Program-made: the position numbers and the translations under genes | Notes under the pieces: model-generated | Database searches by the model: none | Seen by the model: only the letters and a program-made list of their open reading frames with translations | Told to the model about the DNA's origin: nothing | Shown here: piece after piece, positions 1-64,000 of the stretch | Layout of the letters: each line of letters starts with the position of its first letter | How positions within the stretch are numbered: the stretch's first letter is position 1 | Origin: a virus | DNA length: 64,000 nt | Reading direction: 5' to 3' (one strand) | Virus record (IMG/VR): IMGVR_UViG_3300035698_009139

Positions 1-1698
1 CGTAAGGTAAAGTCGAAGAGAATGGCGCCACATGACCGCCTACATCTGCGTTCACGCAGAGCTGCCTTAACGGCCGTCCGCGGCCGCGTTGCTGGCAAAC
101 GCGGAGCTAATTACAACAAGCTATCGCCACAAGAGAAGATCGCGGTTGATAAAATCGTGCAGAAGAAACAGAATCAGGTTGGCGTTATCTCGAAGAGAAT
201 GCTGCCAATGATTCGTAAGAAGGAAATAACGCGTCTGGCTAAGGCTAGAGGTCGATCAACAAATGAGGAAATCAACATGACTTCAATCAACGAAGCCCGC
301 CCACCAATTGAAGACGGCGAGAACGCCCGCGAGCACATCGTAATGCAGCTCCGCAAAGTCACTAATGGTGCCAAAAAAGAAGTTCATTTTGATGACAACA
401 AAAAGCACCCTGTTAGCATTCCTCATGCTCGCAAGGCCTTGCAGATGCATGACGGTATCAAACAGCCTCAACACCGCGCAGATTTTGCATCTAAGATGTC
501 CGGCAGCCATAGCGGACTAATGGGAGCAGTATCTGGTAAGGTCAACGAAATGAAATCTCCAGATCATTCAGTTTCCAATAAAACAATTGCGGGCGCCATG
601 AAGGGCGGTAAAGGCAAGGGTCTTGGTCTCAAGGTTCCTAGCCAGGAGAAGGCCGCTGCATGGATCAAACGCAATCCAGATAAGGTTACAAAGAGCGAGA
701 CCAAGTCATTTGAAGACATTCGGTCAAACGGATTGAACGAATCATTTGAAGACTTCCTAGAAGGCGACGGCACGCCAGGTATGATGAACGACACTCGTAA
801 GAAAGCTAAGCTTCCTGGTGAAATGAGCTATGCGACAGAACGCCGCGAAGCTGCTCTTGCTAATCGCGCCAAGCAGAATGATATGACAGAAGATGATATG
901 AACGAGTTGTTCAACATCCTGTACGTTGAGGCAGTACTGACGCTGGACGAAGACGGTGCGTTGACGCCAGAGCAAGCAGCTTTTGACATCATCAACCACC
1001 TCGATGAACAAGAAGGAATGGTGCAGTCGTACGGCAAGTATCGTGATGCTCGTAAGATGGCCCGCGCCGCGCCACAGGGATCTGCTGCTGAGCGCATGTA
1101 TACTGCAAAAGCTGAGAAGCATCGCACTGATAATATTGGCCATGCTAAAAAAGCTATGGCAAATGGTTATAACGATAAAGCCAAGTATGCCCGTGAAGCA
1201 TTCGATATTGGTACCGATGAAAGTCGTATCAGAGCATCCAATGACACACCAGGGCAGGATGAAGACATCAAGCTAGCATTCGATTACGTTCAGAAGCCAG
1301 AGATTGCTCGTTCAGCATCATCAGTTGTTCGCGAGCGCATGGAAGCGGCCAAGATGAAGCCTGTCACTGAGGGTATCAACCACAATGAGATGTACTTTAA
1401 GGCAGCTGCAAAGGATGCCAAAACCAAAAAATCTAGTCACTCTGTTGTGCACGACAAAGGAAAGCACACGATGGTGCATCGAGTTGGCAATACAGATCAT
1501 GGTTTTGCAAGCAATGAATATTTTGGCAAGCACCCATCAGGCCACAGCCACACAAATATAGAATCTCGTGATTTGAGAACGCATAACACTGTTCAGGTAT
1601 ACCACAACGTGGCAGGCCAGAATCCTCATTTGGACGACAGTTGTGTGCGGTCGGCAACAAAAGCAATACTAAAACATGGTAAGGACACCTACAAATGA
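1..1698 (+). CDS. Putative internal head (poly)protein, probably 5'-truncated by the window edge
   Basis: Frame is open from base 1; Lys/His-rich; repeated (I/L/V)-x-E sites (SINE, VNE, LNE, FLE, VTE) like T4 prohead-protease cleavage sites. Confidence 0.5.
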   Translation, partial: RKVKSKRMAPHDRLHLRSRRAALTAVRGRVAGKRGANYNKLSPQEKIAVDKIVQKKQNQVGVISKRMLPMIRKKEITRLAKARGRSTNEEINMTSINEARPPIEDGENAREHIVMQLRKVTNGAKKEVHFDDNKKHPVSIPHARKALQMHDGIKQPQHRADFASKMSGSHSGLMGAVSGKVNEMKSPDHSVSNKTIAGAMKGGKGKGLGLKVPSQEKAAAWIKRNPDKVTKSETKSFEDIRSNGLNESFEDFLEGDGTPGMMNDTRKKAKLPGEMSYATERREAALANRAKQNDMTEDDMNELFNILYVEAVLTLDEDGALTPEQAAFDIINHLDEQEGMVQSYGKYRDARKMARAAPQGSAAERMYTAKAEKHRTDNIGHAKKAMANGYNDKAKYAREAFDIGTDESRIRASNDTPGQDEDIKLAFDYVQKPEIARSASSVVRERMEAAKMKPVTEGINHNEMYFKAAAKDAKTKKSSHSVVHDKGKHTMVHRVGNTDHGFASNEYFGKHPSGHSHTNIESRDLRTHNTVQVYHNVAGQNPHLDDSCVRSATKAILKHGKDTYK

Positions 1699-2045
1699 CA
1701 GATAAGATCAACGAATCATACTTCGGAGCTTCGCGCAATTTCGGCAGCCCCGAGACGTTAGTAGCTGCAGTCAACTCAGTACTGATGGGCCAGCAAGAGC
1801 AGGCGATGGATGAGATGCGTAAGAAGAAGGGCAAAGGCGAAGAAGTCGATTGCGCTCCTGAGGACAAATCCCCAGTGCCAAAGGATGTCAAAGAAAGCCA
1901 AGACGCACTGAAGAGTGAAGTCAAGAAGCTGTATGATCGACTTCATAACGAACAGGATCCTGTTAAGAAGAAGAGTATCCGCGGTGAGATTGCCCATATG
2001 AAGGGTGCTATGACTGGCGTTACGAAACGCCCTAACGAGGAATAA
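1695..2045 (+). CDS. Hypothetical protein, possible prohead core/internal protein
   Basis: ORF with INE/MDE/VKE sites, charged, overlaps the upstream stop. Confidence 0.45.
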   Translation: MTDKINESYFGASRNFGSPETLVAAVNSVLMGQQEQAMDEMRKKKGKGEEVDCAPEDKSPVPKDVKESQDALKSEVKKLYDRLHNEQDPVKKKSIRGEIAHMKGAMTGVTKRPNEE

Positions 2046-2046
2046 G

Positions 2047-2574
2047 ATGAAGCGCTTCAAGACATTGCGCGAAGACCACGTTGCTACGGTGGCTAATGGT
2101 GCGTTTCGTGGAAACATGAAGCAGACACCCGCCCGCCGCGGCGACAAACGTGGTGGCGAGCAGGTGCTCGATGTGGCCACACGATACAACGGTAAAGCTC
2201 CTAGTATGTCTGAAGCCAGTGCAATCGCTGTGCATTATAGTAAGTATGAAAAGATGATGGGGCAAGCCCATGCTGCTAAGGGTGAAGGACGCCACGCAAT
2301 TGCAAACGCATTATACAAAGCAGCTAATGATGTGCATAAGAAAAATTATGAAGATGCAATCAAAGCTACCGGCCGCGACCCCAAACATTATGGGCCGAAC
2401 CCAGCACGGACTGAATCTATTAAAGAAATGGACGATATCCGCTCATCTATTCGCCACAGCAAGAACATGTTGAACCACCCAACCACATCTCCAGAGGTGC
2501 GGGCATTCCACAATAAGCGGTTGAAGAGCTTGAAAAAGAAGCATAAACCGGCCAATCCCGAACAACAGCAGTAG
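2047..2574 (+). CDS. Putative internal head protein
   Basis: N-terminus MKRFKTLRE resembles T4 capsid-targeting sequences (MKTYQEFIAE type); basic and His-rich. Confidence 0.55.
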   Translation: MKRFKTLREDHVATVANGAFRGNMKQTPARRGDKRGGEQVLDVATRYNGKAPSMSEASAIAVHYSKYEKMMGQAHAAKGEGRHAIANALYKAANDVHKKNYEDAIKATGRDPKHYGPNPARTESIKEMDDIRSSIRHSKNMLNHPTTSPEVRAFHNKRLKSLKKKHKPANPEQQQ

Positions 2575-2592
2575 TTTTTAACTCCTAGGTAT

Positions 2593-2600
2593 TATAAATA
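2593..2600 (+). promoter_or_regulatory. T4-type late promoter TATAAATA
   Basis: Exact TATAAATA in an intergenic gap upstream of structural genes. Confidence 0.75.
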
Positions 2601-2675
2601 CTTCAGCTACTAATGAAGTATTTTTGTCATGCAGAGTAGACTAATTTTGGTTGAAACGCGAATAGGAGAGCTAAT

Positions 2676-3311
2676 ATGTCCGGTTGGGGAAAAACAACAG
2701 ACGCCAGTGCCGCAGGTAACGTAGACCTGGGTGCTAATAACACACCATTCAGATACAAGGGCGGTTCAAGCCCAGAAGCAGCAACGCAGGCAGCTGAAAA
2801 ACGTAACGTGATTATGACTGATCAGGGGTATGTTCGTCGACTGAATACTGTCGATTTGAACGCCAATCAACGCACACGCGACGAAATCCTTATTGCTCAG
2901 GCCGGCGTGCCAGGTGATGCAGGCTTCCCAAATATCACAGAAATCTACTTGAGCTCCAACGCATCTGGTGGCGTATTATCCGCGGCCGGCGCTGGCAACG
3001 TATATGTTGTGTTCAGCGAGCCTGTTAACTTCAATCTCAACGCCACGGATTTGACGTTGAGCATTGCTAACACAGCTGGTGGTAACCACGCCGTCGCCCG
3101 ATGTGAGGTAGGCGATGCCTTGCTTAATGCCAACAACACATTGGTATTCAAGTTCACATCCGGCGAACGTGGTACATATCAGGTGAACGCACAGTCGATC
3201 GGTGTATCTGGTTCCTTCCAGAACCTAATTTCGCTGAACACATCTGGTGCAACAGCAAACATCGTTATCAGCGGAGCCGTATCAAATAACTTGAGCACGT
3301 TCTCTGCGTAA
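2676..3311 (+). CDS. Putative virion structural protein
   Basis: Gly/Ala/Asn/Ser-rich, beta-strand-like; follows a late promoter; AGGAG RBS. Confidence 0.55.
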   Translation: MSGWGKTTDASAAGNVDLGANNTPFRYKGGSSPEAATQAAEKRNVIMTDQGYVRRLNTVDLNANQRTRDEILIAQAGVPGDAGFPNITEIYLSSNASGGVLSAAGAGNVYVVFSEPVNFNLNATDLTLSIANTAGGNHAVARCEVGDALLNANNTLVFKFTSGERGTYQVNAQSIGVSGSFQNLISLNTSGATANIVISGAVSNNLSTFSA

Positions 3312-3321
3312 GGAGTAAGAC

Positions 3322-3732
3322 ATGGCTGACAGTAAGGTATCCCAACTTGCTGCTGTGACGAGTCCCGCTTCGTCTGATTTGATCCTTATCATTGATGATC
3401 CGAATGGAACGCCAGTAAGCAAGAAGATTACGATCAAGAACTTGTTTGGCAACGTGCCGTCCAATACTGTGTTCGAAGCTACAATGACTGCGCAATCAAA
3501 TGTAACATTCACTGGCACGACAGCCAACGTTACAGCAAACTTGAATAGCACAGGCATCACCACGCTGAATCGACTGATTGTGGCAAACGATCACATCACT
3601 ATTTCAAATCGTCAAACACCTGCGTCTAATACGGCCGCAGGAGCACAAGGCGAATTTGCTTATGATTCAGGATATATGTATGTGGCGGTAGCTAACAATA
3701 TTTGGAAAAGGGCAGCACTGAGTAGTTTCTAA
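3322..3732 (+). CDS. Putative virion structural/fibre-associated protein
   Basis: MADSKVSQL..SDL N-terminus and GEFAYDSGYMYVAVANNIWKRAAL C-terminal motif seen in phage fibre proteins. Confidence 0.6.
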   Translation: MADSKVSQLAAVTSPASSDLILIIDDPNGTPVSKKITIKNLFGNVPSNTVFEATMTAQSNVTFTGTTANVTANLNSTGITTLNRLIVANDHITISNRQTPASNTAAGAQGEFAYDSGYMYVAVANNIWKRAALSSF

Positions 3733-4095
3733 ATGGATGAATTTGAATTGACCGACACTAATTTAACATTGTTTGCCATGAAATATTATCAGAATTCTGG
3801 TTGCACGGACGTGCTTGAGTTCCACGATGATATGAAGCGAATCAAATACATCAAGAGATTGTTCAAGAAATACAAAGATACGGGCGAGCTGAAAGAGCGG
3901 CTGATCCTGAATCATTTGATAGTGCTGTATAACGTGTTCCATCATCCCGCAATGACTAAGATGCTGATGCATCGGCTGAAGGGATATGAGGATTTTTTAA
4001 AAACGTTCCTTATCTATTTGAGCTATTGGCCACCCGAGAGGGGCGTAGAGATTTCAATAGATCAAAGGATAGTGGACGTACTGAGAAGGTTGTAA
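3733..4095 (+). CDS. Conserved T4-like phage hypothetical protein
   Basis: RIKYIKRLFKKY..GELKERLILNHLIVLYNVF motif typical of marine T4-like phages. Confidence 0.7.
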   Translation: MDEFELTDTNLTLFAMKYYQNSGCTDVLEFHDDMKRIKYIKRLFKKYKDTGELKERLILNHLIVLYNVFHHPAMTKMLMHRLKGYEDFLKTFLIYLSYWPPERGVEISIDQRIVDVLRRL

Positions 4096-4096
4096 T

Positions 4097-4798
4097 ATGG
4101 CTAACAAAGGAACAGACCTATACGTAGCATACCGGTTCGTCAAAGAGCTGAGTACACCTTTTGATAAAACAGATGCCTTTTCACTTGGGCTGATCGATGC
4201 TAAGGGCAAACTGCTTAAGCGCCCAAAAACACAAGCAGAAAAGAAAGCATACAACCCATTCGTCAGACTGATCTTCAATGTCAAGAGAGCATTGGGGCGA
4301 GCTGGTTTGGGCAATCGTCTGTCGTCATTCGCCGCGGCAATGTTTCTGATGAAAGAAGAATCATCTGATGATCAGCGGCTGAACTTTTTATGCGACAACG
4401 AGTATGTGTTAAATTCATCTATGCTAAGATGTAGAGCCGAGCTCGGCCGTCTACGCCCAGATCTAGTTATACTTGAAGACGCTCCCACGAACGCAGTTGG
4501 TGGTGGAGCAATAGCGGGAACGGATGACAATCCTCCTGTGCGTAAAAAGCAAAAGAGCTACAGTTTCATCCGCCGCATCAATAATAGTGATGTTTATATG
4601 GTTGACAAGAACACGTTTGCTGCAGCAAAGGTCGGCCGACGCAAAGGATATGCGATGGAAGAAATCAGTGATGAGTTTGCTGAAACGCTAAAAGAGCATC
4701 AAGTCAACGACGTAGGACGCCCGCTAATCATCCAATGCGATGAGACAAACGAATTATTGTTCGTTGCGTATGGGCACAGAAAGCCAAGAGGCATATAA
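4097..4798 (+). CDS. Conserved T4-like phage hypothetical protein
   Basis: YRFVKELSTPF..DAFSLGLIDAKG and EDAPTNAVGGGAIAG motifs. Confidence 0.6.
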   Translation: MANKGTDLYVAYRFVKELSTPFDKTDAFSLGLIDAKGKLLKRPKTQAEKKAYNPFVRLIFNVKRALGRAGLGNRLSSFAAAMFLMKEESSDDQRLNFLCDNEYVLNSSMLRCRAELGRLRPDLVILEDAPTNAVGGGAIAGTDDNPPVRKKQKSYSFIRRINNSDVYMVDKNTFAAAKVGRRKGYAMEEISDEFAETLKEHQVNDVGRPLIIQCDETNELLFVAYGHRKPRGI

Positions 4799-5343
4799 TG
4801 ACACCAGAGCAAATCATCAAAGATATCATCCGCCGCGAAGGTGGGTATAACGACATCAAAGAAGATCAAGGTGGTGCTACCAACCTGGGAATCTCTTTGC
4901 GGTATGCTAAGGGTGTCGGGCTGGATATGGACGGCGACGGCGACACAGATAAAGACGACATCAAGATGGTCGACGAGAAGACGGCCACTAAACTGTACAA
5001 AAATGACTTCTTTACAGGCCCACGAATCAACACGCTACCAGTATCTATCCAAGCGCAGATGTTTGACATAGCTGTTAATGCTGGGCCACCCCGGGCCATT
5101 ATGATGGCGCAAACTATTACTAATCAGGCTGGGTTTGGACCGGTCGACCAAGATGGTGTTATTGGCCCTATGTCACGAGCAGCCATTGAGCGCGCAGTTG
5201 ATGACATGGGCCCATGGTTTGGCAATGCGCTCGTTGAAGAACGGTTGGCACATTATCGCCGAATCATAAAGAACCGTCCATCCCAGCAGAAATTCTGGAA
5301 CGGTTGGCACAATCGCGCCATGGAATTTTACAAGGAAATCTAA
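4798..5343 (+). CDS. Endolysin, glycoside hydrolase family 108 with C-terminal peptidoglycan-binding domain
   Basis: EGGY..D.GGATNLGI catalytic motif, FDIAVNAG, QKFWNGWHNR. Confidence 0.9.
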   Translation: MTPEQIIKDIIRREGGYNDIKEDQGGATNLGISLRYAKGVGLDMDGDGDTDKDDIKMVDEKTATKLYKNDFFTGPRINTLPVSIQAQMFDIAVNAGPPRAIMMAQTITNQAGFGPVDQDGVIGPMSRAAIERAVDDMGPWFGNALVEERLAHYRRIIKNRPSQQKFWNGWHNRAMEFYKEI

Positions 5344-5900
5344 TGTCTATTATTGGAAATTTATTTGCAGGTGGTATACAAGGAATAGCTAAGGCCGGCA
5401 CGCGTGTATACACTGCAGTTGCCGGTGACCAGGTCCAAAAGGACCAACAGTATCACACTGAGCAAATGGCTACGTCAAGTGCATATATATCAGAGTTTGC
5501 TGCTCCAGAGAAGAAGGGTATATTCAACAGCCTAGTTGATGGGGCTAATAGGCTAGTCCGCCCTATATATACATACAACATCATTGGAATGCTGTGGTGG
5601 GCAGTGATTGATCCTGTGCAATTCACGACGGCCATGGTCGCACTTGCTATTGTGCCAGACATGCTGTGGGGAATATTCTTTACGGTGACCAGTTTCTGGT
5701 TCGGTGGGCGATTTATTAAAGACTGGCGTGGTAATAAAATTGACGCTACCAAGCAGTTGGAAACGCTTAAAAACTTGCAGAAAATCCAAGGAAAAATCGG
5801 CGGCGAAGCTTCATACCAAAATGAGCTATCAGATACCTCTAAACCGCTTACCAATTCAGCGATTTTAGAGTGGAACCGAAGACGCCAAGACAATAAATAA
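5343..5900 (+). CDS. Holin (3TM GTA-type holin family)
   Basis: NRLVRP, hydrophobic helices and FWFGGR motif; directly follows the endolysin. Confidence 0.75.
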   Translation: MSIIGNLFAGGIQGIAKAGTRVYTAVAGDQVQKDQQYHTEQMATSSAYISEFAAPEKKGIFNSLVDGANRLVRPIYTYNIIGMLWWAVIDPVQFTTAMVALAIVPDMLWGIFFTVTSFWFGGRFIKDWRGNKIDATKQLETLKNLQKIQGKIGGEASYQNELSDTSKPLTNSAILEWNRRRQDNK

Positions 5901-5937
5901 TCTATATAAAATAATATAAAAAACAGGTGCCATTGTA

Positions 5938-6156
5938 ATGGACGACAATATACCAGATCATAACCTACTAATCCGAATTGATGAACGCACTAAAAACATC
6001 GAAGAAGAGATGAAGAAATTTCCGGCCAAGTATGTGTCGAAGGAAGAATTCCGCCCCATTAAAGCGTTTGTGTATGGGCTTATGACAGCAGTAATGTTAA
6101 CGGTATTGGGTGCTGTTTTAACACTTGTTGTTAATAATGGAGTGCCCGGTGCGTAA
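5938..6156 (+). CDS. Small membrane protein in the lysis cassette
   Basis: Coiled N-terminus with a C-terminal TM helix. Confidence 0.55.
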   Translation: MDDNIPDHNLLIRIDERTKNIEEEMKKFPAKYVSKEEFRPIKAFVYGLMTAVMLTVLGAVLTLVVNNGVPGA

Positions 6157-6609
6157 GTTTTTCGCTCATATTTATTCTCTGTGTGCGGTCGCTGTGGTAT
6201 TAGCGTCGGTGTTAGTGGGAACGTATTGGGGCACATACGGCTCTAGAGAAATGTTTCAGGTTAATACTACTGAGATAGTAGAGATGACGCCTAATAAATT
6301 GGTTATCGATCGCACCATAAAGAAGAGCATGATATGCCCAGTGGTATCCATTGATCATTATTTGATGTTTCCTGGCGGGGCCACACTGGGACTCAGAAAA
6401 GCCAGCATCATGCTGATTACAAAACTAATACGCTGGTAACAATCAGATTTGTATTTGCTCTCCCACCTCAAGTTATAGACGTGTCGGACAAATATGGCCA
6501 CCGAGTGAAGTTGGCATACAGCTGCAACCCCTTCCACCAGCCGGTGTATACGGTTGATTCTAATATTGTTTCAGTGCCACACAAGAAGTTGTCTACCCTT
6601 TCAAAATAG
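6149..6609 (+). pseudogene. Membrane-anchored lysis-region protein split by a frameshift
   Basis: TM-containing frame stops at 6439; the -1 frame is open from ~6356 to 6609 (..YSCNPFHQP..). Confidence 0.5.
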
Positions 6610-6617
6610 CGTATAAT
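6589..6617 (+). promoter_or_regulatory. Sigma70-type early/middle promoter
   Basis: TTGTCT-17nt-TATAAT just upstream of the primase. Confidence 0.7.
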
Positions 6618-6623
6618 ACTTGG

Positions 6624-7661
6624 ATGTCTGTAATGAATGATATCCAGTATGCTAATCTACTATCATCAAGACTAGAGCGATGGGTTGTCAAGAACAACAA
6701 CCCTTTTCTAGCCAATTTCCGTTGCCCAATATGTAGAGATAGCCAAAAGCGCAAGCATAAGAAACGTGGGTTCCTGTTTCAGGTATCTGACGGGCTGATG
6801 TTTAAGTGCCACAACTGTGGGTCGTCTTGGCCATTCTCTAAGCTACTAGAGACAATAGACCCACAAGCGCATAAAGAATATGTCATGGAGAAGTACAAAG
6901 GCACGGGCAAGAAACCTAAAGTGCTTATGCCGATGATGCCTCCCAAACCAGCATTCAAAAATCCAGATAGGTTGATAGACCGACTGATGGATCGGGTTGA
7001 TAGACTCGAGTCTGGGCATCAAGCAGTCGAGTACTGCGAACATCGACAAATTCCCAGAGAGCAATGGCATCGTCTATACTACGTAGACAATATCAGCAAC
7101 ATCAGCCAGCTGTCGGACAAGTATAGAGACCGGATCACCACCAAAGAACCTAGGCTGGTGATCCCTACGTTTGATGCAAACGATAAGCTGGTGCATATGA
7201 CCTGCAGAGCCTTCAGCGATGACCTGATCAGATATCTGACGGTCAATGTAGCAGAGCCGCCTCACCCACCTTTTGGTATAGACAAGTTTGATCGAACCAA
7301 GCGCGGATTCGTAGTAGAGGGGCCGCTGGATAGTCTGTTCGTTCCAAATAGTGTTGCAAGAGGTACGTCTGATTTGAAGGGTGCCATTCCTTGGGTGATA
7401 AAAGAAAATGTCACACTGATATTTGACAACCAGCCAAGAAATCGCGAAATTGTAAAACTAATGCAACGCCATATTGATCAAGGGTTTACGTTGATGATTT
7501 GGCCCGATGGCACAGGGCAAAAAGATATCAACAATATAATCATGGAGGGTGAAATGACGGCTAACCAGCTAATGACTGTCATAAATAATAACACGTTCAA
7601 CGGTCTAGCGTTGCAGGTTAAATTCAACAAGTGGAAGAAGATTGGTGATGGAATTTCTTAA
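6624..7661 (+). CDS. 61: DNA primase (T4 gp61-like)
   Basis: NFRCPICRDS..FKCHNCG zinc-binding domain, VVEGPLDSLF, FDNQPRN, KDIN. Confidence 0.93.
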   Translation: MSVMNDIQYANLLSSRLERWVVKNNNPFLANFRCPICRDSQKRKHKKRGFLFQVSDGLMFKCHNCGSSWPFSKLLETIDPQAHKEYVMEKYKGTGKKPKVLMPMMPPKPAFKNPDRLIDRLMDRVDRLESGHQAVEYCEHRQIPREQWHRLYYVDNISNISQLSDKYRDRITTKEPRLVIPTFDANDKLVHMTCRAFSDDLIRYLTVNVAEPPHPPFGIDKFDRTKRGFVVEGPLDSLFVPNSVARGTSDLKGAIPWVIKENVTLIFDNQPRNREIVKLMQRHIDQGFTLMIWPDGTGQKDINNIIMEGEMTANQLMTVINNNTFNGLALQVKFNKWKKIGDGIS

Positions 7662-8301
7662 AGCAACGGTTGAGTATGTCGATCATATGGGTAGCGATCT
7701 ATCGGTGGTCAATGCTGCTCGTGTATCCTTTGACAAGCATCACGAGATATTTAAACAGCCTGATGATGAAGGGCTGATCAAATATTTGGCCAGAGAAGGA
7801 CACTGGAGCCCATTTGCTCACACGACTATACAGATAAGAGTAAGTTGTTGTTTTGCAATTGCTAAGCAGCTGGCGAAGCACCAGGTGGGGTTTGCATGGA
7901 ACGAGATCAGTAGACGCTACGTTGATTTTGAGCCATCATACTTCAAACCGACCGACTGGCGTTCATCGTCTGCTGACAAGAAGCAAGGTTCTGGTGAGGC
8001 TCTAGCTTCACAGACTGTGGTGGATAAAGTTTACATGGATGCGATCGCAGACGCCAATGAGGCATATAATAGGTTACTAGCATTGGGCGTATGTGCAGAG
8101 CAAGCTAGATTTGTGATGCCCCTGGGTGCCATGACGACGTGGTATTGGACGGGGTCTGTTTATGGTTTTGCGCGAGTGTTTAACCAGCGATCAAAAGAAG
8201 GGCACAATGCCCAAGAAGAAGCCGAGGATGTCGCAAAACTGATCGTCCAGATATGCAACCAACACTTTCCAGTCTCTTGGAAGTATCTTACAGGAAAATA
8301 A
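7648..8301 (+). CDS. thyX: Flavin-dependent thymidylate synthase
   Basis: MGSDLSVVNAARVSF, HWSPF, KHQVG..NEISRRY, EQARFVMP. Confidence 0.93.
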   Translation: MEFLKATVEYVDHMGSDLSVVNAARVSFDKHHEIFKQPDDEGLIKYLAREGHWSPFAHTTIQIRVSCCFAIAKQLAKHQVGFAWNEISRRYVDFEPSYFKPTDWRSSSADKKQGSGEALASQTVVDKVYMDAIADANEAYNRLLALGVCAEQARFVMPLGAMTTWYWTGSVYGFARVFNQRSKEGHNAQEEAEDVAKLIVQICNQHFPVSWKYLTGK

Positions 8302-8307
8302 CTAAAA

Positions 8308-10095
8308 ATGCAGTACGAAGGTATCGAGATCGATTTGTCTCGCGACGAACTATTTGACAAACTTGGCCTGATTCGCCTACAAGAATCATATATGAGAGAC
8401 GACGAGACCAGCCCACAGCATCGATTTGCATACGTGGCTAAACGATTCGGTACAGATATAGCACATTCGCAACGACTGTATGATTATATGTCGAAGCATT
8501 GGCTGTCGTGCAGCACGCCTATTCTTAGTTACGGCCGCACGGAGCGCGGTCTGCCAATCAGTTGCTATCTAAATTACATTGACGATAGCTCGGCAGGATT
8601 GGTGGACACATTATCTGAGACCAACTGGCTTTCGATGCTCGGCGGAGGGGTTGGAATAGGTTTCGGTATGCGAGCGGCTGGCGAGAAGTCTACTGGCGTC
8701 ATCCCACATCTTAAACTGTATGATGCATCGTCTCTGGCTTATCGTCAAGGCAAAACGCGCCGCGGAAGTTATGCAGCATATCTAAACATCGACCATCCAG
8801 ACATCACCCAGTTCCTCGAGATGCGTAAGTCCACGGGCGACCAAAACTTACGTTGCCTGAATCTCCATCACGGTATCAACATCTCCGATAAGTTCATGCA
8901 GATCATTGAGAATCTGATGACAGATCCGAATGCTGATGACACATGGAATCTGATTGACCCACACACCAATAGTGTGACGGAAGTAGTCAGCGCACGTGAG
9001 TTGTGGCAGAAGATCATGGAATTGCGAATGCAGACCGGCGAACCTTATATGCATTTCATCGACACAAGTAACAAGCATTTACCGCAGTGGCTGAAGGACA
9101 GAGGCCTGGAAATACGCCAGTCTAATCTGTGTAGTGAAATCATTCTGCCGACCAATGAAGACCGCACTGCAGTATGCTGCTTGAGTTCGCTGAATTTGGA
9201 ACACTATGACGCGTGGCGCCGCAACCCTGGCTTCTTGCAGGACGTTGCTGAGATGTTGGACAATGTGCTGCAGTTTTTCATCGACACGGCTCCTGACACA
9301 ATCAGCCGGGCTATCTATAGTGCAACACGTGAACGATCGATTGGTATTGGTGCCCTCGGCTTCCACGCATACCTGCAGAAGAATGGTATTCCGTTTGAGA
9401 GTGCGATGGCTAAGTCTGCTAACATCCGTTTATTCAAATACATCCGCACATCACTGGATGCAGCCAATCTTGTGTTGGGCAAGGAACGCGGTGAGGCACC
9501 AGACGCAGAGGGAACAGGCCTGCGGTTCAGTCATTTGATGGCAATCGCTCCGAACGCATCATCGTCAATTATCATGGGCAACACATCGCCTTCGATTGAA
9601 CCATATCGGGCTAATGCATATCGTCAGGATACATTGTCCGGATCTCATATGAATAAGAATCGCCACTTGGATGCACTGATCAAAAAGCATTGTGAGGGTG
9701 ATACGGCAATGTATGATCGAATTTGGTCGTCGATCATTTCTAATGACGGTAGCTGTCAGCACTTGTCGTGGATGGAAGATTACGACAAAGATGTATATAA
9801 GACAGCAATGGAAATCGATCAGCGCTGGGTGATAGAACATGCAGCAACCAGGCAGCAATGGATCGATCAAGCACAGTCATTGAACTTATTCTTTCGGCCG
9901 GACAGCAACATCAAGTATTTACATGCGTGCCATTTTCTCGCTTGGAAATCTGGACTAAAGACGCTATACTATTGTAGGTCAGAGAAAATCGGTAAGGCCG
10001 ATAAGGTCGCAAAGAAGATCGAGCGACAAATCATCAAAGAATTAGATTTTGAAGCAATCATCGCAGGTGATGATTGCATAGCATGTGAGGGATAA
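8308..10095 (+). CDS. nrdA: Ribonucleotide reductase class Ia alpha subunit
   Basis: LPISC, QSNLCSEI, AIAPNASSS, KTLYYCRS, C-terminal CIACEG. Confidence 0.97.
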   Translation: MQYEGIEIDLSRDELFDKLGLIRLQESYMRDDETSPQHRFAYVAKRFGTDIAHSQRLYDYMSKHWLSCSTPILSYGRTERGLPISCYLNYIDDSSAGLVDTLSETNWLSMLGGGVGIGFGMRAAGEKSTGVIPHLKLYDASSLAYRQGKTRRGSYAAYLNIDHPDITQFLEMRKSTGDQNLRCLNLHHGINISDKFMQIIENLMTDPNADDTWNLIDPHTNSVTEVVSARELWQKIMELRMQTGEPYMHFIDTSNKHLPQWLKDRGLEIRQSNLCSEIILPTNEDRTAVCCLSSLNLEHYDAWRRNPGFLQDVAEMLDNVLQFFIDTAPDTISRAIYSATRERSIGIGALGFHAYLQKNGIPFESAMAKSANIRLFKYIRTSLDAANLVLGKERGEAPDAEGTGLRFSHLMAIAPNASSSIIMGNTSPSIEPYRANAYRQDTLSGSHMNKNRHLDALIKKHCEGDTAMYDRIWSSIISNDGSCQHLSWMEDYDKDVYKTAMEIDQRWVIEHAATRQQWIDQAQSLNLFFRPDSNIKYLHACHFLAWKSGLKTLYYCRSEKIGKADKVAKKIERQIIKELDFEAIIAGDDCIACEG

Positions 10096-10097
10096 TT

Positions 10098-10679
10098 ATG
10101 AATTTTCTACCAATACAGAAGATGTCGGCTGATAAACTGGTTTTTGCTATGTGTGCTAAATATGCTAAACCTAACGGTCTTGGCTTCTCTATAGAGAAGC
10201 ATGAGGTGGGGCTAGACGTTGAAGCCAATATGTCGAAAGCCGTATCCCAATTGATGCAAGAAAAGTTTGAAATGTTGGACCGGCCAGTTGATATGAAGTG
10301 GAACCCACCACATCACAACAAATGGCAGAAGATCATCCGCATCATTCGAGGCACAGGAGATGATATACATCCACTTAATCATGCCATACACCGCGCGGGC
10401 AACAAAATTGCGAAGCGGACACGAAGGGGTATAGGTAATGTGTTGATTTATAATCCGGGTTGGACACATTACGGAATGGAATCCTCTCTGACTGGCACCC
10501 CGGTCACAAAGATCCGCCACCCACTATGCCCTCTTGATAAAATGCTCTTGTTGTATATGGGAGAGAATGATTTCGATGCTGGTTATATGTACGTGGAAGG
10601 AAGTGGGTTGTTTAAGCAACCTGATAGATTTTGCAAAGCAGAAGATTATGGCATGTGGATCCAGCTAGACAATGGTTGA
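10098..10679 (+). CDS. Condensed paralogue of T4-type major capsid protein gp23
   Basis: Collinear gp23-like motifs: IQKM..VFAM..Y, GFSIEK, IAKRTRRGIGN, YMGENDFDAGYMY. Confidence 0.7.
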   Translation: MNFLPIQKMSADKLVFAMCAKYAKPNGLGFSIEKHEVGLDVEANMSKAVSQLMQEKFEMLDRPVDMKWNPPHHNKWQKIIRIIRGTGDDIHPLNHAIHRAGNKIAKRTRRGIGNVLIYNPGWTHYGMESSLTGTPVTKIRHPLCPLDKMLLLYMGENDFDAGYMYVEGSGLFKQPDRFCKAEDYGMWIQLDNG

Positions 10680-11262
10680 AATTATTTGGCATCAAAACCC
10701 GCTGAGATCAGAAGTGCTTCTGAACGACAACGACAAGCAGTTGCTCTGGCATAAAGTTAAGATCGAGGAATTGCTGAATGGCATGTGCGGGGCTCACATG
10801 TATATACAAGATGCCCTCAAATCACGTTGGTGGGTACCTGCAGGTATCATAAAGAAGGCCCTCAAAGAGCTGGATTATACTGATGCGATCGATGCCGAAG
10901 TTGATCGAATGACAGAAGTGTGCATCCAAGACTTGAGGGGATGGCATATGGGAGATTGCACTTGTTTCGCAAACAGCTGTGCAAAGTGTCATGCCGAACA
11001 CATGCTAGGAATTGACACCATTAAAGGCTTAGGGAAACATGCTGGGTCCTATGTGTCGTCAGCATTCGACAGCACTGTGCTTGGCGCCCCTGAGCGTACG
11101 ACTGCTGAGGCGATCGACGTGTTGATAAATCGAGACGACTCCGAGAAAACGGACACATGGTCTAATTATTCTGATGAGCAATGGGATAAATTAGTTGCCC
11201 GATGGAACGGGGAACGCAAAGAGGCAATTAAATGGTTAAAGGTCTATCAAGCAAATCTTTAG
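10672..11262 (+). CDS. Hypothetical protein with a Cys/His cluster
   Basis: HMGDCTC..SCAKCHAE; overlapping start/stop. Confidence 0.6.
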   Translation: MVEIIWHQNPLRSEVLLNDNDKQLLWHKVKIEELLNGMCGAHMYIQDALKSRWWVPAGIIKKALKELDYTDAIDAEVDRMTEVCIQDLRGWHMGDCTCFANSCAKCHAEHMLGIDTIKGLGKHAGSYVSSAFDSTVLGAPERTTAEAIDVLINRDDSEKTDTWSNYSDEQWDKLVARWNGERKEAIKWLKVYQANL

Positions 11263-11264
11263 TA

Positions 11265-11492
11265 ATGCCCGTGTGTGACACTAAACGTCACTTGGTGTGC
11301 TACCCATACAATAAACAAAACCTGCATTTAATGGCCAAGGTTATGGGCATAGGCCGACACTGGTTTCACAAAGACCACTATGATATACCGAAAAGACGGC
11401 GACCAGAAATAGAATCTAAATGCTTCAAGGTGAGTAGCAAAGAGATCGTACAAATAATAAAAGGCGGAGAGCTAGAATGGCTAAAGATCTAA
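11265..11492 (+). CDS. DUF4031-like protein
   Basis: LHLMA..MGIGRHWFH.DHYDIP motif. Confidence 0.6.
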   Translation: MPVCDTKRHLVCYPYNKQNLHLMAKVMGIGRHWFHKDHYDIPKRRRPEIESKCFKVSSKEIVQIIKGGELEWLKI

Positions 11493-12448
11493 AACTAACA
11501 GACGAACGCAATTACTTTAAGCCATTCCATTATCCTTGGGCGTACGATGCATGGTTAATGCACGAGCAAAGTCACTGGTTGCACACGGAAGTTCCTATGC
11601 TGGATGACGTCAAAGACTGGCGCCTGCGTCTGTCAGATGCTGAGAAGCATTTCCTAACTCAGATCTTCCGCTTCTTCACTCAGGGTGATATTGACGTAGC
11701 TGATGGGTACGTCAATAATTTTCTGCCGTACTTCCCGCAGCCAGAAGTCCGTATGATGCTCGTAGGGTTCGCTGCACGAGAAGCTCTGCATATTGCTGCA
11801 TACAGCCACCTAATCGAAACATTGGGAATGCCAGAAAGCACGTACAGTGAGTTCTCCGAATACAAGGAGATGCAGAACAAGCACGATTACATTCAGAAGC
11901 TAAGTGGTAAGAGCGCCAAGAATGTGGCGCAACAGATTGCAGCGTTCTCAGCATTCACAGAAGGGATGCAACTGTTCAGCTCATTCATCATGCTGCTGAA
12001 TTTTCCTCGCCACGGCAAGATGAAGGGTATGGGGCAAATCATCACTTGGTCAATCGTTGATGAGACGATGCACGCCGAGTCAATGATCAAGCTGTTCCGA
12101 ACATTCATTGAAGAGAATAAAGATATTTGGAACGACGAGCTGAAAGGCGAGATCTACTCCATTGCAGAGAAAATGGTCAGCCTGGAAGACGAGTTCATCG
12201 ACCTAGCATTCAAGATGGGGTCGGTGGAGAATCTGACGGCCGATGAAGTCAAGAAGTACATCAGGTACATCGCCGACCGTCGATTGATTTCACTGGGGAT
12301 GAAAGGCATCTTCCACGTAAGAACGAACCCGTTGCCATGGGTTGAAACAATGATTAATGCACCCACGCATACGAACTTCTTTGAGAACAGGGCAACGGAT
12401 TATGCTAAGGGTGCGTTGGAAGGTGACTGGGGAGAGGTGTGGGCGTAA
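11477..12448 (+). CDS. nrdB: Ribonucleotide reductase class Ia beta subunit
   Basis: EALHIAAY, FTEGMQLFSSF, DETMH, NFFENRATDY. Confidence 0.97.
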   Translation: MAKDLKLTDERNYFKPFHYPWAYDAWLMHEQSHWLHTEVPMLDDVKDWRLRLSDAEKHFLTQIFRFFTQGDIDVADGYVNNFLPYFPQPEVRMMLVGFAAREALHIAAYSHLIETLGMPESTYSEFSEYKEMQNKHDYIQKLSGKSAKNVAQQIAAFSAFTEGMQLFSSFIMLLNFPRHGKMKGMGQIITWSIVDETMHAESMIKLFRTFIEENKDIWNDELKGEIYSIAEKMVSLEDEFIDLAFKMGSVENLTADEVKKYIRYIADRRLISLGMKGIFHVRTNPLPWVETMINAPTHTNFFENRATDYAKGALEGDWGEVWA

Positions 12449-12693
12449 GACATTTTGTAAAGTGGCCGCTTAGATTATTCGTTTGGAAGTGGTCTGCTCT
12501 TCTTTTAAAACTAGCAGGGTTCCCTTCTCTTTTAACTAGATATAAAATTGCGAAGGTGCGGAGAGATTTCATGCGCGGACTGCGCAGAGTGTATCCCGGC
12601 CTGGTTGCTGAAGAATTGATAGGTGTTCAACCAATGACAAAGGATGCCGGCCAAATATTTACAATGAGGGTTAAAAACAATGTACGTGATTAA
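12439..12693 (+). CDS. Small protein carrying a gp23 Gol-peptide-like segment
   Basis: RRVYPGLVAEELIGVQPMTKDAGQIFTMR versus T4 gp23 RRAIPNLIAFDICGVQPMNSPTGQVFALR (recalled). Confidence 0.7.
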   Translation: MGVRHFVKWPLRLFVWKWSALLLKLAGFPSLLTRYKIAKVRRDFMRGLRRVYPGLVAEELIGVQPMTKDAGQIFTMRVKNNVRD

Positions 12694-13207
12694 TATGTTC
12701 GGCGGACCGGGCAGCGGCAAGAGTACAACTGCTGCAGGCCTGTTCCATTTGATGAAGTTGAAGAAATATAATGTTGAGCTAGTAACAGAGTACGCAAAAG
12801 ATTTGACGTACGAAGGCCGGTTCACTACACTGAAAAATCAGCTATATGTAACAGGGTGTCAGTTCCAGCGAATGGAGCGGATGAGAGATAAGGTTGATTT
12901 CTTAATCACTGATAGTCCGATGTTGTTTGGCTTGATGTATGCCCCACCAGAATACCCACAATCATTCCGGAACATGGTCGTCGACTTTCACAATATGTTC
13001 AACAACATCAATGTGATGATAGGCCGGTCTAAGGAGTACACGCCACTTGGCCGAAACCACAATGAAGAGCAAGCTCGGTGGTTAGACAAAGAATGCTTAG
13101 AAATACTCCACCATAAGAAAATCAGGCCCGGCAACTACATCAAGGTGGATGGAGATCCCGACGCGGCCGCAAATATCCTGAAAGCAGTTGAGGCGAAGAA
13201 ACTATGA
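12680..13207 (+). CDS. P-loop kinase/ATPase (NadR/AAA_28-like)
   Basis: GGPGSGKST Walker A, EYAKDL, ITDSP. Confidence 0.75.
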   Translation: MYVINMFGGPGSGKSTTAAGLFHLMKLKKYNVELVTEYAKDLTYEGRFTTLKNQLYVTGCQFQRMERMRDKVDFLITDSPMLFGLMYAPPEYPQSFRNMVVDFHNMFNNINVMIGRSKEYTPLGRNHNEEQARWLDKECLEILHHKKIRPGNYIKVDGDPDAAANILKAVEAKKL

Positions 13208-13716
13208 ACAAGTGGGACCGCCGATATCTTAGCTTGGCCCTATTCGTCAGCACTTGGTCGAAAGATCCAAGTACTCAAACTGGTGCAGTAATTATCCGAC
13301 CAGACAATAGTATTGCATCTATCGGGTTCAATGGATTCCCTCGCGGCGAAAATGACGACCCTGAGCTGTATTTGGACAGAGATTATAAATACAAAAACAT
13401 CATCCATGCCGAGATCAACGCCATAGGGAACGCTAATGAAGATGTTGATGGATACACATTGTATCAGTGGCCCGGATACAGTTGCTCGGATTGCGCAACT
13501 GTTATTAGAGATCATGGCCTTGCCCGTGTGGTTAATTTTGAACCGACAAAAGATTTTATCGACAGGTGGGGCGAAGAGTTTGACAGGGCGTCAGTAATAT
13601 TCAAAGTCAGTCGCATCCAAGTTGATTTGATAGAGCGAACTCTTCTGTTCAATATGCTGGAATCCGTAACACTTAGCATGCAACAATTGACGAAGACGGC
13701 GATCAAGTACATGTAA
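13204..13716 (+). CDS. dCMP deaminase
   Basis: WSKDPSTQTGA, GFNGFPRG, HAEINAI, CSDC. Confidence 0.9.
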   Translation: MNKWDRRYLSLALFVSTWSKDPSTQTGAVIIRPDNSIASIGFNGFPRGENDDPELYLDRDYKYKNIIHAEINAIGNANEDVDGYTLYQWPGYSCSDCATVIRDHGLARVVNFEPTKDFIDRWGEEFDRASVIFKVSRIQVDLIERTLLFNMLESVTLSMQQLTKTAIKYM

Positions 13717-13776
13717 AGAATCATCCTATTTGCCATAATTACCCATAGCAGGGAATTAGAATGATAGGATGCACTA

Positions 13777-14223
13777 GTGAGTTACGACAACCCTTGGACG
13801 TTTAATGGACAACTTTTTGACACAGATCAGATCAACAAATCCGAAGGATTCGTTTATATGGTCATCAACCAGCAGACGGGCCAAAAATACATCGGGCGAA
13901 AATACTTCTTTGAAATACGAAAGGTTCGTGGTAAGCTACGACGTCAACGTAGAGAAAGCAATTGGAAATCTTACTACGGCTCAAGTGAACGCATTAAAGC
14001 TGATATCGAAGAGATTGGACGAGAAGCTTTCTTACGCACTATACTATCCATACACAAGACACGAGGCGACTGCAACTATGCCGAGGTACGAGAACAATTT
14101 TCTCACAACGTGTTGGAATCCGAAGGCTACTACAACGACAACATATCAGGCAAGTGGCATAATAAACCTCTGCATATCATAGAAGGAAGACGTATATCTA
14201 ATGGATCAATCTTCATTACCTGA
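13777..14223 (+). CDS. GIY-YIG family endonuclease-like protein
   Basis: GFVY..KYIGRK, WKSYYGSS, YYNDNI. Confidence 0.75.
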   Translation: MSYDNPWTFNGQLFDTDQINKSEGFVYMVINQQTGQKYIGRKYFFEIRKVRGKLRRQRRESNWKSYYGSSERIKADIEEIGREAFLRTILSIHKTRGDCNYAEVREQFSHNVLESEGYYNDNISGKWHNKPLHIIEGRRISNGSIFIT

Positions 14224-14794
14224 ACACCTCGGCGGCCATATGAATAAGACCCATGTGGATGGAGGCGCTCTTCGTCTACTGAGAAAGAAATTCAATATTG
14301 AAACAATGCTCGACATTGGCTGTGGCACCGGGGGAATGGTGGAGCTGGCTGATAGTTTAGGCATACAAGCGGAAGGAGTAGATGGTGACTTCACATTGGC
14401 GAAGCAGTGGGAACAAGCGAACATATTCGTCCACGTCCACGATTTCAGCAAAGGACCGCCAAACCTATACGAAGGCACCCAATATGATCTCGGCTGGTCT
14501 GTCGAATTTCTTGAACATGTTGAGCAGCAGTATATGGATAATTATTTTGCTTTCTTTAATGTGTGCCGGTATGTTGTATGTACTGCTGCGCCGCCTGGTT
14601 GGGCAGGACACCACCACGTAAATTGCCAGACCAAAGAATATTGGATTGAAGAATTCTCGAAGCGCGGCTTTTCATTCGATCAACAGATGACTGATGATAT
14701 TCATAAAGCATCAACAATGACTAAGCCGTTTATGGCGCAGACAGGGATGTTTTTCGAAAACAAAAGCAAGATTTGGCCCGACATAGATGATTAA
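14201..14794 (+). CDS. Class I SAM-dependent methyltransferase
   Basis: LDIGCGTG, SVEFLEHV, GHHHVNCQ..YW. Confidence 0.85.
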   Translation: MDQSSLPEHLGGHMNKTHVDGGALRLLRKKFNIETMLDIGCGTGGMVELADSLGIQAEGVDGDFTLAKQWEQANIFVHVHDFSKGPPNLYEGTQYDLGWSVEFLEHVEQQYMDNYFAFFNVCRYVVCTAAPPGWAGHHHVNCQTKEYWIEEFSKRGFSFDQQMTDDIHKASTMTKPFMAQTGMFFENKSKIWPDIDD

Positions 14795-15566
14795 TGTTCG
14801 TGGTGCATTAGGCACCCAAGTGATTGAATTACTAGCTGCACTGGCCCGCCTTGCTGAGAATGGTGAGAAGATTGAGAACAGAAGTTCTGGGTGGCGGCCA
14901 TCGTCATATGGGTTATCACGAGAAACGAGCTCAGCCATACCACAAGCCCCGGCGTGGTTCATCAATATCAATGCTGGTGGCGATGTAGTGGACACCGTCC
15001 GTGAAGACTATTTAAGTCAGTTGATATGCAATGTAAGCTGTACGGTTGATCTGAACGGGACTAAGAAAACTGGCGGTTGGAATGTTGAAGACTTCCGGCT
15101 GATCAAAAAGCACAACGCGGCTATCTGTGATGCGCTGGTGTTCCGTAATATGAACAACAGCGTGTATCTAAAAGAACTGATACACGTTAGAGGCAAGGAT
15201 CGACAACTGATATCGACCAACACGTACATCAAAATGTACGACAAGCTACGGCTGCCAGTTATTGGAGACGACCCGCACATCATAGATATAATGACGTATG
15301 AGGATAACTATATAGGACACGTGCATAGACGTATGGGCATTGACTACACTGCGGCCCAGGATTGGATGACCGTGCTGAATGCAGATGTGGTGCATTGCAG
15401 CATTAGTTCGTTTGTGATCAGTGCACTATTGTTGGACCCAATGAAAGAGGCTCACATCATCCGCCCCACAGAGGGCGCCCCACATAAAGTCAGTTCGCAC
15501 GTGGTCGACGCAGTAGAATTTTTAGCGCAGGAGTGGCCGAATGTTACTTTCGATGAGTTTAAATAG
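14787..15566 (+). CDS. GT11-like fucosyl/colitosyl-transferase
   Basis: RGALGTQ (cf. GGLGNQ), IHVRGKD (cf. HVRRGD), SSF near the C-terminus. Confidence 0.6.
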   Translation: MINVRGALGTQVIELLAALARLAENGEKIENRSSGWRPSSYGLSRETSSAIPQAPAWFININAGGDVVDTVREDYLSQLICNVSCTVDLNGTKKTGGWNVEDFRLIKKHNAAICDALVFRNMNNSVYLKELIHVRGKDRQLISTNTYIKMYDKLRLPVIGDDPHIIDIMTYEDNYIGHVHRRMGIDYTAAQDWMTVLNADVVHCSISSFVISALLLDPMKEAHIIRPTEGAPHKVSSHVVDAVEFLAQEWPNVTFDEFK

Positions 15567-16545
15567 AGCAGTAGTTAAAGGACATTTGTCCAGTGTTGAA
15601 CTCGAAAAGATCCGGCGGATAGAAGCCCCGTTTGCTAAAAGGTATGACGAAGGAACGCTATCGCTCAGTGATCTACCTGCACTGTGGATAGCTACGTGCG
15701 CGACAGCGGCAGTGATTGTTGGCGATAAGTTTTATGGGTTCACACTGAACGGCAGCAAGAACTTATCAGATTCTGATTTGATAGCTGACACAAACATGAA
15801 TGAGAGAGGCCTACACATTATGCGTGTAGTGTATTCCCATTACAACTACATGGCCCGGGCAGGATCTCGAGTGATTCCAACCGGCTTAATGATGTTGAAA
15901 GATTTTCTGCCAGACGACCAACGTAAGAATGTAGCCAGAGACATTGATCTGACCCATTGGTTCTCTAACAAGCAGCCAGACAACATGCCCAGTACTCCGG
16001 CCATTATGCAGATGATTGATTCGAGTGGTATGAAAGAGTTTGTAGCAAGAGCAGCGGGCCTGAAGCCCGATGACAAAGAGTTCCAGGCGAACTACAAAAG
16101 CAACACGTTTATTCAGCGGCTGGTTATTCGCCCAGATGACAATGATGAGCAGAAAGTAGCTCATTCTGATATCTTTTTCCCAGCTGTCAAATTCTGGTAC
16201 TTCCCGGATAGGGTGGAAGACGGCCTCGGCGCATTCAATTACACAACAGGCCACAACAACCAGCTAACATATAAGATGTTGGACATGTTGTACACCATGT
16301 CAGTAGAGGCTTGCTTTGGGACATACGCACCATGGAGAGGCCGCGGTCACGTAGAGGGTAGTTTCCGATTCAGTCCAGAAGAGTTGGCAGAGTGTGGGAT
16401 GTCCTGTGATCCGGTTCCAGTGGAAGCAAATACGTTAGTGATTGCAAATGTGTTCTGGCCGCATCGTCGAGGAGACACAATCAAGAAGGTGACCCGTAGC
16501 GCCATACATGGATCGATAAGAGTGAAGCAACCGTTTAGGAGTTAA
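15553..16545 (+). CDS. 2OG-Fe(II) dioxygenase (PhyH-like)
   Basis: HSD..KFWYF, GAFNY, distal HRRG and R. Confidence 0.65.
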   Translation: MSLNRAVVKGHLSSVELEKIRRIEAPFAKRYDEGTLSLSDLPALWIATCATAAVIVGDKFYGFTLNGSKNLSDSDLIADTNMNERGLHIMRVVYSHYNYMARAGSRVIPTGLMMLKDFLPDDQRKNVARDIDLTHWFSNKQPDNMPSTPAIMQMIDSSGMKEFVARAAGLKPDDKEFQANYKSNTFIQRLVIRPDDNDEQKVAHSDIFFPAVKFWYFPDRVEDGLGAFNYTTGHNNQLTYKMLDMLYTMSVEACFGTYAPWRGRGHVEGSFRFSPEELAECGMSCDPVPVEANTLVIANVFWPHRRGDTIKKVTRSAIHGSIRVKQPFRS

Positions 16546-16548
16546 ATT

Positions 16549-17568
16549 ATGAAGGCGTTTATTACAGGAATCACCGGCCAAGATGGATCGTATCTGGCTG
16601 AGTTACTTCTGGCCAAGGGCTACGAGGTACATGGAATGAAGCGGAGGTCATCTTCATTCAACACCGCACGCATCGACCACATCTTTGATGACCTCCATTT
16701 GCATTATGGAGACATGACAGACTCAGTAGCCTTGTCCCGCCTGGTCAAGGAAATTCAACCAGATGAAGTATACAACCTGGCTGCACAGAGTCACGTTGCG
16801 GTTAGCTTCGAGTCACCAGACTACACGGCAACGTGTGATGCGCTGGGTACACTGCGGCTACTGGAGGCTATCAGAGCAGCATCACCAACCCCATTCATTC
16901 GGACCAAATTCTATCAAGCGTCAACGTCTGAGCTGTTTGGTAATTCACCAGCACCTCAGAATGAAGAGACCAGGTTTGCACCAGAGAGTCCGTACGGTAC
17001 CGCTAAGTTATATGCATACCACATCACAAAGAACTATCGCACGGCGTATAATATGTTCGCGGTTAACGGTATTCTATTTAACCACGAGAGTCCCCGCCGA
17101 GGAGAGACATTCGTCACACGTAAAGTGACGATGGCTGTTGCAGAGTATGCTAGGTTCTCACCCTGGCCCTCCCCAGCCAGCTGGAATCCAATACAGTTAG
17201 GCAACACGACTGCTAAAAGAGATTGGACGCATGCGAAGGACATGGTGGAAGGTATGTGGATGATGCTGCAACGATCTGATCCTGCTGATTTTGTTATGGG
17301 GTCCGGCAAGAGCCATACTATTCGTGAATTGGTGGATGTGGCTTTCCAATGCATTGGCGTCAAAACTAGATGGAATGAGGCCGGGAATTGTTATGATAAT
17401 AATTCAGGCACAATGCTGGTACAAACGAATGCTAGATATAAACGTCCGAATGAGGTATGGAACCTACAGTCAGATCCTTCGAAAGTGAAAGAGGATCTCG
17501 GATGGGAACCAAAGATTTCATTCAAACAGCTTATCGCAGAAATGGTACAGGCAGATTATGACAGTTAA
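16549..17568 (+). CDS. gmd: GDP-mannose 4,6-dehydratase
   Basis: GITGQDGSYLAELLL, YNLAAQSHV, QASTSELFG, NHESPRRGETFVTRK. Confidence 0.97.
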   Translation: MKAFITGITGQDGSYLAELLLAKGYEVHGMKRRSSSFNTARIDHIFDDLHLHYGDMTDSVALSRLVKEIQPDEVYNLAAQSHVAVSFESPDYTATCDALGTLRLLEAIRAASPTPFIRTKFYQASTSELFGNSPAPQNEETRFAPESPYGTAKLYAYHITKNYRTAYNMFAVNGILFNHESPRRGETFVTRKVTMAVAEYARFSPWPSPASWNPIQLGNTTAKRDWTHAKDMVEGMWMMLQRSDPADFVMGSGKSHTIRELVDVAFQCIGVKTRWNEAGNCYDNNSGTMLVQTNARYKRPNEVWNLQSDPSKVKEDLGWEPKISFKQLIAEMVQADYDS

Positions 17569-18796
17569 TTATCCACTCGCTATGAATCAATGGCATCCAG
17601 CTTCCGTCGAAAAGGGCGTAGAGGTTTTACGAAGTGGTATGTGCACGATGGGGGAGCAGACGTGGATCTTTGAGCAAGATTTTGCGGCGTTCCATGACGT
17701 CAATCACGCAATAATGGTCAACAGCGGCAGTAGTGCAAATCTGATTGCATTGGCCGCCCTAGTTGAATTGGATGTAATCGGGCCCGGCGATAAGATTGCC
17801 GTTCCTGCAGTCAGTTGGAGCACTACATACTTTCCGTTGCTGCAACTGGGTCTAGTGCCTTGCTTCGTTGATGTTGATGCTGTCACAATGAATGTCAATG
17901 TTGATAAGCTGGCCAATTACTTCAATGCAAACCCGGACATCATCGCCATGTTTGCAGTCAACGTGTTGGGATGCCCGAGTGATCTGGTTGGCCTGGTTGA
18001 TTTGTGCCTCGAACACGATGTCATATTGTTTGAAGACAATTGTGAGAGTTTGGGAGCCACCTACGCTCATGGCAAGCGGGCTGGAACTGCCGGCTGGTTT
18101 GGCACATCCAGCTTTTTCTACAGCCATCACATCAGCACAATAGAGGGTGGGATGATTGTAACAAACGATGATGCAATCGCCGCAACGTGTCGGTCACTTA
18201 GAGCTCATGGCTGGTTGAGGGATTCAGATATGGACGCTATGTATGAAGCCACACAAGAGCAGTGCTTCGACCGCGATCAGTATGACGATTTCAAGTTCGC
18301 ATTCACATTTGCAACTCAAGGATACAGCGTCCGCCCGACCGATGTGTCCGCTGCGATCGGCCGAGAAGAGTTGAAGCACTTGCCTTCGTATCTGCACGCC
18401 CGAGCCGTCAACCGAGCCAAGTTCCGCAAGAAATTCGATAACCACCCAGATGTTATGATCCAGCGGAAATCCCATATGTTTGATATGCCGTCATGGTTTG
18501 GGCTTGCAATGGTGACTAGAGGGAAGTTAACACATAGGCGGATGCGACTATATGATGAGCTGAAGAAACGGGGTATTGCCTCCCGCCCAATCATCGCAGG
18601 AGACTTTACCAGACAGCCAGTGATGAGAAGGTTGCGGCCAGACCAAGACTTCAAGATTGCACCGCATCTGTTCCTGTCATCCAGCGGCACAGATTATATT
18701 GATAAGCACGGGTTGTATGTTGGCTGCTTCAACCACATTATGGACGATGATTTATTTGAAGCAGTAGAGGATGCAATCGATGCGGCCGGAAAATAA
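17558..18796 (+). CDS. colD: PLP-dependent GDP-4-keto-6-deoxymannose 3-dehydratase (ColD-type, DegT family)
   Basis: VNSGSSANL, EDNCESLGA, SFFYSHHISTIEGG with His where aminotransferases have the catalytic Lys. Confidence 0.8.
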   Translation: MTVNYPLAMNQWHPASVEKGVEVLRSGMCTMGEQTWIFEQDFAAFHDVNHAIMVNSGSSANLIALAALVELDVIGPGDKIAVPAVSWSTTYFPLLQLGLVPCFVDVDAVTMNVNVDKLANYFNANPDIIAMFAVNVLGCPSDLVGLVDLCLEHDVILFEDNCESLGATYAHGKRAGTAGWFGTSSFFYSHHISTIEGGMIVTNDDAIAATCRSLRAHGWLRDSDMDAMYEATQEQCFDRDQYDDFKFAFTFATQGYSVRPTDVSAAIGREELKHLPSYLHARAVNRAKFRKKFDNHPDVMIQRKSHMFDMPSWFGLAMVTRGKLTHRRMRLYDELKKRGIASRPIIAGDFTRQPVMRRLRPDQDFKIAPHLFLSSSGTDYIDKHGLYVGCFNHIMDDDLFEAVEDAIDAAGK

Positions 18797-19745
18797 AAAG
18801 GAGTCCGTCACAGATAATGAGAACGTTGTTGTATTGGGTACTGGCGGCCTTGTAGGAGGGGCGATCGCCAGAAAGCTTCCACACGCAACGTGGGTCAGAG
18901 GGCGCGAGGACTGTGATTTAACTAAAGCATATGCTGTCGATGATTTAATGGTCGATCTGCAGCCAGACGTTGTGATACATGCAGCAGGCAATGTCGGTGG
19001 TATCTGGAAGAACATTGACGACCTCGCAGGGGATATGTACTACGACAATCTAGTGATGGGCGTCAATGTTATGAGAGCCTGTGAGACGTACGATGTGGGT
19101 AAGGTGATTAACATTGGTACATCATGTATGTACCCCATCAACGCGATCCAGCCGTACAAAGAAGAAGATCTGAAACCGGGACTTCTAGAGCCTACAAACC
19201 AAGGATATGCATTAGCCAAACTCGCTGTTGCGGAAATGGCCAAAGCGATTGATGCGAAGCCCGACACAGGTAAGTATGTTACAGTGATACCTCCTAACGT
19301 ATATGGGCCCGGCGATAACTTTGATCCAGTAACGGGCCATGTAATGGCGGGGATGATCCATCGAATATGCTTGGCTAAAATGAACAAATCCGAGACAGTA
19401 TCGCTGTATAATTCTGGATGGGTTCAACGAGAGTTCATCCATTGCGATGATTTAGCTGATGGGATCATCAATGTAATTGATCACTATGAAGATACTTTAC
19501 CTATCAACGTCGGCCCCGGTTGGGATCATAATTTATGGAACGTTGCAATGATGATTGCGGGTGTGGTTGGTTGGCATGGACGATTCACTGATAATGATTT
19601 CAGCGGCAAGGACACGTCGGGCGCAAAACGGAAATTGATGGACTGCACCAAGTACCAATCGATGTTTGGTGATCATATTAAAGATGCATCAATGTCTAGC
19701 CATTTGACCAGATTAATTCTGGGGAAGGAACCATACGAACTATGA
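18771..19745 (+). CDS. GDP-L-fucose/GDP-L-colitose synthase (epimerase-reductase, Fcl/ColC)
   Basis: GTGGLVG, HAAGNVGGI, GTSCMYP, LEPTNQGYALAK, NVYGPGDNF, REFIHCDD. Confidence 0.9.
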   Translation: MQSMRPENKKESVTDNENVVVLGTGGLVGGAIARKLPHATWVRGREDCDLTKAYAVDDLMVDLQPDVVIHAAGNVGGIWKNIDDLAGDMYYDNLVMGVNVMRACETYDVGKVINIGTSCMYPINAIQPYKEEDLKPGLLEPTNQGYALAKLAVAEMAKAIDAKPDTGKYVTVIPPNVYGPGDNFDPVTGHVMAGMIHRICLAKMNKSETVSLYNSGWVQREFIHCDDLADGIINVIDHYEDTLPINVGPGWDHNLWNVAMMIAGVVGWHGRFTDNDFSGKDTSGAKRKLMDCTKYQSMFGDHIKDASMSSHLTRLILGKEPYEL

Positions 19746-20485
19746 ACTACTATGGCGACGAGCTACCAACAGATGAATTCGTCTTCGCCGCATGTGATGG
19801 AATATATTTCCGTCAGCATGCATCAGCGTTCGCTAGAAGCGTCAGCGCAATTGGGATGCACTCACATATTCACGTAATCAGCCCGACACCAGAGGATTTC
19901 ACATTGGCCTACATGTTGAAGGGAGATATCGACAACAGGCTGACGGTAACGTATAGCGATACGATCGTCGACGATCCAAATATTGCTCGAATGTATTACA
20001 GTGTAGTCAGGTTCCTATTCGTCCCGTTGATGCTGCAGCGCGGGGCGCGCAAGATCATGGTGACCGACATCGATTGTATTTTCAACCACTCATGGACTTG
20101 GCCAGCAGAAGATGCGGGATTATTCTTTAGAGAGTCTTTGCCAGGAACTATTGGGTGGGAAAAAGAAGGCACGAAAGTTGCGGCCGGCGCCGTATATTTG
20201 ACGCCGAAGGCTTTACCATTCAGTAAGCTAGTTGCGGACATGATTCAGGATGGCACCAAAGCATGGTTTGCAGATCAAGTAGCCTTACATCGTGCATACA
20301 TGAAGTGCCGGGACCACATATCATTCGCAACGATCACCAACCACTTCATGGATTGGGAGTTTAATGATGGTTCAATCATGTGGACCGGCAAAGGCAATCG
20401 CAAAGACAAAGACGCCAAGTACTTGGCGCGTAAAAAAGAATTAGACGATGTGCACGACGGCGCAGTAGAAAGGTTTTGGAAATGA
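19742..20485 (+). CDS. Nucleotide-diphospho-sugar transferase-like protein (GT-A)
   Basis: RF..DID motif, WFADQVAL; lies in the sugar cluster. Confidence 0.6.
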   Translation: MNYYGDELPTDEFVFAACDGIYFRQHASAFARSVSAIGMHSHIHVISPTPEDFTLAYMLKGDIDNRLTVTYSDTIVDDPNIARMYYSVVRFLFVPLMLQRGARKIMVTDIDCIFNHSWTWPAEDAGLFFRESLPGTIGWEKEGTKVAAGAVYLTPKALPFSKLVADMIQDGTKAWFADQVALHRAYMKCRDHISFATITNHFMDWEFNDGSIMWTGKGNRKDKDAKYLARKKELDDVHDGAVERFWK

Positions 20486-21519
20486 GTAGAGATGTATTGA
20501 TCCTGGCACCACGCCTCGACACGATGTTTAAAAAGGGCCCGGTTCCTAATGCCCGGGGCCCAATTCCACCCATTCGTATTCCTTGGAAGAACTTTGTTAA
20601 GAACGTTGCAGCAGTTCATACTAAGCGCGGCGACAATGTCCGTATTATCGAACTGCCTTTGTGGCAATTCTCACCATCAACGGTGATGCAATTCAAGCCA
20701 GATCTGGCATACATCCCACATAAACAGAAAGCTCAGTTTTCGTGCCCAAACATCCCGGTGCGATATTACATGCAGATGGTATTTCCTTGGATGTTTTCAG
20801 TTGATCCGAAGGGGTGGTGCGCCGGAGCTGACCATTGGCCAATTGATCCACACCCTGACCCTAAGACATCTCACTTTCTCGATTTACAGAAACGCACCTG
20901 GCGTAACGAAAGCAAATTTGCTCAACCTGCACCAGATCCGTTAGCCAATGAGAAGTTGCCATCAGATCCGTTCTTGTTCTTTCCATGCCAGATTCCACAC
21001 GACGAGACAATCAAATACCACAGCAACGTGGAAGTGATTCAGGCGCTGCAGGCAACGATCGATTTCGGCAAGCACATAGGGATGCAGGTGGTAGTCAAAA
21101 GCCATCCGGTTAATCCTGGCTCAATGGAAGCACTGAAGGCGGTGACCAAGCAGAACGGCAACGCAATATGGGTTGATAATATTTCGATCCACGATATACT
21201 CCGCCGCTGCCATTCAGTGTTCACTGTCAACAGCGGGGTTGGGATGGAAGCTTTGCTGCACAATAAGCCAGTGTACCTATTCGGCCGCAGCGATTATCAA
21301 AGTGTGTGTTACTTCGTAGGTGAGCCCACCGTCGAATCAATCGAACGTCATTGGTTGAATAATTCGAAACTCGCTCACCTGTACCCAGGGTTCATTCACG
21401 AGTATATGGAAACACATTATAACACAGAGGATCCAGCAGACTTCGATAAACTGCCCGATTCACCCACAAAAGAGTTGCGGGAAATGGTACATATGCATAA
21501 CAAAAGAGTTGTTGACTGA
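20482..21519 (+). CDS. KpsS/KpsC-like capsule biosynthesis glycosyltransferase
   Basis: FPCQIPHD, KSHP, TVNSGVGMEALLHNKPV..GRSDY. Confidence 0.75.
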   Translation: MSRDVLILAPRLDTMFKKGPVPNARGPIPPIRIPWKNFVKNVAAVHTKRGDNVRIIELPLWQFSPSTVMQFKPDLAYIPHKQKAQFSCPNIPVRYYMQMVFPWMFSVDPKGWCAGADHWPIDPHPDPKTSHFLDLQKRTWRNESKFAQPAPDPLANEKLPSDPFLFFPCQIPHDETIKYHSNVEVIQALQATIDFGKHIGMQVVVKSHPVNPGSMEALKAVTKQNGNAIWVDNISIHDILRRCHSVFTVNSGVGMEALLHNKPVYLFGRSDYQSVCYFVGEPTVESIERHWLNNSKLAHLYPGFIHEYMETHYNTEDPADFDKLPDSPTKELREMVHMHNKRVVD

Positions 21520-21540
21520 TATTCGACCCTGTAGTATATT
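21512..21540 (+). promoter_or_regulatory. Sigma70-type promoter
   Basis: TTGACT-17nt-TATATT. Confidence 0.7.
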
Positions 21541-21564
21541 GATGGTTCAACAAGGAGTCACCCA

Positions 21565-21822
21565 ATGTACGCAGCAGCAGCTTTTGTTCCAGATGGAACA
21601 GGTGACCCAGCCGTTTTTCTGGGGGTGTTTGATACAATGGATCTGGCCACTCAGGTGCTCACCAGTCATTTTGACGACGACCAACTGATTCTCGAAAACA
21701 ACTTTGTGGCCGGTTATGTTACCATTGGCACCGAGAGTATCAATATTCCTGGGACGGTGCATTGGGCCTGTGGCCAGGCATTTCACATCAAGCTCAACGA
21801 CCGTCAACACGTAGAATTGTAG
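21565..21822 (+). CDS. Hypothetical protein
   Basis: AGGAG RBS, follows a promoter. Confidence 0.6.
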   Translation: MYAAAAFVPDGTGDPAVFLGVFDTMDLATQVLTSHFDDDQLILENNFVAGYVTIGTESINIPGTVHWACGQAFHIKLNDRQHVEL

Positions 21823-21832
21823 GAGTTACATT

Positions 21833-22069
21833 ATGATCAACATCCACGGCATCTTCGAAGACACCGATGGCAAGTTCTATCATTCGGACGAAGTGTATTC
21901 CGATATGTATGGGCCGTTCTTATCAGAGGCAGAAGCACATGCTGCAATGATAGTTTATGCTCGTTATCATCTCAGCGAAAGCCCTCCTCCGACCACACCC
22001 CAGCCACGTTGGGGCTGCACGCCCGAGCTGAAAGCTGATGTGCATATCGGCAAACCGGTGAAAATCTGA
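21833..22069 (+). CDS. Hypothetical protein
   Basis: AGGAG RBS; YGPF.SEAEA motif. Confidence 0.6.
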   Translation: MINIHGIFEDTDGKFYHSDEVYSDMYGPFLSEAEAHAAMIVYARYHLSESPPPTTPQPRWGCTPELKADVHIGKPVKI

Positions 22070-23199
22070 TGCTGCCAATTCTATACAAAAAGACCTCACA
22101 TGGGGCAATCGAACAATGGCAGATATCCGTTATCGATGAAACCGGGTTTGATGCAGGCACCATTGTGACAACATATGGCCAGTTGAATTCCGATAAGCTG
22201 CAGACGACGGCAGATATTGTCAGTGAGGGTAAAAACGCCGGCAAGAAAAATGAGACAACTGCCTTGCAGCAGGCCGAAAAAGAAGCGAAGTCCAAGTGGA
22301 CCAAACAGAAGAAAAAGGGCTATGTTGAGTCACTTGAAGATGCTCAGTCTGGCGCCGTCGATGCAATCGTAGAGGGTGGAATCGTTCCGATGCTTGCCCA
22401 CAGCTACGAAAAGCATCCTCATAAGATTCAGTTTCCCTGCTTTGGCCAGCCGAAGTTGGATGGAATCAGATGCACGGCGATCATTGAAAATGGCAAGTGC
22501 ACGCTGTGGACGCGGACACGCAAACAGATCACCGGTGTGCCCCACATCATAGTGCAGTTGGAAGAAACGTATGCCAACACCCCGCACTTGGTATTAGACG
22601 GTGAGCTGTACAACCATGCACTAAAGAACGAATTTGAAAAGATTGTGTCGTTCGTGCGACAGACCACTCCCAAGCATGGACATGAAATTGTCGAATACCA
22701 TGTGTATGATGTGGCGAAGGATGGTATTTCATTCAAGACAAGGTTTATGAATCGAGTGGAGCCGTCTGTACAAATTCCAGTTCAGTATGTTTGGACAACG
22801 ATCATCAAGAACGCCGACGATGTCAAGTCGTACCACGATGCGATGGTTGCTGAGGGCTACGAAGGTGTGATGTTGCGCAACATGGACAGCATGTACAAGC
22901 ACGGCCGGTCCTACGATCTGCAGAAGGTCAAAATGTTCCAGGATGCCGAATTCGAAATCATCGGAGTGGAAGAAGGCCGCGGCAAACTAGCTGGGCGGAT
23001 CGGCGCATTTGTCTGCAAGATGGAAGACGGGCAGACGTTCAAAGCTAAAATGTCCGGAACGATGGAAAGCCTCGTGCAATATCTGGAAGACCCATCCACA
23101 TGGCAAGGCAAGAAGCTGACCGTCAAATACCAAGAGCTGACCGGCAAGAACGGGGTGCCCAGGTTCCCAGTTGGTGTGGTGGTCCGCGATTATGAGTGA
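22069..23199 (+). CDS. ATP-dependent DNA ligase
   Basis: QPKLDGIRC, LDGELY, GYEGVMLRN, LQKVK, PRFP. Confidence 0.93.
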   Translation: MLPILYKKTSHGAIEQWQISVIDETGFDAGTIVTTYGQLNSDKLQTTADIVSEGKNAGKKNETTALQQAEKEAKSKWTKQKKKGYVESLEDAQSGAVDAIVEGGIVPMLAHSYEKHPHKIQFPCFGQPKLDGIRCTAIIENGKCTLWTRTRKQITGVPHIIVQLEETYANTPHLVLDGELYNHALKNEFEKIVSFVRQTTPKHGHEIVEYHVYDVAKDGISFKTRFMNRVEPSVQIPVQYVWTTIIKNADDVKSYHDAMVAEGYEGVMLRNMDSMYKHGRSYDLQKVKMFQDAEFEIIGVEEGRGKLAGRIGAFVCKMEDGQTFKAKMSGTMESLVQYLEDPSTWQGKKLTVKYQELTGKNGVPRFPVGVVVRDYE

Positions 23200-23345
23200 T
23201 CCAGAACTTGTTCCAGACAATCCGCCATTTGGTGGTCCAACACCATCTGACCTAGTATGTATGAGATGCGGTGACAATCGAACAGGTTGTGCATTATGTG
23301 CTGGCGAAGCGGTTCGTTTGACCCAAATAGATACGAGGTTGGAAG

Positions 23346-23573
23346 ATGAGCGGGCTCGCATCCTATACTCGTAATCCAGTACAGATCGATGAGATCAATA
23401 CCGCCGGGCATATCTTTGCCGATGTTGTGTGGGAAATCAACGGTAGTAAAAGCAACGTGTATGATATACAATTGTTAGATCGTGGAATGACGTGCACATG
23501 TCCTCAGTTTGCTTTCAAAGGCAAACGGTGCAAGCACATCGACCAAGTCATTAATCTGATAACGGGAGAATAA
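23346..23573 (+). CDS. SWIM zinc-finger protein
   Basis: CTCP.F....CKHI. Confidence 0.7.
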   Translation: MSGLASYTRNPVQIDEINTAGHIFADVVWEINGSKSNVYDIQLLDRGMTCTCPQFAFKGKRCKHIDQVINLITGE

Positions 23574-23874
23574 CATGCTAGTATATGTCCATCCATTAAT
23601 TGTGCTCGTGGCATTCTTGTGCCTATGTGGGGCAGCAATTATGCTGTTCTTCGGCAGCGCCCTATTTGCAGGGCATCAGCTCAGCGCAGCAATCGGTGTC
23701 GGCTGATGGCCGGTTTGATCAGTAAGCTGATTGGATTTATCGCGTTTGCATCGATCATGGGAATGGTGTTTGGTGTCGATCAATCCGTGTCAATGGTAAC
23801 GCAGTATCTACCAGAAAGCGTCGGCGACTGGATTCGCGCGTGGGTGGATTATCTGACGGGATCGGATGGCTTTG

Positions 23875-24318
23875 ATGGATAAAGTTGAACTGGTTCCCAA
23901 CAACGAATTCATTCGCTTTGATAACGTGCTGGTGAATTTGTCCAAGGTAAGGATGATTCATTACCACAAGGGTACCTTAGGAATGAAGTTGCCGGTGGTA
24001 TCATGTGGATGGAATAAAGCCTTGTATTTGCTGGTTCGAGGTAAGAAATTGCCCTGGAGGATACAAACACAACACCACCACTTCAGCTCTGTAGGTGCTG
24101 AAGAATTCATAACGAAGTTGATAGACAGGGGCAGAATCGCCCGTGGCCGACTGCTCCAATTTAACTCTACTTACAGCAAGTCTGCGCTCACGATTAAGAT
24201 GTCTAGTGGATCACATTACTACATGAGCGGTAATGGAGATGATCTAAAAGATGCCTATGAAAAATTGACGGAGGCTTTGAACATATCATATACGCATATA
24301 TTCCCAAAAGAAGAATAA
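23875..24318 (+). CDS. Hypothetical protein
   Basis: Long + strand ORF within the gene run. Confidence 0.55.
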   Translation: MDKVELVPNNEFIRFDNVLVNLSKVRMIHYHKGTLGMKLPVVSCGWNKALYLLVRGKKLPWRIQTQHHHFSSVGAEEFITKLIDRGRIARGRLLQFNSTYSKSALTIKMSSGSHYYMSGNGDDLKDAYEKLTEALNISYTHIFPKEE

Positions 24319-24364
24319 TACCCTTCACGACACATAAATACCGGGACAATATAAGGGAGATATC

Positions 24365-24637
24365 GTGGAGCAGCATCTGACGTCAGAGCAGTGGAAAGAA
24401 CTCGACCCTCAAATGTACGAAAAGATGGTCCTAGAAATAGAATCAGGCTGGGCGTTGATGTTTCCGGATAAAGACTACAACAAATGCAAGATATGGGACG
24501 TCGTAGTGTTCCCAGTAACGGTGGAGCAGGATGGGTTCGCGGTTGCGATTGCTACCGGGATCCACGTATGGTTCGAAGACGAGCATATGCAGCCATTCTT
24601 CGTACCGTTGGTCCCACCCGTATATGATATGATCTAG
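24365..24637 (+). CDS. Hypothetical protein
   Basis: GGAG RBS, GTG start, CATAAATA late-like promoter upstream. Confidence 0.55.
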   Translation: MEQHLTSEQWKELDPQMYEKMVLEIESGWALMFPDKDYNKCKIWDVVVFPVTVEQDGFAVAIATGIHVWFEDEHMQPFFVPLVPPVYDMI

Positions 24638-24750
24638 TGTGCTAAAGTAACTGTTGTCTGGTAACCCATCTTGCTGTATATTATACAAACTGGTGAGGCG
24701 ATAGAAAAGACGCCAGAGAGCAAAAAAGTTGAGAAATCTGAAATTAAATG

Positions 24751-24779
24751 TTGTCTTAGGATGATAAATAACGTAAGAT
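24751..24779 (+). promoter_or_regulatory. Promoter of the tRNA/ncRNA island
   Basis: TTGTCT-17nt-TAAGAT with an A/T-rich upstream element. Confidence 0.7.
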
Positions 24780-24811
24780 AGTTAAAGTCAAGGAATGAAA
24801 CATTGGAGACA

Positions 24812-24907
24812 ATGATTAGAAATATTTGGAGCAAGATAGCTCTCAGCGAGAAAGATCACGGGTTTAATCCGTCGACTACTCGCCAGCAAGATGAATACAA
24901 AGGATAG
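24812..24907 (+). CDS. 31-aa leader peptide MIRNIWSKIALSEKDHGFNPSTTRQQDEYKG
   Basis: GGAG RBS; lies between promoter and terminator; stop codon overlaps the antiterminator arm. Confidence 0.65.
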   Translation: MIRNIWSKIALSEKDHGFNPSTTRQQDEYKG

Positions 24908-24965
24908 CTACGCACGAAGATAATTCGTTTGTAGCTCTCCAAGAGAAATCTTCGGAGAGTTTTTT
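24902..24965 (+). terminator. Attenuator: antiterminator 24902-24940 competing with intrinsic terminator 24935-24965
   Basis: GGATAGCTAC pairs with GTAGCTCTCC (9/10); CTCTCC-AAGA-GAAA-TCTT-C-GGAGAG-TTTTTT terminator. Confidence 0.7.
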
Positions 24966-25096
24966 AATACTAACGTGATAGCGGAACGAGGCTGCGACCA
25001 TCACGATAAGCACTAGGTCAAACGGGCGGCGACAAGGATGAAACCGGCGGGTGTTAACGTCGAGAGTAAAATCTGTCTGATTGTTGAATAATTATT

Positions 25097-25180
25097 TCAA
25101 CGTTGTAAGTGCTGTTCTAATAGGTAAGATACCGGGATACCGGTGATGGGGGTTCGATTCCCCCGGCGATGAAACGTTGA
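25097..25180 (+). ncRNA. tRNA-like RNA with a 4-nt anticodon loop and extended acceptor stem
   Basis: TCAACGTT/AACGTTGA closing stem, D-like arm, ACCGG-GATA-CCGGT, GGGGG-TTCGATT-CCCCC. Confidence 0.55.
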
Positions 25181-25413
25181 GATTGGGTGCCCTGAACCCC
25201 CAGCCCAAGAGCTGGTGACTGCACAACTCGCAGCCTAATAAATGCAGGGACAATTCAAAAGCGGCGGCCCCACCGGCCGGCGCTTACGTTCGGAGAGCAT
25301 GACTGCCTGCGTGGAGCTATAAATGGCTACGAAGCGGGGCGGTGCAAGTAGGGTTGCGATTAATAACTTGTATCAGTTGCTTAACCCCCCGGCTGATATT
25401 CTCCGAAACAAAT

Positions 25414-25487
25414 GCGAGTATGGCAGAATGGCTATGCGCTTGCCTTCCAAGCAAGACACCCCGGTTCGATTCCGGGTACCCGCTCCA
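25414..25487 (+). tRNA. tRNA-Gly(TCC)
   Basis: Cloverleaf, loop CT-TCC-AA, encoded TCCA end. Confidence 0.9.
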
Positions 25488-25555
25488 AGTTTGACCATCT
25501 GTATTCAGCCAGGTGAAAAGGCGTTTGGGACAACGCTGCTGTGTCAATTAAATTG

Positions 25556-25630
25556 CGCGGGGAGAGCTGCTGTGCTCCGCCCAGGCTCATACCCTGAGGC
25601 TTCTAGGTTCAATTCCTGGCTCCGCAACCA
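25556..25630 (+). tRNA. tRNA-Met(CAT), initiator-like
   Basis: CGCGGGG/CTCCGCA with C1-A72 mismatch, CT-CAT-AC loop, TTCAA T-loop, ACCA. Confidence 0.75.
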
Positions 25631-25644
25631 ACAAAAGGTGATAT

Positions 25645-25923
25645 ATGACAGTGCATTATGTGAAATCGTGGTCGTATCTATATGCGGCCGCCGTGGCTGG
25701 TGTCAAGACACATGACATCAGAGACAGAACCGAACGGGATTATAAAGTCGGCGACACTTTGGTGTTGCAGGAGTTTGATCAATCCACCGGCCGGTACTCC
25801 GGCCGGGAACAACGATTCGAAATCACATACATTACTGATCGCGACGTACCATGTGCACTATCCAGTGCGGTGCTGGCGCGGGACTATTGTATCCTAAGTA
25901 TTACCCTTTTAGGAGAGGGATAG
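25645..25923 (+). CDS. ASCH/DUF3850-like (PUA-fold) protein
   Basis: GVKTHDIR..DYKVGDTLVLQEFD..YSGR. Confidence 0.75.
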   Translation: MTVHYVKSWSYLYAAAVAGVKTHDIRDRTERDYKVGDTLVLQEFDQSTGRYSGREQRFEITYITDRDVPCALSSAVLARDYCILSITLLGEG

Positions 25924-25965
25924 AGGCAAGTTGGCGGGAATGAACTTTAAACCGCACATTATTAA

Positions 25966-26036
25966 CGCGTTTTAGTCTAAGTTAGGGCAGCACCTGTACG
26001 GGTGCAGGTGCAGTATCGAATCTGCGAACGCGGCCA
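25966..26036 (+). ncRNA. Atypical tRNA-like RNA (6/8-nt anticodon loop, TATCGAAT T-loop)
   Basis: CGCGTTT/GAACGCG-GCCA, GCACC-TGTACG-GGTGC, GCAG-TATCGAAT-CTGC. Confidence 0.65.
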
Positions 26037-26042
26037 AAGGTT

Positions 26043-26182
26043 GGCGAGGTGAATGCGCCCATGATCTATATCACACCAGGGATCCTTAATGTGATGTTCG
26101 CCATGGTCTACGTAAGTGGAGGCATGTTTCACCGCTCCTGGGTTCGATCGCCAGGAGAGCAGGTTCGACTCCTGTCGCCCGC
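26043..26182 (+). ncRNA. tRNA-like RNA with a greatly extended D-position arm and two T-loop hairpins
   Basis: GGCGA/TCGCC, GGTGAA/TTCACC, TCCTGG-GTTCGATCG-CCAGGA, GCAGG-TTCGACT-CCTGT. Confidence 0.5.
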
Positions 26183-26190
26183 ATTATTAT

Positions 26191-26262
26191 GCGAGTATCG
26201 TCTAAGTTAGGACGGCGTCCCTTTGAGGGCGTTATGGAGTATCGAATCTTCTACTCGCACCA
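26191..26262 (+). ncRNA. Atypical tRNA-like RNA, paralogue of 25966-26036
   Basis: GCGAGTA/TACTCGC-ACCA, same GTCTAAGTTAGG D-arm, CTTTGA loop, GGAG-TATCGAAT-CTTC. Confidence 0.7.
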
Positions 26263-26335
26263 CTTATAGTGGGGGCGCCGCCATGATATGTTTAAGCCGG
26301 CAACGGTGGTAACACGAGGCGCATTTTCTAATTGA

Positions 26336-26423
26336 TCCTGTCGGGCTGGCTTGGTGAAGGCTACGGACTGTTAATCCGATGACACCTACGGGTGGTGAGG
26401 TTCGAATCCTCAGGCAGGAGCCA
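26336..26423 (+). tRNA. tRNA-Asn(GTT) with long variable arm
   Basis: TCCTGTC/GGCAGGA-GCCA, CGGA-CTGTTAA-TCCG, extra hairpin before the T-arm. Confidence 0.8.
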
Positions 26424-26433
26424 AATTCAACGT

Positions 26434-26507
26434 GTCGGTTTAGTTCAATGGTAGAACAGCTGCTTCCAAACCAGAAGACGTGGGTTCGATTCCTACAACC
26501 CTCGCCA
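26434..26507 (+). tRNA. tRNA-Trp(CCA), imperfect stems
   Basis: Canonical D and T arms, TT-CCA-AA loop, GCCA end; acceptor mismatches. Confidence 0.7.
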
Positions 26508-26815
26508 AAGTTTTGCGAACGCCTCCGTTGTGCGGCGTCTCATCTGGTCATGGGAAAGATGGGCGGACCAGTGCCCATTGGAACGCAAATTAAATTTGTA
26601 AGAACCACCTGCAGGTGCATCCCGGTCGAAAGCCCGGGCCCCGCAGCGACTATCGAGGTCAGGTTCTCGCAATCGATGCCGAAAACGGATAGCGTAACTA
26701 CCTCTGATGAGTATAGTTGCAACTGTACAATTCAAGTACCGGGTGAATGGGACCGGGGCGGCAAACACTCATTGGCGGCTCCAAACCGCAGGCATCGAAA
26801 AGTTATAAATACCTC

Positions 26816-27148
26816 ATGGAAAAGAAGACGTTCAAAGAGAGGTATATGATGGCTGTTAAAATAACTACAGCAACACTCGCGCTGATCGGTATGCTGGTCA
26901 CTGGATGGCTCTCAATGGGTTTATCTACACCCGTAATGAGCCATGAATTGGCTCCCATCATACAAGTAGCGGGCAGTTATCTGGACGACAAGATTCACAA
27001 TTTACGCCGAGAGTCGTTAGACATTCGCGGCCGCCTAGCTGATGGCGTTAAGAATTCTCAGTACAAAAGATTGCTCAACGACCGCTTGCAGCAGATCAAC
27101 ACAGAGATCCTCAAGCTGCAAAGGCAGTCTAAACAAATCAAACGTTGA
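26816..27148 (+). CDS. Hypothetical membrane-anchored protein
   Basis: TATAAATA late promoter at 26804-26811; TM helix then coiled coil. Confidence 0.6.
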   Translation: MEKKTFKERYMMAVKITTATLALIGMLVTGWLSMGLSTPVMSHELAPIIQVAGSYLDDKIHNLRRESLDIRGRLADGVKNSQYKRLLNDRLQQINTEILKLQRQSKQIKR

Positions 27149-27230
27149 CGGTGTAGCCCGTGGCCGGGTATACTAGTTAAGAGAGGGTAGCCCCCTCGTG
27201 GTTCGATCCCAACTACACCGACCTAATAAT

Positions 27231-27306
27231 GGCCCCATAGTTTAATGGTTAGAATAATGGTTTTTCATGCCGCAGATCACGGGTTCGATTCCCTGTGGGG
27301 CCGCCA
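27231..27306 (+). tRNA. tRNA-Glu(TTC)
   Basis: GGCCCCA/TGGGGCC-GCCA, TT-TTC-AT loop. Confidence 0.8.
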
Positions 27307-27464
27307 ATACAGGAGCGCACAATGGACATAAAAGTCCGGCCGATGACGGCCGAAGAGATGCGCTACATGGAAAAGCTGACACATCGGATACACGAAAGTG
27401 CCGAAGAAGAAGCTAAGAAACGCACCCGCAAATGGGGTGGAGCCAAGAAGAGCGAAACTAGCAG

Positions 27465-27493
27465 TTGACTAGATCCTGTTAGTCGTGTATATT
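27465..27493 (+). promoter_or_regulatory. Sigma70-type promoter for the large ncRNA
   Basis: TTGACT-17nt-TATATT. Confidence 0.75.
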
Positions 27494-27499
27494 ATCTAA

Positions 27500-28520
27500 A
27501 TCGACAGACACAAAACCGACTTTCCTTTGTCATGGACTTCGTAGTGAATGTACTGGATCCGTAACCAGATGTCTGTTAGAATCGGCAGTTTGCAGTCAGT
27601 CTGCCTCCTCTCACTAGCTTCGGCTTGAGGAAATCAAACACTGACCTGAGAGTAGTAATAGTAGAGTAATGGCGGTATGACGTCATTAGGATAACTGCAG
27701 CAATGCAGCCAAAGTTAGGACTTCACAGCCTAGCGCCAGAAATGGCCCTTTCATACAAGCTCAGATCTCCTGGCGACAGGTTATCACCGAAGGGTGGTAA
27801 TAAGATCAGACAGTCAGCTGTGTGTCCGAAAGGATACTCCCCAGGCCATCCGGTGAGGGGGAAGCGGCCCGCAAGCTGCACCGCAGATGCAAACTGACCG
27901 AAGATTGATGATTAATGAGTAGCCATAACAAGAGCACGAGCGATTTCAAGTAAGTGCAAGTGGCAGGACAATCGGTGATGGAATACCCCTTCTTAGGAAT
28001 GTGGTGTTACTGATTCGAGAAGGACAGCGGAGTACCTGGGAGGGGAAAGGCAAGACGGTGTGTTGTATTTTGTCGGTAACAACCGGCGAAGCAACTGAGA
28101 CAGCACATCGCAGTGATTTCTAAGAAGCTCGTGGAGAGCATCTGCCTTTAGCAGAAGTGGTGGTTCGATCCTACCTCTTTATTTAAAACGCAAAGCCTGT
28201 CTCAGTACGTTGTTAAAGTCGTCTAATCCTAGAATCCTCGGATAATCTAGGTTGCGGATCCTCGCAAGGGAAAAGCAATTGATGGCCAGAAGGTCGGAAA
28301 CTTCTAGCGGAGTTGTACTGCTCGCAAGGCAGACGGTTCGAAGGCTGTTGAGTAGCAACGTGCGATAAGTGAAATGCCACACTTTAAAAAAGGCGACGTT
28401 GTTCGCAGACTGCCCAGATCCTCGCGGAGGGGTAGTGGATAACCGGTTAACCTAGATTGCCAATTTAGGGTACGACTGAAGGTGCGGACGTGAAACGTGT
28501 AATCTCAGCGTTCTATCGAT
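27500..28520 (+). ncRNA. ~1-kb highly structured ncRNA, GOLLD-like
   Basis: No credible ORF; own promoter and downstream hairpin; long-range helices 27517-23/28215-21, 27586-94/27888-96, 28094-103/28197-206; GNRA-capped stems; lies among tRNAs. GOLLD identity not verified. Confidence 0.65.
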
Positions 28521-28536
28521 TCCCCAGTATGGGTGT

Positions 28537-28581
28537 AACTAAGCTAGCCGACGCGGATATAGTCGTCGGTTGGTTTAGTCA
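28537..28581 (+). terminator. Long hairpin downstream of the large ncRNA
   Basis: ACTAAGCTAGCCGACG...CGTCGGTTGGTTTAGT. Confidence 0.55.
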
Positions 28582-28596
28582 CATTTAGGAGGCACA

Positions 28597-28845
28597 ATGA
28601 AATTTATACGAAAGCCAGTGCCTGTGGAAGCAGTCCAATGGACTGGCGATAACCACAAACAAATGTCATCATTTGTCGGCGACCGACTCGAATACATGTC
28701 CTTCTTACAAGGACGGATTATGGAGCTGACAACGTCAAGGGGAATGATTAAGGTGCAGGTGAATGAATGGCTGGTCGTAGGACCATCCGGAGAGTTCTAC
28801 GCACGAACGGACGAAGCGTTCTGGAAAGCACACGAAGAAATTTAA
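28597..28845 (+). CDS. Conserved phage hypothetical protein (paralogue of 62531-62791)
   Basis: RKPVPVEAVQW..GEFY...F motif; AGGAGG RBS. Confidence 0.7.
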   Translation: MKFIRKPVPVEAVQWTGDNHKQMSSFVGDRLEYMSFLQGRIMELTTSRGMIKVQVNEWLVVGPSGEFYARTDEAFWKAHEEI

Positions 28846-28846
28846 T

Positions 28847-28921
28847 GGGCGTGAAGCACAACGGTTGTGCAGGGGATTGTCTATTCCAAGGTTGCGGGTT
28901 CGAATCCCGTCTCGCTCGCCA
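28847..28921 (+). tRNA. tRNA-Asp(GTC)
   Basis: Cloverleaf, TT-GTC-TA loop, GCCA. Confidence 0.8.
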
Positions 28922-29129
28922 ATTTTATGAGGTATCATAATGATATGCAAAAAGTGCCAAAAAGCGATGCATATAGGCCAAGTTATCGATCCGTTCCGGC
29001 CAGAAAATGCATTTGTTGATCCAGCACCCGCACCAATCAATAATGATACACTTGTGATGAAAGACTGTTGGAAATGTCCCACGTGTGGACATTCTGAATG
29101 GTTAGAATAAATTATATAATGGAGGTTAC

Positions 29130-29300
29130 ATGACTAAACTTCACATGTCTGTGGATGTTGCACCCAATACGATGGTATCAATGACCAAAGATGCGTACGA
29201 CGAAATGCAGGAGGATCTGCAAGTGTTGTATGCTCTACAGGCGGCCGGCGTGGATAGCTGGGATGGTTACGACTTCGCAATGGAGTCAATAGAAGATTAA
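29130..29300 (+). CDS. Small phage hypothetical protein
   Basis: GGAGG RBS; LQAAGVDSWDGY motif common in phage small proteins. Confidence 0.6.
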   Translation: MTKLHMSVDVAPNTMVSMTKDAYDEMQEDLQVLYALQAAGVDSWDGYDFAMESIED

Positions 29301-29301
29301 T

Positions 29302-29377
29302 GCCGCTCTTGTGTAGATGGTCTGCACGTCTGGTTGAAGTTCAGAAGGTCCGGGTTCGATTCCTGGGGGCGGCACCA
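29302..29377 (+). tRNA. tRNA-Phe(GAA)
   Basis: GCCGCTC/GGGCGGC-ACCA, TT-GAA-GT. Confidence 0.85.
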
Positions 29378-29383
29378 AAATAT

Positions 29384-29468
29384 GCGTCGGGAAAGTTAGT
29401 GGTTCTAGCACGAGGCCTGTAAAGCCTTTCTCTTCGGGGGAGAAGTTCGATTCTTCACCGGCGCACCA
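29384..29468 (+). tRNA. tRNA-Tyr(GTA)
   Basis: GAGGC-CTGTAAA-GCCTT, variable hairpin, ACCA. Confidence 0.8.
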
Positions 29469-29474
29469 AACGAC

Positions 29475-29622
29475 GGACTGTTGGCGGAAGAGGCAGACGC
29501 ACTGGGTTGATAGCCTGGGTTAGATACCACACGGGTCGGCATAGAAAACCTATCGTAATATCTCGAGTAAAAGCGGCAGTTAGTTTATGTTCTTGGAGGT
29601 TCGAATCCTTCACAGTCCACTA
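29475..29622 (+). ncRNA. tRNA-like RNA (GAT anticodon) with a ~75-nt insertion in the variable region
   Basis: GGACTGT/ACAGTCC acceptor, class-II-type D-arm, CTGGG-TTGATAG-CCTGG, T-arm; ends ACTA. Confidence 0.65.
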
Positions 29623-29706
29623 TTACATCAGAAGTAAAACGAGGCGTTACAGCACGCCTATCCACAGAACGCGACGGCGCGCGGCCGGTAATCAGTCTGC
29701 GGAGGA

Positions 29707-29807
29707 CTCGCACAGCACACAGAAACGGGAAACGTTGGTTCGAATCCAACTGCAGCGGCGTAAGGTCGTTGTATCGTCTAGTGGCTTAGGACGCCCGTAT
29801 GTGCGAG
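29707..29807 (+). ncRNA. Circularly permuted tRNA-like RNA (YrlA/Y RNA-like) 1
   Basis: Order T-arm, looped acceptor, D-arm, closed by ACGGG/CCCGT and CTCGCAC/GTGCGAG; ACAGCA motif. Confidence 0.7.
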
Positions 29808-29823
29808 AAGGATGTAATGATAT

Positions 29824-29910
29824 TCAGCATCGAGGAAGGGGAGGTAGTGGTTCGAGTCCGCTTATTGCTACGGCGATATAGTCCAATTGGTAGGGCGCCC
29901 CGTGTCGATG
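29824..29910 (+). ncRNA. Circularly permuted tRNA-like RNA (YrlA/Y RNA-like) 2
   Basis: CATCGA/TCGATG and GGGG/CCCC close T-arm, TATTGC-TACG-GCGATA acceptor hairpin and D-arm; TCAGCA motif. Confidence 0.7.
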
Positions 29911-29918
29911 TAAACAAT

Positions 29919-29992
29919 GAGCCCTTGGCAGAATGGTGATGCGTCGGTCTGCAAAACCGAAGGCTCCGGTTCAATTCCGGAAGGGTTCTCCA
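29919..29992 (+). tRNA. tRNA-Cys(GCA)
   Basis: TCGGT-CTGCAAA-ACCGA, U73, CCA. Confidence 0.9.
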
Positions 29993-29999
29993 AAATAAA

Positions 30000-30083
30000 G
30001 CCTCTGTGGTGAAACGGCAGACACGCTAGTCTTAGGAACTAGTACCGCAAGGTGTGGGGGTTCGACTCCCTCCAGGGGCACCA
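30000..30083 (+). tRNA. tRNA-Leu(TAG)
   Basis: CTAGT-CTTAGGA-ACTAG, long variable arm, ACCA. Confidence 0.9.
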
Positions 30084-30257
30084 ATTCAAGGTATATTATG
30101 AAAGAAATTAGTAGAGAAATAATCAACGACAAATATGCGGCAATACGGTATAAATTAGATGAACCGATAATCCGAAGATATTATCCAATTCAATATGTGA
30201 CAATTCGAATTGAACGGTACGGGTGCCAACCGCTATTAATTTAAGGAAGAAATTAAT

Positions 30258-30331
30258 GGCTCTATCGTCCAACGGTAAAACACTAGATTGTCTATCTTGT
30301 AGCCGGGGTTCGACTCCCTCCAGGGGCACCA
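30258..30331 (+). pseudogene. Chimeric tRNA: Asp(GTC) 5' part fused to a copy of the tRNA-Leu 3' end
   Basis: 30305-30334 identical to 30057-30086; acceptor and T stems pair poorly. Confidence 0.65.
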
Positions 30332-30354
30332 ATTTCTTATAAATAGGCAACAAT

Positions 30355-30429
30355 GGGGCGCTAGTGCTAACGGGAACACGTTGGTTTTGCATACCGAAGT
30401 TCGGGGTTCGATTCCCCGGCGCTCCACCA
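30355..30429 (+). tRNA. tRNA-Ala(TGC)
   Basis: GGGGCGC/GCGCTCC with G3:U70, TT-TGC-AT; TATAAATA at 30338-30345. Confidence 0.9.
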
Positions 30430-30446
30430 ATTTTGAGGGGTTCACA

Positions 30447-30821
30447 ATGCAGCGATTTACACAGTTCACACTAAGTGAGATGGTTGATAAAGATGATACT
30501 GAAGATCAGAGCATCAAAAAGGCCGATCACGCAACGCTGCAGCTTAAGCATCGACACATGCAGAGTAGCTGGTCCGACGATAAAGGATCGCACCACACGT
30601 TGTCGCACAATTCACATGACGAAGTATCGAAGCCTAAGATAGACTTTCATCACTTCGTCGGCGGAAAGCATAAGGCCTCATTTAGTGTGCCGATCGATAA
30701 GACACAGAGCAGAGAAGATATAGGCAAAGCTGTTCCAAAGGGAACACATGCATCTGTCGCTGATAAGATTCATCAGCGCCACGCAGCAGACCATTCTTCT
30801 TACAACCACTACAACTCATAA
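30447..30821 (+). CDS. Putative internal head protein
   Basis: MQRFTQFTLSE capsid-targeting-like leader; His-rich; downstream of a late promoter. Confidence 0.55.
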   Translation: MQRFTQFTLSEMVDKDDTEDQSIKKADHATLQLKHRHMQSSWSDDKGSHHTLSHNSHDEVSKPKIDFHHFVGGKHKASFSVPIDKTQSREDIGKAVPKGTHASVADKIHQRHAADHSSYNHYNS

Positions 30822-30832
30822 AGGACAGTCCT

Positions 30833-31234
30833 ATGGATTTCAGAGATTTCAAGTCATTCAACAGAGAATTTACACCCATCACTCGGTTAACTGAGTCTAC
30901 AGAGCATGCGAAACTCCGTTCAGGCGCTAAAGAAGAATTTGGTTATGCTTCTAAGGGCGAGGGTGATTATCTCCCTATCAAAAAGAACGCGACGCATGAA
31001 GTACATGCCGGGGGCGGCCGCGGCGGGGCAACATACTCGGGCCGGCACAAGCCAGTCGGAAATGCATCACGGACAGACCATTCACACACAACAATTGATC
31101 ATCCAGAAGACGGCGGCAGCCCAAACAAGGCTGACATTCATCGTCAGGTCACAAAACAGAATCCACATCTAGCGGTTGATCATCAAAAGGCTCTGACGCA
31201 GATCATTCATCACGATGTGAAAGAGAATTACTAA
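30833..31234 (+). CDS. Putative internal head protein
   Basis: FKSFNRE..LTE leader; HSHT..QNPHL module shared with the C-terminus of ORF 1-1698. Confidence 0.55.
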   Translation: MDFRDFKSFNREFTPITRLTESTEHAKLRSGAKEEFGYASKGEGDYLPIKKNATHEVHAGGGRGGATYSGRHKPVGNASRTDHSHTTIDHPEDGGSPNKADIHRQVTKQNPHLAVDHQKALTQIIHHDVKENY

Positions 31235-31241
31235 AAACAAA

Positions 31242-31327
31242 GCCGATGTGGTGAAACGGTAGACGCAGCTGCTTCAAACGTAGCCGAGAGCGATCTCATG
31301 GGGGTTCGAATCCCTTCATCGGCACCA
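31242..31327 (+). tRNA. tRNA-Leu(CAA)
   Basis: GCTGC-TTCAAAC-GTAGC, long variable arm, ACCA. Confidence 0.9.
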
Positions 31328-31338
31328 ATTAGAACAAT

Positions 31339-31431
31339 GGAAGGTGAACCAGCCAGGGGTTGGACCGGTCTTGAAAACCGTGGGAACCTGCGAGAGCAGG
31401 TTTGGGCTTCGAGTGCACCCGCCTTCCTCCA
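31339..31431 (+). tRNA. tRNA-Ser(TGA)
   Basis: CGGT-CTTGAAA-ACCG, long variable arm; bulged T-stem. Confidence 0.8.
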
Positions 31432-31445
31432 ACACGGAGTACATT

Positions 31446-31790
31446 ATGAAAGCACCAAGTCGCATATCAATTCGGGTCAGAAAGACGGAATATTTGGCTG
31501 GCAGCCTATCAGAGGTCGCAAAGTTGATACAGACATGGATAGAGCAATATGGTCCCGAAGCGTATCTGGACATTGATATGGAGCATGAGTTTTACGGCAA
31601 TGAATACGCAACAGCCGTAATCAATTACGACCGAGTGGAAAATGATTCCGAGTACAAGAAACGATGCGATAGAATAGATATCGATCGGCGGAAGGCCGAG
31701 CGAGCGGCCAAGAAGCAAAAAGCTGTCGATCTGAACACGTACAAACGCATAAAGAAAGAAATCGAAGCAGACAAACAATCCGGGGTGTAG
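31446..31790 (+). CDS. Hypothetical protein
   Basis: GGAG RBS; stop lies inside tRNA-Pro. Confidence 0.6.
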   Translation: MKAPSRISIRVRKTEYLAGSLSEVAKLIQTWIEQYGPEAYLDIDMEHEFYGNEYATAVINYDRVENDSEYKKRCDRIDIDRRKAERAAKKQKAVDLNTYKRIKKEIEADKQSGV

Positions 31791-31858
31791 CTCAGGCTGG
31801 CCAGAGCTTTCCGTTTGGGGCGGAAAAGTCGTAGGTTCGAATCCTATCACCCCGACCA
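31781..31858 (+). tRNA. tRNA-Pro(TGG)
   Basis: CGGGGTG/CACCCCG-ACCA, TT-TGG-GG. Confidence 0.92.
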
Positions 31859-31964
31859 ATTTGAGGAGAATGTGATGAACTGGTGGAAACCAATAATCTG
31901 ACAAAGAAACAGTAACATCAATACTAAGATCGCCGATGTTAGTATGCAGAATTAAAGTTATAAT

Positions 31965-32039
31965 GGTCGGGTGGCTTGAATGGGAAGCAACGTCTTTACA
32001 TGGCGTGATATGTGGGTTCGAATCCCTCGCCGATCACCA
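31965..32039 (+). tRNA. tRNA-Val(TAC)
   Basis: ACGTC-TTTACAT-GGCGT, ACCA. Confidence 0.8.
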
Positions 32040-32389
32040 ATTTGGGAATTAACGCCAATTTCGAAGATAGGATCCGGAGCCGAAACGTGGGTAGTGAGAA
32101 CCACTTCTTCCTGGAAGACGACGGACTGTTCTTCCAGCCAAATCAATTTACGTCGGGTATCGCATAGTTGCGGTCGGTCTGATTATAACAGTTGTAAGCG
32201 CATGGTCAGTAGACGAATGGATAAAATAGAGTTTGATTGTACATGATGATTCTAGGGTGCAATAACCCCCGCCAGACACCAGTTTAGTAACCGAGCCTCG
32301 TAGCTAGAGGTCCGCGGATGGATAAGCGACGGCGAAACGGTTCGACTCCGTATGTGACGGATACGTCACCGGTTACTGATTTAACAAAT

Positions 32390-32461
32390 GGCTGATGTGA
32401 TGGATCTGGCATGTGCCTCATACGCGCGTCGCACCCGGTCCGATTCCGGGATCAGCCACCA
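32390..32461 (+). tRNA. tRNA-Met(CAT), atypical D-arm and T-loop
   Basis: GGCTGAT/ATCAGCC-ACCA, CT-CAT-AC. Confidence 0.7.
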
Positions 32462-32645
32462 AGTTTGCTGTCCGCTAATAACTGGATGAGGCTAGTTCAG
32501 TAAGCGACCGGCGTGTAGCCGGAGAATGGTGTGCAGAAATATCTATCGACTTCTAGTACGATACATATTATGCTGAATGATATACTGATAACTGGGTCTT
32601 TAACTCAACTTCGGTCTATTAGTTCAACCCAGCAAAGCCAATTAT

Positions 32646-32720
32646 GGTTCTATAGTTCAATGGCAGAACGTTCGGCCGATAACCGAAAGAAGATGGGTTC
32701 AATTCCCTCTAGGACTACCA
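32646..32720 (+). tRNA. tRNA-Ile(GAT)
   Basis: TTCGG-CCGATAA-CCGAA (C33), ACCA. Confidence 0.85.
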
Positions 32721-32736
32721 ATTTGAGGATTATATA

Positions 32737-33006
32737 ATGAGCACTCTGACCAAAAATTATGCTATCTTGGTTTCGTACCGGGACAACAGCTATCGCTGGA
32801 GCACAACTAGGTTTGAGGCGAGCGTCGCTGATGATTTCATCACTAGAGTGTTTGACTCACTTGTGCAGTTGCCAGATATCCGCGAGGTGAAAATCTTCGA
32901 GGTGGCCGCCCGCCCAATGTTTCACACACATGCAACATTTGAAGAAGATCTCACATCAGACGCAATGATGGAGAAATTAGAGATATTGAAAGGATCATTA
33001 CAATGA
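32737..33006 (+). CDS. Hypothetical protein
   Basis: GAGGA RBS. Confidence 0.6.
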   Translation: MSTLTKNYAILVSYRDNSYRWSTTRFEASVADDFITRVFDSLVQLPDIREVKIFEVAARPMFHTHATFEEDLTSDAMMEKLEILKGSLQ

Positions 33007-33467
33007 ACGTCCACCAATTCTATTTCGTCAGAGATGATCTCGAGTCAATGAATCCCGGCAAGATGGCCGCACAGGTATCGCACGCCGCAGCTATGTTGGC
33101 TGAGCGTGGGCTGTGCTCAGGTAATTCTACGTTCTATGATTTATACAAGTCGTGGATGAATCAGACGACAGATAACTTCGGGGTCGCTCACACGAGGGCC
33201 GCTGATCCTCATGATATTTTTGACATGGGTGCTGATCTGGATGATGACTATGAATCCCAGTTGTCGGCGATCATCAACAATGCTACCTTAGAGGGAGCGG
33301 TACCTAACATTATTGATGTTACTGTAACAGACCCGGAATATCCATTGAAAGATGGCCGCACGGTTCATCACTTTCCAATGCAGACTGTTCGGGCCGTGAT
33401 GTTTGATGTAGACAAACATCCTACACTCGGCGCCGCATTCCAGAAGATGTCCTACAGGCATCCATAA
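33003..33467 (+). CDS. Peptidyl-tRNA hydrolase type 2-like protein
   Basis: VRDDL.SMNPGKMAAQVSHA motif. Confidence 0.75.
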   Translation: MNVHQFYFVRDDLESMNPGKMAAQVSHAAAMLAERGLCSGNSTFYDLYKSWMNQTTDNFGVAHTRAADPHDIFDMGADLDDDYESQLSAIINNATLEGAVPNIIDVTVTDPEYPLKDGRTVHHFPMQTVRAVMFDVDKHPTLGAAFQKMSYRHP

Positions 33468-33471
33468 CAAT

Positions 33472-33546
33472 CTCCCTGTCGTCTAGTGGCTAGGACGCTA
33501 CCCTCTCAAGGTAGAAACGTCGGTTCAAGTCCGATCAGGGGGCCCA
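33472..33546 (+). tRNA. tRNA-Glu(CTC)
   Basis: CTACC-CTCTCAA-GGTAG, canonical D and T arms. Confidence 0.88.
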
Positions 33547-33592
33547 ATTAACCGGTATAGACCGTGGCAATCGTCCCCAGTGGAATTTTAAT

Positions 33593-33676
33593 GGGCCGCT
33601 GAAGCTGAAACTAAGTCTGGGACAGGAGCGGTCTTTTAAACCGTATGCGTGGGTTCGATTCCCCGGCGGCCCCCCA
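33593..33676 (+). tRNA. tRNA-Lys(TTT), enlarged D region
   Basis: GGGCCGC/GCGGCCC, CGGT-CTTTTAA-ACCG. Confidence 0.65.
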
Positions 33677-33682
33677 AACAAT

Positions 33683-33757
33683 CGCCGGCGTAGTGTAATG
33701 GTAACACGACAGGTTGTGGTCCTGTTAATGAGAGTTCGATCCTCTCCGTCGCGACCA
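33683..33757 (+). tRNA. tRNA-His(GTG) with A73 and no G-1
   Basis: ACAGG-TTGTGGT-CCTGT, ends GCG-ACCA. Confidence 0.82.
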
Positions 33758-33814
33758 ATTAGATGTTGACCTCTATATGAGGTTGATGTAAGATGAGTTA
33801 ACATTCAGCATGAG

Positions 33815-34018
33815 GTGATTATGATTATCGATTCACGAGGACCAGATGGCAATGCCTTTACAATCATGGGCCAGGTCAAAGTACTTCTGAAACAAATTGG
33901 CCGATCGGATGAATGGGAAGATATTCGGGAACGGATGTTCAGCGGATCGTATGATGAGCTTTGCGACATTGCAGAAGAAGTCACTAACGGCTCAATTGTC
34001 GTCACAAATCGTGGATAG
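33815..34018 (+). CDS. Hypothetical phage protein
   Basis: GPDGNAFTIMG..SGSYDEL motif; promoter TTGACC-17-TAAGAT upstream. Confidence 0.65.
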   Translation: MIMIIDSRGPDGNAFTIMGQVKVLLKQIGRSDEWEDIRERMFSGSYDELCDIAEEVTNGSIVVTNRG

Positions 34019-34337
34019 CCGCCAGCGAATTTTTGCGCAGAGGATGACTGAAGTCAGCCACCGTCGGCAAGAATTCAAGTGTGATACCGCCAGAAGAATG
34101 GCGGCCGAATATATAAGACGGCTTGACAAAGAGCGGTCGGATAAACTGTTGAAAGATAAGGACGGTGACAATGGCGTATGACCACACGACGTACTATAAG
34201 CCTGTGACGCATTCACGCCGCAAGGACGGATGCCCAAAATGCCATAGCACCGCAGATTACGTTGAAGCTATTGGTTTTGAACAGTGCGGGGCCTGCGGAT
34301 ACTTCGTAGACTATCACCGCGGAACAGTGGAGAATGC

Positions 34338-34828
34338 ATGATGAACGACGCATATCAAGATCCGATGGTGACGGTGGCGATTTATCTCGCAATCGCCACG
34401 ACCACGGCTAAGATCTTTCACAGAGGACAAGTGCGCTGGGATGGTTCCGATTATTTCGACAACCACATCCAGCAAGTGACGGAAGATGTGTGTGTAAAGC
34501 ACTCAGGCCACGTCGATGGACCAACGCTCGCCGCGATTGCGTTGCTGCACGATATCATCGAGGACACCGCATGTGACGAAGAGATGTTACGGTCCCTCGG
34601 ATTTGATGACCGTGTGATGGATGGCGTGCTGGCGATTACGAAAGTATATGATGGGTCAGAGGATTACTGGCAGTATCTGGAACGCGTCAAACGCAACCCA
34701 GACGCCCGCGCCGCGCCGTCAAGATCTGTGACATCGGCAATAACCTTGCTGACATTATGGAAAACTATCCGAACAAGACAAAATCAATCACGAAATACAA
34801 CAAAGCGTTGGATTTCCTAAACAGTTAA
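34338..34828 (+). pseudogene. HD-domain (SpoT/Mesh1-like) hydrolase broken by a 5-bp duplication
   Basis: HRGQVRWDG..Y..H, LLHDIIEDT; GCGCC duplicated at 34708-34717; removal restores ARAVKICDIGNN. Confidence 0.75.
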
Positions 34829-34829
34829 T

Positions 34830-34903
34830 AGCGCTGAAGCCAACTGGTGCGGCGGCAGGCTTTGACCCTGCTTTAGAAGGTTCGATTCCTTCCAGTGCTT
34901 CCA
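34830..34903 (+). tRNA. tRNA-Gln(TTG)
   Basis: GCAGG-CTTTGAC-CCTGC, TCCA. Confidence 0.85.
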
Positions 34904-34909
34904 ATTTAT

Positions 34910-35040
34910 GGCGATGCAGAGCATTCTAATGGATAATGCGCCAGAGACTTAATGTACATACCATAGCGTTGCCACGCAGTACGGTGGTGGCAGGAGGTTG
35001 TCTCAGGAGATAAGGGGGTTCGATTCCCTCCATCGTCACA
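34910..35040 (+). ncRNA. tRNA-like RNA with a ~50-nt insertion in place of the anticodon loop
   Basis: GGCGATG/CATCGTC, GCATT/AATGC D-arm, GAGAC/GTCTC, T-arm. Confidence 0.65.
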
Positions 35041-35050
35041 GTTTTAATAT

Positions 35051-35129
35051 GCACCTGTATGCCGCCGGTCTTCGAAACCGGAGAAAGCTAACTGGATACA
35101 TGGAGGTTCGACTCCTCTCAGGTGCGCCA
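35051..35129 (+). tRNA. tRNA-Arg(TCG) lacking a normal D-arm
   Basis: GCACCTG/CAGGTGC-GCCA, CCGGT-CTTCGAA-ACCGG; D-loop-like AGCTAACTGGATA sits 3' of the anticodon arm. Confidence 0.7.
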
Positions 35130-35175
35130 ATTATTCTAACTTATAAATACTCCAGAATCTACAGGAGATTGTTAT

Positions 35176-35595
35176 ATGAAGAAGTGCACTAATTGTAAAG
35201 AAGAAAAATCAGAAGAGCACTTTGCTTGGAAAAATAAAGCTAAAGGCTTGAGACAAAACAAGTGCAAAATATGTTACAGCGCCTACAACAGAACATATTA
35301 CCATTCTGGTGAAAAGCATAAACAAAAAGCACGAGTGAGGGCCAATATTGAAAAAACTGCTCAAAAGTATCGAGCATGGAAGGACTTACAATCCTGTAAT
35401 GAATGTGATGAATCTGCCGCAGAGTGTTTAGACCTTCACCACCTAGATCCGACAAAAAAGGATTTTTCATTGTCAGGATCATACCAAATGTATACCTGGG
35501 AACGTATACAGAAAGAATTACATAAGTGTGTGGTGTTATGTGCCAACTGCCATCGAAAAGTCCACACTGGCCGAATACAAATATTGGACCCGTAG
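35176..35595 (+). CDS. HNH homing-type endonuclease
   Basis: CxxC pairs, LDLHH.DP, CVVLCANCHRKVH; TATAAATA at 35142-35149. Confidence 0.8.
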   Translation: MKKCTNCKEEKSEEHFAWKNKAKGLRQNKCKICYSAYNRTYYHSGEKHKQKARVRANIEKTAQKYRAWKDLQSCNECDESAAECLDLHHLDPTKKDFSLSGSYQMYTWERIQKELHKCVVLCANCHRKVHTGRIQILDP

Positions 35596-35662
35596 CACAA
35601 CTGGATAGTGCATCGATCTTCTAAATCGAGGGTTGCAGGTTCAAGTCCTGCCGGGTCCACCA
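35586..35662 (+). tRNA. tRNA-Arg(TCT)
   Basis: TCGAT-CTTCTAA-ATCGA, ACCA. Confidence 0.93.
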
Positions 35663-35843
35663 ACATAGGAATAGTTATGGAAGATGCAGAACGGATTAAA
35701 CGGATTAAAGAATGGATCGGGGAATCTTCTTTGGAAGATGTTATCGACACCGCGATGAATCGTCACACAGTCCGCGTCGGCCGCCGCAAACATATCGCCG
35801 CGATAGTACGGGAGGCGTTTGAAATCGTCTCTACTATCAGCGA

Positions 35844-36440
35844 ATGAGATTCATCGGAGACATACACGGCAACTTTATGCAATACTGTGGGATCGCCCAA
35901 CAGGTGGGTCACTCAGTGCAGGTTGGCGACTATGGCGCCGGGTTTTCATATCCGTATCCTGAATTCGATGAAAACAATCACCGATTCATCCGAGGCAATC
36001 ACGATAGTCCGGAGGAGTGCAGGCGACATCCAAATTGGATTAACGATGGTCGCGTTGAAGAAACGATTCACTCCGGCGCAATCATGTATGTGGGTGGTGC
36101 TAGGTCAATTGATCAAGAGTGGCGCACTGAAGGTCACAACTGGTGGCCTGAAGAAGAGCTGTCGATAGCAGAGCTTGGGCGGATGGTCGACAGGTACATC
36201 GACCTGAAACCGGCCGTGATGGTTACACACGATTGCCCAGAAGCAGTTGTTCATCCATTCTTCGGAAGTTTAGCAGTATCAGAAGATACGCGCACCCGGC
36301 AAGCATTTCAGTCGATGTGGGAAGCTCACAAGCCAGATCTTTGGATCTTTGGCCACTGGCATTACGCAGTTGACCAGAAAGTATTAGGTACAAGATTTAT
36401 ATGCCTAGATCAGTTAACATATGTTGACCTCGACTTATAA
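35844..36440 (+). CDS. Calcineurin-like metallophosphoesterase
   Basis: GDIHG, GD, RGNHD, THDCP, FGHWH. Confidence 0.88.
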   Translation: MRFIGDIHGNFMQYCGIAQQVGHSVQVGDYGAGFSYPYPEFDENNHRFIRGNHDSPEECRRHPNWINDGRVEETIHSGAIMYVGGARSIDQEWRTEGHNWWPEEELSIAELGRMVDRYIDLKPAVMVTHDCPEAVVHPFFGSLAVSEDTRTRQAFQSMWEAHKPDLWIFGHWHYAVDQKVLGTRFICLDQLTYVDLDL

Positions 36441-36459
36441 ATCGGGTATGATAATGTAA

Positions 36460-36545
36460 GCCTGTTTGGTGGAATGGAATACGCAGCAGCTTTAAACCCT
36501 GCCGGCCTAACGGCCATGAGAGTTCGAATCTCTCAACGGGCACCA
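36460..36545 (+). tRNA. tRNA-Leu(TAA)
   Basis: TT-TAA-AC loop, long variable arm, ACCA. Confidence 0.88.
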
Positions 36546-36551
36546 ATTTGT

Positions 36552-36627
36552 ATCCCTGTAGTTCAGTGGTAGCAACGTTCCGCTCATAACGGAAATGTCG
36601 GGGGTTCGATTCCCTCCGGGGATACCA
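36552..36627 (+). tRNA. tRNA with CAT anticodon (Ile2 or elongator Met)
   Basis: TTCCG-CTCATAA-CGGAA, ACCA. Confidence 0.85.
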
Positions 36628-36645
36628 ATTTATGATGGAGACTAA

Positions 36646-36874
36646 TATGAAAGATGATTTTCTGACGACGCTGCAAGCAGTGGACTGGGAAGATATGGAT
36701 CTGGATGATTGCAAGGACAAGTTCAAAGAGCTTGCAGCCTTATGGGACTTCCAGGCGAAGCGAGACGAATATTGCCGCGCTGTCGACGGATGCAGAACCA
36801 AGAAGCGAGTGATCTCGTTCATCTGGAGCATCTGCCTTTCCGGCCTGCAGAAGAAGAATACGTACGCACGATGA
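36646..36874 (+). CDS. Hypothetical protein
   Basis: GGAG RBS. Confidence 0.55.
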
Positions 36875-37093
36875 CGCTACAACAATGCCAGCCAATCGTA
36901 GACAAGTTCTGCGGTGACAAAGAAGACTGGCTGGATGCAGTAGAAGCGTTGGGCGTCCGAGGATTTTATTGGAACGGTAACCACAAAGCGTTCCTAGGAT
37001 TACACCACCGAACAAATGCAGTCGTTGCAGTATTTGAAACGAAAGCTGAGTGCGATAAGTGGTGCGAATACGTTAACGATCTATTTGATCATA

Positions 37094-37168
37094 GCCTCTA
37101 AAGCATAAATGGCGATGCGCGGGTTTCGTAAACCTGATAACTCAGTTCGATTCTGGGTGGAGGCACCA
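37094..37168 (+). tRNA. tRNA-Thr(CGT)
   Basis: CGGGT-TTCGTAA-ACCTG, ACCA. Confidence 0.88.
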
Positions 37169-37185
37169 ATTTGAGGAGTTTGATT

Positions 37186-37665
37186 ATGCACTATGCGATG
37201 TATTCAGAGGACTACGATGGAACTGACACCAGCAATTATCGCACCTATAATAGAGGTGATATGTATTTGGCCAGTGCTGATACGTATGATGAGCTGATAG
37301 ATAAACTGGCTATAGAGCAGATTCGATTGAACGAGATTCGCCGAGACCATCCTGGGTCAACCGAATACTATATCAGCACTCACTGGTGTTTTCGAGCGGA
37401 CATTCATGTATCATCTAGTTGCAATGATGGCATTGAATTGTTTGGTGCTGATGTAGGTGTCGAGGGAGCACACCTTGAATCAGACATATATAAGAAGTCG
37501 GCCGCATGGAAGGCTTATTTAGATAAGACTGCCAAAGAAAAGAAAAAGGCCCTGTCAATAAAGAAGGCGGCTAATACCCGCGCCCAGAATAAAAAAGATG
37601 CCGATAGAGAAAATAAGGAACGGAAGTTGCTTGCTGAGCTAAAGGAGCGATATGAAAAGGAATGA
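37186..37665 (+). CDS. Hypothetical protein
   Basis: GAGGAG RBS; charged C-terminal helix. Confidence 0.6.
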   Translation: MHYAMYSEDYDGTDTSNYRTYNRGDMYLASADTYDELIDKLAIEQIRLNEIRRDHPGSTEYYISTHWCFRADIHVSSSCNDGIELFGADVGVEGAHLESDIYKKSAAWKAYLDKTAKEKKKALSIKKAANTRAQNKKDADRENKERKLLAELKERYEKE

Positions 37666-37900
37666 GGAACGCCAACTGGCGATGACTGCATTCGACGCGC
37701 TTCCAATACTGCTCAGAGACAAGATCAATTACTGTTTTGAGAGCCTGCCATATAAATATATATTGGACGTATATGTTTGGTGGCAGGACGGCCAACCCAT
37801 CGGCCGAATAGCAGATGAGATCGATACGATAGCCAGAACTAACACAATTGCGTTTCGAGAAACACAGCGAATCAGAGACATGATACGAAAAAGAAATAAC

Positions 37901-37975
37901 GCTTCCAAAGCATAAGTGGCGATGCAGGGGTTTTGTAATCCTCAGAACTCGGTTCGATTCCGGGTGGGAGCACCA
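37901..37975 (+). tRNA. tRNA-Thr(TGT)
   Basis: TT-TGT-AA loop, ACCA; paralogous to Thr(CGT). Confidence 0.85.
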
Positions 37976-38167
37976 ATTAGGAGAGCACTATGAAGATGTG
38001 TGAAGAATGTGGAGGATCCGGCAGCCTGCTGGTCAGGGTTAAACCCCTGGCAATTGCAGACTGCCCGATATATGCTGGGGTTGTGGTACTTGGCCACCTC
38101 CGGACAGGCCACTGAATTTCACGATTCAGATGCATCCTTTCAAACGAAAGAAGCCAAGGAAAAAGAA

Positions 38168-38244
38168 GCACCCGTAGCTCAGCTGGATAGAGCGCCGCCC
38201 TGCGAAGGCGGAGGCCACAAGTTCGAATCTTGTCGGATGCACCA
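38168..38244 (+). tRNA. tRNA-Arg(GCG)
   Basis: CCGCC-CTGCGAA-GGCGG, Arg-type D-loop with A20, ACCA. Confidence 0.9.
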
Positions 38245-38418
38245 ATTTAGAAAGTGATATTATGACTGATGATGAAGTTGCAATGATTGCGGCACGATTT
38301 TTTATCGATGAATTCGAAAATGATCCAACAGCCGTTGCTGAGTGGGTTGAATCTGCCAACCTCAATGTAGAGGAATTCATCACCCACGCAATAAAGCTTG
38401 CACAGAAATAGATAACAT

Positions 38419-38495
38419 GCGGGCCAGGTAGCACTGGGTCAATGCGTCGCGTTGCCAACGCGAAGAGGTGGGTTCGATTCCCACGGTCCGCGCCA
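38419..38495 (+). tRNA. tRNA-Gly(GCC)
   Basis: TCGCG-TTGCCAA-CGCGA, GCCA. Confidence 0.82.
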
Positions 38496-38545
38496 AAATT
38501 TGAAGTCGCTTGTCCCTATTAATGGGCGGCTCCATAACGAGACTA

Positions 38546-38655
38546 GTTCCATGACCTGTAGGGGGTCGCAAAAGAATTCCGGGCTCATAATCCGGAGATG
38601 CGGGGTTGGTATGCCCGCCGGCGCTTCGGCGTCGTAGTTCAAGGTCTCTAGGAAC
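38546..38655 (+). ncRNA. Permuted initiator-tRNA mimic opened at the D-loop
   Basis: CCGGG-CTCATAA-TCCGG, T-like arm, acceptor capped by TTCG, closed by GACCT/AGGTC and GTTCC/GGAAC. Confidence 0.6.
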
Positions 38656-38658
38656 AAC

Positions 38659-38736
38659 GGATAGGTAGTAGTGTTGGCTATACGAACGGTCTCTTAAACC
38701 GCCTAGGCGTGGGTTCGATTCCCACCCTATCCACCA
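38659..38736 (+). tRNA. tRNA-Lys(CTT)
   Basis: GGATAGG/CCTATCC-ACCA, CT-CTT-AA. Confidence 0.8.
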
Positions 38737-38805
38737 ATTGAACTAACTGTTGTAATCGATTACAAAGTCGTGTATAATTATTACAGCAACTGAGAGGAGG
38801 CACAG

Positions 38806-39369
38806 ATGATCGGATTACGTACACTTGTTCTAAACAACAATTACATCCCCATCAGCATGTACCCCCTTCATCACATCCCAGCAGAGGATGCTATGACACG
38901 CGTATACAATGAAACGTGTTATGTTGTGCTCGAATACGATCGACCAATTTTGACGCAGCAGACAGGCTTAAAATGGCCTAGCGTGATTGCCAGGATAGCC
39001 ACCGACTATGTATCGACGGCCGTTAAGCTCCGGCCCGAATCTCTGTATTACCGAGATCATGGAAAGTGTCAATACTGCCACGAACCTGTTACAGTTAATG
39101 CAATGACATGCGATCACGTTGTCCCTCAATCTCTTGGAGGCCCATTCACTTGGGAAAACATCGTTACAGCATGTTCCAGGTGTAACGGAGCTAAAGGTAA
39201 CCACCGGCCGGAGGGCCGTTGGAAACTTCCGTACAAGCCGAAGAAGCCGACGTATCATCAACTATTGAAGAACCGAAGACAGTTTCCTATTACGGTTGGC
39301 GATATTAATTGGATGCAATTCCTAGGCGACTGGGATGGGCAAGTAAACATTAACGCTGCTGGGGCTTAG
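38806..39369 (+). CDS. HNH endonuclease (McrA-like family)
   Basis: TLVLN, RD..CQYC, TCDHVVP.S.GG..WENIVTACSRCN..KG. Confidence 0.88.
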   Translation: MIGLRTLVLNNNYIPISMYPLHHIPAEDAMTRVYNETCYVVLEYDRPILTQQTGLKWPSVIARIATDYVSTAVKLRPESLYYRDHGKCQYCHEPVTVNAMTCDHVVPQSLGGPFTWENIVTACSRCNGAKGNHRPEGRWKLPYKPKKPTYHQLLKNRRQFPITVGDINWMQFLGDWDGQVNINAAGA

Positions 39370-39391
39370 GTCTCAGTAGCCGGAGTACATT

Positions 39392-40066
39392 ATGTTACAT
39401 AAGCGATTTAGTATGAACAAACTCGGCCGCGACTTTGTCGTTGGCGACCTTCACGGTTGCTTTGGCCAATTGTTGGACGAGCTGAGTAAGATCGAGTTCA
39501 ATGACCGGGCGGATCGGATGTTCTCTGTCGGTGATCTGATTGATCGCGGCAAGGAGAATATCCAATGCGCCGAACTGCTGCACGCACCCTGGTTTTTCTC
39601 AGTCAAAGGCAACCACGAGGACATGTTCGTGGCTGCAATGAATTCAAACGCCGGCACACACGACATGATGATGTATTTTCAAAATGGCGGCAACTGGGTA
39701 TACGATGAGTTGGACAATGCTATCAATGCCCCAGCTGACAAAGCACAGTGGATCGCCGAATTCGTCAGATTGTTTTCACAACTACCGCTGTCAATCACCG
39801 TCCCTACGAGTAACGGACTGGTCGGTATCTGTCATGCACAGCCTCCAGAGGACTGGGAGCAGGTGCAGTTCGAAACAGAAGCTAAGCTGCTATGGGCAAG
39901 ACAAGTTGTCCAAATGACGGCTCCGATCTTTCGCGTCGACAATGTGTGGAAGACGTACCACGGCCATACACCACTCGATGAGAAAAAAGTCGTCGGCAAT
40001 GCACACTTTATTGACACCGGCGCTGTGTTCGATGGTGGTAAGCTGACCGTTGAAAGGATTCACTGA
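39392..40066 (+). CDS. Ser/Thr protein phosphatase (lambda NinI/PrpA-like)
   Basis: GDLHG, GDLIDRG, GNHE, HGHTP, IDTGA. Confidence 0.9.
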   Translation: MLHKRFSMNKLGRDFVVGDLHGCFGQLLDELSKIEFNDRADRMFSVGDLIDRGKENIQCAELLHAPWFFSVKGNHEDMFVAAMNSNAGTHDMMMYFQNGGNWVYDELDNAINAPADKAQWIAEFVRLFSQLPLSITVPTSNGLVGICHAQPPEDWEQVQFETEAKLLWARQVVQMTAPIFRVDNVWKTYHGHTPLDEKKVVGNAHFIDTGAVFDGGKLTVERIH

Positions 40067-40243
40067 TGAAAACCATTGAGGTCACTGATCAGAATGCTAT
40101 ATATGTTGATGGTACCAGAATCACTAACCGTTCGACAAAATGGGGAAGGCATCGAGTCATCTCCTGTTTCAAAGGCCATAACGTAGAAGATGCTCTAAAG
40201 TCTGCCGGCTTCGAGCATCTGCTAAAATTTATAGGAGACTGAT

Positions 40244-40687
40244 ATGTCGCTACATGGTAATGTGATTGATAGCTTCTCCGGCGAAAATCGCTTCCTGAGT
40301 AATTTTCAGCTGTGCAGCGTGACAATGGACGAGGAGTGGTATGGTTCTACTGAGCATGCATACCAGGCCGCGAAGACGCTGGACTTAAATAAACGAAAGA
40401 TATTCCGCGGCTCTACGTCTTGTGGAACCGCAAAACGATTAGGGCAAACTCTTGTGTTGCGTCCCGACTGGGAAGAGGTTAAAATACCTGTGATGAAAGG
40501 ATTGCTCGACCAAAAGTTTTGCATCCCTATTCTCAGGGCGTGTCTGATGGAAACTGGCGATGCTACCCTGATTGAAGGCAACGGCTGGAATGACACATTC
40601 TGGGGCGTATGCAAAGGAAAAGGACACAATCACCTTGGCATCCTGTTGATGCAGGTGCGGGATGAAATTAGAAATATGGATGGTTAA
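40244..40687 (+). CDS. NADAR (YbiA-like) protein
   Basis: FLSNF, TEHAYQAAK, KF, LIEGN.WND.FWG..G.NHLG.LLM.VR. Confidence 0.9.
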   Translation: MSLHGNVIDSFSGENRFLSNFQLCSVTMDEEWYGSTEHAYQAAKTLDLNKRKIFRGSTSCGTAKRLGQTLVLRPDWEEVKIPVMKGLLDQKFCIPILRACLMETGDATLIEGNGWNDTFWGVCKGKGHNHLGILLMQVRDEIRNMDG

Positions 40688-40768
40688 CTAGCCAGGGTGC
40701 TAGACCTGCCTGCTAAGCAGTGGGAGCCTCGGAAGAGGCTTGAGTTTCGAGTACTCAGCCATCCGCCA
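40678..40768 (+). tRNA. tRNA-Ser(GCT)
   Basis: CTGC-CTGCTAA-GCAG, long variable arm, GCCA. Confidence 0.88.
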
Positions 40769-40771
40769 ATT

Positions 40772-40845
40772 AGCCGCTTCGTATAAAGGCATTACTGCTG
40801 GTTCTGAGCCAGTTGATCTGGGTTCGATTCCTAGAGCGGCTTCCA
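40772..40845 (+). tRNA. tRNA-Gln(CTG)
   Basis: GCTGG-TTCTGAG-CCAGT, TCCA. Confidence 0.85.
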
Positions 40846-41037
40846 ATTTGAGGAGTATATTATGGCGAGAGTTGAAATAGGTCTTGAGAGTGATGGATGG
40901 TCAGTATTCATCGACGACGGTGAAGGTAGCGGCCGTTCCTACACTTGGAACCATAACGACGAGGATATGGGTACTTCTGGTATCAAAGCGATGCTAGAAG
41001 ACCTCGGTCACGAAGTGACCGTAGAGGAGTGGATGTG

Positions 41038-41520
41038 ATGATGGGCTACTTTCACGTAGGCTTCACAGGAACCCGCTTCGACCCAGCACCGCTCCAAAAG
41101 ATAGCGCTGATGTCCACTATTAAAAATATGGATCTGGTTTGGGGCTCGGGCGCAGGCAAAGGATATTTTAACGGAAATGATTCCGCACACCGAATATGTT
41201 TTCACCATGGCTGTTGCGTCGGCGCAGATGAATTCGCTCATTATGCAGCAGACTTAGCTGACTGGGCAATTGAATTGCACCCACCAGTCGATGAATCGGA
41301 TATGGTCAAGCCAACCAGTTATGACAATTGTCGCACACCGCTGACATATATGAAACGCAACAAAGCAATTGTTGATGTGGCTAAAATGATGCTAGTGGTT
41401 CCCAACACGATGACGGAACAGCAACGCAGTGGAACATGGGCGACATATCGAATGGCCAAGAAGAAGGGCATCGAACGAGTACTAGTGCTTCCGGACGGAA
41501 CAGTTATTATCGAGCGCTAA
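41038..41520 (+). CDS. SLOG-superfamily (DprA-like) protein
   Basis: VGFTGTR, HGCCVGAD, RNKAIVD, SGTWAT. Confidence 0.65.
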   Translation: MMGYFHVGFTGTRFDPAPLQKIALMSTIKNMDLVWGSGAGKGYFNGNDSAHRICFHHGCCVGADEFAHYAADLADWAIELHPPVDESDMVKPTSYDNCRTPLTYMKRNKAIVDVAKMMLVVPNTMTEQQRSGTWATYRMAKKKGIERVLVLPDGTVIIER

Positions 41521-41541
41521 CAGCAATCAGACAGATGTCGA

Positions 41542-41820
41542 ATGAAAAAATCTAAAGAAAAGAATCAAGCGCTAGCTGACTCTATACGCTGGCCTAAGGA
41601 GCTCTACGTTGTTAGAGGTTTCCGACAACTGCTTGCGCCTAATCGTGAAATGTACTTTGATGAGTATGATGATGCGTACGAGTACTTTGACCTCGTGTGG
41701 ATGACCGACGCACTCGTCACAGACCTATTGATGACAAGGCAGTGGGGCCCCGGCGGATATGATCTTAAAATGTGGCAGATTGTCCGCCGGTCGTTTAGGG
41801 ATGGCGCATTTTACCGTTGA
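41542..41820 (+). CDS. Hypothetical protein
   Basis: + strand ORF within the gene run. Confidence 0.5.
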   Translation: MKKSKEKNQALADSIRWPKELYVVRGFRQLLAPNREMYFDEYDDAYEYFDLVWMTDALVTDLLMTRQWGPGGYDLKMWQIVRRSFRDGAFYR

Positions 41821-41899
41821 CAGGTTTTGATACATTAGAAGTAAGATGCAAGCAATTGGGATGGTCTCAATTGCACATCAATCGATAAGGAGTCTAAAC

Positions 41900-43321
41900 A
41901 TGAGTATCAATCCGGATGGAATGTCCACCCGAGACAGAGAAGAGGCGAGGGTCAAAGATCTGATCCGACGTGTCGCAAAATGGGGGTTTGGAGCCGCGTT
42001 CTTCCTGTTCTTCGTGATGGGATCCTGGTTTACGACCGACGCCGGTTATATCTATGTTGTGCAGGATACGGCCTTTGGCTCGCTGCGCACATACACAACG
42101 CCGGGCGTCCGCTTCAAGGTTCCGTTTTTGACGCAGACCACGGAATACAAGCAAGTCGCAACGATCGGCACCGTTGACAAAAACGACCCGGCCCGTTTCA
42201 CACGGAATATGCCGCTCGTCAATGTCCAGTTTGCTGACACGTACACTGGCGACATTCCTGTCACTTTCCGCTTTAAACTGCCGCTCGGCAGAAAGCAGAT
42301 CCTGCAGATGCATAACGAATTCCGGTCTTTCGGAAATCTCGTTGACAGTTTGCTGGTCAAAAATGCGAAGAACGTCACCGTCGTGACGGCAACCCAATAC
42401 ACTGGTGAAGAATTCTTCCAGGGTGGGGTCAACCAGTATAAGACGCGACTGGAAGATCAGCTTCGTAACGGCCTATATGAGACCAACCGTGAGCAGGTGG
42501 AACAGAAGACCACCGGCTTCGCAGCGGTCTCATCCGAGCAATCGAACGGCAATCTGAAAGAAGAGCAAACGCGGCTCGTCTGGAAGAATGTCATCAAACT
42601 GGATGCGAAAGGCAAAGCGGTTCGCCTGAACAATCCTTTGGATCTGTATGGTATCAATGTCACGCAGGTTACGATCGGCAAGCCAAACCCGGACAAGCGG
42701 CTTGATACGCTACTGGATGATAAACGTCGTCTGGTCGGTAAACGTATCTCCGCTGTTCAGCAGATCGAAACGGCCAAAGCTGAGGCCCGCGCAGTTCAAC
42801 AGACCGTTGAAATCGCGAAGCGGAAAGCTATTCAAATCGCCCAGAAAGACAAAGACCTCGCTGTAATCGCCGGTCAGAAACGGGTCGAAGTTGAACAGCA
42901 GCAGACGCGACTGGAACTTGTCAAGCAGCAGAAAGAAAAGGACGTTGCTGTCATCCAGAAGCTGAAAGAGCAGGAAATTGCACTGGCGAACCGAGGTATT
43001 CAGAAAGCTAATGCTGATGCCGCGATCTTCCAGGCCAGAGCTGTTCTTGCGGTCGGACTTGCAGAAGCGAAGGTTGAGGCTGCAAAGCTGAAAGCGAAGC
43101 AGGATGCTGGTCCGGTGTATATGGCCGAGCTGGCACGTGATAAAGCTCTGTCGCTTCATCGCAATCTGAAGGACTTCCGGGTCCAGATGCCTACCAACTA
43201 CATCAACCAGGGTGGAGCTGGTCAAGGTGGACTGAAATCGAATCTGGATGTGCTCAGCGCATTCGGGGCGATCGGGGTCATGGAAGGCATGAAAGAAGCT
43301 GCGAAACCAGCAACCAAGTAA
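41900..43321 (+). CDS. SPFH/Band 7 domain membrane protein
   Basis: TM helix, SPFH-like domain, Ala/Glu/Gln/Lys coiled coil; AAGGAG RBS. Confidence 0.8.
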   Translation: MSINPDGMSTRDREEARVKDLIRRVAKWGFGAAFFLFFVMGSWFTTDAGYIYVVQDTAFGSLRTYTTPGVRFKVPFLTQTTEYKQVATIGTVDKNDPARFTRNMPLVNVQFADTYTGDIPVTFRFKLPLGRKQILQMHNEFRSFGNLVDSLLVKNAKNVTVVTATQYTGEEFFQGGVNQYKTRLEDQLRNGLYETNREQVEQKTTGFAAVSSEQSNGNLKEEQTRLVWKNVIKLDAKGKAVRLNNPLDLYGINVTQVTIGKPNPDKRLDTLLDDKRRLVGKRISAVQQIETAKAEARAVQQTVEIAKRKAIQIAQKDKDLAVIAGQKRVEVEQQQTRLELVKQQKEKDVAVIQKLKEQEIALANRGIQKANADAAIFQARAVLAVGLAEAKVEAAKLKAKQDAGPVYMAELARDKALSLHRNLKDFRVQMPTNYINQGGAGQGGLKSNLDVLSAFGAIGVMEGMKEAAKPATK

Positions 43322-43337
43322 CGCTGGATAAATCGAT

Positions 43338-43370
43338 AGGGGCCCCCGCTATAGCGGGGGCCCCTTTTTT
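43338..43370 (+). terminator. Intrinsic terminator
   Basis: AGGGGCCCCCGCT-AT-AGCGGGGGCCCCT followed by a T run. Confidence 0.9.
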
Positions 43371-43548
43371 ATGGGGAATCATATGCGTGAACAAATTGCT
43401 AGAATGCTGTGCGAAACGAATGGTATCAATCCGGATGCAGATGGTGTAGGATTAGGAAAATGTATGAAGCTCGGACGACAATACAAACTGTGGGAATTTC
43501 AAGCAGAGCAGTATGTCGATCCAATTCTGAAATATATGAAAGCGCAAG

Positions 43549-43828
43549 ATGAAACGTCTAAAAACATATGATGAGATGGCCACGATGATCGGTGAAGTGG
43601 GCGGCATTGCGACCATGGTTGTGGGCGTTTTCGCGGGTGTTGGATGGCTCATATTGACGTTTGAGATGCTGATCTATATATTGCCGCCAGAAACAACATC
43701 ACCGCCATGGTCCCTTACTGTCACGCAAGCAAATTTATACGGGACAATTGTATTGGGGATTAATGGCAGCAGCGTTCTTCGCTTTCTGCATATACCGAGC
43801 GATTACGACGGAGGCAGAGGATGTTTGA
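43549..43828 (+). pseudogene. Membrane protein, frameshifted near 43768; paralogue of the next gene
   Basis: +1 frame gives AAFFAFCIYRAITTE, matching LLAIFILYKTIVTE of 43821-44093. Confidence 0.55.
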
Positions 43829-44093
43829 AGGTTGTCGAATTCGGACGTCATCCGAAATAGCGAATGTGTTACGCGGCGTTTGGTTCCCGGTTATATCCAT
43901 CTGCTCTATCGCATTCATAGCCGTGTGGTCGCTTGCATTGCTGATATATATGGCTGGGCCGGATCAAAGACCCGCTCCGTTTTGGTTAACGGCAGAGCAA
44001 GCTTATTTATGCGGAACAATTACATTCGCGATTGAGGGTGTCCTATTAGCCATCTTCATACTTTACAAAACAATAGTAACGGAAAGGGACTAA
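43821..44093 (+). CDS. Membrane protein
   Basis: Two TM helices. Confidence 0.6.
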   Translation: MFEGCRIRTSSEIANVLRGVWFPVISICSIAFIAVWSLALLIYMAGPDQRPAPFWLTAEQAYLCGTITFAIEGVLLAIFILYKTIVTERD

Positions 44094-44094
44094 C

Positions 44095-44595
44095 ATGTAC
44101 GACATAATTTGCGACATCGACGGAACAATTGCCGATATCGGACACCGTCTGCACCACATCGAAAACAAGCCGACCAACTGGCCCGAGTTTAACAAACTAT
44201 GCGTTGACGACGCACCAATTTGGCCAACAATCAAAACAGTTGGTGCTATGTGGCGCATGGGTGCTCGTATCATCATGGTCTCGGCGCGCAAAGAGCATCA
44301 GCGTGATATAACCGGCAACTGGATGGAGACATTTGGGATGCATGATGTCAACGATTCATACGCTGAGCCCGCAATGTTCAAACCGGCCATAAAGTTTCTG
44401 TACGAGCGGATGTATATGCGGCCGGACGATAACAATCAGAAGGACGATGAGTTCAAATCGGACACCCTTGTGGATATCATTGCAGACGGTTACCGCCCAT
44501 CTGTTGTGTTCGATGATCGGACCGGCGTAGTTAAGATGTGGCGGGCAAAAGGCCTGTTCGTGTTCGACACAAACCAATCTGGAAAGGAATATTGA
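44095..44595 (+). CDS. HAD-family 3'-phosphatase (PseT phosphatase-domain-like)
   Basis: DIDGTIA, SAR, MRPD..D..FK, FDDR..V.MWR. Confidence 0.85.
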   Translation: MYDIICDIDGTIADIGHRLHHIENKPTNWPEFNKLCVDDAPIWPTIKTVGAMWRMGARIIMVSARKEHQRDITGNWMETFGMHDVNDSYAEPAMFKPAIKFLYERMYMRPDDNNQKDDEFKSDTLVDIIADGYRPSVVFDDRTGVVKMWRAKGLFVFDTNQSGKEY

Positions 44596-44596
44596 T

Positions 44597-44842
44597 ATGA
44601 TCGAGTTTACATCGTTGCACGGCCGCAAGCCGGTACTGTTTACTGATCCACGTGACATCAGCCTGGTACGGCAAGATCCCGTCTCGGGCAGCACAGTGAT
44701 TTTGTTCACTCCGATCAGCGGGGCCCGGGAGGAAATCGAAGTCTTCCAGTCATACACCGTGGTTCGAACAGCCATACAGGAATGGCACCGGCAAGCACAT
44801 GGCGGTGAAGTGGTGACGATCAATATTCCGGAAGACGACTGA
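44597..44842 (+). CDS. Hypothetical protein
   Basis: + strand ORF abutting the upstream gene. Confidence 0.5.
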   Translation: MIEFTSLHGRKPVLFTDPRDISLVRQDPVSGSTVILFTPISGAREEIEVFQSYTVVRTAIQEWHRQAHGGEVVTINIPEDD

Positions 44843-44964
44843 TGGCTGTTGCATCAAGTAGAGCAAAGATTAATAGTTGTCATTTGATTGATGAATGATA
44901 TATAATAGTTATAATAGTATCGATGACAGACATCGGTAATCATAACCAGTAAGGGAGTCTTACT

Positions 44965-46014
44965 ATGCCAACCAAGCAATACAGCACGCTCGTATTCATC
45001 GGGCGCTTTCAACCTTTCCACTACGGACATGCACGAGTCGTTGAACGAGCACGAGAGCTCGCCGATAATGTACTGATCCTGGTCGGGTCTTCTAACAGAT
45101 CCCGGTCGATGCGGAACCCCTGGACATTCAAAGAACGCCGCGAGATGATTCGCAACACTTACCCTGGTGATGATCTTACGATCGCCCCGTTGGATGACGT
45201 CATGTATAATGACGAGCGATGGTGCGAGCATGTTCAATCAGTCGTTCAAGAAAACCTTCTGGAAATTGCCAATCGCGGCGCGCCAGGACTATCGCTGTCC
45301 GGCATGCGCGACATCAAGTTCGCGCTGATCGGCTGCGAGAAAGACGGCACCAGTTACTATCTGAAAAAGTTCCCAACATGGGACAGCGAGAGCGTTCATT
45401 TCCTCAACCCGATCAATGCAACAGATGTTCGCCACGCATTCTTCAAAGGCAACGTCGAGGACTGGACCACGGCCGTCCCCCTTGCCGTCAAAGAATACCT
45501 GGACGAGTTCTATCTGTCCGAGGAGTTCATACAACTGCATTGGGAGCAGGACTTCGTTTCCAACTACCAATACAATGTCGCAAAATATCCTCGGATCGAG
45601 CACACAGTCGATGCAGTTGTTATCCAGTCCGGCCACGTGCTGCTGATACGCCGCCGCGCAGAGCCTGGTAAAGGTATGTGGGCGATGCCCGGCGGTTTCC
45701 TCAACCAGTACGAAACGATGTTCGATGGGGCAATCCGTGAGCTTCGGGAAGAAACCAAGATTCGTGTGCCGGAAGCTGTGCTCCGTGGAAGCGTCGTGGC
45801 ATCAAAACCATATGACGACCCGCATCGGTCAGATCGCGGCCGCCTGATTACGCAGGCGTATCTGATCCACTTGGCAGAAACTGAAGAGCTGCCGAAGGTA
45901 CGAGGCGCCGACGATGCAGACAAAGCAAAATGGGTTCCGTTGAGCGAGCTGTCCGCAGTCAATATGTTCGAAGATCACTACTTTATTATTCAAGACCTTT
46001 TGGGAGACGTGTGA
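44965..46014 (+). CDS. nadM: Bifunctional NMN adenylyltransferase / Nudix ADP-ribose hydrolase
   Basis: GRFQPFHYGH, RNPW, Nudix box GG......AIRELREET, FEDH. Confidence 0.93.
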   Translation: MPTKQYSTLVFIGRFQPFHYGHARVVERARELADNVLILVGSSNRSRSMRNPWTFKERREMIRNTYPGDDLTIAPLDDVMYNDERWCEHVQSVVQENLLEIANRGAPGLSLSGMRDIKFALIGCEKDGTSYYLKKFPTWDSESVHFLNPINATDVRHAFFKGNVEDWTTAVPLAVKEYLDEFYLSEEFIQLHWEQDFVSNYQYNVAKYPRIEHTVDAVVIQSGHVLLIRRRAEPGKGMWAMPGGFLNQYETMFDGAIRELREETKIRVPEAVLRGSVVASKPYDDPHRSDRGRLITQAYLIHLAETEELPKVRGADDADKAKWVPLSELSAVNMFEDHYFIIQDLLGDV

Positions 46015-47444
46015 TGAACGACAATCTACTTCTGATGACGGATAGCTACAAAGCTAGCCATCACTTGCAATACCCGCCGGGCACTCTGTTCGTAAGCTCG
46101 TACATCGAGAGCCGCGGCGGCAAATGGGACAAAGCTGTATTCTTCGGCCTGCAGATGTTCATTGATCAGTACTTGACCAAGCCGATTACTGTTTCAGACA
46201 TCGACGAAGCGGAAGCTGTTTGGGAGTTGCACGGAGAGCCGTTTAACCGAGCGAACTGGATGCACATCATTGATCAACATGATGGATATCTGCCGATCAG
46301 TATCCAGGCCGTACCAGAAGGCACATTGGTCGAAAACCACAATGTGTTGGTGCAAGTGGTTAACACAGACCCACATGTACCCTGGCTGACTAGCTTCTTG
46401 GAAACGATTCTGCTACGTGCAGTGTGGTATCCGACGACCGTAGCAACTAACAGCTACGCTTGCAAGCAGGTGATTTGGGATGCACTGGTTAAGACAGGTG
46501 GCATCGCACCGGCCGAAGAGATCGGTTTCAAAATGCATGACTTTGGTGCAAGAGGCGTCAGCAGCCACGAGAGCGCCGCAATTGGTGGGGCCGCGCATTT
46601 GGTCAACTTCATGGGCACTGACACGATCGAAGGCGTTATGGCTGCTCGTAAATATTATGGTGCTGAAATGGCTGGTTTCTCGGTCCCTGCATCAGAGCAT
46701 GCCACGATTACTAGCTGGTCCAGATCTGGTGAAGTCGACGCGTACAGAAATATGCTCGACATGTTTGCAAAGCCCGGCCGGGTGGTCGCATGTGTGTCGG
46801 ACTCGTATGATATCTACCACACATGCGAGCATCACTGGGGCGGCATTTTGAAGCAGAAGATCATTGACAGCGGTGCGACACTCGTTGTACGACCCGACAG
46901 CGGTGATCCTGTTGAGGTACCGATCAAATGTATCGAAATCCTAATGGAGCAGTTCGGATACGAGTGGAACAGCAAGGGGTATCGAGTGCTACCAGCATGC
47001 ATCCGCGTCATTCAAGGTGATGGAATAACTGTTGACACTGTTAAGGTTATACTGGATACTATGGAGGCCCGCGGACTGAGCGCAAGTAACATCGGTTTCG
47101 GTCAGGGTGGAGGACTGCTACAGATGGTTGATCGTGACACGCTAAAGTTTGCAATGAAGTGTAGCGCTATCAAAATTGCTATTGGTGGTGTGATGAGTAC
47201 AGATGAAATCTCGGCTGGATACTGGCGCGACGTCCACAAGGATCCTATAACGGATACCGGCAAACGAAGCAAACGTGGCCGCCTAGCATTAATCAAGGAT
47301 GCAGATGGGTCATACGTGACGGTTGGTGGCTGGGAGTGCGGCTACGAGGAAAATGAACTACGGGAAGTGTTCCGCGACGGCCAAGCACTGATATACCAGA
47401 ATTTTGATGAAATTCGAAAACGAGCAAATGAGGAGTTTGTATAA
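46011..47444 (+). CDS. nadV: Nicotinamide phosphoribosyltransferase
   Basis: TDSYKASH, HDFGARG, PASEH, VSDSYD, VRPDSGDP, IQGDG. Confidence 0.95.
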   Translation: MMNDNLLLMTDSYKASHHLQYPPGTLFVSSYIESRGGKWDKAVFFGLQMFIDQYLTKPITVSDIDEAEAVWELHGEPFNRANWMHIIDQHDGYLPISIQAVPEGTLVENHNVLVQVVNTDPHVPWLTSFLETILLRAVWYPTTVATNSYACKQVIWDALVKTGGIAPAEEIGFKMHDFGARGVSSHESAAIGGAAHLVNFMGTDTIEGVMAARKYYGAEMAGFSVPASEHATITSWSRSGEVDAYRNMLDMFAKPGRVVACVSDSYDIYHTCEHHWGGILKQKIIDSGATLVVRPDSGDPVEVPIKCIEILMEQFGYEWNSKGYRVLPACIRVIQGDGITVDTVKVILDTMEARGLSASNIGFGQGGGLLQMVDRDTLKFAMKCSAIKIAIGGVMSTDEISAGYWRDVHKDPITDTGKRSKRGRLALIKDADGSYVTVGGWECGYEENELREVFRDGQALIYQNFDEIRKRANEEFV

Positions 47445-47767
47445 TGGATGTTAAGATGAAGAAGGCAACTGCCAAGGCTCTTGAGCTATCGATCACGCAT
47501 TGGGAAGAAAACGTCCGAACACATCCGCAGGATGTCAGCCTCAGCGCAGACAAATGTGCTTTATGTGACTTGTTTTGGGGCATCCAATGCATTGGATGCC
47601 CGGTCATGGAATCTACTGGGCGTGAACGGTGCGGCGGATCACCGTATCAAGATACTCCCCGTGCGCTTCTCCTGGCCCGCCGCGGAGATTACGACCGGCA
47701 CGGGACTACTTGGAGAGAGGCCGCTACTAAGGAACTGAACTTCTTGAAAGGGCTGCGTGATGTATAA
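47444..47767 (+). CDS. Cys-rich hypothetical protein (tandem paralogue 1)
   Basis: LELSI.HWE.NV, CALC, C.GCPV, ELNFLKGLR. Confidence 0.65.
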   Translation: MDVKMKKATAKALELSITHWEENVRTHPQDVSLSADKCALCDLFWGIQCIGCPVMESTGRERCGGSPYQDTPRALLLARRGDYDRHGTTWREAATKELNFLKGLRDV

Positions 47768-48101
47768 GTTGAGCCCAGAAGCCGCCAAAACCCTTGAGCT
47801 GTCGATCGCCCACTGGGAAGCAAATGTGGCAGCAGAAGAGCCAAAGGATGCTTCAATAGACTCGGCTGATTGTGCTCTATGTGTTGTATACGCTCGTGGT
47901 GGGTGTGGTGGGTGTCCTGTAAAAGAAACAGTTAATGCCTCATGTTGTGAGCTGACCCCTTACGACGCAGCTTTCCAGGCCTGGGATAATTGGGCTATCA
48001 GAGGGGTACCTGGTGTCCGTCGCGAAGAGCTCAAGGCTATATGGACCAAAGCAGCACAAGCTGAGCTGGACTTCTTGAAAGGACTGCGCAATGGTGTATA
48101 G
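47760..48101 (+). CDS. Cys-rich hypothetical protein (tandem paralogue 2)
   Basis: Same motifs as the preceding ORF. Confidence 0.65.
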   Translation: MYKLSPEAAKTLELSIAHWEANVAAEEPKDASIDSADCALCVVYARGGCGGCPVKETVNASCCELTPYDAAFQAWDNWAIRGVPGVRREELKAIWTKAAQAELDFLKGLRNGV

Positions 48102-48408
48102 AGAGATTCGGGAAGGTGACGACCCGAACAAAGGCCGTTTTGGTGGTTGCTGTAACCGCCGCGGATGCATGGTGAAACACAGTGAGGTGACACCCGTAAC
48201 GTGGTACAACCATGGCACCGGATCATACTATTGCCCGCGCTGCGCCCGGCTTCTGAACGGATCCAATGTGTTGGATCATACAATGCAGACGTATTATGGT
48301 TCTCACGCCATCTGCTCCTTATCGACACCGGAACAGGTGATGACCGGCCCAAACAATCACGGCCAATCCGTAACAGATTTACATAGGTCAGACCATGAAA
48401 TCGTATGA
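48091..48408 (+). CDS. Hypothetical zinc-binding protein
   Basis: CNR..C, WYNH.T..YYC..CA. Confidence 0.6.
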   Translation: MVYREIREGDDPNKGRFGGCCNRRGCMVKHSEVTPVTWYNHGTGSYYCPRCARLLNGSNVLDHTMQTYYGSHAICSLSTPEQVMTGPNNHGQSVTDLHRSDHEIV

Positions 48409-48775
48409 TGAAATATGCAAGGTAGTTGAAGACTGCCGATTCAACGATTGGCGATTCAAAGTCGTCAATCAGCCCAGCAAAATGTATCTGCAGGTTGTTG
48501 CTCCAGGTGACACATGCAACGTCACCGGCAACACCATGCCATGGCAGGGCCGCAAGTGGTTTATATCGATCCATATGACGACGACGGAGCTGGTACAGAC
48601 GGCATTCAAAGCGGTACAGACAGCGATGGAGCACGAGCTACGAGAGCAGTTCACATACAAGCAGGCAATGATCTTCGGCCCTCACTGGGACGTTGATCAC
48701 CTCGCGGACTCGCTGAACGCGAAGCCTTCGCTGGGCGAAGATGCCCGCGCCACTATTGTTGACCTCAGCGCATAG
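48395..48775 (+). CDS. Hypothetical phage protein
   Basis: GRKW.IS.HMT..E.VQTAFKA...EHE.RE.F.Y..IFGPH. Confidence 0.65.
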   Translation: MKSYDEICKVVEDCRFNDWRFKVVNQPSKMYLQVVAPGDTCNVTGNTMPWQGRKWFISIHMTTTELVQTAFKAVQTAMEHELREQFTYKQAMIFGPHWDVDHLADSLNAKPSLGEDARATIVDLSA

Positions 48776-48819
48776 GTAGCGTATAATGGATTCCAGACGA
48801 TTGAATAGGATTAGACACC

Positions 48820-49164
48820 GTGCTAACTGAGCTAGATGAAGTTGAGCAGATTCTCCGCAGGTTCGGCGTGACATGGAAAAACATCTGGGACGATCCAGAA
48901 GTGATCGAACGAGACACGGGTGCTCCAGGAGCCAGCGAGTTGCCATTTGAACTATATTCATATTTCTGTAACACAGGAGATATGCCATATGGTACAATGA
49001 AGGCGCGAGATGGCGACCCCACTGAGTGGGTAGCAGATCGGATGTTCGAAATGACCATGGAAGCGCTTGGTTACAAAATGAAGACGACATCTGGGCCTCC
49101 CCGCGCCTTCGGACCACCGCACTCGGTAGAATTCATTGACAAAAATGGTAACATAGTATTGTGA
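48820..49164 (+). CDS. Hypothetical protein
   Basis: MPYGTMKARDGDP motif; promoter TTGACC-17-TATAAT at 48759-48787. Confidence 0.6.
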   Translation: MLTELDEVEQILRRFGVTWKNIWDDPEVIERDTGAPGASELPFELYSYFCNTGDMPYGTMKARDGDPTEWVADRMFEMTMEALGYKMKTTSGPPRAFGPPHSVEFIDKNGNIVL

Positions 49165-49332
49165 CTCAGGGCAAAACACCCAAGGCAGCAAATAAAGCCA
49201 TTGATAATCGAAAAATACGTCATGCTGAAAAGCAAAGCACTACGCAGCCTACCAAAGATAAAATGATGGGCAAAGCAGCGCGGCGCGGGTATGGCGGCGG
49301 AAAAGCTTCATAACTAAGGAACTGAATACATT

Positions 49333-49566
49333 ATGGGTAAGAAGAAATCTCGGGCACACTCGGTGTCCAAAGGCGAGCGCCGAAATGTCGTTAATGGACT
49401 CGCTGGCCAGACGTCCGATATTGACCGGATGATGAATAAGCTGTCCGCCTGGAAGAAAGGCAAGCCTGTTACCGTACTCGATGCAGAGGGTAAAAAAGGG
49501 CCCGCAAATCTTATATGGGGCCGCCCCGGCAAAGCTAATGTGATGAGCGATCGTGGCAAAGGCTAG
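49333..49566 (+). CDS. Small basic hypothetical protein
   Basis: SKGERRNV..AWKKGK motif seen in T4-like phages. Confidence 0.6.
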   Translation: MGKKKSRAHSVSKGERRNVVNGLAGQTSDIDRMMNKLSAWKKGKPVTVLDAEGKKGPANLIWGRPGKANVMSDRGKG

Positions 49567-49697
49567 GGGAGCATTCGCACGATGGATCCGAAAGAAGCTC
49601 GGACCTTCATGGCGTAACTATCCTAACTGCGTCGGCTTCGCTGCAGAGACGGATATATATCTAACACAACGCAGGAAAGGCAGCACAGTGGCTGTAA

Positions 49698-49952
49698 ATG
49701 AAAATGGAAAATGATTTAATCGACCTACTTCACAAAGGCGAGGTGCTGGTCCGCTTCAAGAAAGCTGACGACACTATCCGATCAATGCGGTGCACGCTGC
49801 AACAGAGTCGGCTACCTCCGATAACGGAGAAGGCAGATCCAGTCGTTAAGCGGGCCCCAGTTCCTGGCAAGGTGACGGCGTTTGATTTGGACATCAACGC
49901 GTGGCGAGCTTTTCGCGTTGAACGGATTATAGACTTCAAGGTATGGGAATAA
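49698..49952 (+). CDS. SH3-fold (WYL_2/DUF2693-like) protein
   Basis: V.F.KAD...R.M.CTL, FDLD..AWRAFR. Confidence 0.7.
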   Translation: MKMENDLIDLLHKGEVLVRFKKADDTIRSMRCTLQQSRLPPITEKADPVVKRAPVPGKVTAFDLDINAWRAFRVERIIDFKVWE

Positions 49953-49953
49953 T

Positions 49954-50928
49954 ATGCCACTAACGATTCTTGACGATGCAGCCGACGCCAACTTCCAAGC
50001 TGTAGACGAGCTGCCAAGAAGCCCCGCAGCAGGTGGGACTGAGTTGATGATGGCCGGATTGAAACGAAATGTTGATCCCATTCTTCTGGATCAGTTTCAG
50101 ATCATTCCTTCTCGCGTCAAAGAACTTGATGGCCGCCCTGCTGTACTGTGGTTGCATGATCTGTATAATGACCCTGAATCAGCACATTTGCAGGATGAGT
50201 TGTCGAGGTCATTGCGATTTGCAAAATTGATATTCGTCAGCTATTGGCAGATGCAATCATTCCAGATGGCTTACAATATCAGGCCGTCCGAATGCCTGGT
50301 GTTGCAAAACGCTGTCGACCCAATCGAGTTCGTCGAGAAGGATAAGGACCAGGTCAATCTGATCTACCACACGACCCCACATCGCGGCCTGGAGATACTC
50401 GTTCCAGTGTTTGAAAAGCTGACGGAGACGTTCTCCAATATCCATTTGGACGTGTACAGCAGCTTTAATGCGTATGGGTGGGGTGAGCGTGACAAGCCCT
50501 ACGAAGAACTTTTCGAGCGATGCAAATCTCACCCACAAATCACGTATCACGGCTTCCAGCCAAATGATGTGATTCGTACTGCGCTGCAGAAAGCTCACAT
50601 CTTTGCCTACCCCAGTATATGGCAGGAAACGTCGTGCATATCAGCCATCGAAGCAATGAGTGCTGGGTGTGAGGTTGTATGCTCCTCTTTAGCAGCTTTA
50701 CCCGAGACGACCGCTGGGTTCGCGTCGATGTACCCATACCACGAAGACCCTAACACTCACGCAAACATCTTTGTCAACGTGCTTGGCCAAGCCATCTCCA
50801 GAGTGAACTCTGAAAATGTACTGAATAAGATGCAGTTTCAGAAGAACTATATCGATGTGCTATACAACTGGGAGAGTCGTGGCCAACAGTGGACTGATTT
50901 ATTGAAAGTGTTATCAAGTAACAGTTGA
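49954..50928 (+). CDS. Glycosyltransferase, GT-B (family 4-like)
   Basis: GGTE, WLHD, TPHRGL, YPSIWQETSCISAIEAMSAG. Confidence 0.85.
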   Translation: MPLTILDDAADANFQAVDELPRSPAAGGTELMMAGLKRNVDPILLDQFQIIPSRVKELDGRPAVLWLHDLYNDPESAHLQDELSRSLRFAKLIFVSYWQMQSFQMAYNIRPSECLVLQNAVDPIEFVEKDKDQVNLIYHTTPHRGLEILVPVFEKLTETFSNIHLDVYSSFNAYGWGERDKPYEELFERCKSHPQITYHGFQPNDVIRTALQKAHIFAYPSIWQETSCISAIEAMSAGCEVVCSSLAALPETTAGFASMYPYHEDPNTHANIFVNVLGQAISRVNSENVLNKMQFQKNYIDVLYNWESRGQQWTDLLKVLSSNS

Positions 50929-51325
50929 CCTCTTGATGTAGGTGCAGTATGATATCTTTTAATGAGGTGTGATATGTTCGGATGTAGATTAGCTTCCCCC
51001 ATGTGTTGTATGAACGATTTGCTGGCATTGCCGCCGCCGGGTGGTTTTTAACAAAGTTCTCCAGCGGGTTAGCTGCCTTTATGTGGTTTTGCTTTTCGCT
51101 TATAATCTTTGCAGAATGGATGGTACCACGATCCGATCGCGACCTCGACCAGCTTAACATGTACGTTATTTGGGGAGGTCGCGCCACGTTTCTTGTATTC
51201 TTGGCATGGCTCGTATTGCTTATGTTAAAAGCATTGTTTTGCGAGAATAAGAAACTATATCACTCCGGCGGCCGCCCCGATGGCTTTTGTGATGAGTTTG
51301 ATGAATTGGATGGCGAGGACGATTA

Positions 51326-52435
51326 ATGGCAGGCAAGAAACGCAAGAAGGCCGTCAAGACTGAAGTCGAGGAAGTTGTCGGCGAGCAGCCGGACTTCGAC
51401 GCAACCCCTCTAACGGAATCCGAGTTGCGGTATGCATATCGTTGGTATGGTTATGACCGAACAAGTGACCAGCACGCATCCTCGTTGAACAGGTGGGTCA
51501 AGATGAACCGCCCAGAGCTGCAAAGTTCTGTACGGAACATTACGCTATCTGCGTTACCTCAAGTCGTCTGCCTGCAAGCACAGATGATGATCGATGGTGC
51601 CGTGCTACCCATCACTAGCGTGGAGTATTTCGAGCACCATCTGGCGAAAGCGGTTGAGAAGGCCGCCCCATCATTTGTTCGTTTGGTGAAGTCCAAAGGA
51701 CACCGCCCGACCGTTCAGGAAAACATGCGCGAGAAGATCGGTGATGTGATTGCACAGTTCGAAGATCAAATTGATCAGTTCCAGGAGAATGGGTATGAGT
51801 CTGATTTCGAGCCGTATGCGTGGCTGAAAGAGCACGACATCAAAGGCAAGCTGACTAAGCCAGTAGCGAAGTTTTATGAGATGTGGTACCAGGAACTGCT
51901 CGACGTCAAGGCCAAGACAGATAAGGATCTGATCGAGGGGTACAGCCACATCAAAGCCAGTGAGCTGAAAAAGCTGACTGTATTCATTAAAGCGATTATC
52001 AGCGACTGCACACAGCTATCGAAGAATGCAGCCAAGAGTCGTAAGCAGCGGGTGACTAAAACTCGCAAGAAGTCTGACCCAGTTAAGTTGCTGAAGTACT
52101 TGAAGGATTTCGATGAGCTGAAATTGGTTAGCGTCGACCCGATCAAGATTATCGGGGCCCAGCAGGTTTGGATATACAACACAGCCCGCCGCAAGATCAC
52201 TGTGTACAATGCAGAAGGTCCAGGTGGGTTGCAAGTTAGTCGGTCGTCTATCAGATCGTTTGATCCTGAGACGTCGATCACCAAATCGTTGCGTAGTCCC
52301 GATAAGACGTTGCCACATATCCTGACCGCCGGAAAAGTTCCGCTGCGAAAAATCATGGTTGACATTAAGGCAAAAGCATCGGATAATAGCGGACAAGTTA
52401 ATGATAAATGTATCATATTGAGAGTGATTAAATGA
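51326..52435 (+). CDS. Conserved T4-like hypothetical protein
   Basis: DLIEGYSH, LVSVDP.KIIGA..VW.YNT..RK, KSLR.P motifs. Confidence 0.7.
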   Translation: MAGKKRKKAVKTEVEEVVGEQPDFDATPLTESELRYAYRWYGYDRTSDQHASSLNRWVKMNRPELQSSVRNITLSALPQVVCLQAQMMIDGAVLPITSVEYFEHHLAKAVEKAAPSFVRLVKSKGHRPTVQENMREKIGDVIAQFEDQIDQFQENGYESDFEPYAWLKEHDIKGKLTKPVAKFYEMWYQELLDVKAKTDKDLIEGYSHIKASELKKLTVFIKAIISDCTQLSKNAAKSRKQRVTKTRKKSDPVKLLKYLKDFDELKLVSVDPIKIIGAQQVWIYNTARRKITVYNAEGPGGLQVSRSSIRSFDPETSITKSLRSPDKTLPHILTAGKVPLRKIMVDIKAKASDNSGQVNDKCIILRVIK

Positions 52436-52836
52436 CGACGCTAGAGAATCTATCGCACATGTTCCCAATACACGAACTCGGCAATGACACGGAGCCGGTT
52501 ATTACTCGCCGCATCGTTCAGCCGAATAGTGATGACCCGACTTGCTTGCTTGAGATGGGAGACGGGTCGTTCATGCTAGTTGCACTACTTGAAGCAACCT
52601 CCTACGCTGATCACCTCGACTTTAACCAGTGGGGGTTCCACAACCAGCAGATCTTCCTGAAGGGCTTGCGCTATTTGGGGCTAGTGTCGCAACGGGTAGA
52701 AGCAGAAGTCAATGACGCTATAAAAGCAAAGATCGGCGAGGAACAAAAAGTTTGCGATGCCGATCGGTTCTTACGAATGGCCACTCAACTGGGCGTCAAG
52801 TTAGCACCTTCCCAACTGGAGCTGCTTAAAAGATGA
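52432..52836 (+). CDS. Hypothetical protein
   Basis: ATGA overlaps at both ends. Confidence 0.55.
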   Translation: MTTLENLSHMFPIHELGNDTEPVITRRIVQPNSDDPTCLLEMGDGSFMLVALLEATSYADHLDFNQWGFHNQQIFLKGLRYLGLVSQRVEAEVNDAIKAKIGEEQKVCDADRFLRMATQLGVKLAPSQLELLKR

Positions 52837-53786
52837 TCTTAGTAGACTTTCATGCAGTAGTGTTCAGCAATTTACATTTGATAGCCAAAGACAGCCCTGG
52901 CAAAGCCGCCGGGTTTATCAAAAGCAATCCAAAAGATGCCGACATCGAGTCAGATCTATCTGACCTCCGTGGGATGGTATTGAATAGCCTTCGACGATAC
53001 CGCCGCTTGTTTTCGAAAGACTTTGGTGAGCTTGTGCTGTGCTGTGATAGCAATAACTCGTGGCGTAAAGAGGTGCGAGACGCTTACCGATATCGGGGAT
53101 TTGCATACTACAAGGCCAACCGCAAGAAGGCCCGAGACGCAACCGGCATCAATTGGAAGCAGGTGTTTAGCTCGCTCGAGGTGATATTAGATGAGCTGCA
53201 GGCCAATTTTCCGTACAAAATCATCAAGGTGGACAGAGCAGAAGCTGACGATCTGGTTGCTACAATTTGTCATAACTTCGGGTCGAAGGGCCTGCGAATG
53301 GCTAAAAGTGAAGGCATCAAGATCATTTCCCGTGATAAGGATTTCGGCCAGCTTCAAGTGTATGCTAATGTGTCCCAATATGACCCGATCACCAATAAGC
53401 CTGTATTGATCAACAATCCAGAAGAGTATTTGCACGAGCACATCATGCGTGGCGATACAGTTGACGGTGTTCCGAATTTTCTGTCGGACGATGATACGTT
53501 GGTTGTGAAAGGAAAAAGATCGAAAAGTTTGCGGGCTGAAATGGTAAATACCTGGATGAGTATGAAACCGCAAGATATATGCGCTGATGATGACAAGTTG
53601 ATGGCAAACTGGGACCGCAATAAGCGGGTGATCAGTTTGGAGTATAATGATATTCCCGAATACATCCGAGTCGCAGTCGCCAAAATATGGGAGCAAGACC
53701 TCCCTGTGTCTGATAGATCGAAGCTGATGACGTACTTCACCAAAAATCGGTTACGCAATCTAATACCAAACATGGGAGAGTTCTAA
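52833..53786 (+). CDS. rnh: T4-type RNase H (5'-3' exonuclease)
   Basis: ILVD, YYKANRKK, EADD, SRDKDF.QL, GDTVDGVPN. Confidence 0.92.
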   Translation: MILVDFHAVVFSNLHLIAKDSPGKAAGFIKSNPKDADIESDLSDLRGMVLNSLRRYRRLFSKDFGELVLCCDSNNSWRKEVRDAYRYRGFAYYKANRKKARDATGINWKQVFSSLEVILDELQANFPYKIIKVDRAEADDLVATICHNFGSKGLRMAKSEGIKIISRDKDFGQLQVYANVSQYDPITNKPVLINNPEEYLHEHIMRGDTVDGVPNFLSDDDTLVVKGKRSKSLRAEMVNTWMSMKPQDICADDDKLMANWDRNKRVISLEYNDIPEYIRVAVAKIWEQDLPVSDRSKLMTYFTKNRLRNLIPNMGEF

Positions 53787-54277
53787 TGGCTATCAATCTA
53801 GGCATTGCTGAAATATTGCAATTGGTTTCAAAAGAGAAATCACGCAAACAGCAGGTCAAAATTCTGCAACAGAATAGCAGCGGCACACTGAAGATGGTGC
53901 TGGGATATGCATTTGATCCAGGCGTGGTGTGGCTGCTTCCAGAAGGCATCCCACAGGATCCTGAAACCAAAGAATATATGTTCACGCTCCAACCTAAGTC
54001 CGCTGGGCTGCAGAACCAGCTGTTTGCTGAGACCGCTAAGATGGGGCTGTTCCTTAAAGGCAATCCTGAGTATGATGTGCCGCGCGAACCAAAGAATCAG
54101 AAGCAATGGGATGTCAAACGAGAGACTATTTTCCTTGACATGCTCAGCCGCCTGGACCCCGACGATGCACTTCTAATGTGTGACGTCAAAGATAAGCACA
54201 TCAGCTACAACGGTGTCACAGCAAAACTGACGGCACTTGCGTTCCCCAACCTCACAAAGAACTGGGACAATGTCTAA
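53786..54277 (+). CDS. Conserved T4-like hypothetical protein
   Basis: FDP...W.LPEG.P, KRETIF..ML..L...DA.L...KDK. Confidence 0.7.
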   Translation: MAINLGIAEILQLVSKEKSRKQQVKILQQNSSGTLKMVLGYAFDPGVVWLLPEGIPQDPETKEYMFTLQPKSAGLQNQLFAETAKMGLFLKGNPEYDVPREPKNQKQWDVKRETIFLDMLSRLDPDDALLMCDVKDKHISYNGVTAKLTALAFPNLTKNWDNV

Positions 54278-54423
54278 TACTTTCCGACGTCAAAAGAATT
54301 ACTACGACGATGATGACCACGGCTATAAGAGTGGCCGTAAGAAGCAAACGGAGCGAGCACGACAACATACGAAAGACAGTCGTAAGCAGCGTCAAAAAAG
54401 ACAGGTAGAAGAGCCTTCAACAC

Positions 54424-55047
54424 ATGATGAAGAACGGTAGAGCCTTTATAGTAGGCAACGGCCAATCGCGGCATGGATTCGACCTAAACAAATTGGTCGG
54501 GCATGGCAAAATACTCACATGCAATCTAGCATTCCAACACTTTGATAATTGGAAGCGAGATGTCGATGCTGTAGTGGCTCTCGAAGAGTATCGCCAAGAG
54601 CAAATCAAGATTGCTGAAGTACCAAAGAGCAAACGCATCTTCCCACCATGGGCCGAGCAGTTCGAATTGTCCCAGTACCATGGAGGCGCCGCCGCCCGAC
54701 CCCGTTCCAATGCTGGCATGAATGCTATCATTGAAGCTGATCGAATGGGCAGCCGAACAATCTTCTTGCTGGGGTTCGACTTCATCATAGATAATGAGGA
54801 AATGACAACCAGTAATATGTTCACCGGCCGCAAAGGCACCCGGACGTCACTAGATGATAGTATCGCACGCGTCAAGTATTTCGATTGGTTTATCACCAAC
54901 CCATACAGGCACTTGCACGTGTTCTTTGTTGTTCCTGATCGCATAGGTATGAAATTGAGAAACGTGTCAGCACCCAATGTGGTAGCTTTGACGTATCCTG
55001 GGTTGGATAAAATGATGAAAGGTGAGTTGCATGCGGCCGCTGTTTGA
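54424..55047 (+). CDS. Maf/DUF115-like (sialyltransferase-fold) protein
   Basis: IVGNGQS, CN, IFLLGFD. Confidence 0.55.
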   Translation: MMKNGRAFIVGNGQSRHGFDLNKLVGHGKILTCNLAFQHFDNWKRDVDAVVALEEYRQEQIKIAEVPKSKRIFPPWAEQFELSQYHGGAAARPRSNAGMNAIIEADRMGSRTIFLLGFDFIIDNEEMTTSNMFTGRKGTRTSLDDSIARVKYFDWFITNPYRHLHVFFVVPDRIGMKLRNVSAPNVVALTYPGLDKMMKGELHAAAV

Positions 55048-55819
55048 TGAGATTCATATCAACCCCACACCGGGGCTAAAACACTATACTGTGTTCATTG
55101 GGTATGACCCAGAAGAAGATGCTCTAGCTAAGATGTGCGCGAACTCTATCCGCCAACATACATCTGACGATGTTAAAATTGTTCCATTGATTCGAGACCA
55201 TCTGCGGGCATATGGGCACATCGATAGAAAGATTGATCGCAAGGCCACCACACAATTCTCGTTGACACGTTTTGCTGTTCCCTGGCTGATGGGGTTTCGA
55301 GGCCTCGCAATTTTCTTGGATTGTGATATGCTGATCACACGTGACATCAAAGAGATGTTTGCGTTTGCAGAAAGAGACCCATCAAAGGCTGTGCACGTAG
55401 TTAAGCACAACTACAAGCCAAGCACCAGCAATAAGATGGGTGGTAAGAAGCAAACCACATATCCTCGAAAGAATTGGTCGTCTGCAATGGTATTCAACTG
55501 TGAGCATACCAGTTGTCAGATTCTTACAACCAAGTTGGTTAACACAGCCGATCCATCGTATCTACATCAGTTCGCTTGGTGTATAGGTGCGGATGACATC
55601 GGGACGATGCCCGCTGAGTTCAATTGGTTGGTCGGTGAGTATCAAGATCATCTTGGCCATATGTACCCCAACGAGCTCCCGTTCAACATCCACCACACAT
55701 TAGGTGCTCCAATATTCAAAGATCACCAAGATGCAGACTTTGCAGACTATTGGCGGACACAGTTCCTGTTGACGTTCGGCCGAGGTATTCTGTCATATGA
55801 TATGTTGGACGTGAGATGA
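55031..55819 (+). CDS. Glycosyltransferase, GT-A (family 8-like)
   Basis: FIGYDP.E, TQFSLTRF, DCD, YPRKNWSS, HHTLGAP. Confidence 0.8.
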   Translation: MRPLFDEIHINPTPGLKHYTVFIGYDPEEDALAKMCANSIRQHTSDDVKIVPLIRDHLRAYGHIDRKIDRKATTQFSLTRFAVPWLMGFRGLAIFLDCDMLITRDIKEMFAFAERDPSKAVHVVKHNYKPSTSNKMGGKKQTTYPRKNWSSAMVFNCEHTSCQILTTKLVNTADPSYLHQFAWCIGADDIGTMPAEFNWLVGEYQDHLGHMYPNELPFNIHHTLGAPIFKDHQDADFADYWRTQFLLTFGRGILSYDMLDVR

Positions 55820-56106
55820 CTTCGTATGAAATTTTGCTGTTCGTAGTATGCTTCGTTGGCTTTTTGTTGATGCATCGAAGTGCATATGCTACTGGATATA
55901 GAACCGGCCGGGACGAACAATTTGCATCTGATCAAGCATTCATGTCAGCATACATCGTCACATATTCAGAAGAAGTATACAGCAAGGCATCTGACATAGT
56001 CGCAGTCAGGTTGCTAAATAAACTGGAGACAGATGGGTTCATCAAACTGACAAGACTAGCCAATGGTGAGCCGAACGAAATCAAAAAAATAACTGAGGAC
56101 GACTGA
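55816..56106 (+). CDS. Hypothetical membrane protein
   Basis: N-terminal TM helix. Confidence 0.5.
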   Translation: MTSYEILLFVVCFVGFLLMHRSAYATGYRTGRDEQFASDQAFMSAYIVTYSEEVYSKASDIVAVRLLNKLETDGFIKLTRLANGEPNEIKKITEDD

Positions 56107-56351
56107 TGCCCATTTACGTATTTTGTAAGAAAGATAAGCCCGAAGAGACTTGGGAAGAAATGATGATGATTGCTGAGATGGAGCAGTATCTGAAAGACAA
56201 CCCCGACACACGACAAGAGCTGCAGGTGATCGGTACGGTTGCTGACAGCTTCTATGTTGGCCAGGGCCCTAAAGTAGATCGCGCGTTTAAGGATCGACTG
56301 CTTGAAATCAAATCCAAGCACCGTGGTGCAAAGATGAACATACCAAGTTGA
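56106..56351 (+). CDS. FmdB-like small protein
   Basis: MPIY.F, E.YLKDNP, F.D.L..IK..H. Confidence 0.55.
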   Translation: MPIYVFCKKDKPEETWEEMMMIAEMEQYLKDNPDTRQELQVIGTVADSFYVGQGPKVDRAFKDRLLEIKSKHRGAKMNIPS

Positions 56352-57010
56352 AGGTATTCAAGCATAACCCCCCTGACCTCGTCGATCTGTCAACAATCGA
56401 TGTAGACGGTAAGAGGCATTACACGACGCCCGATGGCAACGTATACCCATCGATCACCACAGTGCTTCATAAGTTTCCTGCTCCACAGCTAGTTGCGTGG
56501 AAGGAGCGTGTAGGCGAAAAAGAAGCTGCCAACATAGCTCGTAGAGCAGCCAACCGCGGTTCAGGTCTTCATGCAATGTGTGAGGATCTTTTATACAATC
56601 GCCCGATTATTAAACCACTCAATCCATTATCGCTCATGCTGTTCAATAGCATCAAGCCAATACTAACAGATCACGTCGATAAGATTTATGGTCTGGAGTT
56701 GGCCCTATACAGCGACCGGCTGGAAATAGCTGGGCGGGCAGATCTGATAGCACATTGGGACGGCCAACCAGCATTGATTGATTTCAAATCTGCTAAGAAG
56801 GTCCGCGAGAAAGCTTCATATGAACATTACTTCATGCAAGCTGCCGCATACTCATATATGTTCTTCGAGCGCACTGGAATCATGGTGCTGTACCTGATAC
56901 TCGTATTCGCACAGGAATATGGGAAACCAATCGTTTATTACGAAAAAGCCGCACCCCACCTCGAGAAATTTAAATCACTATTAAATGAATATAAAGTGTT
57001 GACTGACTAA
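56348..57010 (+). CDS. PD-(D/E)XK exonuclease (Cas4-like)
   Basis: YPSITTVL, RG..LH, AGRAD, IDFKS, Q..AY. Confidence 0.85.
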   Translation: MKVFKHNPPDLVDLSTIDVDGKRHYTTPDGNVYPSITTVLHKFPAPQLVAWKERVGEKEAANIARRAANRGSGLHAMCEDLLYNRPIIKPLNPLSLMLFNSIKPILTDHVDKIYGLELALYSDRLEIAGRADLIAHWDGQPALIDFKSAKKVREKASYEHYFMQAAAYSYMFFERTGIMVLYLILVFAQEYGKPIVYYEKAAPHLEKFKSLLNEYKVLTD

Positions 57011-57074
57011 GCTGACTGTGGTATGATAGTACCAGTGGACAGTACCACAGAGTTTAACACAACGGGAGTTTATT

Positions 57075-57458
57075 ATGGGCGACAAAGTAGAGAGCAAGAT
57101 GGACGTCGCACGACGTCTTTATATGAAGAACGCTGAAGGCCTGCAGTCCGGCGACATCAAGCCGTTCACCGTTATCATCGAAATCGAAACCGATCTCGAC
57201 AGCTCACGCGCGATGGCGTCGACGTATTACTACAAAGCGAAAAAAGAAGCCGATGCCGGCGCCGAAGCCGCAGCGAAAGAAGCCGCTAACGAAAAACGTC
57301 GCGAACAGCGCGCCGCAAAGAAGGCCGCCAAGGAACCTGCCTCAATTGCCGCCCAGGTCGATGAATCCGGATCGGATGGTGAAGTGACCATGATGGAAGA
57401 AGACGGCGCTGTGATCGCAGCAGTTGTCGAAGGCGCTGCGGAGCTTGCCGACGCGTAA
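57075..57458 (+). CDS. Hypothetical protein
   Basis: Promoter TTGACT-17-TATGAT and GGAG RBS; ASTYYYKAK. Confidence 0.65.
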   Translation: MGDKVESKMDVARRLYMKNAEGLQSGDIKPFTVIIEIETDLDSSRAMASTYYYKAKKEADAGAEAAAKEAANEKRREQRAAKKAAKEPASIAAQVDESGSDGEVTMMEEDGAVIAAVVEGAAELADA

Positions 57459-57716
57459 TAGGTCAACAAAATGACCGACCATTGGAAGTGCGCCAGTTGC
57501 CATCACGAATATGATGGACCTCGGCGCACTTCCTGTGACTGGTGCAACACCCACAGAGCACCCACCCTACTCCCGGAACCAGAAGAACACGTAATCGAGG
57601 TGACCACTATATACGATACGTTCAGAAAGTTTCGGAAATATTAAATTAACTGTTGTCTCGAAATGATTTCCGATGTATAATGAATTGTAAGATTAATTGT
57701 AACACAGGAGACAGAG

Positions 57717-58658
57717 ATGTCACATGAAGTAGAAACAATGGCATATGCAGGGCAGCTTCCTTGGCATGGCCTCGGCAAAAAGGTCCGCGCAGACCTGACC
57801 CCGGCCCAAATGCTGACAGAAGCTCAACTGGATTGGGAAGTCGGAAAGATCCCGTTGACGTATATGCACAACGGCGACCAGCATAAGTCCGGCAAGCAGG
57901 CGCTCGTCCGCATGACGGATGGCCATCAACTGGATGTCGTCACCGACGACTGGAATCCGCTGCAGAACGCAGACGCTTTCGAATTCTTCCACGACTTCAT
58001 CATGGAAGGCGGGATGGAAATGCATACGGCCGGATCGCTGAAGGGCGGACAGATTGTCTGGGCGCTGGCAAAGGTATCCGAATCATTCGAACTGTTCGGC
58101 GGCGACAAAGTCGACAGCTACCTGCTTTTCAGTAACCCGCACAAGTTCGGTCAAGCGATCGACGTCCGGTTCACCCCGATCCGCGTCGTGTGCAACAACA
58201 CGTTGACGCTGTCGCTGAAAATGAACAGCAATAAGATGATCAAGGTCAGCCATCGCAACGAGTTCGATGCAGACATGGTCAAAGAAGCTCTCGGTGTCGC
58301 TCGGGAAAAGCTCTCGACATATCGCGAGACGGCCGAATTTCTCGGCGGCAAACGGTACACGAAAAAGACCGTTGAGCAATACTTCGACGCAGTGTTCCCT
58401 TCGATGTCGTACAACAACGACGAGGGTACCAAGGTCAGCCGACAAGCTCTGCAAGCCCGACTTGCTCTGATCGAGCAACCCGGCACGCAGTATGCTGAAG
58501 GGTCGTTCTGGCAAGCATTCAATGCAGTCACGTATCTGACCGACCACCACCTCGGCCGCACCGCTGACAATCGGATGCACAGCGCCTGGTTCGGCCCGAA
58601 TCAGAAGAAAAAAGCTGCAGCGCTGCAGAAAGCTGTTGAATTTGCGGAAGCAGCGTAG
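57717..58658 (+). CDS. DUF932 (LGT_TIGR03299) family protein
   Basis: PWHGLG, QN..AF.FF, TAGSL.GG..VW, TPIRVVCNNTL, W.AFNAVT. Confidence 0.88.
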   Translation: MSHEVETMAYAGQLPWHGLGKKVRADLTPAQMLTEAQLDWEVGKIPLTYMHNGDQHKSGKQALVRMTDGHQLDVVTDDWNPLQNADAFEFFHDFIMEGGMEMHTAGSLKGGQIVWALAKVSESFELFGGDKVDSYLLFSNPHKFGQAIDVRFTPIRVVCNNTLTLSLKMNSNKMIKVSHRNEFDADMVKEALGVAREKLSTYRETAEFLGGKRYTKKTVEQYFDAVFPSMSYNNDEGTKVSRQALQARLALIEQPGTQYAEGSFWQAFNAVTYLTDHHLGRTADNRMHSAWFGPNQKKKAAALQKAVEFAEAA

Positions 58659-58663
58659 TACAA

Positions 58664-58692
58664 TAACGGGGCAGTGAAGTGCTGCCCCGTTA
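58664..58692 (+). terminator. Hairpin after the DUF932 gene
   Basis: TAACGGGGCAG/CTGCCCCGTTA. Confidence 0.65.
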
Positions 58693-58723
58693 ACTATATG
58701 CTAACAACAAAGGGAACGATGTT

Positions 58724-59128
58724 ATGAAGATGAGATTAATCGGATGGGGCCTCGTAGGGGTCCTAGCGCTCGGTGCAGGAGCTGTCGTGATCAACGTGGT
58801 CGGAACAGCTGCATCGGTCGCAACGGCACCTGGGCGTGTCATTCAACGAACGATGGATACGGACAACATCATCTCCACATACGAGTGGTATCACGATGCA
58901 TGGGGCTCGTTGCAAGCAAAGACCGGCACGATCAAAGCGCACAAGGACCTGATCGCAACGGAAGACAATAAGCCGGAAGTCCGGCGCCTGCGGGTCGAGC
59001 TGGCCGGCATCCAGATTATCTGCCGCAACCTGGTGCAGGAATACAATGCGAACTCGACGAAGACCAATAAGTCGATCTTCAAGGGAAAAACTGCTCCCGA
59101 ACGGATCGACTCCACCCACTGCGAATGA
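58724..59128 (+). CDS. Membrane-anchored hypothetical protein
   Basis: N-terminal TM; YEWY, EYNA.S.K.N..IF. Confidence 0.65.
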   Translation: MKMRLIGWGLVGVLALGAGAVVINVVGTAASVATAPGRVIQRTMDTDNIISTYEWYHDAWGSLQAKTGTIKAHKDLIATEDNKPEVRRLRVELAGIQIICRNLVQEYNANSTKTNKSIFKGKTAPERIDSTHCE

Positions 59129-59148
59129 TCTAGAAAGGATCTTACATT

Positions 59149-59664
59149 ATGAAACGCTTCAATATCGGAATCGCTATCGTCGCCATCGGCTTGCTCGCTG
59201 CAGCCTGTGTACCTGACCCGCCGAAGGAATCGAAGAAGAACGCACAGGCTAAAAACGCCCGCGCAGCGGCACAGGCTCTGAACATTACGCACAATTACGA
59301 AATCAAGAACATCCAGCGGCGTGTCGCCGAGCTGAATAAACCCGGCCTCGTCGGCTATGTTGTTCTGCTCAACGAAGCCGGCCAGCCGATCTGGTACGGT
59401 GCATCCGATGGCAAGCCGACCTCCGGCAGCAAACGCCTGACGCGCAAATGGAAGGCCGTCCGAATGGATTGCGGCACCAGCACATGCCAACGCGTTGTCG
59501 ATGCGTCCGGTGAAGATGGAACGCACGGCAGCTCCAACCCGTACGTATACTTCTGGACCGCCGGAGGTCAGTACATGCAGTGGTCGGGCAAATATCTTTA
59601 CAGCACCCAGCCACTCCGTCTGACCATCGAGCCTCTGGTCGTCGACATGGCCGGCCGCAAATAA
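59149..59664 (+). CDS. Putative lipoprotein
   Basis: Signal peptide with LAAAC lipobox; EDGT.GSS..Y.YF.T. Confidence 0.7.
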   Translation: MKRFNIGIAIVAIGLLAAACVPDPPKESKKNAQAKNARAAAQALNITHNYEIKNIQRRVAELNKPGLVGYVVLLNEAGQPIWYGASDGKPTSGSKRLTRKWKAVRMDCGTSTCQRVVDASGEDGTHGSSNPYVYFWTAGGQYMQWSGKYLYSTQPLRLTIEPLVVDMAGRK

Positions 59665-59682
59665 CCTTTCAGGCCGACGAAG

Positions 59683-59709
59683 AAGGGGCGCCTTGTGCGC
59701 CCCTTTTTT
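59683..59709 (+). terminator. Intrinsic terminator
   Basis: AAGGGGCGC-CTTGT-GCGCCCCTT followed by a T run. Confidence 0.85.
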
Positions 59710-59727
59710 GCGTTCTGATATAAATAC

Positions 59728-60138
59728 ATGATGAGCACTACAAGCCAACATACTACGAGACTTATTGCACAGTTGCAGAATAACAGATGTTTTATATGTC
59801 ACGAACGACTAGATTTCAAGACGAAGGACCTCAAGCAGCGACCGAACGTGGACCACTACGTACCGACGTCCTTAGGTGGTGATAACGTCGGATGGAACAA
59901 GGTAATCGTTCACACAAAATGTAACACACTCAAAGATAATAAACTTCCAACGCTTTGGCCATATAGATGGCTAATTTTGTTGTGGATCCATTACAGCAGA
60001 TCATTGTATGATCCATCATCATACGGATGGACAACGAAGCAGATGCAGCGAGGAGATGGGTACAAGTTCCTGTTTGTGTCGTTGCTAATAGCTCAGTTAT
60101 ACATATCGTGTTGGATCAGTTATATAAGAGGTCGATGA
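59728..60138 (+). CDS. HNH endonuclease-like protein
   Basis: CFIC, DHYVP.S.GG, N....H..CN..K; TATAAATA at 59719-59726. Confidence 0.7.
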   Translation: MMSTTSQHTTRLIAQLQNNRCFICHERLDFKTKDLKQRPNVDHYVPTSLGGDNVGWNKVIVHTKCNTLKDNKLPTLWPYRWLILLWIHYSRSLYDPSSYGWTTKQMQRGDGYKFLFVSLLIAQLYISCWISYIRGR

Positions 60139-60551
60139 TGACAATTGCAGATGAACTCCGGAAAACAACAGACGCCAAGAAGGATGCCGACCTGAAGATC
60201 GTACGTGAAAAGAGATCTGCCAGGCTAAAGCAAGCAAAAGCGGATGCGGTTAAGGCGATGAACCGCATCCGCCGCATGGCTCCGAAGTTGATGGAAGAGG
60301 CCGCAGCCGCTGGTAAGACCGAGGTTGTTGTTTTCAGCAGTTATAAACAGCCCAGTGGTGCGTACCTAGACCCAGGTAACCAACTGAATTATCCGCTGGA
60401 ACAGTTCGCTAAAAAGCGGGGGTTAAATGTCCGCGTCCGATCAACTGAGGCCTGTGAAATGGGCCCTGAGAGTTATTCATACTCACTGTCCTGGGACGCC
60501 CCTCGACGAGAAGACCCAAGATCATATGAGAATTATGTTGTCCGCGGATGA
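60135..60551 (+). CDS. Hypothetical protein
   Basis: GAGG RBS. Confidence 0.55.
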   Translation: MMTIADELRKTTDAKKDADLKIVREKRSARLKQAKADAVKAMNRIRRMAPKLMEEAAAAGKTEVVVFSSYKQPSGAYLDPGNQLNYPLEQFAKKRGLNVRVRSTEACEMGPESYSYSLSWDAPRREDPRSYENYVVRG

Positions 60552-60572
60552 ATAATGGTGTATTATAAGTAT

Positions 60573-61013
60573 ACTTACGATGTTGATGTGAAACTCAACG
60601 CTAGACAGGACCTGGGGGCAGTACCCAGCGCCTCCACCATAAGCAACTGTGGTTCGTTGATCCCAGCCAAATGGGATGAAACCATAGAGAGATAAGATAC
60701 CCTGAAGCGGGGCAGGAGAGCATGATGAAGCTTTCGAGGGCCGTGGATTCGAGAAAGGTTCCTAGCGGAATCCAGTAACGTATCGAGAGTATCGAATTCC
60801 TGGAAAGGGGTATTCGCCTGGAACAGGATGCCGCAGTTGTTTATGATGGGGGCGAAATAGGATCGACTGTTAGCTAATAGGTAAACGGAGTCGTCCGGCG
60901 CAAGCTCGGTTAACGCAAGACAGAACTAAACGCAAACGATAATGCGGTACTTGCCATTGCAGCGTAAGCTGTAGTGCGGGGCTTGGGGAGCGCCTGGCAA
61001 CAGAAGCTCCCTA
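60573..61013 (+). ncRNA. ssrA: Two-piece (permuted) tmRNA, tag ANDNAVLAIAA
   Basis: Acceptor piece ends GGCAGTAC-loop..CGCCTCC-ACCA (60639); coding piece starts GGGGGCG (60848) giving G3:U70; tag frame 60932-60967. Confidence 0.92.
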
Positions 61014-61213
61014 CTTTCATTATGAGGTCAAATGTCAAACCCAAAATATTACAGCATGTCTAATGGCGTTAACAAACCGCTAGTAGATTTTACGGCACCC
61101 AGTGACGCCGTTGCTTTTGGTCGGGCAGTTGGTGTAGGTGCTGAGTACTGTGTCCGCCTTGATGCCAAACAATGTATGATGTACACAGTTTTAGAATATG
61201 GATGGCAAACAAA

Positions 61214-61741
61214 ATGAATTACCAACAAATCCTTCGACTGGGCGTATGTGTTCTAGCTGCAGTAGCTGCACTGACGATGTTCTCAGGCCAAGCCAAATCG
61301 GATACAAAAAGAATCAACCGCAGCGAATTTTGTATGGCCAAGAACCTGTACTTCGAAGCACGCAATCAACCAATCGCCGGCCAGATAGCAGTTGCTCATG
61401 TTGTATTGAACCGAGTTGCTGATGAGCGCTTCCCCAATAACATATGCGATGTGGTACACGAAGCCGTCCGCAACAAACAGACCAAGATGCCAATCAAACA
61501 CAAGTGCCAGTTCTCTTGGTTTTGTGACGGCCGCGCGGATGACATCAATGACTTGAAAGCTTTTCGACACGCACACAATGTAGCAACTATAGTGATGAAC
61601 AGGTCATTCGATATTACAGATGGTGCGCTATGGTACCACACTAATGGTGTTTCACCCAAATGGAAGGCCAAATTTAAGCGTACCGTTATCATCAATGATC
61701 ATGTATTCTATAGAAATCATACAAAGGTAGCTCACAGATGA
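61214..61741 (+). CDS. Cell wall hydrolase (SleB/Hydrolase_2)
   Basis: NLYFEARNQ, VLNRV...FPN.IC.VV, CQFSW, GALWYH, HVFY. Confidence 0.9.
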   Translation: MNYQQILRLGVCVLAAVAALTMFSGQAKSDTKRINRSEFCMAKNLYFEARNQPIAGQIAVAHVVLNRVADERFPNNICDVVHEAVRNKQTKMPIKHKCQFSWFCDGRADDINDLKAFRHAHNVATIVMNRSFDITDGALWYHTNGVSPKWKAKFKRTVIINDHVFYRNHTKVAHR

Positions 61742-62091
61742 AATCAGGTAAAGTATGGGGTGAGACGTTCGAACTATTGAACAACCCAGTAGTGGAATTC
61801 CACCACATTAACGTAGAGCCAAACACATATTGCTCCAAGCACAAGCATGAACACAAGTTTAATGGGTTCTTTGTCTTTGAAGGTCTATTGATCATTGAAG
61901 TGTGGAAGAACGATTATGATTTGGTAGATGAGACCTGGTTACGACCAGGCGACTTCATGGCAGTCAAGCCAGGCGAGTATCATAGATTCAAATCGGCGGC
62001 AGCCGGTGCACAGGCAGTTGAATTGTACTGGCCTGAGCTACTGTCCAGCGACATTGTCAGAGAATCAGTCGGGGGTGATTATGGAGTTTAG
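61738..62091 (+). CDS. Cupin-domain protein
   Basis: GKVWG, CSKHKH..K.NGF, V.PGEYHRF, ELYW. Confidence 0.75.
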   Translation: MKSGKVWGETFELLNNPVVEFHHINVEPNTYCSKHKHEHKFNGFFVFEGLLIIEVWKNDYDLVDETWLRPGDFMAVKPGEYHRFKSAAAGAQAVELYWPELLSSDIVRESVGGDYGV

Positions 62092-62313
62092 CCCCACAGA
62101 TTTTTTTGGTAATGTAATCCACGTTGATCAGCGAGTTGCTCATATTAGGCGTGTTGGCAATAGCACTGGATGTGATATGAAATTGGTGACTGAGATTATT
62201 AGATCAGATAACACCGTTATGATTTGTCGAGTTGACGACATAGGCGACCCGGTGGGCAGATCCTACCCAACCACGCACTCCGAGCGCCTGGTGATACACC
62301 CGGAGGATATACT

Positions 62314-62538
62314 ATGATAAATGTAATGACACCCTCTAAGTTCAGTAAGATGATTGAGGCCGACGTTAGAGAAAAACGCTGTTCCCATATGGATGCCATC
62401 GTCGATCATTGCGTCAAGAACGATATCGAAGTAGAGCACGCCGCCAAGCTGCTAACGAAGAGTATTAAGCTCAAATTGGCGGAAGATGCCGCTAAATTAA
62501 ATATGTTGAAAAAAGAAGTGGAAGAAGAAGATGCCTAA
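62314..62538 (+). CDS. 33: Late transcription coactivator (T4 gp33-like)
   Basis: FS..IE..V, DAIV.HC..N.IE.E...KL....K.KL..DA..LN; next to gp59. Confidence 0.85.
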   Translation: MINVMTPSKFSKMIEADVREKRCSHMDAIVDHCVKNDIEVEHAAKLLTKSIKLKLAEDAAKLNMLKKEVEEEDA

Positions 62539-62791
62539 GTTTGTCAAGAAGCCAGTCGTTATCGAAGCCGAGCAGTTCACAGTTGAGAGCAAAGATCGCG
62601 TATTTAATTTCGTTACATGCAGCAAGTATGCATCACACAGTCGAGACGGCGCCCCAGAAATCGTGATCGACACCTTAGAAGGCGACATGATAACGTCGAT
62701 AGGCGACTGGGTCATCAAAGGCATCAAAGGCGAATTCTACCCATGCAAGCCAGATGTGTTTGAGGCGACGTACAGTCCTGTAAGTGAGTAA
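62531..62791 (+). CDS. Conserved phage hypothetical protein
   Basis: KKPVVIEA.QF, TLEG.M....GDWVIKG..GEFYPCKPD.F..TY. Confidence 0.8.
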   Translation: MPKFVKKPVVIEAEQFTVESKDRVFNFVTCSKYASHSRDGAPEIVIDTLEGDMITSIGDWVIKGIKGEFYPCKPDVFEATYSPVSE

Positions 62792-63431
62792 TAACGGCCT
62801 TGAAGCATATATGGCGTATAACGCAGCCAGATTGCATTTTACATCGCCATCCTACGATTGCTTCAAGTATCACTTCAAAAGCCGCGCCACGAGTGCATCT
62901 AAGCCATACATAACCAACAAGTTTCTATTCATCAAACTGCAGAAGAACTATAGTGCAAGAGATGTTGGGAACATTGTGGCAGCCAACGCAGCAGCTGATC
63001 TTGGCTCCGTGCCGTGGATCAACAGCTGCTTCAATGGTGATGGAATGGATGCCTATCAAGAGTGGACTGGCCGCCAAGAATCATCATCATATATGTTCGC
63101 CAAGGATCTAGGCATCCTGCGTAACATGATGGAGCAGAAGGGTTGGACAATTCATAACTTGATTGATGCGCCTGATCCAGGTATACTGTTCTTGGTGTAT
63201 TCGAAGCAAATACACATCGACACTTTGATAATGCTTAGCCGAGCGCTAGGCTTCTTGAGTAAGTGGCCTGATGATGTGGATGCCTTATGGAGCACTACGT
63301 TCAAGCATTTTGTTTACAAGTACCGGCCGTTTATGACTCAGCTGGCACCAGACAAAATCAAGGATATCGTCAAGCAAGAGCTGATTGATAAATCGATCGA
63401 TAATCTTTTCAAGGAAAAACAACATGCTTAA
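62784..63431 (+). CDS. 59: Helicase loader (T4 gp59-like)
   Basis: Y..Y.A..LHFT..YD.FKY..K, F.KL, KY.PF. Confidence 0.82.
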   Translation: MSNNGLEAYMAYNAARLHFTSPSYDCFKYHFKSRATSASKPYITNKFLFIKLQKNYSARDVGNIVAANAAADLGSVPWINSCFNGDGMDAYQEWTGRQESSSYMFAKDLGILRNMMEQKGWTIHNLIDAPDPGILFLVYSKQIHIDTLIMLSRALGFLSKWPDDVDALWSTTFKHFVYKYRPFMTQLAPDKIKDIVKQELIDKSIDNLFKEKQHA

Positions 63432-63894
63432 CGTGCTAAAATCGTGCAACTTGCTAGACCACACATATGGCCTCATTGCTCATGGATGTAACGCCCAAGG
63501 CGTTATGGGGTCTGGGGTAGCCCAGGCTGTACGAGCAAAGTACCCCAGAGCCTATGATGACTATCACACTGAGTATGTATTGAATGGCCACCAGCTGTAC
63601 ACTGGCACCAACATCTACTCTCAGGTGACCGACGACTTGATTGTTGCCAATTGCATCACTCAGGAATTTTTCGGCCGCGATGAAACAAAACGATATGTTA
63701 GCTACGACGCACTGGATCATTGTATGCAACGGCTGGCCGTGTTTACAGAGGCTAAAGATATTACTAGAGTCGGCATACCCTGCATTGGGGCTGGCCTTGG
63801 CGGAGGTGATTGGGTGATCATTGACAAAATCATTTCGCGAGCATTTGGCACCAGCCGGAAGAACCACATTACTGTGTACGATATAGAAAAGTAG
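63424..63894 (+). CDS. Macrodomain protein (ADP-ribose processing)
   Basis: AHGCNAQGVMGSGVA, TQ, P.IGAGLGGGDW. Confidence 0.88.
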   Translation: MLNVLKSCNLLDHTYGLIAHGCNAQGVMGSGVAQAVRAKYPRAYDDYHTEYVLNGHQLYTGTNIYSQVTDDLIVANCITQEFFGRDETKRYVSYDALDHCMQRLAVFTEAKDITRVGIPCIGAGLGGGDWVIIDKIISRAFGTSRKNHITVYDIEK

Positions 63895-63933
63895 GTGGCG
63901 AATATTATAGTTGGGGTTTTGCGCTAACTATAG

Positions 63934-64000
63934 TATAAATAGACTTGTGGTTATGAGTTACAATGATTAACAAGTTATATTAAACATATTAAACATATTA
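63934..64000 (+). promoter_or_regulatory. Late promoter plus AT-rich repeat leader, probably of the gp32 (ssb) gene
   Basis: TATAAATA at 63934-63941; ATATTAAAC tandem repeats; T4 gene order 33-59-32. Confidence 0.6.

Follow-up and report, generated by a model that had tools for sequence, protein, structure and literature searches.

The mini-gp23 gene and its operon

On the plus strand of the window, by which we mean the whole 64-kb stretch of DNA analysed here, an intact open reading frame (ORF) encoding 193 amino acids lies at positions 10098–10679, between nrdA (8308–10095, +; Pfam Ribonuc_red_lgC, E 4e-109) and nrdB (11477–12448, +; Pfam Ribonuc_red_sm, E 1.2e-77). Its coordinates and translation agree with those of the first-pass annotation, which had described it from the letters alone as a miniaturised paralogue of the T4-type capsid protein gp23; we refer to it as mini-gp23, or as P0001 where it is set beside its relatives. 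According to structure prediction it encodes a minimal but complete HK97 core from T4-type gp23. The start codon is found 2 nt beyond the nrdA stop codon (10093–10095), and a Shine-Dalgarno sequence GAGG can be read at 10087–10090 (+), 7 nt upstream of the ATG and within the last nrdA codons. The source is a T4-like phage of salt lakes known from metagenome contigs: in three to four salt-lake metagenome runs, contigs span the ORF without differences and none skips it, and the protein is matched letter for letter on one ENA contig and one Logan contig from different samples.

From 6624 to 13716 all genes are on the plus strand and each abuts or overlaps the next, so that they form a gap-free array encoding, in this order, a 345-aa ORF, thyX, nrdA, mini-gp23, a 196-aa ORF, a DUF4031 protein, nrdB, an 84-aa ORF, a dNMP-kinase-like ATPase and dCMP deaminase. 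The 196-aa ORF (10672–11262, +) shares 8 nt with the end of mini-gp23 and has a Cys/His cluster; searches of Pfam, PHROGs, NCBIfam and PADLOC assigned it to no family. Like mini-gp23 it belongs to a lineage-specific insert, of which the DUF4031 ORF (11232–11492, +; Pfam DUF4031, E 4.3e-10) is the third gene, and nrdB forms the downstream edge of this variable slot. The ORF at 12439–12693 (+) that follows nrdB comprises the N-arm/Gol segment of gp23 and no other part of it (Pfam Gp23, 36.9 bits, profile positions 1–44), and matches 430 phage major capsid protein (MCP) records; it is 84 aa long when read from a GTG, or 40 aa when read from the ATG at 12571, ahead of which GGAG stands at 12560–12563. 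Its Pfam score is above the family cut-off, and the Gol-like ORF which the first-pass annotation had placed 1.8 kb away from mini-gp23 is thus borne out as a gp23 segment. In a six-frame scan it was the sole other gp23-like ORF within the window. Full-length gp23 is absent from the 64 kb, and the operon is non-structural and tightly packed, in line with the earlier statement that mini-gp23 is located away from head genes.

Copies of the T4 late-promoter motif TATAAATA are more frequent in the window than expected (8, all on the plus strand, versus 1.66), yet none is found between 2600 and 13384, so that the mini-gp23 array (6624–13716) has none ahead of 13384. As judged from the gene layout, mini-gp23 is probably co-translated with the pre-replicative nucleotide enzymes. 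The missing late-promoter motif and the translational coupling to enzyme genes of early/middle type both argue against mini-gp23 being a head-assembly factor or minor head protein, that is, a protein whose A-domain joins or caps gp23 capsomers (for instance as a nucleator, at a special vertex, or to brake premature assembly) or poisons the assembly of co-infecting relatives.

Mini-gp23 is an accessory gene in the lineage of the window phage itself. Each of mini-gp23, the Gol ORF, the 196-aa ORF and the DUF4031 ORF is absent from all 80 viral contigs that carry nrdB at 77–82 % identity; these relatives presumably build the same head, which likewise speaks against a role of mini-gp23 in head assembly. 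The distance between nrdA and nrdB in the 80 relatives ranges from −40 to 3837 nt, and the cargo in between resembles, judged by ORF N-termini alone, thioredoxin-, IscU/IscA- and PstS-type proteins and an HNH endonuclease. Residence in such a hypervariable slot would be expected of a non-functional remnant, a stretch of gp23 left by duplication or by endonuclease-mediated transport that is decaying but has stayed open by chance, and a SegE-like GIY-YIG endonuclease gene 3 kb downstream of mini-gp23 points in the same direction, given that segD adjoins gene 23 in T4. However, the SegE-like gene is present and a gp23 piece absent in 63 of the 80 relatives, on which ground hitch-hiking with this endonuclease was rejected, and six-frame scans around mini-gp23 detected no frameshifted gp23 debris in the other frames.

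Sequence homology to gp23

The first-pass annotation had listed four gp23 signature blocks occurring in order. When mini-gp23 was split into six blocks, each of which was aligned to T4 gp23 and to the 466-aa full-length gp23 P0013 and compared with 500 shuffles, two regions proved to be highly significant. Residues 87–122 (10356–10463, +), comprising the A-domain helix and the R-R-G-x-G-N loop with the invariant residues R110, G111, G113, N114 and P120, align to T4 gp23 347–377 with a score of 46 and to P0013 297–330 with a score of 73, neither of which was equalled in any of the 500 shuffles. Residues 144–170 (10527–10607, +), which comprise A-domain strands and the Y-x-G...D-x-G-x-x-Y motif with the invariant columns Y153, G155 and D160, align to T4 438–450 and P0013 389–408, again with 0/500 shuffles for both targets. 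The other two of the four listed blocks were not individually significant against T4: the N-terminal block was equalled in 62/500 shuffles (5/500, hence borderline, against P0013) and the GFSIEK block in 107/500. Their best local alignments nevertheless land collinearly on T4 gp23, at 124–133 (VFALRAVYGK) and 250–259 (MGFRIDKQVI).

Pfam Gp23 (PF07068) matches residues 86–120 of P0001 at profile positions 217–251 with 22.9 bits, just short of the curated cut-off of 24.4 bits, and was the sole family returned at E ≤ 0.1, with no match to PF08967; the cut-off is exceeded by the family members P0009 (39.2 bits) and P0008 (29.8 bits). Although P0001 falls below the cut-off, its homology to gp23 is firm because hhalign of the family profile against six full-length gp23/gp24 proteins yields a probability of 97.1 % (E 6.2e-11) and places residues 85–168 on T4 350–453. 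The N-terminal half did not reach significance at profile level in the alternative hhalign alignments. A gp23 HMM built from 111 sequences matches every member of the mini-gp23 family collinearly; P0001 covers only positions 178–262 and 310–330 of its 388.

Other searches returned little. With tblastn against 50,697 phage records, P0001 and the family member P0007 had no match, and P0003 matched only the true capsid gene of a jumbo Vibrio phage; megablast of window positions 8000–13000 gave no match, phmmer of P0001 against PDB sequences gave nothing at E ≤ 10, PHROGs gave only a weak major-head match (E 0.045), and NCBIfam and PADLOC none. A degenerate DNA pattern for TRRGxGNxxxYNP had 0 matches in viral contigs and, in metagenome contigs, two chance matches in unrelated bacterial genes.

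Predicted structure

AlphaFold2 reached a pLDDT of 69 with a 10-sequence alignment and of 85.7 (pTM 0.81) with a 24-member alignment, all five models then exceeding 81; the model rests on a shallow alignment, and the family is related to proteins which AlphaFold has seen. The predicted structure starts with a short N-terminal strand, followed by a long β-hairpin (14–24, 27–36), a helix (45–53), a poorly ordered linker (∼60–90), the long A-domain helix (92–108), the A-domain strands and a C-terminal strand at 185–191. The hairpin formed by residues 14–36 (10137–10205, +) corresponds to the part of gp23 in which the VFALRAVY and GFRIDK strands flank the large insertion domain, and here a tight turn takes the place of the insertion. 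The model thus contains A-domain, spine helix, E-loop hairpin and P-domain strands in the order of the HK97 fold.

Foldseek identified T4 gp23 from the unexpanded head as the top match of the model (E 4.8e-4). Comparison with 48,161 PDB representatives using VIA-align, in which Foldseek played no part, yielded HK97-fold shell proteins for all of the best 50 matches, with Z-scores of up to 10.3, 151–174 of the 193 residues aligned, and matched chains of 228–584 residues; the A-domain encapsulin structure 2PK8 was not among these best 50. T4 gp23 (Z 9.8, rmsd 4.4 Å, 174/193 residues) aligns collinearly, with model residues 1–193 on gp23 107–521, and gp24 (Z 9.6) aligns over residues 35–421, while the first model, from the 10-sequence alignment, matched gp23 in 7vrt with a Z-score of 11.4 (rmsd 3.6 Å, 168 residues). 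In a search of the ESM Atlas every score was below 0.9; the Atlas's own model of mini-gp23 is poor. An unrelated fold, which the first-pass annotation had named as the outcome that would contradict a miniaturised gp23 relative, did not emerge from the structure prediction and Foldseek check that it had proposed.

In the model, mini-gp23 retains the entire HK97 core in miniature: the N-terminal strand begins inside the Gol region, the spine helix is short and the A-domain is intact, whereas propeptide and insertion domain have been lost, as has most of the periphery (long E-loop and P-domain). This architecture bears on a possible head protein in two ways. Mini-gp23 retains the motifs with the highest conservation in the A-domains of gp23 and gp24, as a protein joining gp23 capsomers might; on the other hand, it begins at gp23 residue ∼107 with neither propeptide nor capsid-targeting sequence at its N-terminus, and of the peripheral elements through which the subunits of HK97 lattices are linked the model shows almost nothing.

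A conserved family of miniature proteins

Mini-gp23 is a member of an old family and not a one-off paralogue of the window phage. A phmmer search of P0001 against 1.8 billion representatives returned nine relatives (E 2.5e-8 to 6.7e-4), all 163–317 aa long and none of them a full-length gp23, and profile searches enlarged the family to about 30 short proteins of the same size range. A clear score gap separates the miniatures (E ≤ 6.5e-29) from Gp23-family proteins of ∼390 aa (about 1e-6). Relatives of equally compact size share 24–35 % identity; across 24 members A48, R110, G111, G113, N114, P120 and D160 are invariant and F3, Q7, E49, Y153, G155 and Y184 nearly so, with M-x-F-L-x-x-Q as the common N-terminus. 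In four members this motif is preceded by a textbook twin-arginine (Tat) signal, which predicts export.

In the clade that carries the gene between those of dihydrofolate reductase (DHFR) and thymidylate synthase (TS), dN/dS for the closest pair is 0.10 for the miniature, 0.15 for DHFR and 0.11 for TS, and identities within the L095/L097/L098 subclade are 71–80 %, 58–84 % and 63–75 %, respectively. Purifying selection acts on the family as strongly as on its enzyme neighbours (dN/dS 0.10), and mini-gp23, itself maintained by selection, belongs to a hitherto undescribed family of phage proteins with T4-type gp23 as their source. Same-size relatives with invariant residues, a dN/dS of about 0.1 where measurable and a confident fold prediction all contradict decay; a pseudogene was rejected as close to refuted on the grounds of the conserved family, the dN/dS value and the fold, and a non-functional remnant is, in our estimate, extremely improbable.

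The maximum-likelihood tree contains a supported clade of 18 (96/91) and a clade of the Tat-signal members (100/97). P0001, P0002, P0010, P0004 and the protein of contig L112 form long unplaced branches, and the full-length gp23 clade does not form a clean outgroup. That all miniatures share one origin is likely, in a tree whose backbone is poorly supported.

Genomic placements

In the clade of 18, the order DHFR, mini-gp23, TS is found in every member with readable flanks (11 distinct contigs); the miniature begins about 29 nt before the DHFR gene ends, and its own stop is in most cases overlapped by the start of TS. In four viral records of this clade (14–44 % complete) the miniature is the sole PF07068 match. 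Among more distant relatives of this TS the DHFR and TS genes are mostly directly adjacent and the mini-gp23 gene is absent. Together with the window (nrdA, mini-gp23) and L112 (TS, mini-gp23), the DHFR–TS arrangement (at least 11 contigs) makes up three placements in dNTP operons. Elsewhere, P0003 resides in an accessory arm with homologues of S21, HSP20, ClpS, RF-1, NifU, Apyc1 and Gad2, a few kb from the anti-Pycsar Apyc1 and anti-Gabija Gad2 homologues, and P0006 is located amid small ORFs to which no family is assigned.

Two placements are of the kind expected of a head protein: P0002, the nearest relative by E-value, directly follows a gp13-like neck gene and a 267-aa (putative gp14-like) gene, and the DHFR–mini–TS block of L096 lies within 7 kb of gp15 and gp13. 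Taking these together with the points raised above, we consider an assembly factor or minor head protein distinctly unlikely.

The placements in dNTP operons suggest a different function. The miniature HK97 core might self-associate via its A-domain and hold or stabilise enzymes of dNTP synthesis, as a scaffold or chaperone for ribonucleotide reductase in the window phage and for DHFR and TS elsewhere. Such an enzyme-linked role is a serious rival to the reading that we prefer, because the family is stably embedded between DHFR and TS at a dN/dS of about 0.1. Three different placements all fall within dNTP operons, the miniature is at least as conserved as DHFR and TS within the subclade, and a truncated HK97 protein that shares its operon with an enzyme and forms a complex with it has been described before (PMC8346489). 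Yet mini-gp23 occurs in 0/80 close nrdB relatives, the nrdA–nrdB slot of which carries unrelated cargo, and most DHFR–TS pairs of related phages are directly adjacent without it. Moreover, the DHFR–mini–TS cases are one clade and therefore count as roughly one independent event, the Tat-signal members and the gp13-adjacent P0002 do not fit, and the separate gp23 fragments described below are left unexplained. A complex prediction for DHFR, TS and the miniature of the P0007 clade gave a score of 0.01, which speaks neither for nor against a complex. On balance we regard the role of an enzyme scaffold, which is drawn by analogy, as somewhat unlikely.

Separate gp23 fragments in L112

The T4-like contig L112 (10.8 kb) is unrelated to the window and encodes a gp32 homologue; its genes follow in the order DHFR, a 126-aa ORF, a 155-aa ORF, thymidylate synthase and a 178-aa miniature, the last of which matches P0001 with a BLASTP E-value of 2e-11. 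The C-terminus of the 126-aa ORF is the N-arm/Gol segment of gp23 (Pfam Gp23, 52.4 bits, profile positions 4–48), and the 155-aa ORF ends in the C-terminal segment of gp23 (32.9 bits, profile positions 304–352). The two ORFs have a paralogous N-terminal domain in common (E 4e-7), which was found nowhere else in the DNA searched, and the Gol ORFs of the window and of L112 share only the gp23 segment.

Two unrelated phages thus keep several separate gp23 pieces inside their dNTP operons. The first-pass annotation had regarded mini-gp23 and the Gol-like ORF of the window as a capsid-mimic module, and this idea gains independent support because L112 also holds a miniature along with separate gp23 pieces. 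It does not extend to the family as a whole: no Gol-like fragment is present in the available flanks of the DHFR–mini–TS clade, and conservation of the pair across the family was rejected since the flanks of L004, L006, L012, L013 and L099–L105 contain none.

Mini-gp23 as a proposed soluble stand-in for gp23

The reading that we prefer, with a probability of roughly 40 %, is that mini-gp23 serves as a soluble substitute for unassembled gp23 which is made early and does not itself assemble. It would be made ahead of, and apart from, the head proteins, would not build a shell lattice, and would engage, before the late burst of gp23, whatever factor detects gp23 by its conserved A-domain or its Gol-side surface. 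This target may be a host defence protein that senses capsids, or else EF-Tu, a chaperone or a similar host factor, and the N-arm epitope, which is missing from the miniature, would be supplied by the Gol-segment ORF downstream of nrdB. An immune decoy, a chaperonin sponge and an assembly modulator were the candidate roles put forward in the first-pass annotation. We favour this reading because the parts of gp23 that are kept in the window and in L112 are those known to be recognised by outside factors, while the lattice-forming and scaffold-binding parts are gone. The Gol stretch, the most conserved part of gp23, binds EF-Tu (PMC3014915); the capsid sensors Avs7/8/10 and CapRel recognise the HK97 A-domain or short MCP motifs (bioRxiv 10.64898/2026.01.04.697583; PMC9712102), the Avs7/8/10 sensors enveloping the HK97 fold and mainly its conserved A-domain (bioRxiv 10.64898/2026.01.04.697583). 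The location of P0003 near homologues of the anti-defence proteins Apyc1 and Gad2 also counts in favour of a stand-in.

Several observations weigh against mini-gp23 as a stand-in. Strong purifying selection and a fixed DHFR–TS synteny at 35–45 % identity look more like the marks of a housekeeping enzyme partner than of an arms-race gene, the four members with Tat signals do not fit a cytoplasmic decoy, and P0002, the nearest relative, adjoins a gp13-like neck gene. In addition, Avs sensors are reported to bind the conserved core and leave extensions unbound (bioRxiv 10.64898/2026.01.04.697583), and because they recognise this core, a bare HK97 core could trigger them rather than blind them. 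Among the open-access papers and preprints searched, none describes a trigger mimic encoded by a phage, or an MCP mimic of phage origin that inhibits Avs7/8/10 or CapRel.

In a broader version of this proposal, capsid mimicry would be modular in some T4-like and jumbo phages: separate small Gol/N-arm, HK97 A-domain core and C-terminal proteins, expressed from pre-replicative nucleotide operons, would saturate or blind sensors of the Lit, CapRel or Avs7/8/10 type, or EF-Tu, before late gp23 appears. We consider such a system unlikely; if it exists, it would be the first class of trigger mimics among anti-defence proteins.

Comparison with known systems

HK97-fold proteins are known as builders of shells, namely phage capsids, gene-transfer-agent capsids and encapsulins, and to our knowledge the A-domain encapsulins of Archaea and Bacteroidetes are the only truncated HK97 forms described. 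With T4 gp23 and gp24 (PF07068), mini-gp23 has in common a homologous A-domain, including the R-G-x-G-N and Y-x-G...D-x-G motifs, and a predicted fold collinear with gp23 107–521 (Z 9.8–11.4) and gp24 35–421 (Z 9.6). It differs from them in its length (193 aa versus 521 and 427 aa), in having neither propeptide nor insertion domain and, by prediction, only stubs of E-loop, spine helix and P-domain, and in its location among nucleotide-metabolism genes instead of the head cluster, with no late-promoter motif. The full-length PF07068 architecture (propeptide, N-arm, insertion domain, E-loop and P-domain; about 390–520 aa) is not found in mini-gp23, which by length, architecture, genomic place and, for P0001, the Pfam cut-off does not qualify as a major capsid protein.

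The Family 4 A-domain encapsulins (PF08967/DUF1884, PDB 2PK8) are likewise heavily truncated HK97-fold proteins, and their genes are located directly downstream of metabolic enzymes, one of which acts in deoxyribose/nucleotide metabolism (PMC8346489). They are encoded just 3′ of GAPDH, DeoC, OsmC or hydrogenase genes, A-domain encapsulins co-purify with GAPDH, and enzyme binding has been proposed (PMC8346489). The gene order is matched by nrdA–mini-gp23 with its 2-nt spacer, by DHFR–mini–TS (at least 11 contigs) and by TS–mini, as an analogy of arrangement only. In contrast to the Family 4 proteins, which are about 100 aa long, consist of the A-domain only and occur in hyperthermophilic archaea and two Bacteroidetes genera, the miniatures are phage-encoded, gp23-derived and 163–317 aa long, and keep an N-terminal hairpin, a spine-helix stub and a C-terminal strand; mini-gp23 is not an A-domain alone, its model adding the hairpin 14–36, the helix 45–53 and the strand 185–191. 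The miniatures share with A-domain encapsulins the idea and the operon logic, but differ from them in sequence, in how far they are truncated and in their hosts.

As to phage exclusion by Gol and Lit in T4, mini-gp23 begins inside the Gol region of gp23, with an N-terminal block that is not significant by sequence, and the complete Gol region is found in the separate ORF 1.8 kb away (12439–12693). T4 Gol differs in being a part of gp23 that triggers host defence, and no stand-alone Gol gene is described there. Avs7/8/10 and CapRel, finally, recognise short MCP motifs or the HK97 fold, above all its A-domain, and these are precisely parts that mini-gp23 retains; being host proteins, they are possible targets of mini-gp23 and not relatives.

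Significance

Mini-gp23 is a derivative of the HK97 fold, and its family is new to the open-access papers and preprints searched, which contain no description of genes of this type. It introduces a phage-borne family in which, by structure prediction, the full HK97 topology is accommodated in 163–220 residues, which is conserved like thymidylate synthase, and which belongs to DNA-precursor and not to head operons. If mini-gp23 is a capsid mimic, it would represent a new route by which phages handle capsid-sensing immunity. If it is an enzyme scaffold, it would be a structural organiser for the long-postulated dNTP-synthetase complex of T4-type phages and would provide a tie to encapsulins. Either way, mini-gp23 is predicted to be a very small, probably soluble HK97 core, which may prove useful for studying the folding and association of the HK97 fold.

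Genomic surroundings of the miniature in the window

Comparison of the nrdA-nrdB junction of the window (positions 10095-11477) with that of 80 viral contigs related to it by nrdB (L015-L094) identifies this junction as a hypervariable cargo slot of the phage group, ranging from 0 to 3.8 kb. Judged from their sequences, the ORFs in the slot of the relatives resemble proteins of the thioredoxin, Fe-S scaffold and PstS types, together with an HNH endonuclease. In the window, the slot holds the gp23-derived miniature and, translationally coupled to it, a 196-residue ORF (10672-11262, + strand) which contains a Cys/His cluster (HMGDCTCFANSCAKCHAEH), is missing from all 80 relatives and has no family match in Pfam, PHROGs, NCBIfam or PADLOC. 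Of the 80 relatives, 63 carry a SegE-like GIY-YIG gene directly after nrdB; that of the window has been displaced from nrdB and is now located at 13777-14223.

A further gp23-derived ORF of 84 residues (12439-12693, + strand) is overlapped at its 5′ end by nrdB and at its 3′ end by the downstream gene. Its gp23-derived content is confined to the N-arm/Gol segment (Pfam Gp23, 36.9 bits), and its first 44 residues are hydrophobic, basic and rich in Trp. An alternative ATG is present at 12571, preceded by GGAG at 12560-12563; initiation there would yield a 40-residue peptide consisting nearly entirely of the Gol motif.

The motif TATAAATA occurs eight times in the window (2593, 13384, 26804, 30338, 35142, 37751, 59719 and 63934) versus 1.66 expected, each time on the + strand, which is consistent with T4-type late promoters. 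One of them resides within the dCMP deaminase gene, ∼390 nt upstream of the SegE-like gene. The window also encodes a 491-residue SPFH/Band-7 protein (41846-43321). At 44965-47444 (+ strand), an NMN adenylyltransferase-Nudix fusion overlaps a NAMPT-type nicotinamide phosphoribosyltransferase gene; these two look like a phage NAD salvage pair. A run of sugar-modification-type genes (14201-21519, + strand) comprises a methyltransferase, two epimerase/dehydratase-like genes, a DegT-type aminotransferase and a capsule-synthesis-like gene.

gp23-derived genes in other phages

In a second phage (L112:910-3146), the thymidylate synthase (TS) gene is flanked by three ORFs derived from gp23, two of which join a paralogous N-terminal domain (∼75-90 residues), not seen elsewhere, to a piece of gp23: the N-arm in one ORF and the C-terminus in the other. 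The miniature of this phage exhibits RRGLAR in place of the RRGxGN invariant in the family.

Within the clade of miniatures encoded between DHFR and TS, MoxR-like AAA and DUF2201 genes are conserved immediately upstream of DHFR. One contig (IMGVR_UViG_3300031541_000012; 159 kb) is rated 44% complete by CheckV, and the clade therefore includes jumbo-sized phages; the miniature is the sole PF07068 match in the 159 kb of this partial (44%) genome.

Finally, P0003, P0008, P0011 and P0012 form a subfamily of the miniatures with consensus twin-arginine (Tat) signal peptides (genes at L004:8001-8822 and L005:5925-6746). P0003 is encoded on a phage-like contig of 93-103 kb, near homologues of Apyc1 and Gad2. 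The presence of these signal peptides implies that the HK97-like core would be exported, in folded form, to the periplasm.

Follow-up and report, generated by a model that had tools for sequence, protein, structure and literature searches.

A promoter-driven leader and intrinsic terminator ahead of a phage tRNA block: a possible translation-coupled gate

Results and discussion

The RNA island and its setting

The DNA analysed here (the window, 64,000 nucleotides in all, from IMGVR_UViG_3300035698_009139) comes from a large uncultured phage whose genes all lie on the plus strand; its gene content includes NrdA, NAMPT, a T4-type RNase H, a ligase and a sugar-nucleotide pathway. The window also holds an RNA island of 25 tRNAs (ARAGORN), together with further tRNA matches (Rfam) and a GOLLD RNA (28055-28511, 163 bits) that sits inside the island about 590 nt downstream of a promoter at 27465; a two-piece permuted tmRNA of the alphaproteobacterial type lies further downstream (60534-61015). 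Most tRNAs of the island finish in CCAATT, followed immediately by GAGGAG and an ATG, and because these ends directly abut the next start, tRNAs and small genes are tightly interleaved. Two small island ORFs have family matches, one to the T7 gp5.9-like RecBCD inhibitor (29130-29297, E = 7e-14) and one to DUF3850 (25645-25920, E = 5e-16). A 57-amino-acid ORF between tRNA-Glu and the GOLLD promoter (27295-27468) has the highest coding score among the small island ORFs tested (0.275, for the part from ATG 27322) and is probably a real gene. At the head of the island lie two promoters, a short ORF and an intrinsic terminator, and it is this arrangement that we describe below.

Tandem promoters at the island head

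Promoters of one sigma-70-type family recur through the window, with the form AAnTAAnTG, TTGACY or TTGTCT, a 17-nt spacer ending in G, and TATRAT. Sites of this family were found at 6589, 21512, 24654, 24751, 27145, 27465, 33766, 36424, 38750, 48759, 50925, 56999, 57653 and 60538, all on the plus strand, and they precede the GOLLD RNA (27465), several tRNAs and the permuted tmRNA (60538). The pattern TTGTCT-N16-18-TANNNT occurs eight times (1.4 expected), and a weight-matrix scan of the 64 kb returned 24 sites of at least 12 bits on the plus strand and three on the minus strand. Near the first of these sites, a gene starting at 6624 (6612-6626) has its ATG 7 nt past a family -10 box (TATAAT, 6612-17), has no Shine-Dalgarno sequence and is probably expressed from a leaderless mRNA.

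Two adjacent plus-strand members lie before the leader. The first, P1 (24644-24682), comprises an A-rich upstream block, a -35 hexamer TTGTCT (24654-59), a 17-nt spacer ending in G and a -10 hexamer TATATT (24677-82), with a predicted start at about 24689. The second, P2 (24741-24779), consists of aaattaaatg, TTGTCT (24751-56), a 17-nt spacer, G and TAAGAT (24774-79), with a predicted start at about 24786. Scored with a weight matrix trained without these two local sites, P1 reached 27.8 bits and P2 24.1 bits, placing both within the best eight sites of the 64 kb; no site on the minus strand scored as high as P2. P2 is the TTGTCT-17-TAAGAT promoter of the preliminary description of this locus, which is thereby corroborated on held-out data and joined by a tandem partner upstream. 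The hexamers of P2 by themselves amount to an 8/12 match, under the threshold of a stock promoter scan that performs at chance level.

An intrinsic terminator and the block behind it

The leader ends in an intrinsic terminator (24935-24965, plus strand; CUCUCCAAGA-GAAA-UCUU(C)GGAGAG, then U6), in which the stem (24935-59) has a GAAA loop and one bulged C, is followed by T6 (24960-65), and has a predicted energy of -11.6 kcal/mol. This terminator, also proposed earlier, is one of four stringent plus-strand matches in the 64 kb when scanned with a stricter procedure of our own, which we used in place of a stock terminator scan that was at chance level overall and missed this element because its stem is bulged. 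It is placed 28 nt after the stop codon of the leader ORF described below and 298 nt after the previous called gene.

Immediately upstream is hairpin A (24902-24940, plus strand), with a core of 11 bp (24907-35) and an extension that pairs 24902-06 with 24936-40. The core is compatible with the terminator, and the extension competes for the terminator 5' arm. The complementarity on which the preliminary description built its antiterminator is real: GGATAGCTAC (24902-11), which contains the stop codon TAG, matches GTAGCTCTCC (24931-40) at nine of ten positions, with a mismatch at T24905/C24937. As a two-hairpin module, the terminator and hairpin A are more stable than expected (z = -4.5).

Beyond the terminator, the plus strand carries a block (24966-27144) of structured and tRNA-like RNAs, tRNA-Gly/Met/Asn/Trp, the DUF3850 gene and a 133-amino-acid ORF, with five tRNAs in these 2.2 kb. 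The weight-matrix scan of 24960-27145 found no family promoter, although promoters of other classes are possible there; the best score was only 7.1 bits (compared with 13-29 for members), and the phage family therefore has no member in the first 2.2 kb of the island. The next site that resembles a promoter lies at 27145, ahead of tRNA-Glu. The gating of the tRNA island suggested earlier fits this first block, up to the site at 27145. Two further observations concern the same stretch. The first RNA past the terminator is a tRNA-like element (25096-25180, z = -2.7) with a perfect T arm, GGGGGTTCGATTCCCCC (25148-64), for which ARAGORN makes no tRNA call. In addition, two assemblies of the same phage, in separate records, both break at 25034, just past the terminator, and the cause may be a repeat or variation within the population downstream of that point.

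Strong promoters, a short leader, a genuine terminator and a promoter-less tRNA block very probably constitute a transcriptional gate. How such a gate would be set is a separate question, and one answer is timing. Early transcripts would stop at 24965 until an antitermination factor (from phage or host) or a modified polymerase acted, as at lambda pR'-6S RNA-tR' with Q, or through N and nut. Lambda Q and N exemplify antitermination as a common way for phages to time delayed-early genes, and the architecture fits (a strong promoter, an RNA of about 180 nt, a terminator and a long promoter-less stretch), matching the strong promoter, short terminated RNA of about 190 nt and read-through-dependent long operon at lambda pR'. 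The lambda gate differs, however, in being opened by a promoter-loaded protein, and the lambda 6S RNA is untranslated. No lambda-type factor or nut/boxA site was found here: there was no boxA-like match in 24640-25420 and no Rfam family match in the leader, the sequence just past the terminator (24966-25100) shows no more structure than its shuffles do (z = +1.5), and no antiterminator gene was identified within the window. A timing gate would also leave unexplained the ORF geometry and the switch score described below, and we regard it as unlikely.

A short ORF fills the leader

The leader ORF (24812-24907, plus strand) has 31 codons, or 34 if read from TTG 24803, encodes MIRNIWSKIALSEKDHGFNPSTTRQQDEYKG and stops at TAG 24905-07. 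The RBS and 31-codon ORF of the preliminary description are present as proposed, with 31 sense codons, 18 amino-acid types and 25 distinct codons, among them AAA/AAG, GAA/GAG, CAA/CAG, ATA, AGA, GGA and TGG. The 'pan-codon' character that had been read into this composition is ordinary: between 25 and 33% of 31-codon stretches reach at least 25 distinct codons, at least 18 amino-acid types in 31 codons corresponds to a tail of about 5%, and the codons at which stalling alters the predicted fold (see below) are not rare.

More informative is the position of the ORF. An ATG ORF of at least 31 codons is to be expected somewhere in the 776-nt non-coding head and leader (P = 0.8), but one of at least 25 codons that stops within 10 nt of a hairpin foot is not (P = 0.04), and still less so with a Shine-Dalgarno-like motif added (P = 0.005). 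The translation-start region (24790-24814, plus strand) contains AAGGA (24790-94), the in-frame TTG (24803), GGAGA (24805-09) and ATG (24812). The gap from GGAG to the ATG is 3 nt, compared with 5-8 nt (mode 7) in the phage's own genes, and the Shine-Dalgarno sequence and AUG are held in a 5-bp GAGA hairpin (24801-14, -3 to -4 kcal/mol); the alternative start, TTG 24803, has AAGGA 8 nt upstream. The codon-usage score of the ORF lies in the range of real genes and in the 1.2% tail relative to off-frame ORFs, and its coding score is not significant against composition-matched nulls. The ORF is absent from gene-finder calls on identical contigs, and no homologues of the peptide and no PHROG family matches were found; three HMMER matches were not counted as homologues because they are long proteins in which the aligned stretch was none or 13 residues.

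Several of these features would also be expected if the promoters and terminator simply delimited a structured, untranslated small RNA of about 175-270 nt, with the ORF incidental. The leader folds into five successive hairpins (24785/6-24965/70, z = -3.4 to -4.0), the island is rich in non-coding RNAs (GOLLD, tRNA-like elements), the Shine-Dalgarno sequence and AUG lie in a hairpin, gene finders do not call the ORF, and 12 nt of the leader are identical to part of the tRNA-Glu T-arm region (P about 0.05). Against this, an ORF that fills the leader and ends at the hairpin foot has a chance of 0.5-4%, the ORF part taken by itself has only mild structure (z = -1.5 to -2.5), no Rfam family matches, and no convincing target was found, the best complementarity being 13 nt (0.17 expected). 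We judge this explanation improbable, a little more so than a timing gate. Nor was any riboswitch or T-box match found in 24600-25450 at E values up to 10.

The 12-nt identity itself, AGATCACGGGTT, joins the central hairpin of the leader (24853-24864) to the variable/T-arm region of tRNA-Glu (27274-27285), and it is followed in the leader by a T-loop-like GGGTTTAATCC and then a CGCCA end. We considered and rejected the leader as a decayed tRNA: the identity is borderline, there is no cloverleaf and no tRNA model matches.

A different account takes the ORF as a small early gene that encodes a 31-34-amino-acid peptide, is driven by promoters of its own and is closed by an ordinary terminator that leaks in part. 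A fixed fraction of polymerases would read through this terminator into the first tRNA block, and translation would then have no regulatory role. The spacing of the terminator is compatible with this, since the two clean other terminators lie 18-21 nt past protein stop codons and the present one 28 nt past the ORF stop. The above-chance ORF geometry is equally expected of a gene, and a bulged hairpin of moderate stability followed by only U6 fits partial efficiency. A constitutive internal attenuator of this kind, a partly efficient terminator that fixes the ratio of upstream to downstream products, operates at rplL-rpoB, although there it lies between long operon genes, as opposed to 150-270 nt after dedicated promoters here. 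Such a constitutive valve would give no reason for two of the strongest promoters to stand right before a terminator that shields tRNA genes, and its peptide would be one without homologues. We return to this account below, where the folding results bear on it.

Free leader RNA is predicted to terminate

The preliminary description envisaged three segments, in which the helix 24902-11 : 24931-40 is the sole antiterminator of a pan-codon leader, so that transcription would continue on RNA that is untranslated or carries a stalled ribosome, and would end only if a ribosome stood at the stop codon. We evaluated this rule by folding. The minimum-energy fold places hairpin A (24907-35, 11 bp) directly beside the terminator, at -22.9 kcal/mol. 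The fold with the extended helix reaches -19.3 kcal/mol and contests only 24936-40 (5 nt shared with the terminator); it therefore loses by 3.6 kcal/mol and is predicted to be displaced over a barrier of 5-6 kcal/mol. In free RNA the probability of the terminator is 0.78-0.87. Because the helix loses to the terminator, naked RNA is predicted to terminate, the opposite of the earlier rule, and the helix would fail as an antiterminator by itself.

What remains in favour of the three-segment scheme is that the 9/10 complementarity exists, that the extended helix forms first in transcription (-19.3 kcal/mol for RNA ending at 24947), and that a ribosome at the stop yields a terminator probability of 1.0. 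Its short overlap with the terminator, the advantage of the core hairpin plus terminator, the 78-87% terminator fold of free RNA and codon diversity at the level of chance all count against it, and we regard it as the least likely of the explanations weighed here. That both hairpins stand side by side in the minimum-energy fold is also what a constitutive, partly leaky terminator would show.

A four-segment switch in silico

We then computed partition functions for the leader as transcribed from P2, with a ribosome-sized mask (P-site -12 to +15) placed at different positions. Two hairpins upstream of hairpin A enter the calculation. Hairpin 2 (24828-24843, plus strand; GGAGC / GCUCU) has the 3' arm CUCUC (24840-44), which can pair with GAGAG (24955-59) once its 5' arm is covered. 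Hairpin 3 (24846-24883, plus strand; segments 1:2) is formed by GCGAG...CUCGC with an upper stem ACGGGU/AUCCGU and lies entirely within the ORF; once it is opened, the candidate antiterminator strand CUCGCCAGCAAGAU (24879-24892, plus strand) pairs with 24948-59 (11 bp, interrupted).

With the mask at P-sites 24818-24 and 24836-60 (codons 3-5 and 9-17), the probability of the terminator falls to 0.02-0.09. In the alternative fold, CUCGCCAGCAAGAU encloses the extended hairpin A by pairing with 24948-59; this fold reaches -26.0 kcal/mol, the terminator fold -22.9 kcal/mol, and the barriers to entry are 5.0 and 4.7. With the mask at the stop codon the probability of the terminator is 1.00, as the preliminary description had anticipated for a ribosome that reaches the stop. 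Its further expectation, that stalling anywhere upstream permits read-through, survives for codons 3-5 and 9-17, where masks abolish the terminator in silico, and not for upstream positions in general. Codons 3-18 are all different save ATT and AGC (twice each); within the stall window, regulatory codons for a single amino acid do not form a run, and rare codons are not enriched.

To express the effect as one number we used a switch score, which was defined after the effect was seen and which is 0.53 for the leader. One in 406 dinucleotide shuffles and one in 322 structure-preserving variants scored as high, and none of 348 natural phage segments set in front of these same hairpins did, which makes about 2 in 1,076 controls of the three kinds; under a constitutive terminator this score must be put down to chance. 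The pattern is stable from 5 to 37 C, over ribosome footprint sizes and over dangle models, with free-RNA terminator probabilities of 0.17-0.70 when dangles are off. The energy gaps of the switch are only 1.2-3.1 kcal/mol, inside the error of the energy model, and in raw complementarity to the terminator 3' arm the leader is unexceptional (P about 0.3).

In transcripts that begin at P1 the switch is lost at equilibrium through pairing of 24690-97 with 24879-86, and this loss favours the constitutive account. The predicted 5' end of the P1 transcript, CUGGUGAG (24690-24697), is complementary both to CGCCAG (24711-24716) and to CUCGCCAG (24879-24886) of the antiterminator strand.

Two kinds of control on known attenuators bear on how these results are read. 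In a truncation test, where the RNA is cut before the 3' arm of the terminator and which thus tests sequestration of the 5' arm, E. coli trpL, thrL and pheL as positive controls show their switch, whereas the phage leader shows none, its 5' arm being about 0.8 paired in every state. In the equilibrium test, of six known attenuators pheL was recovered clearly and thrL weakly, and the others were not recovered; the test is specific rather than sensitive. The four-segment switch is, in these models, statistically unusual and energetically marginal.

Comparison with other phages

The preliminary description called for a conserved leader ORF and terminator upstream of related tRNA arrays. Five other contigs represent the same phage and are 100% identical to the window, and for that reason there is no covariation to read. 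No DNA match to 24300-25400 was found in GenBank phages, in which the best ligase identity is 35%, and no leader-like DNA was found in 886 kb of related loci. The upstream ORFs of 90 and 147/150 amino acids have no relatives in IMG/VR or among 5.8 billion proteins, the same phage apart. Relatives defined by ligase (44-46% identity) have no adjacent tRNA island, none of the records examined for those defined by NrdA (up to 76%) contains a tRNA island, and a metagenome scan for DUF3850 yielded 62 loci, with tRNAs on one short contig only and leader-like DNA in none.

The closest phage other than this one to have a comparable loose tRNA island is IMGVR_UViG_3300044981_000022 (G004), of 118.8 kb, with direct terminal repeats, 27 tRNAs and identities of 71% for DUF3850 and 49% for NAMPT. 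Two tandem promoters also stand at its island head, with neither a terminator nor a leader ORF, and two more distant phages have no terminator before their tRNA arrays. The proposed conservation is thus absent at the heads in three distant relatives, and islands of this kind therefore do not generally have the device; this evidence is weak because the island heads are not homologous. The absence of the leader device from every relative is nonetheless a point for a constitutive terminator. As a separate observation, the 27-tRNA island of G004 contains a bacterial type A RNase P RNA (locus L033:12848-13186, about 64847-65185 of the contig), which scores 100.2 bits against a gathering score of 100.

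Translation-coupled attenuation as the leading explanation

The explanation that we rank first is attenuation of the trp/phe type, in which four leader segments and translation of the ORF would set read-through; on the folding models it is plausible and no firmer than that, and the constitutive leak, itself a tentative proposal, is nearly as likely. Under translation-coupled attenuation, transcripts from the tandem early promoters (starts at about 24689 and 24786) would carry a leader of about 175-270 nt with the 31-34-codon ORF and then the terminator at 24935-65. As the next 2.2 kb lack a promoter of their own, the RNAs encoded there would be made only by read-through. In naked RNA, or with a ribosome at or past the stop codon, hairpins 2 and 3 would hold 24840-44 and 24879-83, and the terminator would form. 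A ribosome lagging over codons 3-5 or 9-17 as polymerase reaches the U tract would open one of the two hairpins; the freed strand (mainly 24879-92) would pair with the terminator 3' arm (24948-59), the extended hairpin A would hold the 5' arm, and transcription would run on into the tRNA genes. Because no codon is repeated, the input would be the overall speed of translation and not the supply of one amino acid, and slow decoding would raise transcription of tRNA genes, a negative feedback.

This scheme parallels the E. coli pheL-pheA and trpL-trpE attenuators, which likewise combine a promoter with a short ORF, an intrinsic terminator and downstream genes that lack a promoter of their own; hairpins within or adjacent to the ORF, from which a stalled ribosome frees a terminator-defeating strand; and termination both in free RNA and with a ribosome at the stop. 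In the equilibrium test, pheL switches at 7 of 14 stall positions and the phage leader at 14 of 30. The phage leader differs in having no run of codons for one amino acid, in that its freed strand would capture the 3' arm of the terminator and not the 5' arm, in its smaller energy margins, and in regulating tRNA genes in place of an amino-acid pathway. Also comparable are pheM-pheST and the effects of hisR and hisT on his attenuation, where leader-peptide attenuation is applied to a component of the translation apparatus and takes tRNA supply or quality as its signal; these systems are chromosomal and sense one tRNA species through repeated codons, whereas the phage leader has no repeated codon and its output would be a set of tRNA genes.

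A more specific reading, to which we attach less confidence than to translation-coupled attenuation as such, is that the leader may serve as a codon-unspecific sensor of translation speed, by which the virus would autoregulate an on-demand supply of tRNAs. Ribosomes would lag where the tRNA pool mismatches the codons of the phage, or where defence nucleases have depleted or cleaved tRNAs; the lag would let polymerase bypass the terminator and switch on the phage tRNA genes, and once decoding had recovered the gate would close.

The tRNA sets that large phages carry are now known to act against defences that target tRNAs. To our knowledge, the control of expression of such sets is essentially unstudied, and a full-text literature search found no report of attenuation before a phage tRNA cluster. 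Even the conservative reading is of use: with a cleanly defined promoter family, a terminator and a tRNA block that lacks such a promoter, it allows the transcription plan of RNA islands of this kind to be tested directly on a reporter fragment of 350 bp. Were the gate translation-coupled, it would count among the rare attenuators that lack runs of regulatory codons, and it would be the first case of a virus that measures the decoding capacity of its host to set its own tRNA output.

What the first reader, a model, noticed from the sequence alone, without database searches (positions are those of the whole stretch)
27465..28581. ~1-kb ornate ncRNA (GOLLD-like) with its own promoter and an embedded tRNA-like module
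Seen: about 1,020 nt without a credible ORF in an otherwise dense genome, a clean promoter, a downstream hairpin, several long-range helices, two competing pairings for 28094-28109, and an internal TCTGC-CTTTA-GCAGA plus GGTGG-TTCGATC-CTACC element (28141-28175). Known: GOLLD RNAs are large, lie beside phage tRNAs, can embed tRNAs and have no established function. Family assignment is inference.
Basis: partly seen in the sequence, partly recalled or inferred. Interest (0 to 1): 0.72.

Follow-up and report, generated by a model that had tools for sequence, protein, structure and literature searches.

The report
GOLLD cage RNA in phage tRNA island
The gene-free kilobase is a genuine copy of GOLLD, a known giant phage RNA that in two solved examples builds hollow RNA-only cages; this copy sits among a large phage's tRNA genes and carries a shrunken, non-decoding tRNA-shaped insert, so it is a well-supported but ordinary new member of a known family.

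Summary
Window 28055-28511 (+) matches Rfam GOLLD (RF02032) over the whole model at 163.4 bits (gathering score 150). Named phage GOLLDs, phiCbK included, score 159-202 bits.

The 390 nt upstream (27667-28054) is the GOLLD 5' domain:
- A profile built only from 45 IMG/VR relatives hits the window there and nowhere else (E 1.4e-38).
- Its 91-pair consensus fold covaries strongly: 94.5% of cells paired against 34-38% in slid controls.

A 9-bp helix that closes the central linker and a 9-bp pseudoknot also covary, and both are intact in the window.

The "tRNA-like module" (28122-28179) is homologous to the tRNA-shaped element found in the linker of about 80% of relatives. Here its D loop and anticodon loop have shrunk to 5 nt each, and it fails every tRNA detector.

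A sigma-70-type promoter (27465-27493) fits a family habit: 61% of relatives have one, against 9% of control windows. It lies about 170 nt upstream of the conserved core, across an unconserved leader with no excess structure. The downstream hairpin is real but lacks a U tract.

Expression could not be tested. GOLLD, its place in tRNA islands, its embedded (pseudo-)tRNAs and its 12-/14-mer cages are all published, and this scan has noted GOLLD on other DNA before. Verdict: new member of a known kind, moderate-to-low interest.

The parts
27465..27493 (+). Sigma-70-type promoter TTGACT-17-TATATT (10 of 12). The -35 hexamer overlaps the stop codon of the upstream 48-aa ORF (27322-27468).
   Evidence: only such site in 27200-28900; 28 of 46 relatives have a promoter scoring at least 10/12 within 230 nt upstream of their GOLLD, against 9.4% of control windows. 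Use of this promoter in vivo is not shown.
27500..27666 (+). Presumed 5' leader between the promoter and the conserved core. It is not conserved and shows no excess structure.
   Evidence: MFE -37.5 kcal/mol, z +0.89; no homology to relatives upstream of about 27653-27670; leader lengths of 7-208 nt occur in relatives.
27667..28054 (+). GOLLD 5' domain (the cap domain in the solved cages). It includes the near-invariant hairpin GTCCGAAAGGATA at 27824-27836.
   Evidence: a profile built from relatives only hits 27662-28052, E 1.4e-38; 91 consensus pairs, 79 with compensatory change, 94.5% paired against 34-38% in slid controls; the window keeps 88/91 pairs with small re-registration, against 72.9 +/- 2.4 in shuffles.
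28055..28511 (+). GOLLD 3' domain (Rfam RF02032, model 1-416), ending in the conserved GTGTAATCTCAGCG (28497-28510).
   Evidence: 163.4 bits, gathering 150, E 5.3e-44; bona fide relatives score 159-202 bits.
28095..28205 (+). Central linker (called J13/15 in the literature) with its closing helix, 28095-28103 paired with 28197-28205.
   Evidence: 9 pairs, 45-47 of 47 sequences paired at eight positions and 33 of 47 at one, with several pair types at five positions. The window has 9/9.
28122..28179 (+). Shrunken tRNA-shaped module. Its parts are a 4-bp acceptor stub AAGA/TCTT, a D arm GCTC-GTGGA-GAGC, an anticodon-like arm TCTGC-CTTTA-GCAGA with a 5-nt loop, and a T arm GGTGG-TTCGATC-CTACC. There is no CCA.
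   Evidence: aligns with the embedded tRNAs of L137, Mesorhizobium phage Cp1R7A-A1 and phiCbK, with deletions in the D and anticodon loops; not called by ARAGORN or by Rfam tRNA even at E<=10; the D, anticodon and T stems covary in relatives.
28205..28363 (+). Long-range pseudoknot pairing of the 3' domain, 28205-28213 with 28355-28363.
   Evidence: annotated as a pseudoknot in the Rfam consensus; 45-47 of 47 sequences paired at every position, up to six pair types per position. The window has 9/9.
28538..28579 (+). Stable 3' hairpin just before the ribosome-binding site (28587-28592) of the next ORF (28597-28845). Possible weak terminator or 3'-end protector.
   Evidence: -30.9 kcal/mol, z -3.64, 0 of 200 shuffles as stable. 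No U tract, so not called by the terminator scan. Role inferred.

Best explanation
This is a gene for a GOLLD RNA, Rfam RF02032, the giant ornate non-coding RNA of phages.

Shown here: a two-domain RNA core of about 845 nt (27667-28511). Its 5' domain, 3' domain, linker-closing helix and pseudoknot all match a covarying family consensus. It lies in the middle of the tRNA island of a large uncultivated phage.

Inferred for transcription:
- It is transcribed rightwards by host RNA polymerase from its own sigma-70-type promoter at 27465-27493.
- Transcription passes through a 167-nt unstructured leader.
- The 3' end lies at or near the 28538-28579 hairpin.

Inferred from the solved GOLLD structures (env-38 14-mer, Streptococcus agalactiae 12-mer): copies of the RNA self-assemble without protein into a closed dihedral nanocage. 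The 5' domains form the caps and the 3' domains form the rings. The central linker points into the lumen.

In this copy the linker is a tRNA-derived module. It keeps the D, anticodon and T stems and a canonical T loop, but it has lost the features needed for decoding and charging (5-nt anticodon loop, 4-bp acceptor stub, no CCA). It can therefore act only as a tRNA-shaped structural element or bait, not as a tRNA.

The biological role of the cage is not known for any GOLLD. The most likely area is tRNA or translation handling during lytic infection. The grounds are the constant association with tRNA arrays, the tRNA-shaped linker, accumulation during lysis as reported, and the reported ribosome pull-down.
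For: -: GOLLD hit at 163.4 bits, above the gathering score of 150, full length; no other family at E<=10.
- IMG/VR relatives and phiCbK score 159-202 bits, so the window's score is typical.
- about 60 full-length same-subtype relatives in IMG/VR, the closest about 58% identical.
- a 5'-domain profile built without the window hits only 27662-28052, E 1.4e-38.
- the 5'-domain fold has 79 of 91 pairs with compensatory change, 0 of 500 shuffles reach the observed values, and slid controls pair at 34-38% against 94.5%.
- the window fits 88 of 91 pairs.
- the linker helix and the pseudoknot are each 9/9 in the window and covary.
- the linker module is a tRNA homologue with covarying stems. It is detectable as a tRNA in 50 of 63 relatives but not in the window.
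- promoter enrichment of 61% against 9.4%.
- tRNA-island context in the window and in relatives.
- Literature: PMC12286853 (14-mer cage, linker inside, tRNAs sometimes in the linker, lysis-time expression, ribosome pull-down). PMC12990946 (12-mer, tRNA in J13/15, 'inhibited storage' idea). PMC6582537 (pseudo-tRNA inside a mycobacterial GOLLD).
Against: - No expression data for this locus.
- The promoter alone is not above chance.
- The 3' hairpin has no U tract, so the RNA could be part of a longer processed transcript.
- Cage formation and stoichiometry are extrapolated from two solved homologues whose sequences I did not align to the window.
- The window differs from most relatives in two 5'-domain hairpins: one is shorter at about 27768-27785 and one is longer at about 27980-28010. 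Differences of this kind change stoichiometry between solved GOLLDs (PMC12990946).
- A Lactobacillus prophage GOLLD was reported to be dispensable for phage production (cited in PMC7567579).
Confidence: 0.9

Rival explanations
1. The GOLLD is not an independent transcription unit. It is co-transcribed with the flanking tRNA genes and small ORFs from upstream promoters (for example 27145-27174 or the island's entry promoters) and released by processing. In that case the 27465-27493 site is a chance match.
For:: one promoter-like site where 1.8 are expected by chance; another 10/12 site at 27145-27174, and 26 such sites on the + strand of the window; 18 of 46 relatives have no strong promoter within 230 nt; no canonical terminator after the RNA.
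Against:: strong promoters are about six times enriched upstream of related GOLLDs (61% against 9.4%); several relatives carry textbook promoter-plus-terminator units (L010, L167). The window's site lies exactly at the end of the upstream ORF.
Confidence: 0.25
2. A decaying, non-functional GOLLD remnant. The shrunken tRNA module and a score only 13 bits above the gathering score would be signs of erosion.
For:: the linker module fails all tRNA detectors; 163.4 bits against 150; only about 58% identity to the nearest relative.
Against:: the helices are kept through compensatory differences (9/9, 9/9 and 88/91); phiCbK (165 bits) and L138 (159 bits) score the same; 13 of 63 relatives also lack a detectable tRNA; all conserved loops and the 3' end motif are present.
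Confidence: 0.05
3. A different large RNA (ROOL, group I or II intron, a new class), or a cluster of small protein genes.
For: None beyond the absence of annotation. Short ORFs of 64-67 aa exist.
Against:: only GOLLD matches among 4,227 Rfam families; the ORFs have no family match. RNA-type covariation runs across the whole stretch.
Confidence: 0.01

Closest known systems
GOLLD RNA, Rfam RF02032 (Weinberg et al. 2009; structures PDB 9MEE env-38 14-mer and 9L0R S. agalactiae 12-mer, as listed in PMC12286853 and PMC12990946)
   Same: Full-length match to the 3'-domain covariance model. Two-domain layout. Pseudoknot. Variable central linker. Phage origin. Location inside a tRNA array.
   Different: About 58% identity to the nearest sequence found. 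A 167-nt leader. One shortened and one enlarged hairpin in the 5' domain. Multimerisation not tested.
GOLLD RNAs of Mesorhizobium phage Cp1R7A-A1 (MT188704.1, about 37.8-38.7 kb), Caulobacter phage phiCbK (NC_019405.1, 102288-102774 plus upstream) and Erythrobacter phage vB_EliS-L02 (OL955261.1)
   Same: The profile of the window's subtype matches them: Cp1R7A-A1 over both domains (E 2e-90), vB_EliS-L02 over most of both, and phiCbK over the end of the 5' domain plus the 3' domain. They lie in tRNA islands (Cp1R7A-A1, phiCbK). phiCbK, like the window's phage, also encodes a permuted alpha-type tmRNA.
   Different: Their linkers hold elements annotated as, or scoring as, tRNAs: tRNA-Leu in Cp1R7A-A1, tRNA-Gly in phiCbK, and an Rfam tRNA hit in vB_EliS-L02. 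The window's linker does not reach any tRNA threshold. No DNA-level similarity by blastn.
Mycobacterial GOLLD with an embedded pseudo-tRNA (M. aubagnense, PMC6582537) and Mycolicibacterium GOLLD with tRNA-Phe in J13/15 (cited in PMC12990946)
   Same: GOLLD inside a large horizontally acquired tRNA cluster, with a tRNA-derived element inside the RNA. The pseudo-tRNA was not seen as a separate RNA.
   Different: Actinobacterial host. The window's module is more reduced, with 5-nt D and anticodon loops.
ROOL RNA
   Same: Large phage- or plasmid-borne RNA near tRNAs that forms RNA-only cages with an internal disordered linker (PMC12286853).
   Different: Unrelated sequence and fold. No Rfam ROOL match here.

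Membership tests
GOLLD RNA (Rfam RF02032) | Covariance-model score at or above the curated gathering score, over the full model | tested here: met
   163.4 bits against 150, model 1-416 of 416, E 5.3e-44; known members score 159-202 bits.
GOLLD RNA (Rfam RF02032) | Conserved long-range pseudoknot of the 3' domain | tested here: met
   28205-28213/28355-28363 is 9/9 paired, and 45-47 of 47 relatives are paired at every position with many pair types.
GOLLD RNA (Rfam RF02032) | A structured 5' domain of about 400 nt preceding the 3' domain, giving a total above 800 nt | tested here: met
   homologous, covarying 5' domain at 27667-28054. The core is 845 nt.
GOLLD RNA (Rfam RF02032) | Variable central linker (J13/15), sometimes holding a tRNA | tested here: met
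   the linker is closed by a covarying 9-bp helix. It holds a tRNA homologue in 50 of 63 relatives and a degenerate one in the window.
GOLLD RNA (Rfam RF02032) | Phage or prophage location, typically beside tRNA genes | tested here: met
   25 ARAGORN tRNAs at 25.4-40.8 kb around it, and phage proteins (ribonucleotide reductase, DNA ligase, nicotinamide phosphoribosyltransferase PHROGs).
GOLLD RNA (Rfam RF02032) | Expressed as a discrete RNA that accumulates in lytic growth | not testable with these tools
No isolate or transcriptome is available.
GOLLD RNA (Rfam RF02032) | Protein-free assembly into a closed dihedral multimer (12- or 14-mer) | not testable with these tools
   Known only from cryo-EM of two homologues (PMC12286853, PMC12990946). 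No RNA multimer predictor was available here.
tRNA (for the embedded module 28122-28179) | Cloverleaf with 7-bp acceptor stem, 7-nt anticodon loop, and a score above the tRNA model thresholds | tested here: not met
   no Rfam tRNA hit at E<=10; no ARAGORN call. The sequence shows a 4-bp acceptor stub, a 5-nt anticodon loop, a 5-nt D loop and no CCA.
ROOL RNA / group I and II introns | Match to the family covariance model | tested here: not met
   no such match at the gathering score or at E<=10.

The most novel reading that the evidence does not exclude
The tRNA-shaped element in the GOLLD linker would be the cage's functional payload rather than a stowaway tRNA gene. Across relatives its D, anticodon and T stems covary, while the anticodon varies freely (Lys, Arg, Leu, Ser, Ile, stop-codon readers, 6- and 8-nt loops). 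It lacks CCA and has only a 4-5-bp acceptor stem. The window's copy is a natural minimal version that keeps the stems and the T loop but cannot decode. On this reading each cage displays a dozen or more tRNA mimics in its lumen, acting as bait, decoy or sponge for a tRNA-binding factor. Examples would be a host anticodon nuclease or a tRNA-processing or tRNA-modifying enzyme. The minimal copy would then define which tRNA features that partner needs.
Probability: 0.12. Interest if true: 0.75.

Novelty: new member of a known kind. Interest (0 to 1): 0.3.

Why it matters
It assigns a gene-free kilobase in an uncultivated, tRNA-rich large phage to a known RNA family. The phage has no DNA-level match in the phage collection searched. 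The assignment removes a candidate "new RNA class".

The side results have modest value for work on GOLLD:
- A set of about 60 full-length relatives with a covariation-supported 5'-domain fold, which the Rfam model does not cover.
- Evidence that an own promoter is typical of the family.
- A survey showing that the linker element is a tRNA-shaped module without CCA and with freely varying anticodons. The window holds one of the most reduced versions. That gives a natural deletion series for asking what the linker does inside the cage.

Tried and rejected
- blastn (distant) of the RNA, and megablast of 24 kb of the window, against 50,697 phage records: no match. The tmRNA also has no match. The phage has no sequenced close relative in that collection.
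- Neighbour-protein searches in IMG/VR. The 82-aa downstream protein found nothing. The DNA ligase found six loci, none with a GOLLD within 10 kb, so synteny could not be used.
- The first pattern scan with a 14-mer worked but was redundant with the two-motif scan.
- Own-genome search: no genome is held.
- Host identification by a phage-specific protein gave only distant Vibrio, Pseudoalteromonas and Sinorhizobium phage hits at 27-35% identity. The alphaproteobacterial host is suggested only by the alpha-type permuted tmRNA.
- Single-sequence MFE folding of the 5' domain reproduces only 32 of 86 consensus pairs exactly. It is not a useful test for an RNA of this size.
- I tried to map the named inter-subunit bridges of the env-38 structure (L20-J13/15, L21a, L21b, L11a) onto the window. 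The paper's supplements held as text give no residue tables, so this stayed an inference.
- A covariance model of the 5' domain was not built. The alignment has 503 columns, above the 400-column limit, and the calibration time would be too long.
- Rejected ideas: that the leader 27500-27666 is part of the ornate fold (z +0.89, not conserved), and that the leader or the linker is a functional tRNA.

Full report
**Observation**

The stretch 27465-28581 lies in the tRNA island of a large phage. ARAGORN finds 25 tRNAs between 25.4 and 40.8 kb and a permuted alpha-type tmRNA at 60.5 kb. PHROG matches to ribonucleotide reductase, DNA ligase and nicotinamide phosphoribosyltransferase support a phage origin.

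Inside the stretch the longest ORFs are 64 aa (+) and 67 aa (-), and neither has a significant family match.

**Identity**

A scan of the whole window against Rfam 15 at gathering thresholds gives GOLLD (RF02032) at 28055-28511 on the + strand. The score is 163.4 bits against a gathering score of 150, E 5.3e-44, covering model positions 1-416 of 416. A permissive scan of 27300-28700 at E<=10 adds nothing credible: no ROOL, no intron and no tRNA.

The score is typical for real members. Seven relatives, including Caulobacter phage phiCbK and Mesorhizobium phage Cp1R7A-A1, score 159-202 bits.

**The 5' half**

The Rfam model covers only the conserved 3' domain, so I collected relatives to test the rest.
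- Motif scans of IMG/VR and profile searches gave 62 full-length GOLLDs of the same subtype, 46 of them non-redundant at 93% identity. The nearest is about 58% identical to the window.
- In the alignment, conservation begins at about 27667 (GTAATGGCGG) and ends at 28511.
- A profile built from 45 relatives without the window hits the 64-kb window once, at 27662-28052, E 1.4e-38.
- RNAalifold on 46 sequences predicts 91 pairs in the 5' domain, 79 with compensatory changes.
- On that structure 94.5% of cells pair, against 34-38% when partners are slid by 1-3 columns. The covariation score is 0.673 against 0.08-0.11, and no shuffle out of 500 reaches the observed values.
- The window keeps 68 of 91 pairs in the MAFFT register. 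It keeps 88 of 91 if each helix strand may shift by up to 3 nt, against 72.9 +/- 2.4 (maximum 80) for shuffled sequence under the same freedom.
- The most conserved 5' element is the hairpin GTCCGAAAGGATA (27824-27836). It may correspond to the conserved GAAA loop L11a of the solved structure (PMC12286853), but that equivalence is my inference.

**Long-range helices**

- The strand 28095-28103 (CTGAGACAG) pairs with 28197-28205 (CTGTCTCAG) and closes the central linker. Eight of the nine positions pair in 45-47 of 47 sequences and one in 33 of 47, with GC/AU/UA/CG exchanges.
- The Rfam-annotated pseudoknot, 28205-28213 with 28355-28363, pairs in 45-47 of 47 sequences at every position, with up to six pair types per position. 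The window has 9/9.
- The basal stem 28056-28061/28105-28110 also covaries.
- Kretsch et al. report that the covariation-predicted pairing between L20 and J13/15 is an inter-subunit bridge in the cage. Whether that is the pseudoknot tested here I could not verify.

**The embedded module**

Between the strands of the closing helix lies 28122-28179:
- AAGA/TCTT stub
- GCTC-GTGGA-GAGC
- TCTGC-CTTTA-GCAGA
- GGTGG-TTCGATC-CTACC

It aligns with the linker elements of relatives and of the phiCbK and Cp1R7A-A1 GOLLDs, where those elements are annotated as tRNA-Gly and tRNA-Leu.

ARAGORN calls a tRNA in the linker of 50 of 63 same-subtype GOLLDs. Rfam tRNA scores there are 40-55 bits. The D, anticodon and T stems covary.

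These elements have only 4-5-bp acceptor stems and none ends in CCA. Their anticodons are scattered: Lys, Arg, Leu, Ser, Ile, Glu, CTA, TCA, and 6- or 8-nt loops.

The window's copy has lost about 3 nt from the D loop and 2 nt from the anticodon loop, and it fails every detector. tRNAs and pseudo-tRNAs inside GOLLD are published (PMC12286853, PMC12990946, PMC6582537), so this is a reduced version of a known feature.

**Transcription signals**

TTGACT-17-TATATT (27465-27493) is the only sigma-70-like site in 27200-28900. One site is not more than chance gives.

Its weight comes from comparison. 28 of 46 relatives carry a site scoring at least 10/12 within 230 nt upstream of their GOLLD, against 9.4% of 1,499 control windows from the same loci and strand.

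The window's -10 element lies about 170 nt before the core. Relatives range from 7 to 208 nt. The intervening 27500-27666 is not conserved and folds no better than shuffles (z +0.89).

Downstream, 28538-28579 forms a long hairpin (z -3.64) without a U tract, 8 nt before the ribosome-binding site of the next ORF. Some relatives have canonical terminators at this place. The hairpin's role is inferred.

**Mechanism**

- Shown: family membership and an intact, selected fold.
- Inferred: the RNA self-assembles into a dihedral RNA-only cage. The solved homologues are 14-mers or 12-mers, depending on peripheral helices. The 5' domains cap the cage and the linker faces the lumen (PMC12286853, PMC12990946).
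- The function of any GOLLD is unknown. The tRNA-array context and the tRNA-shaped linker point to tRNA or translation handling during infection.
- Expression could not be examined.

**Novelty**

GOLLD is a described family. Published alignments already include phages of Alphaproteobacteria that also carry tRNA islands and a tmRNA. Earlier notes of this scan mention GOLLD on other DNA.

This is a new, divergent member. The only unusual trait is the strongly reduced linker module.

Noticed in passing
Relatives' GOLLD linkers, e.g. L037:6468-6583, L137:11072-11184, L267:3113-3231, L213:11937-12055: Embedded tRNA-shaped modules carry very diverse 'anticodons', including CTA (amber reader), TCA (opal reader) and 8-nt or 6-nt anticodon loops. 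None has CCA and the acceptor stems are only 4-5 bp. That pattern fits selection on shape rather than on decoding.
   Followed up: partly
window 60534-61058: Two-piece (permuted) alpha-type tmRNA with tag ANDNAVLAIAA. phiCbK and IMG/VR locus L137 have such a tmRNA within 0.5-2 kb of their GOLLD, whereas here it is 32 kb away. It hints at an alphaproteobacterial host.
   Followed up: partly
window 28847-28918: Rfam calls a tRNA (47.5 bits) that ARAGORN does not report. It starts directly after the stop codon of the 82-aa ORF 28597-28845.
   Followed up: no
window 1-64000: 26 sigma-70-like sites scoring at least 10/12 lie on the + strand against 7 on the - strand, matching the almost uniformly rightward gene orientation. 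One at 27145-27174 sits just upstream of tRNA-Glu 27231-27306.
   Followed up: no
window 27322-27468: A 48-aa lysine/glutamate-rich ORF with no family match lies between tRNA-Glu and the GOLLD promoter. Its stop codon lies inside the -35 hexamer.
   Followed up: no
L271-L281 (genome contigs): The 5'-domain motif GTCCGAAAGGATA...CGGTGAG occurs in MAGs labelled Gammaproteobacteria, Puniceicoccaceae, Nannocystaceae, Muriicola, Treponema, Ruminococcus, Oligoflexia and others. Only L271 was confirmed as a full GOLLD.
   Followed up: partly
window 27768-27785 and 27980-28010: Compared with most relatives, the window's 5' domain has one hairpin reduced to CCTG-GCGA-CAGG and another enlarged by about 25 nt. 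Peripheral helix differences of this kind are reported to change cage stoichiometry (PMC12990946).
   Followed up: no
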